Source: Thermoanaerobaculia bacterium (lineage in GTDB: Bacteria; Acidobacteriota; Thermoanaerobaculia; Multivoradales; JAIOJS01). Taken from it: a DNA stretch of 42,572 nucleotides. The notes under the pieces are model-generated. The model was not told the DNA's origin, did no database searches, and worked only from the letters and a program-made list of their open reading frames with translations. Location of the stretch: the NCBI GenBank assembly GCA_035546355.1, contig DATKEH010000117.1, forward strand, positions 1-42,572, given 5' to 3'. The translations under genes and the position numbers were made by a program. Below are positions 1-42,572 of the stretch, piece after piece (positions within the stretch are counted from its first letter, which is position 1; every line of letters starts with the position of its first letter).

Positions 1-557
1 CCGCGGTCGTGGAGCCGGCGGGCGAGGGCCGCCACGGCGGCGAGAAAGGCCGCGGAGGGGAGGTCGGGGAAGCGAGCCTCGGCCTCTCCGGCATTGAGCG
101 CCCGCACGTAGTACCTGGCCTCCGTCCAGCCGGCGAGGTGACGGGTGACCAGCCAGGACGGCGCCTCCGCCGCCCTCCCCTCCATCCACAGCACCGGCTC
201 CGGCGTGCCGATGCCCGCCGCTCGCAACGCCCACGCCATCCGCCAGCTGCGCTCCGCCCTGCTGCCGCGCAGCCGGCGATCCAGCCGCCGGCGCCACCCC
301 TGGTTGCGGAACTGTTTGACCACCACCGCCTCGCCGCCGGCGCCCTCGCCGCGGGCCGGCCAGTCGGCGACGTAGAGGTAGTTGCGCCCCCAGTGCAACG
401 TCTCGCGGGCGGCGGCGGGATCGAGCAGGCGCGGCAGGGCCGCCGGCAGGTCGCCGCCGTCCCAGGCCGCCGCCACCTCCCCGCTGAGCTCCGCCGTCCG
501 CAGCGGGCGCCGGGCGGGCGCCTCCGCTGCGGCCGCGCTGCCCTGCGGCTCAGACAT
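1..557 (-). CDS. Lipopolysaccharide/Kdo kinase-family protein (InaA/WaaP-like), 3' end cut by window edge
   Basis: Not in the ORF track because it runs off the window. Hand translation of the minus strand from ATG 557..555 gives MSEPQGSAAAAEAPARRPLRTAELSGEVAAAWDGGDLPAALPRLLDPAAARETLHWGRNYLYVADW..EAVVVKQFRNQGWRRRLDRRLRGSRAERSWRMAWALRAAGIGTPEPVLWME..LARRLHDRG. The V-K-Q-F lysine strand, the WRRxLxRxxxxRAxRxW helix and the LH-D-x-G segment are typical of the LPS-kinase fold. The frame is GC3-rich. The ATG overlaps the rng stop (ATGTCTGA). Confidence 0.55.
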   Translation of the reverse strand, partial: MSEPQGSAAAAEAPARRPLRTAELSGEVAAAWDGGDLPAALPRLLDPAAARETLHWGRNYLYVADWPARGEGAGGEAVVVKQFRNQGWRRRLDRRLRGSRAERSWRMAWALRAAGIGTPEPVLWMEGRAAEAPSWLVTRHLAGWTEARYYVRALNAGEAEARFPDLPSAAFLAAVAALARRLHDR

Positions 558-2031
558 CCAGGATGTCGAAGCGCTCGGGGTGGAGCAGGGGATCGCCCTG
601 GAGCACCAGGGTCACCCCCAGGCGCCGCTCCAGCTCGTCGAGCACGGGCCGCTCCTCCTGCTGCAGCGCCCGCGCCACTTCCGGATGGAGCCGCAACAGC
701 AGCTCGCGAGCGACCGAGCCCCCGGCGTGGCGCAGCACCTCTCGCCGCAGGGCGAGGGCGATGGTGGGCCAGGATTTGATCCGCCCCCGACCCTCGCAGT
801 AGGGGCACGCCTGGGTCAGCTGCCGCTCCAGGCTCGGGCGGCTGCGCTTGCGGGTGATCTCGACCAGGCCGAACTCGGAAATCGACAGCACCTTGTAGCG
901 GGCGCGGTCGCGCAGCAGCGACCGTTCCAGGGCGGCCGACACTTCCTGGCGATGCTCGGGCACCGCCATGTCGATCAGGTCGATCACCAGGATGCCGCCG
1001 AGGTTGCGCAGCCGCACCTGGCGGACGATCTCCTCGACCGCCTCGAGGTTGGTGACGCGGATGGTCTCGTCGAGGCTCGCGCCGCCGACGAAGCGGCCGG
1101 TGTTGACGTCGATCGCCACCAGCGCCTCGGTAGGGTTGATGACGATGTAGCCGCCGGACTTGAGCCACACCTTGGGGCGCAAGGCCTCCTCGATCGCCGC
1201 GTCGATGCCGAAGTGCTCGAAGAGCCCGCGGTCCTGGCGAAACAGGCGCACCCGGTCGAGCAGCAACGGCTGCACCTCGCCGAGGAATTCGACGATCTCC
1301 TCGTACATCTCCTCGCCGTCCACCCACAGCACCGAGAACTCCGGCGACAGCACGTCGCGCACCACCCGCAGCGCCAGATCCAGCTCGCGGTGCACCAGCG
1401 CCGGCGCCGCAGCGCGTTCGGCGCGGTGCTGGATCCGCTCCCACAGGGCGGCCAGCACGGCACCGTCCTGCTCGAGGACCTCGCGCGACTTGCCCTCGGC
1501 CGCGGTGCGGGCGATGAGACCGCCCGCCAGCGACAGCTCGGCGAGCGCGTCGCGCAGCCGCTGCCGCTCCTCCGGGCCTTCGATGCGGCGGGAGACGCCG
1601 CGGTGGTGGCCGCCGGGCACCAGCACCACGTACCGGCCCGGAAGGGTGAGGTGGGTGGTCACCCGCGCTCCCTTGTTGGGCAGCGGGTCCTTGGCCACCT
1701 GCACCAGCACTTCCTGCCCGGGCTTGAGCAGATCGCCGATCGACGGCAGCTCGCGCGGCTCGCCAGGGGCCGGCGGCTCGACCTCGTCGAGCTCGCCCTC
1801 GTCGTCCTGGACGTCGGCGACGTAGAGGAACGCGTCGCGCTCGAGCCCGATGTCGAGGAAGGCGGCCTGCATCCCGGGCAGGACGCGGTGAACGCGGCCC
1901 TTGTAGACGTTGCCCACCGCCCCGCGCTGGGCCGCCCGCTCGACGTAGAGCTCGGCCAGCCGGTCGTCCTCCAGCACCGCCACCCGCGTCTGGTGCGGAT
2001 CCTGCTCGACCAGCATCTTGCTGTCCAGCAC
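550..2031 (-). CDS. rng: Ribonuclease G (RNase E/G family)
   Basis: 493-aa ORF. It has an N-terminal S1 domain (GNVYKGRVHRVLPGMQAAFLDIG) and an RNase E/G catalytic core (AIDVNTGRFVG, LGGILVIDLIDM, CPYCEGRG). The length fits RNase G rather than RNase E. It sits in the classical slot after mreBCD-mrdA-rodA. The start is GTG 2031 or ATG 2016. Confidence 0.9.
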   Translation of the reverse strand: MLDSKMLVEQDPHQTRVAVLEDDRLAELYVERAAQRGAVGNVYKGRVHRVLPGMQAAFLDIGLERDAFLYVADVQDDEGELDEVEPPAPGEPRELPSIGDLLKPGQEVLVQVAKDPLPNKGARVTTHLTLPGRYVVLVPGGHHRGVSRRIEGPEERQRLRDALAELSLAGGLIARTAAEGKSREVLEQDGAVLAALWERIQHRAERAAAPALVHRELDLALRVVRDVLSPEFSVLWVDGEEMYEEIVEFLGEVQPLLLDRVRLFRQDRGLFEHFGIDAAIEEALRPKVWLKSGGYIVINPTEALVAIDVNTGRFVGGASLDETIRVTNLEAVEEIVRQVRLRNLGGILVIDLIDMAVPEHRQEVSAALERSLLRDRARYKVLSISEFGLVEITRKRSRPSLERQLTQACPYCEGRGRIKSWPTIALALRREVLRHAGGSVARELLLRLHPEVARALQQEERPVLDELERRLGVTLVLQGDPLLHPERFDILDV

Positions 2032-2037
2032 CCACCG

Positions 2038-2043
2038 ATCTTA
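2038..2043 (-). promoter_or_regulatory. -10-like hexamer TAAGAT, 6 nt upstream of the rng GTG (leaderless-type geometry)
   Basis: The minus strand reads CGATAAGAT-CGGTGG-GTG. No SD lies between the hexamer and the start. Confidence 0.3.
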
Positions 2044-2128
2044 TCGACTCCCGCCGCCGCGACGTTTTCGACCGACGCGTACGGCGGTGGCGGGAGACGC
2101 GCCGCCACGGACGACCGACCCCGCCTCC

Positions 2129-3274
2129 TTATCGGTTCACGTAGCGCCGGTAGTCGACGCCGAGGAAGACGCCGGTGGCGGCAAACGCATACATGGTGAA
2201 CGAGCCGCCGTAGGAGAGGAAGGGCAGCGGAATGCCGGTGATGGGCACCAGCCCCACCACCATGGCGCTGTTGTAGAGGATGTGGAAGCCCAGGGTGGCC
2301 AGCAGGCCCACCACCAGCAGGATCCCCAGTCGGTCGCGGGCGCGCACCGCCACCTCCGCCGCGCCGAACAGGAAGACGCCGTAGAGCCCGAGCACGAAGG
2401 CGACGCCGAGGAACCCCCACTCCTCCGCCAGCACCGCGAAGATGAAGTCGGTGTGGCGGGCGGGGAGGAAGCGCAACTGGCTCTGGGTGCCCTGCCGGTA
2501 CCCCTTGCCGAGCAGCTCTCCGGAGCCGACCGCGATCTTGCTCTGGCGCACCTGGTACCCCGCGCCCTGGGGGTCGGTCTCCGGGGAGAGGAAGGTCAGG
2601 ATGCGGTCGCGCTGATAGGGCTGCATGCCATAGGTCCAGGCGAGCCCTCCGCCGACCACCGCCAGCAGCAAGGAGACGGCGAGCAGTCGCTTCTTGATCC
2701 CCGCCACCAGCAGCATCGCGCCCAGCATCGGGGCGTACATGGCCGCACCGCCGAGGTCGGGCTGGATCGCCACCAGCGCCACCGGCGCGGCGACGATCAG
2801 CACCGCCACCGCGATCTGGCGCAGCTTCAGATGCTCCCCTTCGACGCCGGCGAGGTAGCGGGCGAGCATCAGCGCGGTGGTGAACTTGGCCAGCTCCGAC
2901 GGCTGCACGGCGAAGGCGCCGAGCCCGAACCAGCCCCGCGAGCCGCCGCGCACCTGCCCCACCACCAGCACCAGCCCCAGCAGCGCCAGCGAGGCCATGT
3001 ACAGCGGCAGCGCGAAGCTGGCCAGCCGCTGATGGTCGACGGACAGGGCGACGAACAGCAGCAACAGGCCGATGCCCACCCAGGCCGCCTGTCGCGGCAG
3101 GTAGTCGATCGGCATCTCGGCGCTGGCGCTGTGGACGGTCGCCGCCCCCACCACCGACAGCATCAGTGCCACCAGCAGCAGGCTCCAGCGGACGTTGGAG
3201 AGCCGCCCGAGGGGGCGCTCCTCAGGCCTTACCAGGATCCCGGAGATCGGGCCTCTTGCGAAGGAATTCCTCAT
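2129..3274 (-). CDS. rodA: Rod shape-determining SEDS glycosyltransferase RodA
   Basis: 381-aa polytopic membrane protein of the FtsW/RodA/SpoVE type with the C-terminal GIPLPFLSYGGS motif. It lies directly downstream of the PBP2 gene. ATG 3274 is the only standard start and overlaps the mrdA 3' end by 53 nt. Confidence 0.9.
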   Translation of the reverse strand: MRNSFARGPISGILVRPEERPLGRLSNVRWSLLLVALMLSVVGAATVHSASAEMPIDYLPRQAAWVGIGLLLLFVALSVDHQRLASFALPLYMASLALLGLVLVVGQVRGGSRGWFGLGAFAVQPSELAKFTTALMLARYLAGVEGEHLKLRQIAVAVLIVAAPVALVAIQPDLGGAAMYAPMLGAMLLVAGIKKRLLAVSLLLAVVGGGLAWTYGMQPYQRDRILTFLSPETDPQGAGYQVRQSKIAVGSGELLGKGYRQGTQSQLRFLPARHTDFIFAVLAEEWGFLGVAFVLGLYGVFLFGAAEVAVRARDRLGILLVVGLLATLGFHILYNSAMVVGLVPITGIPLPFLSYGGSFTMYAFAATGVFLGVDYRRYVNR

Positions 3275-5036
3275 ACATCGCTCGCGCGATCGGCGCTGCC
3301 GCCTGCGACCCCGAGCCGCCGTGCTCGACGAAAACCACCACCACGATCTGCGGGTCGTCCACCGGCGCGAAGGAGACGAACCAGGCGTGGTCCCGCTTCT
3401 CCCAGGGCAGCTCGTGGGGCTTCATCCAGGTGTGCTGGGCCACCACCTGGACGGTGCCGGTCTTGCCGCCGATCTGGAACTGCGGCGCCTCGACGACCTT
3501 GGCGTTGTTGCCGGTTCCCCAATCCATCACCACGGCGCGCATGCCCTCCCGCACCCGCTCCCAGGCATCGGCGGAGATGTCGGGGTCGACCGCCCTCGGC
3601 CCCCCTGTCGGCTTGGCCACGTGCGCCGGCGGCAGCCTGCCGCCGTTGGCGAGGGCGGCGATCGCCACCGCCATCTGCAGCGGCGTCACCAGCAGCGGCC
3701 CCTGGCCGATGGACACCGAGATCGTCTCCCCCGGGTACCAGGGGTGCTTGCGCACGCTCTGGCTCCACTCCTGGCTCGGCACCAGGCCCTGCTTTTCGCC
3801 GGCGAGGTCGACGCCGGTGAGGCGGCCGAAGCCGAACTTCTTGGCGTAGGCCCCGATGCGATCGATGCCCAGCCGCTGCCCGATGGTGTAGAAGTACACG
3901 TCGCAGGATTGCTTCAGCGCCTGGTGCAGGTCGACCGAGCCGTGCCCCGCCCGCTTCCAGCAGCGGAAGGAGCGGCCGTAGAACACCGCCGAGCCGCCGC
4001 AGAAGACGCGAGTGCCGGGGCTGGCGATACCCTCCTCCAGGGCGGCGATCGCGGTGAACATCTTGAAGGTCGAGCCCGGCGAGTGCGCGTTCTGGATGGC
4101 GCGGTTCTGCAGCGGGTGGTGAGGGTCTTCGACCAGGCGTCGCCAGGCGTCGCCGGTGAGCCGGCGGGCGAAGATGTTGGGGTCGTAGGACGGCGACGAG
4201 GCCATCGCCAGGATCTCGCCGTCGCGGGGATCGAGAGCCACCACCGCGCCGACCTTGTCCTCGAGCTGGCGGAAGGCGGCCTGCTGCAGGTCGAGGTCGA
4301 TCGTCAGCTGCAGATCGCGTCCGGGGCGAGCGGTCTCCGTGCGTTGCTCCTCGATCCGCCGGCCGCGACTGTCCACCACCAGCACCCGCTCGCCGTTGTC
4401 GCCGCGCACCACCTTTTCGTACTGGCTCTCGATGCCCCGCCGCCCGAGCAGCTCGCCGCGCAGGTACTCCCCGCCGCTGCGGCTGAGCTCTTCCTGATTG
4501 ATCTCCCCCAGGTAGCCGAGCAGATGCGCCGTCTGCTCGCGGTGGCGATAGAGGCGCAGCTGGTCGACCTCGATCTCGAACTCCGGGTGCTCGAGAGCGG
4601 CGAGCTGGAAGCGGGCGACCTGCGGCAGGGTGAGGTTCTCGGCCAGCCGGGCGGGGCGGATGCCGAGGATGTCGCCCTGCTCGGCGAGCGCTCGGCGCAG
4701 GTCGTCGACGCTGCGGTCGAGGATGTCGGCGGCGAAGGCGAGGCTGTGGTCGAGGGATCTCGCCGCCCGCACGTCGAGCGATACGTTGTAGCTGGGGACG
4801 TTTTCGGCCAACGGCCGACTCTCGCGATCGTAGAGAACCCCCCGCGGCGCCTTGATGGGCACCCGGCGCAGCCGGTTGTTCTCGGCCATCTCCCGGTACT
4901 CGGCGCCGTGGATCCCCTGCACCATCCAATACGAGGAGGCGATCAGCACCAGGCACACGCCGACCAGGGCCGAGAGCAGGCGCACCCGCCCCACCATGGC
5001 CTCCTTGCGCTCTCGGCTGCGTAGCATCGTCGTCAT
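3222..5036 (-). CDS. mrdA: Penicillin-binding protein 2 (elongasome transpeptidase)
   Basis: 604 aa with an N-terminal TM anchor (LLSALVGVCLVLIASSYW). Transpeptidase motifs are S-x-x-K (PGSTFK), SIGQG and K-T-G (GGKTGT). It lies between mreD and rodA. Confidence 0.92.
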   Translation of the reverse strand: MTTMLRSRERKEAMVGRVRLLSALVGVCLVLIASSYWMVQGIHGAEYREMAENNRLRRVPIKAPRGVLYDRESRPLAENVPSYNVSLDVRAARSLDHSLAFAADILDRSVDDLRRALAEQGDILGIRPARLAENLTLPQVARFQLAALEHPEFEIEVDQLRLYRHREQTAHLLGYLGEINQEELSRSGGEYLRGELLGRRGIESQYEKVVRGDNGERVLVVDSRGRRIEEQRTETARPGRDLQLTIDLDLQQAAFRQLEDKVGAVVALDPRDGEILAMASSPSYDPNIFARRLTGDAWRRLVEDPHHPLQNRAIQNAHSPGSTFKMFTAIAALEEGIASPGTRVFCGGSAVFYGRSFRCWKRAGHGSVDLHQALKQSCDVYFYTIGQRLGIDRIGAYAKKFGFGRLTGVDLAGEKQGLVPSQEWSQSVRKHPWYPGETISVSIGQGPLLVTPLQMAVAIAALANGGRLPPAHVAKPTGGPRAVDPDISADAWERVREGMRAVVMDWGTGNNAKVVEAPQFQIGGKTGTVQVVAQHTWMKPHELPWEKRDHAWFVSFAPVDDPQIVVVVFVEHGGSGSQAAAPIARAMYEEFLRKRPDLRDPGKA

Positions 5037-5108
5037 CGCTACCTCGTTGCCAGCAAACTCCTTGCCTCCCTCGTGTAACAGCTCGCGCGGGGCGGGTTGT
5101 TCCGACGC

Positions 5109-5624
5109 TCAGCGGAAGCGTAGGCGGCTGGAGCGGGCGTGCTGCCAACGGCTCCACCGCGAGCGCAGGCGCGACTCGATGCCCACCAGCACCGCGCCCA
5201 GCATGGCGGTGATGGCGACGCGCCCCAGCGCCCACCCCCAGCCGGGGGCGTCGGGCGCGTCGGTGAGCAGCAACAGCAGCAGCAGCACCAGCCCCTGCTG
5301 CAGGGCCGAAGCGGCGGCGAACAGCAGCACGCGTACCGCTTGCTGCTGCACCTCGACACGCTGCGCCGCCGCCGCCACGCCGTAGGCCACGACGGTGTTG
5401 GCGAACGCGTGCAGGCCGAACAGGCCGCCCGTCAGGCCGTCGTGCAGCAGGCCGGCCGCCGCGCCGATGAGCTGCGCCACGGCGCTGCGGGTGTGCAGCG
5501 CGTACCACACGACCACCACCAGGAACAGGTCGACCAGGGCCGGGAACCAGGGGGTGAGGCGGGTGCCCAACAGCTGCCCGACGTAGGCGGCGCCCAGCGC
5601 CAGCAGGATCCTAAGGAAGGTCAC
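5109..5624 (-). CDS. mreD: Rod shape-determining protein MreD
   Basis: 171-aa multi-TM protein in the slot immediately after mreC, with a 14-nt overlap. The composition and size are typical of MreD. Confidence 0.75.
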   Translation of the reverse strand: MTFLRILLALGAAYVGQLLGTRLTPWFPALVDLFLVVVVWYALHTRSAVAQLIGAAAGLLHDGLTGGLFGLHAFANTVVAYGVAAAAQRVEVQQQAVRVLLFAAASALQQGLVLLLLLLLTDAPDAPGWGWALGRVAITAMLGAVLVGIESRLRSRWSRWQHARSSRLRFR

Positions 5625-6453
5625 GCCCGTCCCCCTCCACCAGCTCCGGCGGCGCCTGACGCTCCAGCAGGTAGACGTGGTCGAGCAGGGCGAAGTCCAC
5701 CGCCGGCGCCACCACGATGCGGTGGAACAGCTGGGTGCCGGGCGCCACCACGGTGACCACGCCGATGGCGATGCCCCGCGGATAGATGCCGTCGATGCCG
5801 GCCGTCACCACCCGATCACCCACCCGCACGTCGGCCTGGAGCGGCAGGTAGTCCAGGGCCAGGCCCCCCTCCCCGTCCCCGCGCACCACGCCCTGGCGGC
5901 CGGTGCGCTCGAGCATCGCCCCCACCGCCGAGGCGCGGTCGGTCACCAGCTGCACCTTGGCGTAGCGGTCGGCCGCCACCACCACCCGCCCCACCAGGCC
6001 CTGGGTGGCGATCACGGGCTGGTTGCGCTCGACCCCCGCTTCGCCGACGTGGAGCAGCAGGCTGCGCAGCCAGGAGGCGTGGTCGACGTACACCACGTCG
6101 GCCAACCGCATCGCGGTGCCCGTCCGGCGGTGGTAGCGGACCGCCGCACCGAGACGCAGCACGTCCTCCTCGATCCCCTGGCGCCGCAACAGCTCCCGCT
6201 CGGCCGCCTCGAGCCGCTCGGCCAGCCGGCGATTCTCCTCGCGCAGGCGACGGCGCGTGCTCATGCCGGCGGCGGCTCCGCCGATCGCCGACTCGACGGC
6301 GACGACCGAGCGCGCCACCGGCCCCAACACCGCCACCACCATGGCCTCGGCCCGCGGCCCGGCGAGGCCACGGCGCGACACCTGTCGGGTGAGCAGCACC
6401 AGCTCCGCTACCAGGAGGACGACGAAGAGCCAGCGGGCGCCTCTACCGGTCAC
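5611..6453 (-). CDS. mreC: Rod shape-determining protein MreC
   Basis: 280 aa with an N-terminal TM, a coiled-coil segment (RRLREENRRLAERLEAAERELLRRQ) and a C-terminal beta-rich domain (GDRVVTAGIDGIYPRGIAIG). It lies between mreB and mreD. Confidence 0.88.
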   Translation of the reverse strand: MTGRGARWLFVVLLVAELVLLTRQVSRRGLAGPRAEAMVVAVLGPVARSVVAVESAIGGAAAGMSTRRRLREENRRLAERLEAAERELLRRQGIEEDVLRLGAAVRYHRRTGTAMRLADVVYVDHASWLRSLLLHVGEAGVERNQPVIATQGLVGRVVVAADRYAKVQLVTDRASAVGAMLERTGRQGVVRGDGEGGLALDYLPLQADVRVGDRVVTAGIDGIYPRGIAIGVVTVVAPGTQLFHRIVVAPAVDFALLDHVYLLERQAPPELVEGDGRDLP

Positions 6454-6484
6454 CTCGGCCTCCGCTCACGCTCCCTCGACGGGC

Positions 6485-7516
<1,032 letters not shown>

Positions 7517-7528
7517 TCACTTCCCTCC

Positions 7529-7546
7529 GGCGGGCGAGCACCCGCC
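7529..7546 (-). promoter_or_regulatory. GC hairpin (6-bp stem, 6-nt loop) between the FecR-like gene and the mreB SD
   Basis: GGCGGG-CGAGCA-CCCGCC. No U-tract follows. It abuts the GGAGGGAAG SD of mreB on the minus-strand RNA. Confidence 0.2.
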
Positions 7547-7549
7547 CAG

Positions 7550-9052
7550 CTACAGACTCTCTACGAAGACGCGGGCGCGCCGCGTCGATTCGTTGCCCCA
7601 GGCGTCGGTGGCGCGGGCTTCGATGAAAGCCCAACCGGCCTGGGCCAACTGGATCGTCTTGGTGAAAGAGCCGTCGGCCTGCACGGCCACGGACTCGCCG
7701 TTGATCCACACCGAGGCGCCGGGCTCGGTGCGGCCGCTGACGATGAAGATGCTGCCATAGGCCTGGATGTTCAGCAGGACCAGGGCCGGCGGCTCCTTGT
7801 CTCCGGTGCCGCCGGCGCCGCGAAACGAGGCCACCCGAAAGCGGCTCGGCGGGCTCCAGGGGCCTCGCAGATCCTGCTCGTTGATGGCGGCCACCCGCCA
7901 GACGAACGTGCCCTCTCCCCTCAGTCCCAGGGTCGCCTGGGCGGTCCGACGGTCGTCGACGTCGATGACGTTGTCCACGAACAGCCGGTTGCGCGAGATC
8001 TGCAGCGCGTAGCGGCCGACCCCCGGCACCGGCTCCCAGGCGAGCATCAGCTCCTTCCTGGCGTCCAGGTTGATGTCGTGGTTCTCCACCGGCTCCACCA
8101 GTTGCGGCGCGGCGGGTAACGGGTTGACGGCGCCCAGCGCGCCGTCGCTCTGGCTGAGGGTCTGCAGGGTCTCGACCCGGCGCCGCTCGCCCCCGGCCGC
8201 CACCTCCATCGCCCCACGATAGGTGGTGAAGCTCGCCTGGTTGCGCTCGCTGTCGTAGGTGACCACTGCTTCGGATTCGTCCTCTACCCGCGCCTCGGCC
8301 TGCGGGGTGGCCACCCTGCTCCCGTGATGGGCGGTGTTGAGATTGATCCAACCGTACTGCAGCTCGATGCTCTGCTCGCCGCCTTCGGCGCCACCGCCCC
8401 CGTCCTGGGAGGCGTTGACGAGGAAGAGGGTGTTGGGGCGGGCTGCATAGAGTGTGCCATCGGCGAACATGATCTCGGCCGAGCCACCGGTCGAGGTCTT
8501 GACGTAGTCGCCGGGGCGCAACATCACGCGGTTGCGGGCCGCCTCCCAGTCGCCGCGCTCACCGCGCCGGTAGTCCACCCGGCCCTGCACGGCGATGAAC
8601 TGCGCCTCGCCCTCGCGCCGCCGCCCGGCGTCGAGCACCGACAGCAGGATCTCGCGGCTCCGCCGGCCGTCGGCGAGCGCTGGCCGCCACTCGCCCTCCG
8701 CGTAGTAGCTGCGGGCGCTCTCCAGCGCCGCCCATCCGCTCTCGTGCTCACCGTGGAAGCTCTCGCGGTCGGGGCGGCCGGCCAGGCGCTGGAACAGCAC
8801 CCGGCTCTCGTCGATCACCGCCGCGGCCTGGCGCTGCAGGGCGTATCGCTGCCAGTGGCCGTAGCCGAAGAACGCCGCGACGCCGAGCAGCGCCAGGAGC
8901 AGGGCGATCGCCCACCCCCTGAGGGTCTCCACCGAGACCTTGTACCAGTCCCGACCCTTGTTGCGCTGCTTGTCCCTGGTTGGATTTGGTGCCGGGGTCA
9001 ACCCTCGTCCCTGCGCTCCAGGGGGCTCGTCCCTGGGCAGCGAATATAACAC
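7550..9052 (-). CDS. Membrane-anchored FecR-domain protein with C-terminal FN3/Ig-like beta domains (function unknown)
   Basis: 500-aa ORF with one TM (WAIALLLALLGVAAFFGYGHW) and a FecR-like segment (LRPGDYVKTSTGGSAEIMFADGTLYAARPNTLFLV). The C-terminal half is beta-rich (GRYALQISRNRLF.., GTFVWRVAAINEQDLRGPWS). The start is uncertain. The first codons after GTG 9052 (TTA TAT) are atypical for this genome and coincide with a -10-like element. Alternative starts are TTG 9001 or a later GTG. Confidence 0.6.
   Translation of the reverse strand: MLYSLPRDEPPGAQGRGLTPAPNPTRDKQRNKGRDWYKVSVETLRGWAIALLLALLGVAAFFGYGHWQRYALQRQAAAVIDESRVLFQRLAGRPDRESFHGEHESGWAALESARSYYAEGEWRPALADGRRSREILLSVLDAGRRREGEAQFIAVQGRVDYRRGERGDWEAARNRVMLRPGDYVKTSTGGSAEIMFADGTLYAARPNTLFLVNASQDGGGGAEGGEQSIELQYGWINLNTAHHGSRVATPQAEARVEDESEAVVTYDSERNQASFTTYRGAMEVAAGGERRRVETLQTLSQSDGALGAVNPLPAAPQLVEPVENHDINLDARKELMLAWEPVPGVGRYALQISRNRLFVDNVIDVDDRRTAQATLGLRGEGTFVWRVAAINEQDLRGPWSPPSRFRVASFRGAGGTGDKEPPALVLLNIQAYGSIFIVSGRTEPGASVWINGESVAVQADGSFTKTIQLAQAGWAFIEARATDAWGNESTRRARVFVESL
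9043..9051 (-). promoter_or_regulatory. Extended -10-like element TGTTATATT for the FecR-like gene / mreB operon
   Basis: The reverse complement of AATATAACA is TGTTATATT. This is one of very few AT-rich nonamers in the window. It overlaps the first codons of the track ORF. Confidence 0.3.
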
Positions 9053-9092
9053 GCCGCTAGCGTGAGTTGCGTCGAGGCGGGGACCGCCCTTG

Positions 9093-9101
9093 TGCTAGAG
9101 T
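9093..9101 (+). promoter_or_regulatory. Extended -10-like element TGCTAGAGT upstream of ppiD
   Basis: TG-n-TAGAGT lies 45 nt before ATG 9147. It is divergent from the 9043-9051 element. Confidence 0.3.
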
Positions 9102-9146
9102 CGCGTGTCCGCCAGGCGGCCCCCCCCAGCGAGGAGATTCCCCTTC

Positions 9147-11069
9147 ATGCTCAAGGTCCTGCGCGATTCGATGAAGTACCTGGCCTGGATCCTCTGGGCC
9201 GTCATCGCCGTCTTCGTCCTGTTCGTGTTCGTCGACTTCGGCAGCGGCGTGCCCCAGGGCCAGCTGCCGACCCAGAATGCCGCCACCGTGGGCGCCGAGA
9301 CGGTCAGCTACCGCGAGTTCGAGCGCGAGTACCGCGACATGGAACAGCAGATGCGCCAGCAGCTCGGCGAACAGCTCACCCCGGAGCTGGCCGAGCAGCT
9401 GCGCCTGCCGCTGCAGGCTCTCGATCGCGTCATCAACCGCAAGATCCTGCGCGCCGAGGCCCGCCGGCTGGGGCTGGCGGTGAGCGACGAGGAGCTGCGC
9501 GAGTCGATCCTCGAGCTGCCGGTCTTCGCCGACACCCAGGGGCGCTTCGTCGGCCAGGAGACCTACGGTCGGGTGCTGCGCAGCCTCGGCTACACCCCCG
9601 ACCAGTTCGAGGCGGTGATGCGCGAGCAGCTGCTGGTGCAGCGTCTGCTCTCGGCCCTCGGCCAGGCGGTGGTGGTGAGCGACGGCGAGGTCGAGCAACG
9701 CTACCGCCAGGACGTGGAACGGGCCAGCATCCGCTACCTGTCGTTGCCCTTCGGCGAGCTGCGCGGCGAGATCGAGGTGGCGCCCGACGAGGTGCAGCGC
9801 CACTTCGCCGCCCACCGCGAGGAGTACCGGCTCCCCGAGCGGCGCGTGGCGCAATACCTGCTGGTCGACCAGCGCGCCCTGCAGGACGGCGCCGAGCTCT
9901 CCGAGGAGGAGCTGAGCGCCTACTACGACGAGCGCCGCGGCGAGCTCGCCGAGCGCGAGCAGGTGCGCGCCCGGCACGTGCTGGTAGAGAGCCGCGAGGA
10001 GGCGGCGCAGGCGCGACGGCGGATCGAGGCTGGGGAGCCCTTCGCGCAGGTGGCGTCCGAGCTGTCGCAGGACCCCGGAAGCGCCAGCCGCGGCGGCGAC
10101 CTGGGGTGGTTCGGCCGCGGCCGGATGGTGCCGCAGTTCGAGCAATCGGCGTTCGCAGCGCCGGTCGGCGAGCTGGTGGGACCGATCCAGACCCAGTTCG
10201 GATTCCACCTTCTCGAGGTGCTCGAGCGGCGGGAGGAGCGGGTGCGGCCGTTCGAGGAGGTCCGCGAGCTGGTGAGCAATCGCCTGCTCGCCGACCGCGG
10301 CAATCGCCTCGCCGAGGAGCAGGTGCGGGCGCTGGCCGAGCAGCTGCGGACGCAGGGCGAGGTCACGCCCGAACGCATGCAGCAGCTCGCCGTCGAGCGG
10401 GAGGCGGTCGAGTACGGCGCCACCCAGCCCTTCGAGGCCGCCGGTCCGGTGCCGCCGCTCGGCACCGTTCCAGGGCTCAACCAGATGGCCTTCCAGCTGA
10501 CGCCCGGCCAGCTCAGCGAGCCGGTGCGGGTGCCACGGGGGTGGGTGGTGCTGCGGCTGGCCGAAGTGCAGGAGCCGCGGCTGCCCGAGCTCGCCGAGGT
10601 GCAGGCGCAGGTGCGGCGCGACGTCGAGCGGGGCGCGCTCGAGCGGGCGGCCCTGGAGCGGTTGCGGCAGGGGCGCGAGCGGCTGCAACAGGGAGCCGGC
10701 CTGGAGGAGGTGGCGGGCGACCTCGGCCTGGCGGTTCAGGAGTCCCAGCCGTTCGGCCGCGACGGTTTCGTCGCCGGCCTGGGCGCCGCCCCCGAGCTGG
10801 CGGCGGCGGCCCTGGAGCTCGAGCCGGGCCAGGCCGGCGAGCCGCTGCCGGTGGGCGACAACGCCATCCTCTTCCAGGTGGCCGAACGCCAACGCTTCGA
10901 CCCCGTGACGTTCGCGGCCGAAGCCGATACCCTCCGCCAACAGCTCCAGCAGCAGCAACTCGACAGCCTGCTCACCTCGCTCATCCGCCAGCGCCGCGAG
11001 GAGCTGGGGGTGAGCTACGACCGGCGGTTGCTAGAGAGCTGGAAGATGCTGGGTGGAGAGCAGGGCTGA
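9147..11069 (+). CDS. ppiD: Periplasmic chaperone / peptidyl-prolyl isomerase PpiD-like (SurA-N plus parvulin domain)
   Basis: N-terminal anchor MLKVLRDSMKYLAWILWAVIAVFVLFVFV and a parvulin domain (ARHVLV..GGDLGWFGRGRMVPQFEQSAF..GFHLLEV). I take ATG 9147, which is preceded by GAGGAG at 9131-9136, rather than the track start at 9105. Confidence 0.85.
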   Translation: MLKVLRDSMKYLAWILWAVIAVFVLFVFVDFGSGVPQGQLPTQNAATVGAETVSYREFEREYRDMEQQMRQQLGEQLTPELAEQLRLPLQALDRVINRKILRAEARRLGLAVSDEELRESILELPVFADTQGRFVGQETYGRVLRSLGYTPDQFEAVMREQLLVQRLLSALGQAVVVSDGEVEQRYRQDVERASIRYLSLPFGELRGEIEVAPDEVQRHFAAHREEYRLPERRVAQYLLVDQRALQDGAELSEEELSAYYDERRGELAEREQVRARHVLVESREEAAQARRRIEAGEPFAQVASELSQDPGSASRGGDLGWFGRGRMVPQFEQSAFAAPVGELVGPIQTQFGFHLLEVLERREERVRPFEEVRELVSNRLLADRGNRLAEEQVRALAEQLRTQGEVTPERMQQLAVEREAVEYGATQPFEAAGPVPPLGTVPGLNQMAFQLTPGQLSEPVRVPRGWVVLRLAEVQEPRLPELAEVQAQVRRDVERGALERAALERLRQGRERLQQGAGLEEVAGDLGLAVQESQPFGRDGFVAGLGAAPELAAAALELEPGQAGEPLPVGDNAILFQVAERQRFDPVTFAAEADTLRQQLQQQQLDSLLTSLIRQRREELGVSYDRRLLESWKMLGGEQG

Positions 11070-11087
11070 GCCCTCGCTGCCCGGTAC

Positions 11088-12263
11088 ATGACCGATCCCG
11101 CCGCGCGTTCCCTGGCCGCCGCCACCCGGGCAGTTCACGCCGGCGAGCGCCAGCAGCTGCCGCGCCGCGCCGCGGCGGCGCCCATCGTGCAGACCGCGCC
11201 CTTCGTGTTCGGCAGCGTCGCCGAGCTGGCCGCCGGCTTCGCCAGCGAGGCGCTCGCCGGGGTCTACAGCCGCTACCACAACCCCACGGTCCGCGTCGTG
11301 GAGGAGAAGCTCGCCGCCCTCGAAGGCACCGAGGACGCGGTCGCCTTCGCCTCCGGGATGGCGGCGATCTCCGGCGCGCTGGCCGCCTCCCTGCGCTCCG
11401 GCGACCTGCTGCTGGCCGCCCGCGAGCTCTACGGCGGCACCCACAGCTGGCTCGGCTGGCTGAGCGAGCACCACCCGGAGATCGCCACCGAGATCCTCCC
11501 CCTGGCGGAGCTCGGACCGCGCCTGTCCGACCCCGGCCGCCCCGCGCCGCGGCTGGTGTTCGTCGAGACCCCCACCAACCCGCTGCTCGACTGCTGCGAT
11601 CTGACGCAGCTCGCCGCCACCTGCCGCCGCCGCGACGCGCTGCTGGTGGTCGACAACACCTTCGCCACCCCGGTGCTGCAGAACCCCCTGGGGCTCGGCG
11701 CCGACCTGGTGGTGCACAGCGCCACCAAGTACCTGGGAGGCCACAGCGACGTCACCGCCGGGCTGGTGGCGGGCCGGGCGGCGCTGCTGGCCCCGGTGCG
11801 CCGCCTGGCGCGGGTCGGCGGCGCCTGTCTCGACCCCCACGCCGCCTTCCTGCTGGCGCGGGGGATGAAGACGCTCGCCCTGCGGATCGAGCGTCAGTCC
11901 GCCACCGCCGCGCGCCTGGCCGAGTGGCTGCGCGGGCAGCCGGTGGTGCGGCAGGTGTGGTACCCGGGCTGGCACCCGCTGGGGCGGGCGCAGATGCGCG
12001 CGGGCGGCGGCATGCTGGCCTGCGACCTGGGCGGCGCCGCGGCCGCCGAGCGGGCGCTGGACCGGCTGCAGGTGTTCCAGCTGATCCCCAGCCTCGGCGG
12101 GGTGGAGAGCGGCGTCAGCGTGCCGGCCTTGACCTCGCACCGCCAGCTGTCGCCGAGCGAGCGGCAGGCGCAGGGCATCGGCGACGGCCTGGTGCGGCTG
12201 TCGTGCGGCATCGAGGACCCCGACGACCTCGAGGCGGATCTCGAGCAGGCGCTGGCCGGGTGA
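11088..12263 (+). CDS. PLP-dependent Cys/Met-metabolism enzyme (cystathionine gamma-synthase/beta-lyase/gamma-lyase family)
   Basis: 391 aa with ETPTNPLL and the PLP-lysine motif HSATKYLGGHSDV. The C-terminal end reads GLVRLSCGIEDPDDLEADLEQAL. The exact subfamily cannot be told by eye. Confidence 0.85.
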   Translation: MTDPAARSLAAATRAVHAGERQQLPRRAAAAPIVQTAPFVFGSVAELAAGFASEALAGVYSRYHNPTVRVVEEKLAALEGTEDAVAFASGMAAISGALAASLRSGDLLLAARELYGGTHSWLGWLSEHHPEIATEILPLAELGPRLSDPGRPAPRLVFVETPTNPLLDCCDLTQLAATCRRRDALLVVDNTFATPVLQNPLGLGADLVVHSATKYLGGHSDVTAGLVAGRAALLAPVRRLARVGGACLDPHAAFLLARGMKTLALRIERQSATAARLAEWLRGQPVVRQVWYPGWHPLGRAQMRAGGGMLACDLGGAAAAERALDRLQVFQLIPSLGGVESGVSVPALTSHRQLSPSERQAQGIGDGLVRLSCGIEDPDDLEADLEQALAG

Positions 12264-12270
12264 GGGGGCG

Positions 12271-12858
12271 ATGATCGGCTACCTGCGCGGCCGCATCCTG
12301 GACCTCGACACCGAGCGCGTGACGCTGGACGTGCACGGGGTCGGCTACGAGCTGGCGATCCCGGTGCCCACCTTCTACGAGCTGGAGCGCCACGGGCGCG
12401 ACGTCGAGGTGTCGCTGCACGTGCACACCCACGTGCGGGAGGACGCCATCGCGCTGTACGGCTTCTGGACGCCGCGCGAGCGGCAGCTGTTCGAGAGGCT
12501 GATCGCGGTCTCCGGCATCGGACCGCGGCTGGCGCGGGTGGTCCTCTCGGGCATGCCGCCCGAGGCCCTGGCGGCGGCGGTGGCGGCGGGCGACGTCGGC
12601 CGCCTCGGCACCATTCCCGGGGTCGGCAAGAAGACCGCCGAACGGATGGTGCTGGAGCTCAGGGACCGGATGGGCGAGCTGACGGCCGCGGCCGCGACTC
12701 CCGCCGCCGGCGGCGAGGAGCTGGCCGCCGCCCTGCTCAACCTCGGCTACCGGCGGAGCGAGGCGGAACGGGCGGTGGCGGCCGTGGAGCGAGAGGCTGC
12801 CGACGCCGACTTCGCCGACAAGCTGCGGCGCGCCTTGCGCCAGCTGTCGCGGGTGTAG
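12271..12858 (+). CDS. ruvA: Holliday junction branch migration complex subunit RuvA
   Basis: 195 aa starting MIGYLRGRI. It has HhH motifs (VSGIGPRLA, IPGVGKKTAERM) and a C-terminal domain III (LGYRRSEAERAV). Confidence 0.95.
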   Translation: MIGYLRGRILDLDTERVTLDVHGVGYELAIPVPTFYELERHGRDVEVSLHVHTHVREDAIALYGFWTPRERQLFERLIAVSGIGPRLARVVLSGMPPEALAAAVAAGDVGRLGTIPGVGKKTAERMVLELRDRMGELTAAAATPAAGGEELAAALLNLGYRRSEAERAVAAVEREAADADFADKLRRALRQLSRV

Positions 12859-12874
12859 CCCGGGTGTAGCCCGG
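12850..12874 (+). repeat. Perfect 11-bp tandem duplication (CGGGTGTAGCC x2 plus CGG) spanning the ruvA stop codon
   Basis: The sequence reads CGGGTGTAGCC CGGGTGTAGCC CGG. The TAG stop at 12856-12858 is repeated at 12867-12869. Confidence 0.9.
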
Positions 12875-12910
12875 CCGCGGCCCCCACCGCGGGGCGCATC
12901 CACCCGGGGA

Positions 12911-12916
12911 TAGAAT
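12911..12916 (+). promoter_or_regulatory. -10-like hexamer TAGAAT, 6 nt upstream of the ruvB ATG (leaderless-type geometry)
   Basis: The sequence is GGGGATAGAAT-CCGGAC-ATG with no SD. Confidence 0.35.
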
Positions 12917-12922
12917 CCGGAC

Positions 12923-13945
<1,023 letters not shown>

Positions 13946-13952
13946 GCCGGCG

Positions 13953-14849
13953 ATGCGCGAGGGGGCGCTGATCTACAACCCGGCGGCGGGGCGGCGGCGC
14001 GCGGAGCGGCTGCGGGCGGCGGTGGGGGCGGCCCTGCACGCAGGGGGCTGGCGGGTCGAGGCCCACGCCACGGACGCCGTGGGGGCGGCCACCACCATGG
14101 CGCGCCAGCTCGCCGCCTCGGGTTCGGTCGAGGCGGTGTTCGCGCTCGGCGGCGACGGCACCCTGCGCGAGGTGGCGGCGGGGCTGCTGGGCAGCGAGGT
14201 GGCGCTGGGCCCGCTCCCCGGCGGCACCAGCAACGTGCTCACCCGCTCGCTCGGCGTCCCGCGCGACCCGCTGGCGGCGGCGCGGCTGCTCGCCGGCGCG
14301 CCGCGGCGGGCCATCCGCGCCGGGCGCTGCGATGGCGAGCCCTTCCTGATGATGGTCTCCGCCGGGTTCGACGCTGCGGTGGTGGCCACCATGGACGGCG
14401 CCCTCAAGGCGCGCTGGGGCCTCGCCGGGGTGGCCTGGACCGGCCTTCCCGCCTGGTGGCGCTACGACTACCCCCTGGTCGAGGTGGGGACCGGCGACGT
14501 GCGCGACGCCGCCCCCTTCGTGGCGGTGTGCAACATCCCGCACTACGGCGGCCCCTACTGCCTGGCGCCGGGCGCCCGCTGCGACGACGACAGCCTCGAG
14601 CTGGTGCTCTACCGGCGCCGCGGCCGGCTGGCCGCCCTCGGCTTCCTGCGCGACCTCGCGCGCGGGCGGCACCACCACCGCCCCGACGTCGCCATCCGCA
14701 CCTGCACCGGAGAGGTGACGCTGGACGGGCCGGCGGGCACGCCGCTGCAGGTCGACGGCGACCCCTGGCGCGGTCCGCTGCCGCTGACCGTGGGGGTCCA
14801 CCAGCATCCCCTGTGGATCCTGGCGCCGCCGGCTACCCCGTCCGCATGA
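13953..14849 (+). CDS. Diacylglycerol-kinase-like lipid kinase (YegS/BmrU family)
   Basis: 298 aa with the DAGK catalytic-domain motifs GGDGTLREVA and PGGTSNV. The start lies 8 nt after the ruvB stop. Confidence 0.8.
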   Translation: MREGALIYNPAAGRRRAERLRAAVGAALHAGGWRVEAHATDAVGAATTMARQLAASGSVEAVFALGGDGTLREVAAGLLGSEVALGPLPGGTSNVLTRSLGVPRDPLAAARLLAGAPRRAIRAGRCDGEPFLMMVSAGFDAAVVATMDGALKARWGLAGVAWTGLPAWWRYDYPLVEVGTGDVRDAAPFVAVCNIPHYGGPYCLAPGARCDDDSLELVLYRRRGRLAALGFLRDLARGRHHHRPDVAIRTCTGEVTLDGPAGTPLQVDGDPWRGPLPLTVGVHQHPLWILAPPATPSA

Positions 14850-16398
14850 AGTGCCAGCGCAGGTCCCCCTCCATCGGCCGGAAGACCTCCGGCTCGATGC
14901 GGGGGGCGAGCTCGCGCAACAGCGACGAGAGGTGCTGCCCGCGGGCGGCGCGCTCCAGCGCGTCGGCGGCCTCGGCGCCGGCCTTGGAGATGTAGGTCTG
15001 CCACACCGCCTGGCGGATCGACATCGGGCCCAGCGAGACGTTGGGCAGCCGCCCGACGCCCTTGTTGAGGATCGAGATGCGGCGCTTCAGCGTCCGCTCG
15101 TCGGCCATCGGCTGGCGCTGCCAGGGGGTGTAGGGCTTGGGGACCAGGATGTTGGTGCCGAGGTGCAGGTGCCCCATCACCCCGCTGCCGGTCGCCGCCC
15201 GCCGCATGATGCCGCGCACCGCCTCGGCCAGCTCGAGGATCGAGCCGACGTCGTCGTCGGTCTCCTCGGGCAGCCCGATCAGGAAGTACAGCTTGAGCTG
15301 CGTGAAGCCGGCGGCGAAGATCATCCGCACCTTCTCGAGCAGCTCCTCGTTGGTGACCAGCTTGCCCATCTTGAAGCGCAGCGCGTCGTTGCCGGTCTCC
15401 GGCGCCAGGGTGATCGCGCGGTCGCCGGAGGCGTGCAGCGCCGCCAGCACCCCCTCGGTCACCGCCGGGATGCGGATCGACGACACCGAGCAGCGGAAGC
15501 CGAGCGCGACGCCGCGGCCGAGGATGGCCTCGATCTGCGGGTGGTCGCCCACCGCGGTGGCGACGAACCCCACCTGGTCGGTCACCGCCCGCGCCCGCTC
15601 CATGGCGTCGAGGATGAACTCGGTGGGGTGCCAGCGGAACTTGCCCATGCCGAAGGTGGCCCAGCAGTAGCGGCACTTCTCGGGGCAGCCGCGCGACATC
15701 TCGATCAACACCTTGTCGCGGAACTCGGTGTGGGGGGTGACGATCACCGACGACGGCAGATGCCCCGGCTGCAGCATCTGCTCGGCGGAGAGCTCGAGCT
15801 TGCGCAGCTTGCCGCCGGGGCCTACCGCACTGTCGGGATCGTGGTGGGCCGGTACGAAGAACCCGGCGCGGGTCGCCAGCCGCGCCAGCACCGCCTCGCG
15901 GTCGGCCTCCTCCTCGAGGGCGGCGAGCAGCGGCGGCAGCACGTTCTCCGCCGCCCCCAGCGCGAAGGCGTCGACGAACGCCGCCATCGGCAGCGGGTTG
16001 ATGGCGGCGCAGGAGCCGCCGAGCAGCACCAGCGGGTCGCCGGGGCGGCGCGCCTCGCGGCGCAGCGGGATGCCGGCGCGGTCGAGCAGCGCCAGCAGGT
16101 TGACGTAGTCCTGCTCGAAGGAGACCGAGAAGGCGACGCAGCCGAAGGCGTTGAGCGGCGTCTCGGTCTCCACCGTCAGCGGCATGCCCGTGCCGTCGAG
16201 GAAGAAGCGCTCGCACGCCCAGTCGGGGCGCCGGTGCACCAGCTCGTAGGTGCGCTGGAAGCCGAGGCTCGACATCCCCACGTGGTAGCTGTTGGCGTAG
16301 CCGAGGGCCAGGCGGTGCCGCGCGTGCGGCGAAAACGCCTCGACGGCGCGCTCGGCGGCGCGGTGCTCTCGCCAGCTGGGGGTCGGGTTGCGGCTCAT
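14833..16398 (-). CDS. B12-binding-domain radical SAM protein (TIGR03960-like, function unknown)
   Basis: 521 aa. The N-terminal half resembles a cobalamin-binding-like domain (LGYANSYHVGMSSLGFQ). The radical SAM cluster motif is GCPEKCRYCW (CxxxCxxC). The 3' end overlaps the lipid kinase 3' end by 17 nt. Confidence 0.8.
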   Translation of the reverse strand: MSRNPTPSWREHRAAERAVEAFSPHARHRLALGYANSYHVGMSSLGFQRTYELVHRRPDWACERFFLDGTGMPLTVETETPLNAFGCVAFSVSFEQDYVNLLALLDRAGIPLRREARRPGDPLVLLGGSCAAINPLPMAAFVDAFALGAAENVLPPLLAALEEEADREAVLARLATRAGFFVPAHHDPDSAVGPGGKLRKLELSAEQMLQPGHLPSSVIVTPHTEFRDKVLIEMSRGCPEKCRYCWATFGMGKFRWHPTEFILDAMERARAVTDQVGFVATAVGDHPQIEAILGRGVALGFRCSVSSIRIPAVTEGVLAALHASGDRAITLAPETGNDALRFKMGKLVTNEELLEKVRMIFAAGFTQLKLYFLIGLPEETDDDVGSILELAEAVRGIMRRAATGSGVMGHLHLGTNILVPKPYTPWQRQPMADERTLKRRISILNKGVGRLPNVSLGPMSIRQAVWQTYISKAGAEAADALERAARGQHLSSLLRELAPRIEPEVFRPMEGDLRWHFMRTG

Positions 16399-16409
16399 GG
16401 CGACCTTCT

Positions 16410-16415
16410 ATCCTA
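16410..16415 (-). promoter_or_regulatory. -10-like hexamer TAGGAT, 11 nt upstream of the radical SAM ATG
   Basis: The minus strand reads AGGAGTAGGATAGAAGGTCGCC-ATG. Confidence 0.2.
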
Positions 16416-16440
16416 CTCCTGCCACGGACCGCGCGCCGCC

Positions 16441-16932
16441 TCAGCCGGCCACCCGCTCGAGCACCAGGAAGCTCAGCGGATGGGGGTTGTCGGCGTCGGC
16501 GGCGCGGTCCTCGCGCGCCACCTCGCGCCAGGCGCGCGGGTCGAGGCCGGGAAAGTGGGTCTCGCCGGACACCGCGGCGTGCACCCGCGTCAGGTAGACG
16601 CGCTGGGCCAGCGGCAGGGCCTGGCGGTAGAGCTCGCCGCCGCCGCCGACGAGGACCTCGTCGTCGCCGGCCTCCCGCGCCACCGACAGCGCCTCGTCGA
16701 GCGACGCCGCGCGCAGCACCTCTGCGGGCAGCTCCGGCTCGCCGCGGCTGACCACCACCATGCGCCGCCCGCGCAGCGCGCGGCCGATCGACTCCCAGGT
16801 CTTGCGCCCCACCACCAGGTGATGGCCCATGGTCAGCTGCTTGAAGCGCTGCAGGTCGGCCGGCAGCCGCCAGGGCAGGTCGCCCGCCCGTCCGATGATG
16901 CCGTCGTCGGCCACCGCCACCACCAGCGACAC
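16441..16932 (-). CDS. folA: Dihydrofolate reductase
   Basis: This is the C-terminal 163 aa of track ORF 16441..18102: VSLVVAVADDGIIGRAGDLPWRLPADLQRFKQLTMGHHLVVGRKTWESIG..GGGELY. The GTG start at 16932 lies 2 nt after the thyA stop. Confidence 0.9.
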   Translation of the reverse strand: MSLVVAVADDGIIGRAGDLPWRLPADLQRFKQLTMGHHLVVGRKTWESIGRALRGRRMVVVSRGEPELPAEVLRAASLDEALSVAREAGDDEVLVGGGGELYRQALPLAQRVYLTRVHAAVSGETHFPGLDPRAWREVAREDRAADADNPHPLSFLVLERVAG

Positions 16933-16934
16933 CC

Positions 16935-17729
16935 TCACACCGCCACCGCCGCCTTGATGTGGGGGTGGGGATCGTACCCCTCGATCTCGAGGTCCTCGAA
17001 GGTGAAGTCCTCGAGGCGCCGCCGCGCCGGGTCGAGGCGCAGCCGGGGCAGCGGCCGCGGCTGGCGCGACAGCTGCAACCGCGCCTGCTCGAGGTGGTTG
17101 GCGTAGAGGTGCGCGTCGCCCAGGGTGTGGACGAAGTCTCCCGGCTGCAGGTCGCACACCTGCGCCACCATGTGGGTGAGCAGGGCGTAGGAGGCGATGT
17201 TGAACGGCACGCCGAGGAAGGCGTCGGCGCTGCGCTGGTAGAGCTGGCAGGAGAGGCGCCCCTCGCCGACCCAGAACTGGAACAGCAGGTGGCAGGGGGG
17301 GAGGGCCATCGCCTCCAGCTCGCCGACGTTCCACGCCGAGACGACGTGGCGGCGGGAGTCGGGGTCGCGGCGGATCTGCTCGACGACGCGCGCGATCTGA
17401 TCCACCCGCCGGCCGTCGGCGGTGGGCCAGGAGCGCCACTGGGCACCGTACACCGGCCCCAGCTCGCCGGCGGCGTCCGCCCACGCGTCCCAGATGCTCA
17501 CCCCGTGCTGGTTGAGCCAGCCGACGTGGGTGTCGCCGCGCAGGAACCAGAGCAGCTCGTAGGCGATCGAGCGCAGGTGCAGCTTCTTGGTGGTCAGCAG
17601 CGGGAAGCCGTGGCCGAGGTCGAAGCGCATCTGGTGCCCGAACACCGATAGCGTGCCGGTGCCGGTGCGGTCGTCCTTGGCCACCCCCTGGTCGAGAATG
17701 CGGGCCAGCAGGTCGAGGTAGGGCCTCAC
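16935..17729 (-). CDS. thyA: Thymidylate synthase (ThyA type)
   Basis: 264 aa counted from GTG 17729 ([15 protein letters not shown]). Motifs are DRTGTGT, the active-site [10 protein letters not shown], and GDAHLYANH. The N-terminal part of the track ORF (to 18104) is an out-of-gene extension. Confidence 0.95.
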
Positions 17730-18193
17730 GGCAGGAACCTCGCGCGGTGCTCGGGCGGCGGCAGCGGGCAGGTCTCGTACTTGCCGAACCAGCCGTAGCG
17801 GCGCCGCGCCACCCAGCGGTAGACGCCGTCGCGCAGCGGTCGGGGGATGACCCGCAGGGCGCCGGCCAGCCACCACACGCCGCCGACGTCGGCGAGCGCC
17901 AGCAGCACGGCGTCGGAGCGCAGGTAGGCCTGCTCGTCGGCGAGGCCGAAGCCGCGCACGTACACCAGGGTGTCGAGGTCCTGCGGCAGGTCGCGCCGCT
18001 GCCGCACCCGCGCGGCGGTGGCGCCCTGCAGCGGGGCGAAGCACAGCACCGCCTTGCGGTCGGCGACCAGCAGCAGGCGCACCAGGCGGTTGCACAGGCC
18101 ACACACGCCGTCGTAGAGCACCAGGTTGGAGCTCGGCGACAGCAGCGACCCGGACTCCGTCAGGGCGTCGGCGGCCAGGGTCTGGAAGGACAT
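17726..18193 (-). CDS. DCC-family thiol-disulfide oxidoreductase (DUF393)
   Basis: 155 aa with [10 protein letters not shown] (CxxC), characteristic of the DCC/DUF393 family. Its stop overlaps the thyA start (GTGA at 17726-17729). Confidence 0.75.
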
Positions 18194-18224
18194 CGTCGCG
18201 AGGTTCGAGCTTCGGGAGCGATCG

Positions 18225-19370
18225 CTACGGCGATTCTAACCCCGCGGTCCCTCCAGGGGAGCGGAGCAGGCCGCGCAGCAGCCGCGCCACGCCGCCGGCG
18301 CCCAATCGGCGCAGCGGCAGCTGCCCGGCGTGCAGCCCGAGCAGCCGGCAGAACAGTCCCGCTTCGCCCGCCATCGCCGAGACGAATCGGCGGCGCAGCC
18401 AGGGCCGGGCCTCGGCCACCAGCAGCAGCCGGGTGAGGGTCGCGGGCAGGCGTACCAGCCGGCGGTGCTGGGCGGGCCAGCTGGCGAGCGTCCCGCCGGC
18501 GAGCGCCGCCGCCAGCGCTTCCCCCTGGCGCACGGCGAGCCCCACGCCCTCGCCGGTCAGGGCGTCGACGTAGCCGGCGGCGTCGCCGACCAGCGCCAGT
18601 CGCCCGCACGCCACCCCCCGCGGCCGGCACAGGAACGGCCCCGCTCCCTGGTCGCGCGAGGTCACCGGCGAGGCGGCGAGCCGCTCCGCCAGGGCGGGAA
18701 AGGCGGCGAGCAGCTCGTCGAAGGACGCCTTGCGCCCGCTCCACAGCATCGCCACTCCCACCTCGTCGTCGCCCACCGGCGTGACGTAGGCCTCGACGCC
18801 GGGCCCCCACGACACCTCCACCGCCGCGCTCCAGGGGGCCAGGCGGTAGTGCCGGCGGACGCCGAAGCGGCGGGGGCCGCGCGCCCGCCCCTCGAGCGCG
18901 GCCCAGCGCCGTACCCGCGAGCGCAGCCCGTCCGCCCCCACCAGCCAGCGGCCGCGGACCGCCCCCCGGCGGGTGCGAAACGCCCCCTCCTCGAGCCCTG
19001 CCACGGTCTCCCCCCAGCGCAGCACGACGCCGGCCTCGGCGGCGCGCTCGACCAGCGCCGCGTGCAGCACCGGTCGCCGCACCGCCCGTCCCGGCGCTCC
19101 CGGAAAGCGGCCCTCGGCGACCCGCTCGCCGTCGACGTAGCGGATGCCGGGGAAGGGCCGCCCCAGGCGGGACGCGGTCACGCCCAGCCGCTCCAGTGCG
19201 GCGATGCCATCGGGCATGATCCCCTCGCCGCACGGCTTGTCGATCGGCGGCGCCGCGCGGTCGAGCACCAGCACCGACAGCCCGCGCCGGCGGGCGGCGA
19301 TGGCGGTGGCGAGCCCGGCCGGGCCGCCGCCGGCGATCACCACGTCGGCTTCGTCAGGCACCGGATCCAC
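18225..19370 (-). CDS. FAD-dependent oxidoreductase/hydroxylase (geranylgeranyl-reductase-like; SrsC/Ftp-type position)
   Basis: 381 aa with the dinucleotide fold VVIAGGGPAGLATAIAARRRG and a GD motif LVGDAAGYVDALTGEG. The start overlaps the acyl-AMP ligase 3' end by 17 nt. Confidence 0.8.
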   Translation of the reverse strand: MDPVPDEADVVIAGGGPAGLATAIAARRRGLSVLVLDRAAPPIDKPCGEGIMPDGIAALERLGVTASRLGRPFPGIRYVDGERVAEGRFPGAPGRAVRRPVLHAALVERAAEAGVVLRWGETVAGLEEGAFRTRRGAVRGRWLVGADGLRSRVRRWAALEGRARGPRRFGVRRHYRLAPWSAAVEVSWGPGVEAYVTPVGDDEVGVAMLWSGRKASFDELLAAFPALAERLAASPVTSRDQGAGPFLCRPRGVACGRLALVGDAAGYVDALTGEGVGLAVRQGEALAAALAGGTLASWPAQHRRLVRLPATLTRLLLVAEARPWLRRRFVSAMAGEAGLFCRLLGLHAGQLPLRRLGAGGVARLLRGLLRSPGGTAGLESP

Positions 19371-21057
19371 CGCCGCCGCCGTCGACGCCCAGCTCGGCGA
19401 GCACGGTGAGATCGCCGGCCAGCAGCGCGCGCAGCGCAGCGCCGCGCCGCAGCTTTCCCGACGAGGTGCGCGGCAGCGCCCGCGCCGCCACCACCGCCAC
19501 CCGCCGGGGCGCCACCCCCGCCGCCGCCAGGGCGGCCTCGCGAGCCGCCGCGGCGAGCTCGGGCAGCCGCGCCGGCGCCACCTCCTCGTCCGCCTCGAGC
19601 AGCACCACCAGCGCCTCCCCGAGCCCGTCCCCGGAGCTCCAGCCCATCGCCGCCACGCCGCCGCGACGCACGCCGGGCACCGCCGCCACCGGCTCCTCGA
19701 CCTCTGCCGGCGCCAGGTTGCGGCCGCGCACGACGATCACCTCCCTGGCGCGCCCCACCAGGTAGAGATCGCCCCGATAGAGGAAGCCGAGGTCGCCGGT
19801 GTCGAGCCAGCCGTCGCGCAGCACGCGGGCGGTCTCGGCGGGGCGATCGAGGTACCCCTGCATCAGCGACGGCCCGCGGGCCCACACCCTGCCGACCCGG
19901 CCCTCCGGCAACCGCCCCGCCGCCCGGTCGCGTACCTCGACGGCGAAGCCGGGGACCGGCCGGCCGAGGGCCACCAGCTCCCGTCCCGCCGGCGCCTCGA
20001 CCGCCTCGCCGCGGCTCGCCAGCGGATCGGCGGCGAAGCGGCGAGCGGTGAAGGGTGCTTCCAGCTCGCCGAAGGTCACCGCCAGCCCGGCCTCGGCCAG
20101 ACCGTACACCGGGGTCAGCGCCTCGCGGCGGAAGCCCCAGCGCGCGAAGCGGCGGGCGAAGGCGCCCAGCACGGCCGCCGACACCGGCTCGGCGCCGTCG
20201 AGGGCCACGCGCCAGCACGACAGGTCGACACCGGCGAGCTCGTCGTCCCGCACCTGCTCGACGCACAGGCGGTAGGCGAAGTCGGGCGCCGCCGACACCG
20301 TGGCGCGGGCGCGGGAGATGGCGCGCAGCCACAGCGCCGGCCGGGCGATGAAACCCTCCGGCGGCAGCAGGGTGAGCGTCGCCGGCCGCTCGAGGGCGGT
20401 CAGCACCCCCCCGACGAGCCCCATGTCGTGGTAGAGCGGCAGCCAGGACACCCCGGTGTGGGCGGCGCCGGCCCCATCGGGCCAGAAGCCGTTGAGGATG
20501 CGCGCCTGAGCCATCAGCGCGGCGTGGGTGAGGGCGACGCCGCGGGGCTCGCCGGTGGTGCCGGAGGTCAGCTGCACCAGGGCCAGATCGGCCCCGTCGA
20601 CGGCCACCGGCAGCGCGGCGGCGGCCGGCAGCCCGTCGAGGGTGCGGGCGCCGCCAGGCGTCGTGGCGGCGGCGGCGGCCTCGCTCACCGGGCGCCGCAG
20701 CCGCCGTTCGGTGAGCGCCAGGGCCGCTGCGACGCCCCGCAGCCGGCTCGCCGCGGCGCCGCGCCAGGCGGCCAGCGCGCCCAGGCGCAGCGGCGGGGGC
20801 AGCGGCACGGGCACCGCGCCGGCGCGAAGGGCGCCGAAGAAGGCGGCGAAGAACTCCTCTCCGGTGGGGTACACCAGGCCCACCCGCTCCCCGGGTCGCA
20901 CCCCGAGCGCCTGCAGCCCCCCCGCCACCCGCTCCGCCGCCGCCGCCACCTCGGCCCAGGTGAGCATCCGCTCCCGTTCCCGCCGGTCGACCAGCCGCAG
21001 GCCGGCCGCCGGCACCGCTGCCGCTCGCCGCAGCCAGTCCACCAGGCTCTCAGCCAT
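19354..21057 (-). CDS. Fatty acyl-AMP ligase (FAAL-type adenylating enzyme)
   Basis: 567 aa of the ANL superfamily with LTSGTTGEPRGV, GDLGF..GRAREVIVVRGRN and TSSGKLRR. It is adjacent to a stand-alone ACP, and its start overlaps the ACP 3' end by 8 nt. Confidence 0.85.
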   Translation of the reverse strand: MAESLVDWLRRAAAVPAAGLRLVDRRERERMLTWAEVAAAAERVAGGLQALGVRPGERVGLVYPTGEEFFAAFFGALRAGAVPVPLPPPLRLGALAAWRGAAASRLRGVAAALALTERRLRRPVSEAAAAATTPGGARTLDGLPAAAALPVAVDGADLALVQLTSGTTGEPRGVALTHAALMAQARILNGFWPDGAGAAHTGVSWLPLYHDMGLVGGVLTALERPATLTLLPPEGFIARPALWLRAISRARATVSAAPDFAYRLCVEQVRDDELAGVDLSCWRVALDGAEPVSAAVLGAFARRFARWGFRREALTPVYGLAEAGLAVTFGELEAPFTARRFAADPLASRGEAVEAPAGRELVALGRPVPGFAVEVRDRAAGRLPEGRVGRVWARGPSLMQGYLDRPAETARVLRDGWLDTGDLGFLYRGDLYLVGRAREVIVVRGRNLAPAEVEEPVAAVPGVRRGGVAAMGWSSGDGLGEALVVLLEADEEVAPARLPELAAAAREAALAAAGVAPRRVAVVAARALPRTSSGKLRRGAALRALLAGDLTVLAELGVDGGGGGSGA

Positions 21058-21337
21058 CGCCCGCGCCTCCCCGCGCTCGCAGCTTCTCGGCCAGCACCCG
21101 CTGCAGGTCGCCGACGGTGCGGATCGCCGCCTCGTCGTCGGCGTCGAGGCACACCTCGAGCCGGTCCTCGACCTCGACCGCCAGGGTGAGCAGGCCCAGC
21201 GAGTCGAGGCCCAGGTCCTCGACCAGCCGCTGCTCGGGCCGCAGCGGCTCGCCGTGCCCGAGCTGGCGCGCCACCGCCGCGAGGGCGGCGCGGACCGCCG
21301 CCGGCACGGCGTCGCCTGGCGGCGCCGCGGCGCTCAT
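21050..21337 (-). CDS. Stand-alone acyl carrier protein
   Basis: 95 aa with the phosphopantetheine attachment motif LGLDSLGLLTLAVEVE. Confidence 0.85.
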   Translation of the reverse strand: MSAAAPPGDAVPAAVRAALAAVARQLGHGEPLRPEQRLVEDLGLDSLGLLTLAVEVEDRLEVCLDADDEAAIRTVGDLQRVLAEKLRARGGAGDG

Positions 21338-21338
21338 C

Positions 21339-21908
21339 TCAGCGCCGCCCCTCCCGCTCGGGCCGCGCGGCGGGCGGGCCGGCGCGCGGCGGGCGCAGCC
21401 CCAGGGCTCGCTCCTCGACGCGCACCCGCACCGCCAGCACCGCGGCGTTGGCCAGCGAGGCGACCAGCGCGGTGACCCAGGCGGTGTGCACCAGCGGCAG
21501 CGCCGCCAACTCCAGCACCACCGCCAGGTAGTTGGGGTGGCGCAGCAGCCGGTAGGGTCCCGCCGCCACCAGCGGCAGCGCTCCCGGCGTCACCAGCACG
21601 CGGGTGGTCCAGCGATCGCCGAGGGTGGCCACCACCCACCAGCGAAGGGCCATGGTGGCGGCCACCAGCGCCAGCATCGGCCAGCCGAGCCGCGGCAGGA
21701 AGGGGCGATCCCAGGCCAGCACCTCGGCCGGCGCGGCCAGCAGCAGGGCCGTGTGCAGGGCGACCATCCACGGGTAGTGGCCCGCTCCCACCTCGACCGC
21801 GCCGCGGGCCCGCAGCCGCCGCTCGTGACGGCGCGACACCGCCAGCTCGGCCAGCCGCTCGCAGCCGACGGCGGCGATCAGGATCAGGAACAGGGCCTCG
21901 CTCCGCAT
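21339..21908 (-). CDS. ICMT/PEMT-like membrane methyltransferase (SrsB-type position)
   Basis: 189-aa multi-TM protein with GPYRLLRHPNYLAVVLE, typical of the isoprenylcysteine carboxyl methyltransferase family. Its stop lies 1 nt before the ACP start. Confidence 0.8.
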   Translation of the reverse strand: MRSEALFLILIAAVGCERLAELAVSRRHERRLRARGAVEVGAGHYPWMVALHTALLLAAPAEVLAWDRPFLPRLGWPMLALVAATMALRWWVVATLGDRWTTRVLVTPGALPLVAAGPYRLLRHPNYLAVVLELAALPLVHTAWVTALVASLANAAVLAVRVRVEERALGLRPPRAGPPAARPEREGRR

Positions 21909-21929
21909 GCCCCCGCCTCCGCGCCCGCC

Positions 21930-22979
21930 TCACCACTCGAGCAGCACCAGCTCGGAACAGAACCCGGGGCCCATCGCCAGCAGCAAGCCGGGGCTGCCGG
22001 CCGGCGGCCGATGCCGCACCAGGGTCTCGCGCAGCACCAGCAACACCGAGGTCGAAGACAGGTTGCCCACCTCGCGCAGGCTGCGCCAGGTGACCGCCAG
22101 GGCCTCGGCAGGCAGCTCGAGCACCTCCTGCATCGCCTCCAGCACCTTCGGCCCTCCCGGATGGGCCACCCAGGAGCGGATGTCCGGCCGCGCCAGCCCA
22201 TGCTCGGCGAGGAAGCCGTCGACGTCCCGCCGCAGGTGGCGCCGCACCATCTCCGGCACCTCCGCCGACAGCACCACCGAAAACCCGCTCTGCGAGACGT
22301 CCCACCCCATCACCCGCTCGGTGTCGGGGTAGAACACCGACCGCGACGCCACCACCCGCGGGCCGTCGGCCTGCCGCTCCGCGCCCACCATCACCACCGC
22401 CGCCGCGCCGTCGCCGAAGAGGCCCGAGGCGATCAGGTTGGGGATCGACAGGTCCGCCTCCTGCAGGGTCAGCGAGCACAGCTCCACCGAGACCAGCACC
22501 GCCACTTCCCCGGGGTGGCCGCGGAGGTAGTCGGCGAGCCGCGCCACCCCCGCCGCCCCGGCCAGGCAGCCGAGCCCGAAGATCGGCACCCGTTTGACCC
22601 GCGGCGGCAGGCGCAGGCGGTTCATCAGCCGCGCGTCGAGCGACGGCGTGGCGACGCCGGTGACGGTGGCGGTGTAGAGGGCGTCGATCTCGTCGCCGGC
22701 GATGCCGGCGGCGTCGAGCGCCGAACGCACCGCAGCCTCTCCCACCTCCTGGGCGACGCGGATCCAGGCGTCGTTGGCCTCCCCCCAGCTCGCCAGCCGG
22801 GGGTACTCCTCCAGCGGCAGCGCCAGGTGGCGCCCGCCGACCAGCACGTTGCGATGCAGCCGCTCCAGTCTCTCGAGGTTGAAGTGCCGCCGCCCCCACA
22901 CCTCGCGGAAGGCGGCGATCAGCTGCTCCTGCGGGTAGTAGTGGGGGGGGAAGGCCTCTCCCACGGCGGCGATCCGCAT
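21930..22979 (-). CDS. Type III polyketide synthase (chalcone/stilbene synthase family)
   Basis: 349 aa counted from ATG 22979 (MRIAAVGEAFPPHYY). The Cys-His-Asn triad contexts are FGLGCLAGAAG, WVAHPGGPKVL and EVGNLSSTSVL, and the C-terminal end reads AMGPGFCSE. The track ORF extension to 23249 is rejected. Confidence 0.92.
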   Translation of the reverse strand: MRIAAVGEAFPPHYYPQEQLIAAFREVWGRRHFNLERLERLHRNVLVGGRHLALPLEEYPRLASWGEANDAWIRVAQEVGEAAVRSALDAAGIAGDEIDALYTATVTGVATPSLDARLMNRLRLPPRVKRVPIFGLGCLAGAAGVARLADYLRGHPGEVAVLVSVELCSLTLQEADLSIPNLIASGLFGDGAAAVVMVGAERQADGPRVVASRSVFYPDTERVMGWDVSQSGFSVVLSAEVPEMVRRHLRRDVDGFLAEHGLARPDIRSWVAHPGGPKVLEAMQEVLELPAEALAVTWRSLREVGNLSSTSVLLVLRETLVRHRPPAGSPGLLLAMGPGFCSELVLLEW

Positions 22980-23401
22980 CAGCGCTCCAACTTCAGGCTG
23001 CCGGCGAGGAAGGCCAGCAGCAGCCCGCCGGCGAGGTAGAGCGGCAGCCACCCCAGGACCTGCGCCAGCCAGGGCTGGCCGGGGAGCCAGGTGAGACGCG
23101 CCAGGGTCAGCAGCAGCAGCGGGCCGCGGAAGACCCAGGCGACGCCGCCGGCGAGCAGGCCGTCCACCCAGCGCGAGCCGCGACCCTCGATGAGCAGGAA
23201 CAGCGCCGTCAACCCCACCGCCTCGAGGCCCCACTCCGCCAGCCGCCACGGCCCGACGCCGCGGTCCCGCTCGAGACCGAGACGGGCCAGCGCCAGATCC
23301 TCTCCCGCCCAGCCGGCGACCTCCAGGGCGAAGGCTCCCCCGGCGAGCAGCAGCAACAGCAAGGGCAGCGCCAGGAGCAGGAACCGCAACACCCGCGGCA
23401 T
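22979..23401 (-). CDS. Small polytopic membrane protein, first gene of the PKS operon (uncharacterised)
   Basis: 140 aa counted from ATG 23401 (MPRVLRFLLLALPLLLLLLAGGAF), with about four hydrophobic spans. Its stop overlaps the PKS start (ATGA at 22979-22982). The upstream track extension to 23536 is P/R/S-rich with poorer codon usage. GTG 23392 is an alternative start. Confidence 0.55.
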   Translation of the reverse strand: MPRVLRFLLLALPLLLLLLAGGAFALEVAGWAGEDLALARLGLERDRGVGPWRLAEWGLEAVGLTALFLLIEGRGSRWVDGLLAGGVAWVFRGPLLLLTLARLTWLPGQPWLAQVLGWLPLYLAGGLLLAFLAGSLKLER

Positions 23402-23428
23402 CTTAGCGTAGGGGTCGGGCGAGGAGCT

Positions 23429-23437
23429 TGGTAGAGT
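23429..23437 (+). promoter_or_regulatory. Extended -10-like element TGGTAGAGT upstream of the arsM operon
   Basis: TG-n-TAGAGT, nearly identical to the ppiD element (both read TAGAGTCG). It would give a GC-rich leader of about 120 nt. Confidence 0.3.
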
Positions 23438-23565
23438 CGGGGGCACGGGCGGCGCCAGCGACGGCGGCGATCCGATCGGCGGCCGCCCCCGTATCTCTGT
23501 CGCAGGCGCCCGCCCCCGGTGCCGGCGCGCCGCCACCCATCGCCGGGATGGAGGAGAGCCAACCG

Positions 23566-24726
23566 ATGACCCCGCCGTTCGACGTCGAGAGCGAAGTGCG
23601 CCGCCGCTACCGCCAGGGCGCCAGCACGACCGCCGCGGAGCTGTGCTGCCCGGTCGACTACGATCCGCGCTACCTGGCGGCGATCCCGCCGGAGGTGTTG
23701 CAGCGGGACTACGGCTGCGGCGACCCCTCGCGCCACCTGCGGTCGGGCGAGACGGTGCTCGACCTCGGCTGCGGCACCGGCAAGATCTGCTTCATCGCCG
23801 CCCAGGTGGTGGGGCCGCAGGGGCGGGTGGTCGGCATCGACATGACCCCGGAGATGCTGGCCGTCGGCCGCGCCGCGGCGCCGGTGGTGGCGCAGCGGCT
23901 GGGCTACGCCAACGTCGATTTCCGACGCGGCCGCATCCAGGACCTCGCCCTCGACCTCGAGCGGCTGGAGGCGGCGCTCGCCGCCAGCCCGGTGCGCGAC
24001 GCCGAGGGGTGGCTGGCCGCCGAGTCGCTGGCCGCCGAGCTGCGGCGCAGCGAGCCGCTGGTGGCGGACGGGAGCATCGACGTGGTGGTCTCCAACTGCG
24101 TGCTCAACCTGGTGCGCCCGGAGCTCAAGGGGCAGCTGTTCGCCGAGATCCACCGCGTGCTGCGCCGCGGCGGCCGCGCGGTGATCGCCGACATCGTCAG
24201 CGACGAGCCGGTGCCGCCGCACCTGCAGGCGGACCCCGAGCTGTGGAGCGGCTGCGTCTCCGGCGCGCTGACCGAGGAGGGGTTCCTCGCCGCCTTCGAG
24301 GCCGCCGGCTTCTACGGCATCCGCCTGCTGGAGCGGCAGCGGGAGCCCTGGCGGACGGTGGAGGGGATCGAGCTCCGCTCGGTGACGGTGGAGGCCTTCC
24401 GCGGCAAGGAGGGCCCGTGCCGCGAGCGCCGCCAGGCGGTGGTCTACCTGGGGCCGTTCAAGGAGGTGCTGGACGACGACGGCCACCGCTTGCCGCGGGG
24501 GGTGCCGGCGGCCGTCTGCGACAAGACCTTCCACATCCTCACCCGCGAGCCCTACCGGCAGCACTTCGCCGCCGTCGAGCCGCGGGTGCCGGTGCCGCCG
24601 GAGGAGGAGGCGCCCTTCGACTGTGCGCGCACCCTGCGCCGGCAACCCCACGAGACCAAGGGGGAGCGGTACGCCCACACCAGCGACGGAGCCGCCTCCT
24701 GTTGCGGCCCGGAGGGGTGCTGCTGA
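23566..24726 (+). CDS. arsM: As(III) S-adenosylmethionine methyltransferase family protein (ArsM-type)
   Basis: The following motifs occur in order: ELCCPVDY, RDYGCGDP, SAM motif VLDLGCGTGKICF, VVVSNCVLNLV, DPELWSGCVSGAL, a C-terminal domain and an SCCGPEGCC tail. This matches the four conserved Cys positions and the tail of CmArsM as I recall it. ATG 23566 is chosen because GGAGGAG (23550-23556) lies 9 nt upstream. ATG 23548 is possible, and the track start at 23428 is rejected. Confidence 0.75.
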   Translation: MTPPFDVESEVRRRYRQGASTTAAELCCPVDYDPRYLAAIPPEVLQRDYGCGDPSRHLRSGETVLDLGCGTGKICFIAAQVVGPQGRVVGIDMTPEMLAVGRAAAPVVAQRLGYANVDFRRGRIQDLALDLERLEAALAASPVRDAEGWLAAESLAAELRRSEPLVADGSIDVVVSNCVLNLVRPELKGQLFAEIHRVLRRGGRAVIADIVSDEPVPPHLQADPELWSGCVSGALTEEGFLAAFEAAGFYGIRLLERQREPWRTVEGIELRSVTVEAFRGKEGPCRERRQAVVYLGPFKEVLDDDGHRLPRGVPAAVCDKTFHILTREPYRQHFAAVEPRVPVPPEEEAPFDCARTLRRQPHETKGERYAHTSDGAASCCGPEGCC

Positions 24727-25616
24727 TGGCGGAGCCCGCCGCGGCGCGGCCGGCGGCCGGCGTGCCGAGCGCGCCGCTGCGCAGCCTCGATACGCTCTGG
24801 TTCCAGGTGGCGGGGACGCTGTGCAACCTCGCCTGCACCCACTGCTTCGTCTCCTGCTCGCCCACCAACCACACGCACGAGATGATGACGTTGGAGCAGG
24901 TGCTCGCCTACCTCGACGAGGGGGCGGCGCTGGGGGTCAAGGAGTGCTACTTCACCGGCGGCGAGCCGTTCCTCAACCCGCAGATGGAGGCGATCCTGGC
25001 GGCGGCGCTGCGCTACGGCCCGGCCACGGTGCTCACCAACGGGATTCTCCTCGACCCCTCCCGCTGCCGGCGCCTGGCGCAGCTGGCGGCAGACAGCGAC
25101 TACTCGCTCGACCTGCGGGTGTCGCTCGACGGCTTCACCGCCGCGGGGCACGACGCCATCCGCGGCCCCGGCACCTTCGCGCGCGCCCTCGCCGGCATCC
25201 GCAACCTGGCGGCGGCGGGGCTCGAGCCGGTGATCACCGCCACCGAGGTCGACGACGCCAACGCTGCGCCCGCCGGCAAGCGGCGCTTCTTCGCCCTGCT
25301 CGCCGAGGCCGGCGTCCGGCGGCCGCGGCTCAAGGTGTTGCCGGTGTTCCGGCTGGGCGCCGAGGCCGAGCGCAGCGGCGCCTACGCCAGCTGGCAGCGG
25401 CTGCAGGAGGGGGGCCACGCCGACGGCGATTGGGGGCACCTGCAGTGCAGCAGCTGCCGCATGGCCACCGCCTGCGGAGTGTGGGTGTGCCCGATCCTGG
25501 TCAACGAGCCGGCGGCGAAGATGGGGGAGCGGCTGGCCGACACCCTGCGTCCGTTCCCCCTGGCCCACGCCGCCTGCTGGACCTGCCACGCCTACGGAGT
25601 GAGCTGCCGGACGTGA
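24726..25616 (+). CDS. Radical SAM enzyme with SPASM/twitch-like Cys-rich C-terminus
   Basis: 296 aa with the cluster motif CNLACTHC (CxxxCxxC), GGEPFLNP, and VSLDG..HD..RGPGTF. The C-terminus carries CSSCRMATACGVWVC (Cx2Cx5Cx4C) and CWTCHAYGVSC. ATG 24726 overlaps the arsM stop (TGATG). Confidence 0.85.
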   Translation: MAEPAAARPAAGVPSAPLRSLDTLWFQVAGTLCNLACTHCFVSCSPTNHTHEMMTLEQVLAYLDEGAALGVKECYFTGGEPFLNPQMEAILAAALRYGPATVLTNGILLDPSRCRRLAQLAADSDYSLDLRVSLDGFTAAGHDAIRGPGTFARALAGIRNLAAAGLEPVITATEVDDANAAPAGKRRFFALLAEAGVRRPRLKVLPVFRLGAEAERSGAYASWQRLQEGGHADGDWGHLQCSSCRMATACGVWVCPILVNEPAAKMGERLADTLRPFPLAHAACWTCHAYGVSCRT

Positions 25617-26617
25617 CCCCGGCCCGCCCGCCGCAGGGCGGTGACGGCGACCGCCGCCGCGACCGCCTGACCGCCCACCGCGGCCTCGCCACCTGGGGGG
25701 AGCGGCTGGTGCCGCTGGACGACTTCCGCCGCGCCGTCGCCGCCGCCGGCGGGGAGCTGCCCGCCGCCGAGCGGGCGCGGGCGGCGGCCCGCTTCCTGGC
25801 CCGCCCGGCGGACCCGACGCCGGTCGAGGGACCCTTCGCCCGGGTCGCCCTGTTCGGCGGCGTCTACAACAACCATCTGGCGTTGACCGCCCTGCTGGAG
25901 GAGGCGGCGGGCGAGCGCGTCGAGGCCCTCTACTGCCTCGGCGACCTGGGCGGTTTCGGCCCCAGCCCCGAGAAGGTACCGCCGCTGCTCGCCGCCGGCG
26001 GCGTCGCCTGCGTCGCCGGCAACTACGAGCAGTCGCTGGCGCGCGGCGCCGAAGACTGCAACTGCGGCTACACCGACCCGCGGGACAACCACTTCGCGCG
26101 GCTGTCCTACCGCTACACGGCCGAGCGCACCCCCGCCGCCGTGCGGCGGTGGATGGGGACGCTGTCGCCGCGGCGGCGGGTGCGGGTGGGCGAGCGGGAG
26201 CTGCTGCTGGTGCACGGCTCGCCGCGGCAGGTCAACGAGTTCCTCTTCGCCTCCACCACGCCGACCGCCTGGCTCGAGCTGCTGCTCGACCAGGAGGGCG
26301 CCGACGCGCTGGCCTGCACCCACACCGGCCTGCACTGGCACCGCCGCCTGCCCTCGGGGCGCGAGGTGATCAACGTCGGGGTGATCGGCCGCCCCGCCAA
26401 CGACGGCGACCCGCGGGTCTGGTGGACCCTGGTGTCGGCACGCGGCGACCAGCTCGAGGTGGCGCTGCGGCCGCTCGCCTACGACCACCGGGGGCTCGCC
26501 GCCGAGATGCGCCGCGAAGGGCTGCCCGAGGAGTTCGTCGCCACCATCCTCGACGGCTGGTGGACCACCTGTCTGGAGGTGCTGCCCAGCAAGGAGCGGG
26601 CGCAGGGGAGGTATTGA
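25613..26617 (+). CDS. Metallophosphoesterase-family protein (PF12850-like, atypical motif I, about 80-aa N-terminal extension)
   Basis: 334 aa with CLGDLGGFGP, VAGNYEQ..EDCNCGY, LLVHGSPRQVNEFLF and ACTHTG, resembling the GNYD/DCGCxY metallophosphoesterase clade. GTG 25613 overlaps the radical SAM stop (GTGA). The frame is GC3-rich from the first codon. Confidence 0.7.
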   Translation: MTPARPPQGGDGDRRRDRLTAHRGLATWGERLVPLDDFRRAVAAAGGELPAAERARAAARFLARPADPTPVEGPFARVALFGGVYNNHLALTALLEEAAGERVEALYCLGDLGGFGPSPEKVPPLLAAGGVACVAGNYEQSLARGAEDCNCGYTDPRDNHFARLSYRYTAERTPAAVRRWMGTLSPRRRVRVGERELLLVHGSPRQVNEFLFASTTPTAWLELLLDQEGADALACTHTGLHWHRRLPSGREVINVGVIGRPANDGDPRVWWTLVSARGDQLEVALRPLAYDHRGLAAEMRREGLPEEFVATILDGWWTTCLEVLPSKERAQGRY

Positions 26618-27906
26618 TGTCCGAGCCCCACCTCGCCATCCTGGGGGCGGGCCCGATCGGGCTCGAGGCGGCGCTCGCCGCCGTCGACGCCGGCCTGCCC
26701 TTCACCCTCTACGAGGCCGCGCCGCACCCGGCCGCCCACGTCGCCGACTGGGGGCACGTGCGGCTGTTCACGCCATGGGCGATGAGCGTCTCGCCGCGCC
26801 TGCGCCGGCACCTCGGCGGCGCCGGCATCCCGGTCCCCGACGATGCGGCGCGCTGCCCCACCGGCCGCCAGCTGGTCGAGCAGGTCCTCGCCCCCGCCGC
26901 GGCGCTGCCCGCCGTCGCGCCCCACCTGCGCCTGGGCTGCCGGGTGCTGGCGGTGGGGCGGCAGGGGCTGCTCAAGCACCAGGAGATCGCCTCCGCCGAG
27001 CGCGCCCGCCGCCCCTTCCGGCTGCTGCTGGAGGACCCCGGCGGGCAGCGGGTGGAGCTGGCGGCGCGCGTCCTCGACTGCACCGGAAGCTGGGGCCACC
27101 CCAACGCCCTGGGCGACGGCGGCATCCCGGCGCCGGGGGAGGAGGCGCTGGGCGAGCGCATCGTGCGCCGCCTGCCCGACCTGGCCGCCGAGGAGCTCCA
27201 CTGGGCCGGCCGCACCATCCTCCTCGCCGGCGCCGGCCACTCCGCCCAGACCGCCGCCCGCGACCTGGCCGCCCTCGCCCGCCGCCACCCGGCCACCGAG
27301 GTGATGTGGGCGCTGCGCCAGGAGCCGCCGGCGCTGGCCCCGATGGCCGACGATCCGCTGGCCGAGCGGGCGGCGCTCACCGCCGCCGCCGCCCGCCTCG
27401 CCGCCGGCGAGGGGCCGCTGGCGGTGCGCGCGGGGGTGGCGGTGGAGTCGCTGGCGGCGGCGGGCGCCCGCGTCGCCGTCACCCTGCGCCACCGCTCCGG
27501 CGCCACCGACACCGTCACCGTCGACCGCATCCTGGCGCTCACCGGCAGCGTCGGCGACTCCGCGCTCTACCGCCAGCTGCAGGTGCACGAGTGCTACGCC
27601 ACCTGCGGGCCGATGAAGCTCGCCGCGGCGCTGCTCGGCGCCGCCGGCGGCGGCGACTGCCTGCAGCAGACCTCCCACGGCGTCGACGCCCTGGTCAACC
27701 CCGAGCCGGGTTTCTTCCTGCTGGGAGCCAAGTCCTACGGCCGCAACGCGACCTTCCTGCTGCGGGTGGGCTGGCAGCAGGTGGACGAGGTGTTCGGGCT
27801 GCTCGACCGCCAGAGGGGCGGCGACCCTACAACCCTTGCTCCACCCGCCGCGCCAGCTCCTCGCCGATCGGCAGGCAGGAGGTGGCGGCCGGCGACGGGG
27901 CGTTGA
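26617..27906 (+). CDS. FAD/NAD(P)-binding oxidoreductase (two dinucleotide-binding folds)
   Basis: 429 aa with a first fold LAILGAGPIGLEAALAA and a second fold ILLAGAGHSAQTAARDLA. ATG 26617 overlaps the previous stop (TGATG), and the SD GGGGAGG lies 5 nt upstream. The last 26 codons run antisense through the lhgO 3' end. Confidence 0.75.
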   Translation: MSEPHLAILGAGPIGLEAALAAVDAGLPFTLYEAAPHPAAHVADWGHVRLFTPWAMSVSPRLRRHLGGAGIPVPDDAARCPTGRQLVEQVLAPAAALPAVAPHLRLGCRVLAVGRQGLLKHQEIASAERARRPFRLLLEDPGGQRVELAARVLDCTGSWGHPNALGDGGIPAPGEEALGERIVRRLPDLAAEELHWAGRTILLAGAGHSAQTAARDLAALARRHPATEVMWALRQEPPALAPMADDPLAERAALTAAAARLAAGEGPLAVRAGVAVESLAAAGARVAVTLRHRSGATDTVTVDRILALTGSVGDSALYRQLQVHECYATCGPMKLAAALLGAAGGGDCLQQTSHGVDALVNPEPGFFLLGAKSYGRNATFLLRVGWQQVDEVFGLLDRQRGGDPTTLAPPAAPAPRRSAGRRWRPATGR

Positions 27907-29020
27907 GCACGTGCAGCGACCGCTCGCCGGCGGCGATCAGGAAGTCGTCGAGCAGCGTCCCGTCGCGCCCCAGGGCCTGGGCGCGCACCCCGGACGGCGC
28001 CGGCAGCAGGTCCCGGCGCGACAGCTCCGGCACCAGGCGCCGCAGGCTGCGCAGGAACAGCCGCGGCGACAGCGAGCGCGCCATCTCGCCGGCGGCGAGA
28101 CGCGGGTACCGCGCCGCCAGCCGCCACAGCCCCGGCCACGCCAGGGTCTCGGCGAGCTCCGCCGGGTCGACGAGCCCCCAGGAGTACCCCTCGCGCGCCA
28201 GCGCCAGCACCGCGTTGGGCCCGGCGCCGACCTCGCCGTCGACGCCGCGGTGCAGGTGCACCCCGAGGAAGGGGAAGCGCGGGTCGGGGACCGGGTAGAG
28301 CAGGTGGCGCACCAGCTGGCGCGCCGCCGGCCGCAGCCGGTAGTACTCGCCGCGGAAGGGCACGATCCGCACCGCCGGCTCGACCCCGGCCAGCCGCGCC
28401 ACGCGGTCGGCGTACAGGCCGGCGCAGTTGAGCAGCAGCTCGGCCTCCACCGGCCCGGCGGTGGTGGCGAGGCGCAGGCCGCCGCGGCGGTCGCCGACCC
28501 GCTCGACGGTGGCGCCGGTGCGTACCTCCCCGCCCGCCTCCCGCACCTCTTCGGCCAGGGCGTTGGCCACGGCGGCGAAGTCGACGATCCCCGCCTCCGG
28601 CACCAGCAGCGCCGCCGCACCCCGCGCGTGCGGCTCTCGCGCCGCCAGCTGGTCGCGCGCGAGGGGCTCGCTGGCGACCCCGTTGGCGGCCCCGCGCGCC
28701 GCCAGCTCGTCGAGGCGGGCGGCCTCCCCGGCGTCGCCGGCGAGGATCACCTTGCCGCAGACCTCGCAGGGGAGGCCGCGGCGCGCGCACAGCTCGCGCA
28801 GCGCGCGATTGCCGTCGCGCGCGAAGCGGGCCTTGAGACTGCCGGGCCGGTAGTAGATGCCGGAGTGCAGCACGCCACTGTTGCGGCCGCTCTGATGCCG
28901 CGCCGGCGCCGCCTCCTTCTCCAGCACCACCACCCGCGCTGCCGGCAGCCGCTGCTGCACCGCCCGCGCCGCGGCGAGCCCCACCAGCCCCCCCCCGACC
29001 ACCGCCACCGTGTAGGTCAT
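27827..29020 (-). CDS. lhgO: L-2-hydroxyglutarate oxidase/dehydrogenase (FAD-dependent)
   Basis: 397 aa with VAVVGGGLVGLAAA and HQSGRNSGVLHSGIYYRPGSLKA, typical of LhgO/YgaF. Confidence 0.8.
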   Translation of the reverse strand: MTYTVAVVGGGLVGLAAARAVQQRLPAARVVVLEKEAAPARHQSGRNSGVLHSGIYYRPGSLKARFARDGNRALRELCARRGLPCEVCGKVILAGDAGEAARLDELAARGAANGVASEPLARDQLAAREPHARGAAALLVPEAGIVDFAAVANALAEEVREAGGEVRTGATVERVGDRRGGLRLATTAGPVEAELLLNCAGLYADRVARLAGVEPAVRIVPFRGEYYRLRPAARQLVRHLLYPVPDPRFPFLGVHLHRGVDGEVGAGPNAVLALAREGYSWGLVDPAELAETLAWPGLWRLAARYPRLAAGEMARSLSPRLFLRSLRRLVPELSRRDLLPAPSGVRAQALGRDGTLLDDFLIAAGERSLHVLNAPSPAATSCLPIGEELARRVEQGL

Positions 29021-29029
29021 GCGGCGGTC

Positions 29030-29035
29030 ATCCTA
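29030..29035 (-). promoter_or_regulatory. -10-like hexamer TAGGAT, 9 nt upstream of the lhgO ATG
   Basis: The minus strand reads GCGGATAGGAT-GACCGCCGC-ATG with no SD. Confidence 0.25.
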
Positions 29036-29057
29036 TCCGCGCCGCCCCGCTCGCGGC

Positions 29058-29066
29058 TGGTATATT
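29058..29066 (+). promoter_or_regulatory. Extended -10-like element TGGTATATT, 10 nt upstream of the hemH ATG
   Basis: The sequence is TGGTATATT-CCGCGCCGCC-ATG with no SD. Confidence 0.3.
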
Positions 29067-29076
29067 CCGCGCCGCC

Positions 29077-30192
29077 ATGAAGTACCGCGGCGAGGAGACC
29101 TTCGGCCACGCGCAGGAGCCGGCGATCGGCGTGCTGGTGGCCAACCTCGGCACCCCCGACGCGCCCACCGCGCCGGCGCTGCGCCGCTATCTCAAGGAGT
29201 TCCTGTGGGACCCGCGGGTGATCGAGCTGCCGCGCTGGAAGTGGTGGCTGGTGCTCCACCTCTTCGTCCTCACCCGGCGCCCGCGGCAGTCGGCGAAGCT
29301 CTACCGCAAGATATGGACCGCCGAGGGAGGCCCGCTGCTGCTCGGCACCGAGCGCCTGGCGACCCTGCTCGAGCAGTGGCTGCGCCCACGCCTCGACAGC
29401 CCGCTGCACGTGGCGGTGGGGATGCGCTACGGCCGCCCCTCCCTGGGTTCCGCCCTCGACGCGCTCACCGCGCGGGGCTGTCGTCACATCCTGCTGCTGC
29501 CGCTCTACCCGCAGTACTCCGCCACCTCCACCGCCTCGACCTTCGACGTGGTGGCCGGCGAGCTCACCCGGCGCCGCTGGGTGCCGGAGCTGCGCACCGT
29601 CAACGGCTACCACGACGACCCCGCCTACGTCGCCGCGCTCGCCGCCTCGATCCGCGAGGTGTGGGACCGCGACGGCGAGCCGGAGCGGCTGCTGCTCTCC
29701 TTCCACGGCATCCCGCTGTCCTACTTCCTCGCCGGCGACCCCTACTACTGCCAGTGCCAGAAGACCGGCCGCCTGGTGGCCGAGGCGCTGGGCCTGGCGG
29801 AGGGCCGCTACCAGGTGACCTTCCAGTCGCTGTTCGGCAAGGAGGTCTGGCTGCAGCCCTACACCGACGCCACCGTGCGGGCGCTGGGCGCGCAGGGGGT
29901 GGGCAGCCTCGACGTCGCCTGCCCGGGCTTCGCCGTCGACTGCCTCGAGACCCTGGAGGAGATCGACGGCCTGAACCGCGACATCTTCGCCGCTTCCGGG
30001 GGCGGCCGCTTCCGCTATCTGCCCTGCCTCAACGAGCGCCCCGACCACGTGGCGGCGCTGGGGGAGCTGGCCCTGCGGAACCTGCAGGGGTGGTCGGTGG
30101 CGAAGGCGGCGACGGCGGCGCGCTCGGGCGAGCGGCGGCGGCGAGCCGAAGCGCAGGCGGCGCGCTACCCGCTGCCGCTGACGCCGCCCTGA
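29077..30192 (+). CDS. hemH: Ferrochelatase
   Basis: 371 aa with GVLVANLGTPDAP, LKEFLWDPRVIELPR, LPLYPQYSATST and FHGIP. Confidence 0.93.
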   Translation: MKYRGEETFGHAQEPAIGVLVANLGTPDAPTAPALRRYLKEFLWDPRVIELPRWKWWLVLHLFVLTRRPRQSAKLYRKIWTAEGGPLLLGTERLATLLEQWLRPRLDSPLHVAVGMRYGRPSLGSALDALTARGCRHILLLPLYPQYSATSTASTFDVVAGELTRRRWVPELRTVNGYHDDPAYVAALAASIREVWDRDGEPERLLLSFHGIPLSYFLAGDPYYCQCQKTGRLVAEALGLAEGRYQVTFQSLFGKEVWLQPYTDATVRALGAQGVGSLDVACPGFAVDCLETLEEIDGLNRDIFAASGGGRFRYLPCLNERPDHVAALGELALRNLQGWSVAKAATAARSGERRRRAEAQAARYPLPLTPP

Positions 30193-30884
30193 GCCGCGGG
30201 GCAGGGCGCCGCGGCGCCGCCCCGCTCGGCCAGCCAGCGCGGCAGCTCGTGCACCCCGTCGAGCAGCGCCAGGGGGCGGCAGCGCAGCAGCTGCTGCCGA
30301 TCCTGGGCGCCGCAGCACACCGCCACCGCCGCGGCGCCGGCGGCGGCGGCCATCTCCAGGTCCCAGCTGGTGTCGCCCACCACCAGCGTGGCGTCGGCCC
30401 CCGCCCCCAGCTCCCGCATCAGCTCCAGCACCATGGCCGGGCTGGGCTTGGCCGCCGCCTCGTCGGTGGTGCGCGAGGCGGCGAAGTAGCGCCCCAGGCC
30501 GGTGCGCTCGAAGTCGCGCTCCAGGCCCCGGCGGCTCTTGGCCGTCGCCACCGCCAGCAGGTAGCCCGCCCGCTCGAGGTGGGCGAGGGTGGTCTCCGCC
30601 GGCGGGAACGGGGCGTGGCGCGCGTGCCAGGTGCCAACCCAGTGGCGGCCGTAGGCTTCGCGGACCCGCTGCCGCAGGTCGGCCCCGGCGTCGGGGAAGA
30701 ACCGACGCATGGTGTCGCCGAGCCCGAGGCCGATGGCGCCGCGGATCTGCTCCTCGGGCGGCGCCGGCAGGCCCAGCTCCTCGAAGGCGCAGCGGGTACA
30801 GCCGACGATGCTGGCGATGGAATCGATCAGGGTGCCGTCCCAGTCGAAGACGACGAGGCGGAAGGCGCCCGCGGCGGCGTTCAT
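30165..30884 (-). CDS. HAD-superfamily phosphatase (phosphoglycolate phosphatase-like)
   Basis: 239 aa counted from ATG 30884 (MNAAAGAFRLVVFDWDGTLIDS). HAD motif I is DWDGT, followed by AVATAKSR and VVGDTSWDLEMA. The rest of track ORF 30165..32267 is an off-frame extension. The ATG overlaps the M23 peptidase stop (ATGA). Confidence 0.8.
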   Translation of the reverse strand: MNAAAGAFRLVVFDWDGTLIDSIASIVGCTRCAFEELGLPAPPEEQIRGAIGLGLGDTMRRFFPDAGADLRQRVREAYGRHWVGTWHARHAPFPPAETTLAHLERAGYLLAVATAKSRRGLERDFERTGLGRYFAASRTTDEAAAKPSPAMVLELMRELGAGADATLVVGDTSWDLEMAAAAGAAAVAVCCGAQDRQQLLRCRPLALLDGVHELPRWLAERGGAAAPCPAAQGGVSGSG

Positions 30885-32311
30885 TCGCCCGTCCCGGCAG
30901 CAGCCTGACCGGCGGCCGCGGCCGGATTGCCGAAGGGCAGGGCGGCCCCCAGCTTGCGGTCGATGCGGTCCTGGATCCAGTGCGCGTCCCACCACTCGAC
31001 CGGCGTCACCGGCACCCCCTGCAGGAGGGTGGCGAAGTGCAGGTGGTCGCCCCCGGCGAGGCCGGTGGCGCCGGTGCGACCCAGGCTCTGGCCGCGCTCC
31101 ACCTGCTGCCCCTCCTGCGCGTCGATCGACGACAGGTGGGCGTAGAGCGACAGCAGGCCATAGCCGTGGTCGAGGATGACGACGTTGCCGTAGATCCCCA
31201 GGTAGCTCGCCCACAGGACGACGCCGTCGTTGGCCGCCGGCACCGGCGCCTGCTGGGTCGAGGCGAGGTCGAAGCCGAGGTGGGTCTGCTCGTCGATCTT
31301 CTCGCCATCGTAGAAATAGTGGCGCCGCACCGCGAACGCCGACATCACCTGGCCGCTGGGGAAGGGGAGGAAGTGCTGCCGCCACAGGAACTGCGGCTTG
31401 CTCTGGCCGGCGATCTCGATCAGCTGCCGGCGGTTGCGCTCCCGCAGCTGGTCGTTGATCACGACGTAGGCCGCCGCCAGGTCGTCGGTGGCGCCGACGT
31501 GGGGGCTGTGGGCGGCGATCTCCGGCACCACCTTCTGCAGGAACGGATCGCTGAGCTCGATCTTCGAAACCGGGATGGGCTTGGGGGTGAAACGGTCGAC
31601 GAAGGCGCGCTCGGCGCGGTTGCCCAGCTCGTCTTCGGCCACCAGCCGGATCCGCTCGCGGTCGCCCATGTCGTAGGCGACGCCGAAGAGGGCGAAGGAC
31701 ACTCCCTGCTGGCCGGGCAGCGGGTAGCCGCGATAGAAGTCGTCCCCCGACAGCACCCCGTCCCGCGCCGCCTCCTCCCCCACCCGGTAGACCACCACTT
31801 CGGACCCGCCCTGGGCCACGTAGTGCTGGGTCGACATCACGCTCAGGGTCGGCGGCGTCACGCGCACCGGCAGGGTCAGCTCCTCGACCACCGGCGCGGG
31901 CTGGCGCAGCACCCCGGCCGGCCGCGTCGCCACCACCCGGATGGTGGCTTCGCCGTTGACCAGCCACGGCTGCGCCTGCTTGCCGAGCTCGACCTGCAGG
32001 GTGGCCTCGGGCGTACGCTCCCCCCACACCTGCCACAGCGGACGCGGGGTGAACTCCTTCTCGGCCACCACCTCTTCCTGCTCCCCCTGCCGCAGCAGCA
32101 CCCGCACCAGCTCCAGCCCGCGCAGCGGCTCGCGAACCGCCACCGCCACCGGCGTCGCCGGCCCGATCCCCTTGGCTTCGGTGGCGATCTCGACCTCGGG
32201 CGCCGGCCCCCATCCCATCACCCCCGCCAGCGCCACCAGCGCCACCACCAGCAGCCCGCAGCCGCACCCCATCCGCAAGACCGGCCCTCTGCGCTTGGCT
32301 TCACCCCGCAC
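30881..32311 (-). CDS. M23-family metallopeptidase (membrane anchored)
   Basis: 476 aa with an N-terminal anchor (GCGCGLLVVALVALAGVMGW). M23 motifs are HLGFDLAS and GGDHLHFATLL. GTG 32311 is preceded by AAGGAG with an 8-nt spacer. Confidence 0.88.
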   Translation of the reverse strand: MRGEAKRRGPVLRMGCGCGLLVVALVALAGVMGWGPAPEVEIATEAKGIGPATPVAVAVREPLRGLELVRVLLRQGEQEEVVAEKEFTPRPLWQVWGERTPEATLQVELGKQAQPWLVNGEATIRVVATRPAGVLRQPAPVVEELTLPVRVTPPTLSVMSTQHYVAQGGSEVVVYRVGEEAARDGVLSGDDFYRGYPLPGQQGVSFALFGVAYDMGDRERIRLVAEDELGNRAERAFVDRFTPKPIPVSKIELSDPFLQKVVPEIAAHSPHVGATDDLAAAYVVINDQLRERNRRQLIEIAGQSKPQFLWRQHFLPFPSGQVMSAFAVRRHYFYDGEKIDEQTHLGFDLASTQQAPVPAANDGVVLWASYLGIYGNVVILDHGYGLLSLYAHLSSIDAQEGQQVERGQSLGRTGATGLAGGDHLHFATLLQGVPVTPVEWWDAHWIQDRIDRKLGAALPFGNPAAAAGQAAAGTGE

Positions 32312-32454
32312 GTCGTGTCTCCTTTCCGCGGGCCGCGGCGGCCCGATCCAGCTCTCGATCCGCTCGTCGCATCGTCGCCGCCAGATGCAGCTTCCGCGCC
32401 ACCGGCGCCCGCCCGCCGCGCGCCCGGCGGCTGCCGCGCCCCGCGGGCCTCACC

Positions 32455-32463
32455 TGCTAACGT
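32455..32463 (+). promoter_or_regulatory. Extended -10-like element TGCTAACGT in the M23/DUF547 intergenic region
   Basis: TG-n-TAACGT lies 7 nt before ATG 32471. Confidence 0.25.
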
Positions 32464-32482
32464 CTCCGCCATGGTGGCGGAG
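32464..32482 (+). promoter_or_regulatory. Perfect 7-bp hairpin CTCCGCC-ATGGT-GGCGGAG with the small-ORF ATG in the loop
   Basis: The inverted repeat was read directly from the sequence. Confidence 0.3.
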
Positions 32483-32632
32483 CGCGCGATCACCTTCCCG
32501 GACCCGTGGCGGCAGGCGCTCGCGCGGCTGGGTCGCGGTACCTTCCTGCCGGTCGGCGCCACCGGCTGCTCACCAAACTCTGGGAGGCGGCGGCGGCGCT
32601 CGGGCCCCGACGGCGAGGAGCTCGGGCGTTGA
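32471..32632 (+). CDS. Candidate leaderless small ORF (53 codons), hypothetical
   Basis: The translation is MVAERAITFPDPWRQALARLGRGTFLPVGATGCSPNSGRRRRRSGPDGEELGR. By hand count only 7 of 54 third positions are A/T, a better GC3 than the overlapping track frame that starts at 32506. The ATG lies 7 nt after a TGCTAACGT -10-like element. The TGA stop overlaps the TTG start of the next gene (TTGA). I recognise no homology. Confidence 0.3.
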   Translation: MVAERAITFPDPWRQALARLGRGTFLPVGATGCSPNSGRRRRRSGPDGEELGR

Positions 32633-33441
32633 CGCGGCTCCGCACCGCTCTGCTGCTGTCCCTGATGCTGCTCGCACCGGCCTGCGGGGACGCCGCGCCG
32701 CCCCCGGCGCCGGCGGCCCCGGGGGCGGACGGGGGCGTCGACTGGACGCCATGGGCGCGGCTGCTCGAGCGCCACGTGCGCCCGGGCAGCAAGGGCGGCG
32801 TCGAGCTGACGCGGGTCGACTACTCGGCCCTCGCCGGTGACGGCGCCGAGCTGCGCGCCACGCTGTCGGCGCTGGCCGCCGCCGAGCCCGCCGCCATGAG
32901 CCGCGACCAGCGGCTGGCGCTGTGGATCAACGCCTACAACGCGCTGGCCCTCGAGGTGGTGCGCCAGAGCTGGCCGGTCGACAGCATCCGCGACGCCGGC
33001 GGCGTGCTGTTCGCCAAGGTGTGGGACAAAGAGGTCGCGGCGGTGGCCGGCGCGCCGCGCTCGCTCGACGAGATCGAGCACCGCATCCTGCGGCCGATGG
33101 CCGAGCCGCGCATCCACTTCGCCATCGTCTGCGCCTCGGTCTCCTGCCCCGACCTGCGGCGGGAGCCCTTCCGCGCCAGCCGGCTCGACGGCCAGCTCGA
33201 CGCCCAGACGCGGGCCTTCCTCGCCAACTCCGCCAAGGGGATGCGCCTCGACCGCCAGCGGCGGGTGGTCCACCTGTCGAAGATCTTCGACTGGTTCGGC
33301 GAGGACTTCGCCGCCGCCGGCGGGGTGCTCGCCTTCGTCGCCCGCCACGCGCCGGCGGCGGACGCCGCCTGGCTGCGCCAGCAGGGAGAGAACGTGCGGG
33401 TGGAGTATCTGCACTACGACTGGTCGCTCAACGGCGAATGA
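32629..33441 (+). CDS. DUF547-domain protein, secreted or possibly a lipoprotein
   Basis: DUF547 hallmarks are LALWINAYNALAL and HFAIVCASVSCPDL. I prefer TTG 32629, with GAGGAG 8 nt upstream, which gives the signal peptide MTRLRTALLLSLMLLAPAC. The track start ATG 32506 gives a poor-GC3, R/G-rich extension. Confidence 0.75.
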   Translation: MTRLRTALLLSLMLLAPACGDAAPPPAPAAPGADGGVDWTPWARLLERHVRPGSKGGVELTRVDYSALAGDGAELRATLSALAAAEPAAMSRDQRLALWINAYNALALEVVRQSWPVDSIRDAGGVLFAKVWDKEVAAVAGAPRSLDEIEHRILRPMAEPRIHFAIVCASVSCPDLRREPFRASRLDGQLDAQTRAFLANSAKGMRLDRQRRVVHLSKIFDWFGEDFAAAGGVLAFVARHAPAADAAWLRQQGENVRVEYLHYDWSLNGE

Positions 33442-33444
33442 CCC

Positions 33445-34293
33445 TCACCCGGGACGGCGAGCGGCCACCATCAGATTGGCGCCGTAGCGGCCGGTGCTGG
33501 CGCACCAGGCGTTGACCCGGCCCCCCAGCCGCGCCAGCCAGGGCGCCAGCCGCCGCCCGGCGCCGGCCGCGAAACGCCCCTCGGCGAGCCCCGCTACCGG
33601 CACCACCGGCTGCACGTTGGCGTACTCCCACCCCTCCACCGCCAGCCCCGAGGCCGCCAGCGCCGCCAGCAGGCGGCCGGCGCGGAAGCCGTGCTGGTGC
33701 CCGCCGGTGAGCGTCCACAGGGAGCGCACGAAGCGGTCGGCGGGGGCGTCGCGCGCCAGGCCGGCGAGGTAGTCGCCGAGGGCGCGCCAGGACAGCCGCG
33801 GAGCGTAGACCAGCCAGTAGGCGAGGTAGAAGTGGTAGGCGGTGGTGGTCAGCACCAGCTGCCCGCCGGGGCGGAGGAGGTCCCGGCAGAGCCGGCAGAA
33901 CCCGCTTTCGTCGGCCAGGTGCTCGATCACCTCGGTGGAGAAGACCAGGTCGTAGGGCGGGTCGAGATCGCCAGCGGTGGCGGCGGCGAGATCGAGCTGG
34001 AAGAGCCGCCGGTAGTGCCCCGTGCGGCGCGCCGCCGCCAGCGCCGGCGCCGCGCCGTCGCAGGCGTCCACCCGCTCCGCCAGCGCGGCCAGCGGCGCGC
34101 CCCAGGCGCCGGTGCCGCAGCCGAGGTCGATGGCGCGGCCCACGGGCGCCCCATCCACCGCCCGCTGCAGGAATTCCGCGAAGGTCGCCTGGCTCAGGTC
34201 GTGCCAGCGGGCGAGGGCGGCGAAGTACTCGCTGCCGTAGAGGGCAGGGAGCCCCTCCCGGGCGGGGCCGCGAGGTGGCGGCGGCGGCGTCAC
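33445..34293 (-). CDS. Class I SAM-dependent methyltransferase
   Basis: 282 aa with SAM motif I IDLGCGTGAWG, a post-I acidic residue, YDLVFSTEVIEHL and LRPGGQLVL. The GTG start overlaps the M48 peptidase stop (GTGA). Confidence 0.8.
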   Translation of the reverse strand: MTPPPPPRGPAREGLPALYGSEYFAALARWHDLSQATFAEFLQRAVDGAPVGRAIDLGCGTGAWGAPLAALAERVDACDGAAPALAAARRTGHYRRLFQLDLAAATAGDLDPPYDLVFSTEVIEHLADESGFCRLCRDLLRPGGQLVLTTTAYHFYLAYWLVYAPRLSWRALGDYLAGLARDAPADRFVRSLWTLTGGHQHGFRAGRLLAALAASGLAVEGWEYANVQPVVPVAGLAEGRFAAGAGRRLAPWLARLGGRVNAWCASTGRYGANLMVAARRPG

Positions 34294-36206
34294 AGCAGCG
34301 GCGGCAGCGGGCAGTCCAACGCGTCGGCGACGGCGCGCAGCAGCTCCCCCTCGCGCACGGTCACCGTGCGGTCGTGGGCGACGGTGGCGGCGCAGGCGCT
34401 CAGCAGGTCGCGGCGGCGGCGCGGATGCACCCCCTCCAGCCGCTGCAGCGCCTCGTCCAGGCGGCGGAAGGTGACCTCGCCCGGCGGCAGCAGGGCGAGC
34501 TCTCCCGCCTGCCCGGCGAGAGCGGCGGCGGCGGCGGCGAAGGCGGCGGCGGCCGCAGCCGGGTCGTCATGCCCGACGTGGGCCAGCGCCGACAGCAGCA
34601 CGGCGCAGGGCTCCCCCAGGCGCTGCAGGGAATAGACGGCGACGGGCGGCCCCTTGCGCGGCGCGAACCAGGGGTCGAGGTGGCGCAGCAGCACCCGGTG
34701 CAGGGCGTACTCGAACAGCGACAGGCGCCGGTCGGCTCGCACCAGGCCCTCCACTCGCGAGCGGAACGCGGCGTACTGCGCCGCCGAGAGCTGGCGCAGG
34801 GCGGGCAGGGCGAGGTCCACCAGCGGCAGCCGGTGGGCGGCGGAGAGACCCGCCAGCTCCGGCGCCACCGCCGCCACCTCGGCGCGCAGCGCCGGGTCGT
34901 CGGCGAGCTGCGCCAGCTGCAGCCGGCGCACCTCCTCGTCGCCGTCGAGCAGCAGCGCCAGCATGACGGCACGGGCGGCGGCAGGCTCTCGCACCCGGCG
35001 GTCCAGCGCCGGCGGCAGGCCGGCGAGGAAGGCGGCGGCGTGCGCCACGTGCAGCGGGCCGGGGTTGCCGACGGCGGCGGGGAGGGCGGCGGGGTCGAGG
35101 GCGAGCCGATCCGGCGCCGCAGCGGCAGGCCCGGCAGCCGCCGCGTAGCTCGTCCCGGCCTGCTCCGCCGCCTGCCGCGCCCGCGAGGGCCGGGCCCGCC
35201 GCGGAAACTCCCCGTCGAACCGCGGGTCGAGCCGCCGGATGCGCTCGGCGAGGGGCGGGTGGGTCGCCGTCCAGCGCAGCAGGGCGCCGCCGACGCCGTT
35301 GGCGAAGTAGAGGTGGCTGGCCTCCTCGGCGCGCGGCGAGGCCAGCAGCGATCCCAGGGTCGTGCCGCCGATCTTCTGCAGCGCCCCGGCGATCCCCGAC
35401 GGGTCGCGGGTGAACTGCACCGCCGCGGCGTCGGCGAGGAACTCCCGCTGCCGCGACAACGCGCTCTTGATCAGCCGGCCGAAGAAGACCCCGACCCAGC
35501 CGATCACCAGCAGCGCCAGCCCGAAGAGGACGACGCCGCCCCCCTTGCCCCGGCGCTCGGAGGAGCCCGCGCGGCCGCCGCCGCGCAAGATCCAGTAGCC
35601 GATGAACGCGATCACCAGGATGCCGTGGAGCAGGCCCATCAGCCGCAGGTTGAGCCGCGTGTCGCCGTTGAGCAGGTGGCTGGTCTCGTGGCCGATCACC
35701 CCCTGCAGCTCGCTCCGCGTCAGCTGCTCGAGACAGCCGCGGGTGACGGCGATCACCGCGTCGTCGCGGCCCAAGCCGGCGGCGAAGGCGTTGATCGCCG
35801 ACTCCCGGTCGAGCAGGTAGACCGTCGGCACCGGCATGCCGGCGGCGAGGGTCATCTCCTCCACCACGTTGAGCAGCCGCCGCTCCGCCGGATCCTCGCT
35901 GTCGGGCGCCACCGGCCGGCCCCCCAGCAGGGAGGCCACCCCCTCGCCGCCGCCGCGTGCCAGCGCCGCGGTCTTGTACAGCGAGCCGCCGGCGATCACC
36001 GTCAGAGTGATGGCGCTGACCGCGGCCGCCAGCTCGGGCCGCCACCAGGGGACCCGTCCCACCTCGTCCCGCAGCCCGCCCTGGAGCAGCAGGGCCACCG
36101 CCGCCAGGTAGACGGCGGCCACCACCGCCACCACCGCCAGCGCGAAGAGCACCACCAGCCGGCGGGTGTTGCGGCGGGCGAGGTCCTGACTGCCGAAGAA
36201 GTCCAT
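34290..36206 (-). CDS. M48-family (HtpX-like) membrane metallopeptidase with long uncharacterised C-terminal domain
   Basis: 638 aa with N-terminal TM segments and the zinc motif VIGHETSHLLNGD (HExxH). Further TMs follow, then about 330 aa of A/L/R-rich sequence without a motif I recognise. It lies directly downstream of lemA. Confidence 0.85.
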   Translation of the reverse strand: MDFFGSQDLARRNTRRLVVLFALAVVAVVAAVYLAAVALLLQGGLRDEVGRVPWWRPELAAAVSAITLTVIAGGSLYKTAALARGGGEGVASLLGGRPVAPDSEDPAERRLLNVVEEMTLAAGMPVPTVYLLDRESAINAFAAGLGRDDAVIAVTRGCLEQLTRSELQGVIGHETSHLLNGDTRLNLRLMGLLHGILVIAFIGYWILRGGGRAGSSERRGKGGGVVLFGLALLVIGWVGVFFGRLIKSALSRQREFLADAAAVQFTRDPSGIAGALQKIGGTTLGSLLASPRAEEASHLYFANGVGGALLRWTATHPPLAERIRRLDPRFDGEFPRRARPSRARQAAEQAGTSYAAAAGPAAAAPDRLALDPAALPAAVGNPGPLHVAHAAAFLAGLPPALDRRVREPAAARAVMLALLLDGDEEVRRLQLAQLADDPALRAEVAAVAPELAGLSAAHRLPLVDLALPALRQLSAAQYAAFRSRVEGLVRADRRLSLFEYALHRVLLRHLDPWFAPRKGPPVAVYSLQRLGEPCAVLLSALAHVGHDDPAAAAAAFAAAAAALAGQAGELALLPPGEVTFRRLDEALQRLEGVHPRRRRDLLSACAATVAHDRTVTVREGELLRAVADALDCPLPPLL

Positions 36207-36213
36207 CGGGCGC

Positions 36214-36804
36214 TCAAGAGAAGCTGACCCGCGGCGCCTCCCGCTCCTCGGCGCGCTCGATCTCCAGCAGCCGCGCCTCCTGGAAGCCGAAGGCGCCGGC
36301 CACCAGCGCCGTGGGCATCGTCTCCCGCGCCGTGTTGTACTGCGTCACCGCGTCGTTGTAGGCCTGGCGGGTGAAGCTCACCTTGTTCTCGGTCGCCGTC
36401 AGCTCCTCGGTGAGCTGCATCATGTTCTGGTTGGCCTTGAGGTCGGGGTAGGCCTCCGACAGGGCGAAGAGGCGCCCGAGGGTGCCGGCGAGCCCGGCCT
36501 CGGCCACCGCCAGGTCCCGCATCGCCGCCGGGTCCCCGGGCTTCGCCGCCGCTCGCGCCTCGGCCGACGCGGCCTGATTGCGGGCGGAGATCACCGCCTC
36601 CAGCGTCTCCCGCTCGTGCTGCATGTAGGCCCGGGCGACCTCCACCAGGTTGGGGATCAGGTCGTAGCGCCGCTTGAGCTGCACGTCGATCTGGGCGAAG
36701 GCGTTCTTGTAGCGGTTGCGCAGCGTCACCAGCCGGTTGTACAGCCCGGTGAGCCAGGCGATGGCGGCGACCAGCACCACCAGGAGGACGATTGCTACCC
36801 ACAT
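36214..36804 (-). CDS. lemA: LemA-family protein
   Basis: 196 aa with an N-terminal TM (MWVAIVLLVVLVAAIAWL). It also has LYNRLVTLRNRYKNAFAQIDVQLKRRYDLIPNLVE and YPDLKANQNMMQL, which are classic LemA motifs. The SD GGAGGTG lies 5 nt upstream. Confidence 0.92.
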   Translation of the reverse strand: MWVAIVLLVVLVAAIAWLTGLYNRLVTLRNRYKNAFAQIDVQLKRRYDLIPNLVEVARAYMQHERETLEAVISARNQAASAEARAAAKPGDPAAMRDLAVAEAGLAGTLGRLFALSEAYPDLKANQNMMQLTEELTATENKVSFTRQAYNDAVTQYNTARETMPTALVAGAFGFQEARLLEIERAEEREAPRVSFS

Positions 36805-36925
36805 CGCGCCACCTCCGAGAAGGGGATTGGAAGTTGGAGATGCGCCGCAGCGCTCTCCCCGCTACCTACTCGCCAGCGGCCTCGCCGATTCCCTGCCACG
36901 CCGCCGGCTCGCGGCGCCGACCCCC

Positions 36926-39900
36926 TCATCGGGCCAGCTGCTGCAGCTGATGATCGGCGACGGTGAGCATCGCCAGGTCGACGTCGGCGGCCCCGCGCAG
37001 CTCCTCGACCAGGCGCAGGGTGCGCTGCACGGCGGGCAGATGGGCCTCGGTCCACGCCTCGATGGCGCGCCGCCAGGGGGTGTCGGCCCCCTCGCCGGCG
37101 AGCGCCTGGCGGGTGATGGCCGATTGATGCAGGTAGAGGTCGTCCTGCAGCATCTCGACCGCCGACTGCTGCCAGGCGGTCTCGGCCTTGAGCCGCGCCG
37201 CCGCGCCGCGCAACCACTCGAGCCCGAAGCGCTCGCCGAGGGCGAAGTAGATGCGCGCCACCCGCTCGACGTCGTTGCCGCTGTCCACCGCCAGCCGCAC
37301 GATGTCGACGCCGGCGGCCAGGTCGCGCAGCGCCGCCACCTGCAGGGCGAGCTTCTCGGGCACGCCCTCACGAGTGTATTCGCGGGCGCGGCGGCGCAAC
37401 TCGCGGCGGGCGCCGCCGGGCAGCAGCGGCTCGAGGTCGCGCGACAGCTGGCGCAGCGCCGGCCGGAAGACCGCCACCACCTTCGACACCTCCAGCGGCC
37501 GCTCGCAGCGGCGCAGGAACCACAGGGTCACGTGCTCGGTGAGCCGGCTCGCCGCCAGCAGCATGCGCAGCTGCACCGCGGCGGGGACGCGGTTGTCGAG
37601 GGCCTCCACCGCCTCCCACAGGCGCCGCAGGTCGAAGGCGTCGCGGGTGATGGTGTAGGCGCGCGCCACGTCGCGGGCGTCGCGGCCGGAGGCCTCCATC
37701 ATGCCGTAGACGAACGTCGGCCCCACCCGGTTCACCGTCGAGTTGGTGATGTAGGTGGCGACGATCTCCCGCCGTAGCCGGTGCCCCGCGATCGCCTCGG
37801 GGAAGGCGCGCTGCAGCGGCTGCGGGAAGTAGCGGTGCAGGTCCTCGGCGAGCAGCGGGTCGTCGGGGAGGTCGGAGGCCAGCAGGTCCTCGTAGAGAGC
37901 GATCTTCGCGTAGGCCAGCAGCACCGCCAGCTCGGGCCGGGTGAGGCCGCGCCGCTGCGCCGCCCGCTGGGCGATTTCCTCGTCGTCGGGCAGCCCCTCC
38001 AACCGGCGGTCCAGACGCCCCGCCCGTTCCAGCGCCCGCACCATCCGCGTCTGCTGGTCGAGCAGCTCGGCCCCCCGCGTCTCGGTCAGCGACAGCGCCT
38101 GCGTCTGCAGGTAGTTGTCGCGCAGCACCAGCGCCCCGACCTGCGCCGTCATCTCCTCGAGCAGGGCGTTGCGCGCGGCGAGGTCGAGCTCCCCGGCGCG
38201 CAGGGGCTCGTTGAGGGCGATCTTGATGTTGACCTCGTGATCGGAGGTGTCCACGCCGCCGGAGTTGTCGATGGCATCGGTGTTGATCTTGCCGCCGGCC
38301 AGCGCGAGCTCCACCCTGGCGCGCTGGGTGAAGCCGAGGTTGGCGCCCTCGCCGACCACCTTGCAGCGCAGTTGCGGGGCATCGACCCGGATCGGGTCGT
38401 TGGCGCGGTCGCCGACGTCGCCGTGGCGCTCCTCCGCGCCCTTGACGAAGGTGCCGATGCCGCCCAGCCACAGCAGGTCGACCGGCGCCGCGAGCAGCGC
38501 CCGGATCAGCTCGTTGGGCGTCACCTGCTCCTCGTACAGGCCGAGCAGCACTTGCGCCTCCTCCGCCAGCGGCACCGCCTTGGCGCTGCGCTCGAACACC
38601 CCGCCGCCCGGCGAGAGGCGCTGGCGATCGTAGTCGGCCCACGTCGAGCGCGGCAGGGCGAACAGGCGCTGGCGCTCGCGGAAGGAGGCGGCCGGGTCGG
38701 GATCGGGGTCGAGGAAGACGTGCTGGTGGTTGAAGGCGCCGACCAGCTTGACGTGGCGCGACAGCAGCATGCCGTTGCCGAACACGTCCCCCGCCATGTC
38801 GCCCACGCCGACGACGGTGAAGTCCTCCTTCTGCACGTCCCTGCCGAGCTCGCGGAAGTGCCGCTTGACCGCCTCCCAGGCGCCGCGGGCGGTGATGCCC
38901 ATCTTCTTGTGGTCGTAACCGGCCGAGCCGCCGGACGCGAAGGCGTCGCCGAGCCAGAAGCCGTACTCCGCCGCCACCCCGTTGGCGATGTCGGAAAAGG
39001 TCGCCGTGCCCTTGTCGGCCGCCACCACCAGGTAGGTGTCGTCGCCGTCGCGCCGCACCACCTGCGGCGGCCGCACCACCTCTCCCCCAACCAGGTTGTC
39101 GGTCAAGTCGAGCATGCCGCGGATCAGGGTCTTGTAGCACTCGACCCCTTCGGCCAGCAGCGCTTCGCGGCCGCCGGCCGGCGGCTGCTTGACCACGAAG
39201 CCGCCCTTGGCGCCCACCGGCACGATGACGGCGTTCTTGACCATCTGCGCCTTGAGCAGCCCGAGGATCTCGGTGCGGAAGTCTTCGCGGCGGTCCGACC
39301 AGCGGATGCCGCCCCGCGCCACCTTGCCGCCGCGCAGGTGGATGCCCTCGACGCGCGGCGAGTAGACGAAGATCTCGGCCCACGGGCGCGGCGAGGGCAG
39401 GTCGCGGATGGCCCCGCTGTCGAGCTTGAACGACAGGTAGGGCTTGCGCTGGCCGGCCGCGTCGGTCTGGAAGTGATTGGTGCGCACGGTCGCCTTGATC
39501 ACCGACAGGAAGCCGCGCAGGATGCGGTCCTGGTCGAGGCTCTCGACGTCCTCGAGGCGCTGCTGGATCTCGGCCAGGATGGCGGCGGCGCGGGCGGCCC
39601 GGTCGTCCTGCCGCGCCGGGTCGAACTGGGCATCGAACAGCGCGAGCAGCCGCCGCGCCAGCTCGGCGTTGCGCACCAGCGTCTGGGCCATGTAGCGCTG
39701 CGAGAAGGTGACGCCGATCTGCCGCAGGTAGCGGCTGTAGGCGCGCAGCACCACCACCTGGTGCCACTGCAGGCCGCAGCACAACACCAGGCGGTTGAGG
39801 ATGCCGTTCTCGATCTCGCCCCCCCACACCCGCCGCAGCGTCTCCTCGAGCTCCTCGCGGGTGTCGTCCAGCGGGATGGGGCGGGCGTCGGCGGCACGCA

Positions 39901-41746
39901 GCTCGAAGTCGTGGATCCACAGCGGCGGCGCGCCGGCGCGGGTGATCTCGAAAGGCACCTCCGCCTCCACCCACACGCCGAGGTTCTCCAGCACCGGCAG
40001 GGCGTCGGACAGCGCCAGGTGGCGGCCGGCCTGGTAGAGCTTGAGGTGCACCGTGTCCTCGCTCGCTCCGCGCGGGCGGTACAGCCGGGCGTCGAAGCCC
40101 GTCGCCTGGCGCTCCAGGCGCTCCATCACCGCGATGTCCGGCAGCGCCTCCTTGGCCGGGAAGCGCTCGCGGTAGCCCACCGGAAACGCCCGCCCCCAGG
40201 TCTGCAGGCGGGACAGGCCCTCCTCCTCGCCGAGCCCGCCGACCAGGTGCTCGCGCAGGTGGTCCTGCCACGAGCGCGCCGCCTCGGCGAGCTCCTCCTC
40301 CAGCGCCTTGAGATCGTAGGGCGGGATCTCGCCGGGCGTGGTCTTGACGATGTAGTGGGTGCGGGCGAGCGGCGCGTCGGCCATCTGGGTGTAGAAGGCG
40401 GTGACCTTGCCGCCGAAGGCCTGCTCGAGGATCTCCTGCATGCGCTGGCGCAGCTCGTAGGTGTAGCGCTCGCGCGGCACGTAGACCAGCGCCGAGGCGA
40501 AGCGCTCGAACTGGTCGCGGCGCACGAACAGCGCCACCCGCTGGCGCTGCTGCAGCTGCAGGATGCCGAGGGTCATGCGGAACAGGTCGTCCTCGGCGAT
40601 CTGGAACAGCTCGTCGCGCGGAAAGCTCTCCAGGATGTGGAGCAGGGCCTTGGCGTCGTGGCTGCGCGGGGCGAAGGCGGTGCGCTCCTGGATGCGCCGC
40701 ACCTTGCGCCGCAGCACCGGGATGGTCTGGGCGCTGATCGAGTAGACCGTCGAGGTGAACAGGCCGAGGAAGCGGTCCTCGCCGATCACCTCGCCGCGCT
40801 CGTCGAAGCGGCGGATGCCGATCGAGTCCATGTGCACCGGGCGGTGCACCGGCGAGCGGCGGCTCGACTTGGTGAGGATCAGCAGCTCCTGGCGCCGCAG
40901 AAAGCTCACCAGGTACGGCGGCAGCGCCGCCGCGCTGCGCTGCTCCGCGTCCTCGGTGGCCCGGCGCAGCAGCCCCAGCCCCGAGCCGGGGTCGAGCCGC
41001 AGGCGCGTCTCGTCGCCCTCCTCGACCAGGTCGTAGCGCCGGTAGCCGAGGAAGCTGAAGTGGTGGTCGAGCAGCCAGTCGAGAAAGGCGCGCGACTCGT
41101 CGAGCTCGCCCGGCTCGACCGGCGGCGGCTGGTCCCCCCAGCGCCCCACCACCTCCTCCACCTTGGCCTGCATGGCGCCCCAGTCCTCCACCACCACGCG
41201 CACCTGCGCCAGCACCTCCCGCAGCGTCGCCTCCAGCTCTTCGAGACCGGCGGCGCCCCCCGTCTCGCGGTCGATCTCGAGGTGCATCCAGGACTCCGCC
41301 GCCCCCTCGCCGGCCGCCACCAGCCGCTCCAGCTCGCCCGCCGCGTCCCGCTCCACCCACAGCACCGGGTGCAGCACCTGGTGGATGCGGCGCTCGCGCC
41401 GGTGCAGCTCGCCGGTGAGCGAGGCGAGCAGGAAGGGCATGTCGTCGTTGACCACCTGCACCACGGTGTGGTCCGAGCCCCAGCCGCCGGCGCCGTCGGC
41501 GGGGTTGAACACCCGCATCTCCACCTGCCGCGGCAGCCGGCGCTGGCCGAGCGCCCACAGCTCGCGCACCGCCCCCACCAGCTGCTCCCGCGGCCGCTCG
41601 CGCAGCTCCTCGGGAGGCAGGTTGACGTAGCAGCGCCGCAGCAGCTCGGCAGCAGCGGCGGCCTGGCCGGCGGGTAGCGCCGCCGCCAGCTCCTCGGCCA
41701 GGCGCTCGATCAGGCCGTCGGGCAGGGTGGTGCCGGTGACCGTCAT
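36926..41746 (-). CDS. gdhB: Large NAD-specific glutamate dehydrogenase (about 180-kDa GdhB class)
   Basis: About 1606 aa with the bacterial NAD-GDH core (GGIRWSDRREDFRTEILGLLKAQMVKNAVIVPVGAKGGF, VVAADKGTATFSD, GGSAGYDHKKMGITA). I take ATG 41746 (MTVTGTTLPDG). The track start at 41812 adds 22 poorly coding residues. Confidence 0.93.
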   Translation of the reverse strand: MTVTGTTLPDGLIERLAEELAAALPAGQAAAAAELLRRCYVNLPPEELRERPREQLVGAVRELWALGQRRLPRQVEMRVFNPADGAGGWGSDHTVVQVVNDDMPFLLASLTGELHRRERRIHQVLHPVLWVERDAAGELERLVAAGEGAAESWMHLEIDRETGGAAGLEELEATLREVLAQVRVVVEDWGAMQAKVEEVVGRWGDQPPPVEPGELDESRAFLDWLLDHHFSFLGYRRYDLVEEGDETRLRLDPGSGLGLLRRATEDAEQRSAAALPPYLVSFLRRQELLILTKSSRRSPVHRPVHMDSIGIRRFDERGEVIGEDRFLGLFTSTVYSISAQTIPVLRRKVRRIQERTAFAPRSHDAKALLHILESFPRDELFQIAEDDLFRMTLGILQLQQRQRVALFVRRDQFERFASALVYVPRERYTYELRQRMQEILEQAFGGKVTAFYTQMADAPLARTHYIVKTTPGEIPPYDLKALEEELAEAARSWQDHLREHLVGGLGEEEGLSRLQTWGRAFPVGYRERFPAKEALPDIAVMERLERQATGFDARLYRPRGASEDTVHLKLYQAGRHLALSDALPVLENLGVWVEAEVPFEITRAGAPPLWIHDFELRAADARPIPLDDTREELEETLRRVWGGEIENGILNRLVLCCGLQWHQVVVLRAYSRYLRQIGVTFSQRYMAQTLVRNAELARRLLALFDAQFDPARQDDRAARAAAILAEIQQRLEDVESLDQDRILRGFLSVIKATVRTNHFQTDAAGQRKPYLSFKLDSGAIRDLPSPRPWAEIFVYSPRVEGIHLRGGKVARGGIRWSDRREDFRTEILGLLKAQMVKNAVIVPVGAKGGFVVKQPPAGGREALLAEGVECYKTLIRGMLDLTDNLVGGEVVRPPQVVRRDGDDTYLVVAADKGTATFSDIANGVAAEYGFWLGDAFASGGSAGYDHKKMGITARGAWEAVKRHFRELGRDVQKEDFTVVGVGDMAGDVFGNGMLLSRHVKLVGAFNHQHVFLDPDPDPAASFRERQRLFALPRSTWADYDRQRLSPGGGVFERSAKAVPLAEEAQVLLGLYEEQVTPNELIRALLAAPVDLLWLGGIGTFVKGAEERHGDVGDRANDPIRVDAPQLRCKVVGEGANLGFTQRARVELALAGGKINTDAIDNSGGVDTSDHEVNIKIALNEPLRAGELDLAARNALLEEMTAQVGALVLRDNYLQTQALSLTETRGAELLDQQTRMVRALERAGRLDRRLEGLPDDEEIAQRAAQRRGLTRPELAVLLAYAKIALYEDLLASDLPDDPLLAEDLHRYFPQPLQRAFPEAIAGHRLRREIVATYITNSTVNRVGPTFVYGMMEASGRDARDVARAYTITRDAFDLRRLWEAVEALDNRVPAAVQLRMLLAASRLTEHVTLWFLRRCERPLEVSKVVAVFRPALRQLSRDLEPLLPGGARRELRRRAREYTREGVPEKLALQVAALRDLAAGVDIVRLAVDSGNDVERVARIYFALGERFGLEWLRGAAARLKAETAWQQSAVEMLQDDLYLHQSAITRQALAGEGADTPWRRAIEAWTEAHLPAVQRTLRLVEELRGAADVDLAMLTVADHQLQQLAR

Positions 41747-41756
41747 GGCGCAGGAC

Positions 41757-41762
41757 AGCCTA
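41757..41762 (-). promoter_or_regulatory. -10-like hexamer TAGGCT, 10 nt upstream of the gdhB ATG 41746
   Basis: The minus strand reads TGCGATAGGCT-GTCCTGCGCC-ATG. Confidence 0.2.
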
Positions 41763-41802
41763 TCGCAGGCGCTGCCCCCCGGCGGCGGCCGGGGCCTGGC
41801 GA

Positions 41803-41831
41803 TTGACAGCACCGCCGCCGCTGGTCAGCAT
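41803..41831 (+). promoter_or_regulatory. Sigma70-like promoter candidate: consensus -35 TTGACA, 17-nt spacer, -10 CAGCAT
   Basis: TTGACA lies at 41803-41808 and CAGCAT at 41826-41831, 15 nt before ATG 41847. Confidence 0.3.
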
Positions 41832-41846
41832 AGCCGCCGTCCGCCC

Positions 41847-42473
41847 ATGACCGACTCCTCCCCCCAGGCGCTGACCCTGAGCGTCGTCGTCCCCGTGTAC
41901 GACGAACGCTACCTGGTCGGGGAGCTGCTGCGGCGCGTGCTGGCGGTCGAGGTCGAGGGGGTGGCGGCCCTGGACTACCTGCGCAACCACGCCACCGGCA
42001 AGCCCTACCTCGAGGTGGCGCGGGTCGACCTCGAACGGCGCGAGGACTTCGCCTCGCTGGCGGGGCAGTTCGACACCGCCATCTGCCTCAACGTCCTCGA
42101 GCACGTCGCCGACCCGCGGGCGGCGCTCGCGCACCTCGCCTCCGCGCTGGTGCCCGGCGGCCGGCTGCTGCTCTACGTGCCGCGGGGCCAGGGGCTGTAC
42201 TCGCGCCTCGACGAGCTGCTCGGCCACCGCTGCCGCTACTCGGCCGGCGAGCTGCGCCGCCAGCTCGAGGGCGCCGGCCTCACCGTCGAGTCTCTCCGCC
42301 CCTTCAACCGCGCCGGCACCCCGGGCTGGTGGCTCAACGGCAAGGTGCTGCGCCGCCGCCACTTCGGCCGCCTGCAGCTCAAGGCCTTCGACTGGGCGGT
42401 GCCGGTGCTGCGCCGGATCGACCGCTTCCTGCCCTGGCCGGGCCTGGGGCTGATGGCGGTGGCGCGGCGGTGA
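41847..42473 (+). CDS. Fusion remnant: GT2 glycosyltransferase N-terminus (about 35 aa) joined in frame to the C-terminal two-thirds of a class I methyltransferase; possibly non-functional
   Basis: 208 aa counted from ATG 41847. LTLSVVVPVYDERYLVGELLRRVLAV is a typical GT2 opening. The sequence then jumps to mid-methyltransferase (LDYLRN..FDTAICLNVLEHVADP..LVPGGRLLLYVP..GHRCRYS). There is no GxGxG SAM motif I and no GT2 DxD region. Confidence 0.5.
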   Translation: MTDSSPQALTLSVVVPVYDERYLVGELLRRVLAVEVEGVAALDYLRNHATGKPYLEVARVDLERREDFASLAGQFDTAICLNVLEHVADPRAALAHLASALVPGGRLLLYVPRGQGLYSRLDELLGHRCRYSAGELRRQLEGAGLTVESLRPFNRAGTPGWWLNGKVLRRRHFGRLQLKAFDWAVPVLRRIDRFLPWPGLGLMAVARR

Positions 42474-42572
42474 GGCCTGATCCCCGCCTCGGTGCCCGGC
42501 TCCACCACGAGCTGCGCGCCGGCTGGAGTAGTATCCGTTCGACTACCGCACACCGGCTTCCGGCGCCTGCGG

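Follow-up and report, generated by a model that had tools for sequence, protein, structure and literature searches.

Organization of the locus

The stretch of DNA analysed here (the window, 42,572 nucleotides of a Thermoanaerobaculia contig, GenBank accession number DATKEH010000117.1) includes four consecutive genes on the plus strand, preceded by an intergenic region.

23402..23565, no strand: intergenic region between a divergent small membrane-protein gene (minus strand) and gene 1, presumed operon promoter region
23566..24726, plus strand: gene 1, ArsM-type As(III) SAM methyltransferase (MT), 386 aa
24726..25616, plus strand: gene 2, radical SAM enzyme (rSAM) of an unnamed, distantly ArsS-like family, 296 aa
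25613..26617, plus strand: gene 3, metallophosphoesterase-fold (MPE-like) protein with a GTG start and a remodelled active site, 334 aa
26617..27906, plus strand: gene 4, flavoprotein with two dinucleotide-binding domains, TrxR/FNR/N-hydroxylase-like, 429 aa

The start/stop overlaps that an earlier sequence-only reading had described between these genes were all confirmed in the sequence. The junctions of genes 1 and 2 (TGA at 24724–24726, ATG at 24726–24728) and of genes 3 and 4 (TGA at 26615–26617, ATG at 26617–26619) are both TGATG, and genes 2 and 3 are joined by GTGA, in which the GTG at 25613–25615 overlaps the TGA at 25614–25616. The gene 1 start at ATG 23566 agrees with homologues of 385 aa; a second possible start is the ATG at 23548. 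For gene 3, the GTG start is backed by an N-terminal extension (HRG.ATWG) conserved in homologues of about 335 aa. A convergent DAO-family gene (27827–29020) overlaps the end of gene 4 by 80 bp, and the last 30 or so residues of gene 4 (about 27810–27906) are unconserved in its homologues, the conserved part stopping near 27810.

Searches of 22000–29500 for sigma-70-like promoters, terminators and Rfam elements found none, so a regulatory role for 23402–23565 is presumed only. ArsR, Acr3, ArsB, ArsC and ArsH were not found in a Pfam scan of all called genes of the window except a partial ORF (1–557) and the ACP gene, which bears out the earlier view that this is not the arrangement of a resistance operon.

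The methyltransferase

All of the motifs on which gene 1 had been recognized (ELCCPVDY, YGCG, VLDLGCGTG, SNCVLNL, DPELWSGCVSGAL and the SCCGPEGCC tail) are present in its translation. The best NCBIfam model was that of the arsinothricin ArsM (NF040538; 315.8 bits, cut-off 500), with a near-full-length alignment, and PRK11873 gave 188.9 bits (cut-off 263). Gene 1 matched the solved structure of CmArsM (PDB 4fr0, E = 4e-35), with its YGCG, SNC and SGC motifs aligned to Cys72, Cys174 and Cys224, respectively, and the N-terminal CC pair beside Cys44. The corresponding residues (C27/C28, C51, C178 and C230) and the C-terminal CC..CC tail are invariant in 26 members of the gene 1 subfamily. The protein thus falls inside the ArsM clade with all arsenite-binding cysteines retained across the subfamily, and its identification as an ArsM-type enzyme stands.

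The radical SAM partner of this subfamily was examined in 80 metagenome loci carrying relatives of gene 1. A true ArsS (TIGR04167, 435–436 bits) adjoins the MT gene (55–73% identity to gene 1) in 41 loci and an rSAM of the gene 2 type does so in three, and the two never co-occur. An MPE gene was found in none of the 41 ArsS loci versus all three gene 2-type loci, and a flavoprotein gene in none of the 41 versus two of the three.

The radical SAM enzyme

Gene 2 carries the cluster motif CNLACTHC (C33/C37/C40) and matches PF04055 Radical_SAM with 79 bits. Its best NCBIfam model is the Rv1681 family (117.7 bits, cut-off 380). As had been proposed, it is neither ArsS nor ArsL: it scores 59.7 bits against TIGR04167 (cut-off 300) and lacks the RCCLKC tail. 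The ArsL model (NF040542) was not among its best 25 NCBIfam models. A profile alignment with ArsS (hhalign) nevertheless spanned residues 25–255 with a probability of 97.7% and E = 1.9e-12, at about 27% identity. No NCBIfam model at E<=10 covers the C-terminal 101 aa, and no Pfam model recognizes this part. Within the family, C241, C255, C284, C287 and C294 are invariant, and the tail reads ACWTCHxYGVSC[KR]T. With 7553 homologues at E<=1e-10, gene 2 belongs to a large unnamed family that is distantly homologous to ArsS beyond the core and has a similar C-terminal cysteine tail.

The metallophosphoesterase-fold protein and the flavoprotein

Gene 3 just exceeds the threshold of PF12850 Metallophos_2 (27.3 bits, cut-off 27) and matches PDB 3rqz with E = 8.5e-12 (phmmer). 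Its AF2 model (pLDDT 78) resembles SapH (3qfm) with a target-normalised TM of 0.80 (Foldseek). The fold proposed for a phosphoesterase is therefore present. The phosphate removal proposed with it is doubtful, because the canonical motifs I and III are replaced throughout the family (GG[VI]Y instead of D-x-H, and GNYE instead of GNH[DE]) and an invariant DCxCGY has been gained, within DCxCGY[TA]DPRDN. A second motif, GWWTTCLE, is also invariant.

For gene 4, the assignment as an oxidoreductase with two dinucleotide folds was upheld. It has two Rossmann motifs and matches Pyr_redox_2 and NAD_binding_8 (Pfam), its homologues are about 400 aa long with Pyr_redox_2/3, and its AF2 model (pLDDT 78) matches TrxR-like FNRs, TrxR, YpdA/Bdr and N-hydroxylases with E~1e-14.

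Recurrence of the genes in other genomes

Among 47 fully flanked loci of other genomes, 13 have the four genes in exactly the order seen here (MT-rSAM-MPE-flavoprotein), so the arrangement is not due to chance, and the genes are co-stranded in 80 of 81 other loci, consistent with the single unit proposed. Not every member is fixed, however. The conserved core consists of the rSAM gene, the MPE-like gene, which lies directly 3′ of it in 74 of 76 loci, and the flavoprotein gene, found in 40 of the 47. ArsM, which the sequence-only reading had taken as a member of the unit, is facultative (24/47). In other loci a block of MT and Pst genes sits at varying positions inside the cluster.

Fusions involving the rSAM, verified by blastp, occur in several independent assemblies. 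These are an ArsM-rSAM protein from Planctomycetota/Brocadiales (P0379), three flavoprotein-rSAM proteins (P0386, P0516, P0368), an MPE-rSAM protein (P0501) and a TIGR04282 (DUF2064)-rSAM protein (P0502) whose TIGR04282 domain scores 163.6 bits (cut-off 134). The overlaps, the synteny despite shuffling of gene order and the four kinds of domain fusion together support functional coupling of genes 1–4.

Accessory genes of the related loci encode TIGR04282-like proteins, thioredoxin, a Pst-like ABC transporter, PiT, a MIP channel (aquaporin) and an OprO/P porin, as well as TIGR04169-like proteins that score 113–115 bits (cut-off 120). At least one of these was present in 33 of 47 loci. TIGR04282 and TIGR04169 owe their names to co-occurrence with ArsS (guilt by association). 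The 80 genome loci sampled belong mostly to one class, Thermoanaerobaculia, and the synteny may for this reason partly represent inheritance rather than selection. Sequence conservation of about 70% across Thermoanaerobaculia would also be compatible with a housekeeping role.

A putative organoarsenical pathway and its alternatives

On balance, and with moderate confidence, we read genes 1–4 as one operon for a hitherto undescribed variation on the ArsM/ArsS organoarsenical pathway: a distantly related rSAM takes the place of ArsS, and arsenic is the presumed substrate. As a widespread module that seemingly replaces ArsS, the putative organoarsenical operon is a good candidate for new carbon-arsenic chemistry. 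A search of the literature yielded no description of an MT, rSAM, MPE-like protein and flavoprotein in combination, so the claim of an undescribed pairing survives. The system is nevertheless related to known ones: its MT subfamily partners true ArsS elsewhere, gene 2 is distantly related to ArsS, and the operon looks more like a variant arsenosugar-type cassette than like an entirely new route. The rSAM is tied to arsenic chemistry by its fusion with ArsM and by the exchange of ArsS and gene 2 beside a single MT subfamily. Several observations count against an organoarsenical role. About half of the loci have no ArsM within 10 kb, rSAM, MPE and flavoprotein genes occur alone in 14 of 47, all NCBIfam matches of genes 1 and 2 are under the curated cut-offs, and the neighbours in the window itself include no DUF2064, importer or ars gene.

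In the proposed pathway, arsenite would bind the gene 2 cysteine tail (C284/C287/C294), as with the RCCLKC tail of ArsL. The enzyme would then cleave SAM at a [4Fe-4S] cluster held by C33/C37/C40 and couple the resulting carbon radical, most likely 5′-deoxyadenosyl as in ArsS, to arsenic to form a C-As bond. Gene 1 could methylate the arsenic before or after this step by means of its four conserved cysteines, and gene 4 may pass NAD(P)H electrons to the rSAM cluster or to enzyme disulfides. A classical phosphodiesterase activity is improbable for gene 3, which more likely binds or presents an oxyanion, metalloid or adenosyl substrate via its invariant CxC site, or alternatively may take part in arsenate reduction. 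Relatives of the operon also bring in import systems of their own (Pst-like, PiT, aquaporin), together with homologues of two arsenosugar-associated proteins, TIGR04282 and TIGR04169.

Of the alternatives, the least unlikely is that the core acts not on arsenic but on a phosphorus oxyanion (phosphite, phosphonate or phosphate ester) or some other substrate, with the ArsM-like protein joining in only occasionally, for tailoring or protection. Five kinds of phosphate-family uptake system have been recruited (Pst-like, PhnCDE-like, PiT, OprO/P porin and an SBP_bac_6 ABC importer), and as these are phosphate, phosphonate or phosphite types, phosphorus chemistry fits them equally well. Further pointers in this direction are the MPE fold, a CofC-like DUF2064 and a CDP-alcohol phosphatidyltransferase that adjoins a DUF2064-rSAM fusion. 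In addition, a Roseomonas cassette is without ArsM, and every arsenic-associated gene is absent from 14 of the 47 loci. However, arsenate also enters cells via phosphate transporters, and the aquaporin of relatives suits As(OH)3. The degenerate catalytic motifs of the gene 3 family and the links of the rSAM to arsenic described above also argue against this explanation. Phosphorous acid was not accepted as a substrate by ArsL, a result on that enzyme alone (bioRxiv 10.1101/2024.02.01.577332).

Slightly less probable again is that gene 2 generates a different radical, transferring 3-amino-3-carboxypropyl as ArsL does, or another group, to give an arsinothricin-like or new organoarsenical rather than an adenosyl/arsenosugar-type product. 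The best model of gene 1 is that of the arsinothricin-pathway ArsM (315.8 bits), ArsL demonstrates that an enzyme with CxxxCxxC and a C-terminal cysteine tail can form a non-adenosyl radical, and the MPE-like and flavoprotein partners, absent from ArsS loci, hint at different chemistry. Against this, gene 2 differs from ArsL in tail, size and motif position, NF040542 is not among its best 25 models, it is detectably homologous to ArsS, and the MT subfamily of gene 1 pairs with ArsS and not with ArsL.

It is improbable that the operon works with the divergent type III polyketide synthase cluster, either by tailoring its phenolic lipids or by making an arsenic-containing lipid jointly with it. 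Of 47 loci, 29 have the T3PKS gene next to the rSAM module, 27 the ICMT-type methyltransferase gene and 23 the FAAL gene, and these include MAGs labelled Polyangiaceae and Deltaproteobacteria. However, the cluster, which we take to resemble the srsABC type, lies on the opposite strand, is self-contained (T3PKS, ICMT-type MT, FAD_binding_3 hydroxylase, FAAL and ACP) and is absent from Longimicrobiales loci, Mor1, deep-branch loci and all fusion contexts.

Least probable of all is that gene 1 simply serves detoxification, as an ordinary ArsM beside unrelated neighbours, with gene 2, for example, a heme or cofactor maturase, as JGI names of homologues (‘AdoMet-dependent heme synthase’, ‘MoaA’), HemH (ferrochelatase) 3′ of the module in 21 of 47 loci and generic similarity to AhbD, NirJ and MoaA models might suggest, because gene 2 scores only 63.6 bits for AhbD (cut-off 500) and 53.5 for MoaA (cut-off 284), HemH adjacency is limited to one lineage and interrupted in the window by an opposite-strand gene, and the overlaps, synteny and fusions speak for coupling. 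As a widespread module that seemingly replaces ArsS, the putative organoarsenical operon is a good candidate for new carbon-arsenic chemistry.

Comparison with known systems

In the arsenosugar pathway of Synechocystis sp. PCC 6803, ArsS (TIGR04167, ‘radical SAM/Cys-rich (seleno)protein’) acts together with ArsM (PMC8552651), and the associated genes are TIGR04282, TIGR04283 and TIGR04169. Here too an ArsM-type MT is coupled to an rSAM with an N-terminal CxxxCxxC and a C-terminal CxxC...SC tail, the MT is of the type found beside true ArsS (41/80 loci), and relatives of the operon have TIGR04282-like and TIGR04169-like genes and PiT or MIP transporters. Unlike ArsS (0/41 loci with either), gene 2 is accompanied by an MPE-fold protein and, in most loci, by a flavoprotein, and in half of the loci its module is without ArsM.

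The arsinothricin pathway (arsQML of Burkholderia gladioli) shares the two-enzyme logic of C-As bond formation by an rSAM (ArsL, NF040542 RCCLKC-tail radical SAM) and methylation by ArsM, and the top NCBIfam model of gene 1 comes from this pathway. ArsL binds As(III) with its cysteine tail (bioRxiv 10.1101/2024.02.01.577332). Gene 2 likewise bears three cysteines at its extreme C-terminus, within CWTCHxYGVSC[KR]T rather than RCCLKC, but has 296 aa with CxxxCxxC at 33–40, compared with 428 aa and 194–201 in ArsL. The window is without the ArsQ permease, arsR and surrounding ars operon of arsQML, and the MPE-like and flavoprotein genes are additional relative to ArsM/ArsL.

The Rv1681 family (NF049973), the members of which are to our knowledge uncharacterized, is the best-scoring named rSAM model for gene 2 and all of its fused relatives. 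Gene 2 matches only the core of this model (profile positions 81–249 of 326), at 117.7 bits against a cut-off of 380. Gene 3 shares its fold, including the C-terminal helical part, with SapH/Spr1479, an Ap4A hydrolase/phosphodiesterase, and with the structural-genomics metallophosphoesterases 3rqz, 1nnw and 2gju. Unlike these, it is without the Asp and His of motif I and the His of motif III, has the invariant DCxCGY and GWWTTCLE and a conserved N-terminal extension of about 75 residues, and is genomically tied to a radical SAM enzyme.

Organisation of the operon and identity of gene 1

The sequence-only reading had described four plus-strand genes with overlapping start and stop codons, and all of the overlaps were read in the sequence (TGA/ATG at 24724–24728, GTG/TGA at 25613–25616 and TGA/ATG at 26615–26619, with the final stop at 27906). 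The genes are:

23566–24726, plus strand, gene 1, ArsM-type methyltransferase, 386 aa
24726–25616, plus strand, gene 2, radical SAM enzyme, 296 aa
25613–26617, plus strand, gene 3, metallophosphoesterase (MPE)-fold protein, 334 aa
26617–27906, plus strand, gene 4, flavoprotein
27827–27906, 80 bp, overlap of the gene 4 3′ end with a convergent DAO-family gene (27827–29020, L-2-hydroxyglutarate-oxidase-like)

The chosen starts are backed by the lengths of the homologues (385 aa for the methyltransferase, approximately 335 aa for the MPE-like protein and approximately 400 aa for the flavoprotein), and an N-terminal HRG.ATWG extension is conserved in the MPE-like homologues. The final 30 or so codons of gene 4 show no conservation in its homologues. 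Scanning of bases 22800–28300 detected no promoters or terminators, and no Rfam elements were detected between 22000 and 29500. Every motif that had been quoted for gene 1 is present in its translation, and the statement that ArsR, Acr3, ArsB, ArsC and ArsH are not nearby was borne out by Pfam searches that covered almost all the remaining window genes.

Gene 1 has a class I fold with the SAM-binding motif VLDLGCGTG (PF13847, 105.4 bits, cut-off 27). Its best NCBIfam match was NF040538, the ArsM of the arsinothricin pathway, which scored 315.8 bits over nearly the full length (cut-off 500), and scores for other ArsM models were 188.9 bits for PRK11873 (cut-off 263) and 118.7 bits for NF038099 (cut-off 400), so that none of the curated NCBIfam ArsM cut-offs was reached. 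Matches to the solved ArsM structures 4fr0 and 4kw7 had E-values of about 4e-35, and in this alignment the YGCG, SNC and SGC of gene 1 fall on Cys72, Cys174 and Cys224 of CmArsM, with the N-terminal Cys pair three residues off Cys44. The ArsM-type cysteines are all invariant in the 26 members of the gene 1 subfamily found in related loci, as are C285, C318, C353 and a C-terminal CC..CC tail. Gene 1 should methylate arsenic; indirect support for action on trivalent arsenicals comes from the 41 of 80 loci in which members of its subfamily adjoin bona fide ArsS.

The radical SAM enzyme, the MPE-fold protein and the flavoprotein

None of the curated NCBIfam models names genes 2, 3 or 4. Gene 2, recorded by NCBI as a 'radical SAM protein', contains the cluster motif CNLACTHC, with C33, C37 and C40 invariant (PF04055, 79 bits, cut-off 29.5). 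Judged by its model scores it belongs to no named family: the best named NCBIfam model, the Rv1681 family, gave 117.7 bits against a cut-off of 380. Assignment as an AhbD/NirJ/MoaA-type enzyme was rejected on NCBIfam scores far below the cut-offs, and the heme or cofactor roles implied by automatic names are not supported by those scores. The tail ACWTCHxYGVSC[KR]T is invariant in the gene 2 family, as are C241 and C255 upstream of it, and the last 101 residues had no match in NCBIfam at E≤10, the SPASM, ArsL-tail and ArsS models included. Homologues are numerous and closely conserved, with 7553 proteins at E≤1e-10 (the top 120 at approximately 70–75% identity) and 114 family clusters at the 50% identity level at E≤1e-30, and relatives are encoded in at least 590 species-representative genomes.

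The match of gene 3 to PF12850 was borderline (27.3 bits, cut-off 27), while PDB entry 3rqz was matched at E = 8.5e-12. In Foldseek comparisons, the AF2 model matched SapH (3qfm) with E = 3e-15 and a target-normalised TM of 0.80, with 3rqz, 1nnw and 2gju among the other matches. Across the gene 3 family, motif I is an invariant G-G-[VI]-Y in place of D-x-H, motif III is an invariant GNYE in place of GNH[DE], and motif V (canonically G-H-x-H) has shrunk to THTG; of the canonical motifs only GD and HGSPR are kept. New invariant elements, DCxCGY[TA]DPRDN and GWWTTCLE, are present throughout, and a relative encoded on a Roseomonas plasmid (38% identity) shows the same pattern (GGPYSN, GNCE and DCGCGF). 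Because motifs I, III and V are altered family-wide, it is doubtful that gene 3 is a conventional phosphodiesterase. From the invariant CxC site and its phosphate-binding fold, gene 3 may bind or reduce the substrate (arsenate or arsenite) or handle an adenosyl moiety; this role is the weakest point of our reading.

Gene 4 has two Rossmann GxGxxG motifs (GAGPIG and GAGHSA), and its homologues carry Pyr_redox_2/3. A PDB sequence search returned only a marginal match to the N-terminal Rossmann motif, and nothing in NCBIfam scored above about 20 bits. Foldseek with the AF2 model of gene 4 gave E-values of about 1e-14 to ferredoxin-NADP reductase (5ygq/3ab1), thioredoxin reductase and YpdA (7a76), with TM scores that are low (0.3–0.46) due to domain orientation. 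The closest structural neighbours are TrxR-like ferredoxin-NADP reductases, thioredoxin reductases, YpdA/Bdr and N-hydroxylases, which gives a fold class and no specific subfamily. The redox-active CxxC of the TrxR type was sought in gene 4 and is absent. C80 is invariant, as is C326 in a HECYATC segment, in places where the model is partly of low confidence. Gene 4 probably supplies electrons, given its structural closeness to reductases that feed ferredoxin- or flavodoxin-dependent enzymes and its natural fusion to a radical SAM domain.

Synteny of gene 2 relatives

Eighty loci from other genomes were surveyed by tblastn with gene 2 as the anchor, 47 of them with full flanks of at least 9 kb on each side. 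The counts rest on tblastn rather than gene calls, since the gene caller misses some genes, and at this G+C content ORFs often have long, spurious 5′ extensions. The loci are mostly from Thermoanaerobaculia, and also from Longimicrobiales, Holophagales, one Elusimicrobia MAG and the cultured Acidobacteria bacterium Mor1.

Of the 76 loci with room for it, 74 have an MPE-like gene immediately 3′ of the radical SAM gene. Among the 47 full-flank loci, the flavoprotein gene was found in 40, an ArsM-type methyltransferase gene in 24, a DUF2064 gene in 23 and a Pst-like ABC transporter in 10, nine of which also have the methyltransferase. The exact gene order of the window was found in 13 and the trio of radical SAM, MPE-like and flavoprotein genes alone in 14, while at least one arsenic-associated or oxyanion-uptake gene is present in 33. 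The linkage of ArsM to the other genes was upheld, but the core is the radical SAM enzyme, a pseudo-phosphoesterase and the flavoprotein, with ArsM a frequent addition (24/47). The methyltransferase and Pst block has two locations, one 5′ to the radical SAM gene and one between the MPE-like and flavoprotein genes (loci L015, L017, L034 and L045). It is on the same strand throughout, the pattern expected of a functionally coupled cluster.

In Mor1, a divergent operon (DUF2064, flavoprotein, methyltransferase, MIP channel, PHO4/PiT, DUF1877) faces the radical SAM and MPE genes. The DUF2064 proteins of related loci had a sole match, to TIGR04282 ('arsenosugar biosynthesis glycosyltransferase'), at 55–98 bits against a cut-off of 134. 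Additional genes in deep-branch loci encode thioredoxin, a MacAB/HlyD exporter, an OprO/P porin with an ABC importer, and a CMD/AhpD-like protein scoring 113–115 bits on TIGR04169 ('arsenosugar biosynthesis-associated peroxidase-like', cut-off 120). Genes of the TIGR04282 and TIGR04169 families were sought beside the radical SAM gene in the window and are absent.

In some related loci that lack ArsM, the Pst-like transporter adjoining the radical SAM gene is replaced by an SBP_bac_6-type ABC importer (L009, bases 5240–9464; L032; and L073, bases 13079–16854, where an OprO/P-type porin accompanies it). A gene-2-like cassette is annotated on plasmid p546-1 of Roseomonas haemaphysalidis, a cultured alphaproteobacterium (L088, accession number NZ_CP061178.1, bases 53274–70125), in the order TIGR04282, DUF547, radical SAM (460 aa), gene-2-like radical SAM, PhnD/PhnE/ATPase and MPE, with ArsM absent. 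On the opposite strand are genes for DUF547, two FAD oxidoreductases and a VTT (DedA-like) protein. This species is a tractable organism for probing the radical SAM/MPE pair. Genes 5′ of L044-type loci (HPPD, homogentisate-dioxygenase-like, hydrolase and cNMP/FHA) were annotated and judged unrelated, and the annotation at the site of a Marinobacter plasmid match (H2) was uninformative.

Neighbourhood of the module in the window

The genes surrounding the module are:

14833–16398, minus strand, second, unrelated radical SAM gene (Radical_SAM_N2 + Radical_SAM, 521 aa), about 8 kb upstream
18225–19370, minus strand, FAD_binding_3 hydroxylase, phenolic-lipid type cluster
19354–21057, minus strand, fatty acyl-AMP ligase (FAAL), phenolic-lipid type cluster
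21050–21337, minus strand, ACP, phenolic-lipid type cluster
21339–21908, minus strand, ICMT-family methyltransferase, phenolic-lipid type cluster
21930–22979, minus strand, type III PKS, phenolic-lipid type cluster
22979–23401, minus strand, small hydrophobic protein (approximately 140 aa), between the PKS gene and gene 1
29077–30192, plus strand, ferrochelatase, separated from the module by an inserted opposite-strand gene
32506–33441, plus strand, DUF547 gene, 4.6 kb downstream of the operon
36926–41812, minus strand, large NAD-specific glutamate dehydrogenase (Bac_GDH family, 1628 aa), ordinary and unrelated to the module

The phenolic-lipid type cluster (18225–22979) is complete, is divergent from the operon and resembles srsABC plus FAAL/ACP. 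Neighbours of the module in the 47 related loci include the type III PKS in 29, ICMT in 27 and FAAL in 23. The small hydrophobic protein has no Pfam or NCBIfam match, and about 30 related loci have a homologue of it at this site. The second, unrelated radical SAM gene is conserved at a similar distance in 19 related loci. In 21 of the 47 related loci, ferrochelatase is encoded 3′ of the module and on its strand, in many cases within approximately 20 bp of the flavoprotein gene, and it is still downstream in three where the flavoprotein is missing (L032, L040 and L065); this adjacency is confined to one lineage. DUF547 is in or beside gene-2-like cassettes on p546-1 (two copies), in loci L085/L086 (two copies) and in the Elusimicrobia locus L078, which is the only one of the 80 close loci with DUF547 within 10 kb. 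The DUF547 gene of the window may be a remnant link or a coincidence.

Domain fusions

Fusions were found among the long proteins of an exhaustive representative search and were checked by blastp against the window proteins and by NCBIfam. Protein P0379 (618 aa) joins a radical SAM domain (42% identity to gene 2) to an ArsM-type methyltransferase (39% identity to gene 1). Flavoprotein and radical SAM domains are fused in P0386, P0516 and P0368, DUF2064 and radical SAM domains in P0502 and P0517, where the TIGR04282 domain is above cut-off (163.6 versus 134), and MPE-like and radical SAM domains in P0501, which was found on one contig only. Most fusion types recur in more than one assembly. The hosts were Planctomycetota, Candidatus Brocadiales and Ca. 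Wunengus for the methyltransferase fusion, and Planctomycetaceae and Zixibacteria for the flavoprotein fusion; the DUF2064 fusion was found on several contigs. On the ArsS model the fused radical SAM domains all scored below the cut-off (44–64 bits). An apparent thioredoxin-radical SAM fusion, P0393, was an apparent frameshift and was left out of the counts.

Taken together, the fusions and the synteny show, at the computational level, a functional unit centred on the radical SAM enzyme that includes all four genes of the window and, in other loci, DUF2064. In one Candidatus Wunengus sp. contig (L083, GenBank accession number DBJWYM010000040.1, bases 3260–5137), the radical SAM-ArsM fusion stands without an adjoining MPE-like or flavoprotein gene, its neighbours being aroA and ribD, and the two-domain enzyme may therefore be sufficient in anammox-related Planctomycetota.

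Reciprocal survey anchored on gene 1

Eighty metagenome loci with the closest relatives of gene 1 (55–73% identity) were also surveyed. Bona fide ArsS (435–436 bits on TIGR04167) was present in 41, usually in the order methyltransferase, PiT or MIP, ArsS, with a true TIGR04282 gene in some. A gene 2-type radical SAM gene was found in three, accompanied by the MPE-like gene in all three and by the flavoprotein gene in two. None of the 41 ArsS loci contained MPE-like or flavoprotein genes, and ArsS was found in none of the 80 gene 2-anchored loci. In these loci the two radical SAM types never co-occur, so one ArsM subfamily is served by two alternative radical SAM solutions.

Interpretation of the module

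The sequence-only reading is supported in part: the four-gene unit is real, ArsM-linked, widely syntenic and novel. No description of the module or gene combination was found in the literature searched, and searches on arsenolipid gene clusters, Thermoanaerobaculia arsenite methyltransferases and TIGR04282, TIGR04169 or DUF2064 yielded nothing relevant. Membership, conservation, linkage and fusion were observed; the mechanistic steps we infer from them. The best-supported reading is that the module represents an undescribed variant of the ArsM/ArsS-type organoarsenical pathway.

A bolder version, in which genes 2 and 3 form a new two-component machine for carbon-arsenic bond formation, gene 3 is a new type of arsenic handler (an arsenate reductase or arsenite carrier with a CxC site on a phosphatase fold), the flavoprotein is a built-in reductase and the product is an organoarsenical outside the arsenosugar and arsinothricin classes, is tentative and on balance unlikely. 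The product would possibly be lipid-bound or exported, since MacAB-type exporters, a CDP-alcohol phosphatidyltransferase and the phenolic-lipid cluster are found beside relatives.

That the core acts on phosphorus or another non-arsenic substrate we consider distinctly unlikely. The recruited transporters belong to classes for phosphate, phosphonate or phosphite (Pst-like, PiT, OprO/P and, on p546-1, PhnCDE-like), ArsM is absent near half of the modules, a CDP-alcohol phosphatidyltransferase abuts one DUF2064-radical SAM fusion, and the Roseomonas cassette combines PhnD/E/ATPase with a lack of ArsM, all of which count against the arsenic reading and are consistent with such a substrate.

Under the preferred organoarsenical reading, gene 2 should form a carbon-arsenic bond from SAM, by analogy with the 5′-deoxyadenosyl transfer of ArsS and the Cys-tail binding of As(III) in ArsL; use of an ArsL-like or other radical by gene 2 is improbable. 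A link to the adjoining srs-like type III PKS cluster is very improbable, as that cluster is complete in itself, with its own hydroxylase and methyltransferase, and is absent from the modules of other lineages.

Significance

To our knowledge, the sources of many environmental organoarsenicals are still unassigned. The module is common: it is present in at least 590 genomes at the species level, and metagenome proteins of its families run into the thousands. Its hosts are mostly soil and sediment Acidobacteriota but include Gemmatimonadota, Planctomycetota (anammox relatives), Zixibacteria, Elusimicrobia and one alphaproteobacterial plasmid. Were organoarsenicals its product, arsenic speciation in soils and sediments would have a major contributor that has gone unrecognised, and carbon-arsenic chemistry would have a third enzyme class. 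If the substrate is not arsenic, a very widespread radical SAM/pseudo-phosphoesterase pair would still gain its first functional context. Cultured Mor1 and Roseomonas haemaphysalidis, the natural fusion proteins and the invariant cysteine tail provide experimental handles.

Comparison with ArsS and ArsL

The radical SAM enzymes known for carbon-arsenic bond formation are ArsS, which transfers 5′-deoxyadenosyl to arsenic, and ArsL (PMC8552651; bioRxiv 10.1101/2024.02.01.577332). ArsL is 428 aa long with CxxxCxxC at 194–201 (PMC8552651), and its C-terminal RCCLKC motif binds As(III) (bioRxiv 10.1101/2024.02.01.577332). Gene 2 was rejected as an ArsL: it is 296 aa long with the cluster motif at 33–40, its tail is CWTCHxYGVSC[KR]T and RCCLKC is absent. 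NF040542 (ArsL) was not among the best 25 of its 56 NCBIfam matches. It was also rejected as an ArsS, with 59.7 bits on TIGR04167, over residues 20–165 only, against the required 300; true ArsS from loci L109 and L111 scored 435–436 bits.

The module is a relative of the ArsS cassette rather than a separate route. It shares the methyltransferase subfamily, and profile–profile comparison (hhalign) matched the gene 2 family to ArsS with 97.7% probability (E = 1.9e-12) over gene 2 residues 25–255. The match reaches past the radical SAM core, with two cysteine columns in common. The tails resemble one another, HCFGCTAGAGSSC in ArsS and ACWTCHxYGVSC in gene 2, but that of gene 2 lies outside the hhalign region and is recognised by no model. 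At the extreme C-terminus, ArsS has HCFGCTAGAGSSCGG and gene 2 has ACWTCHxYGVSC[KR]T, which are similar in appearance.
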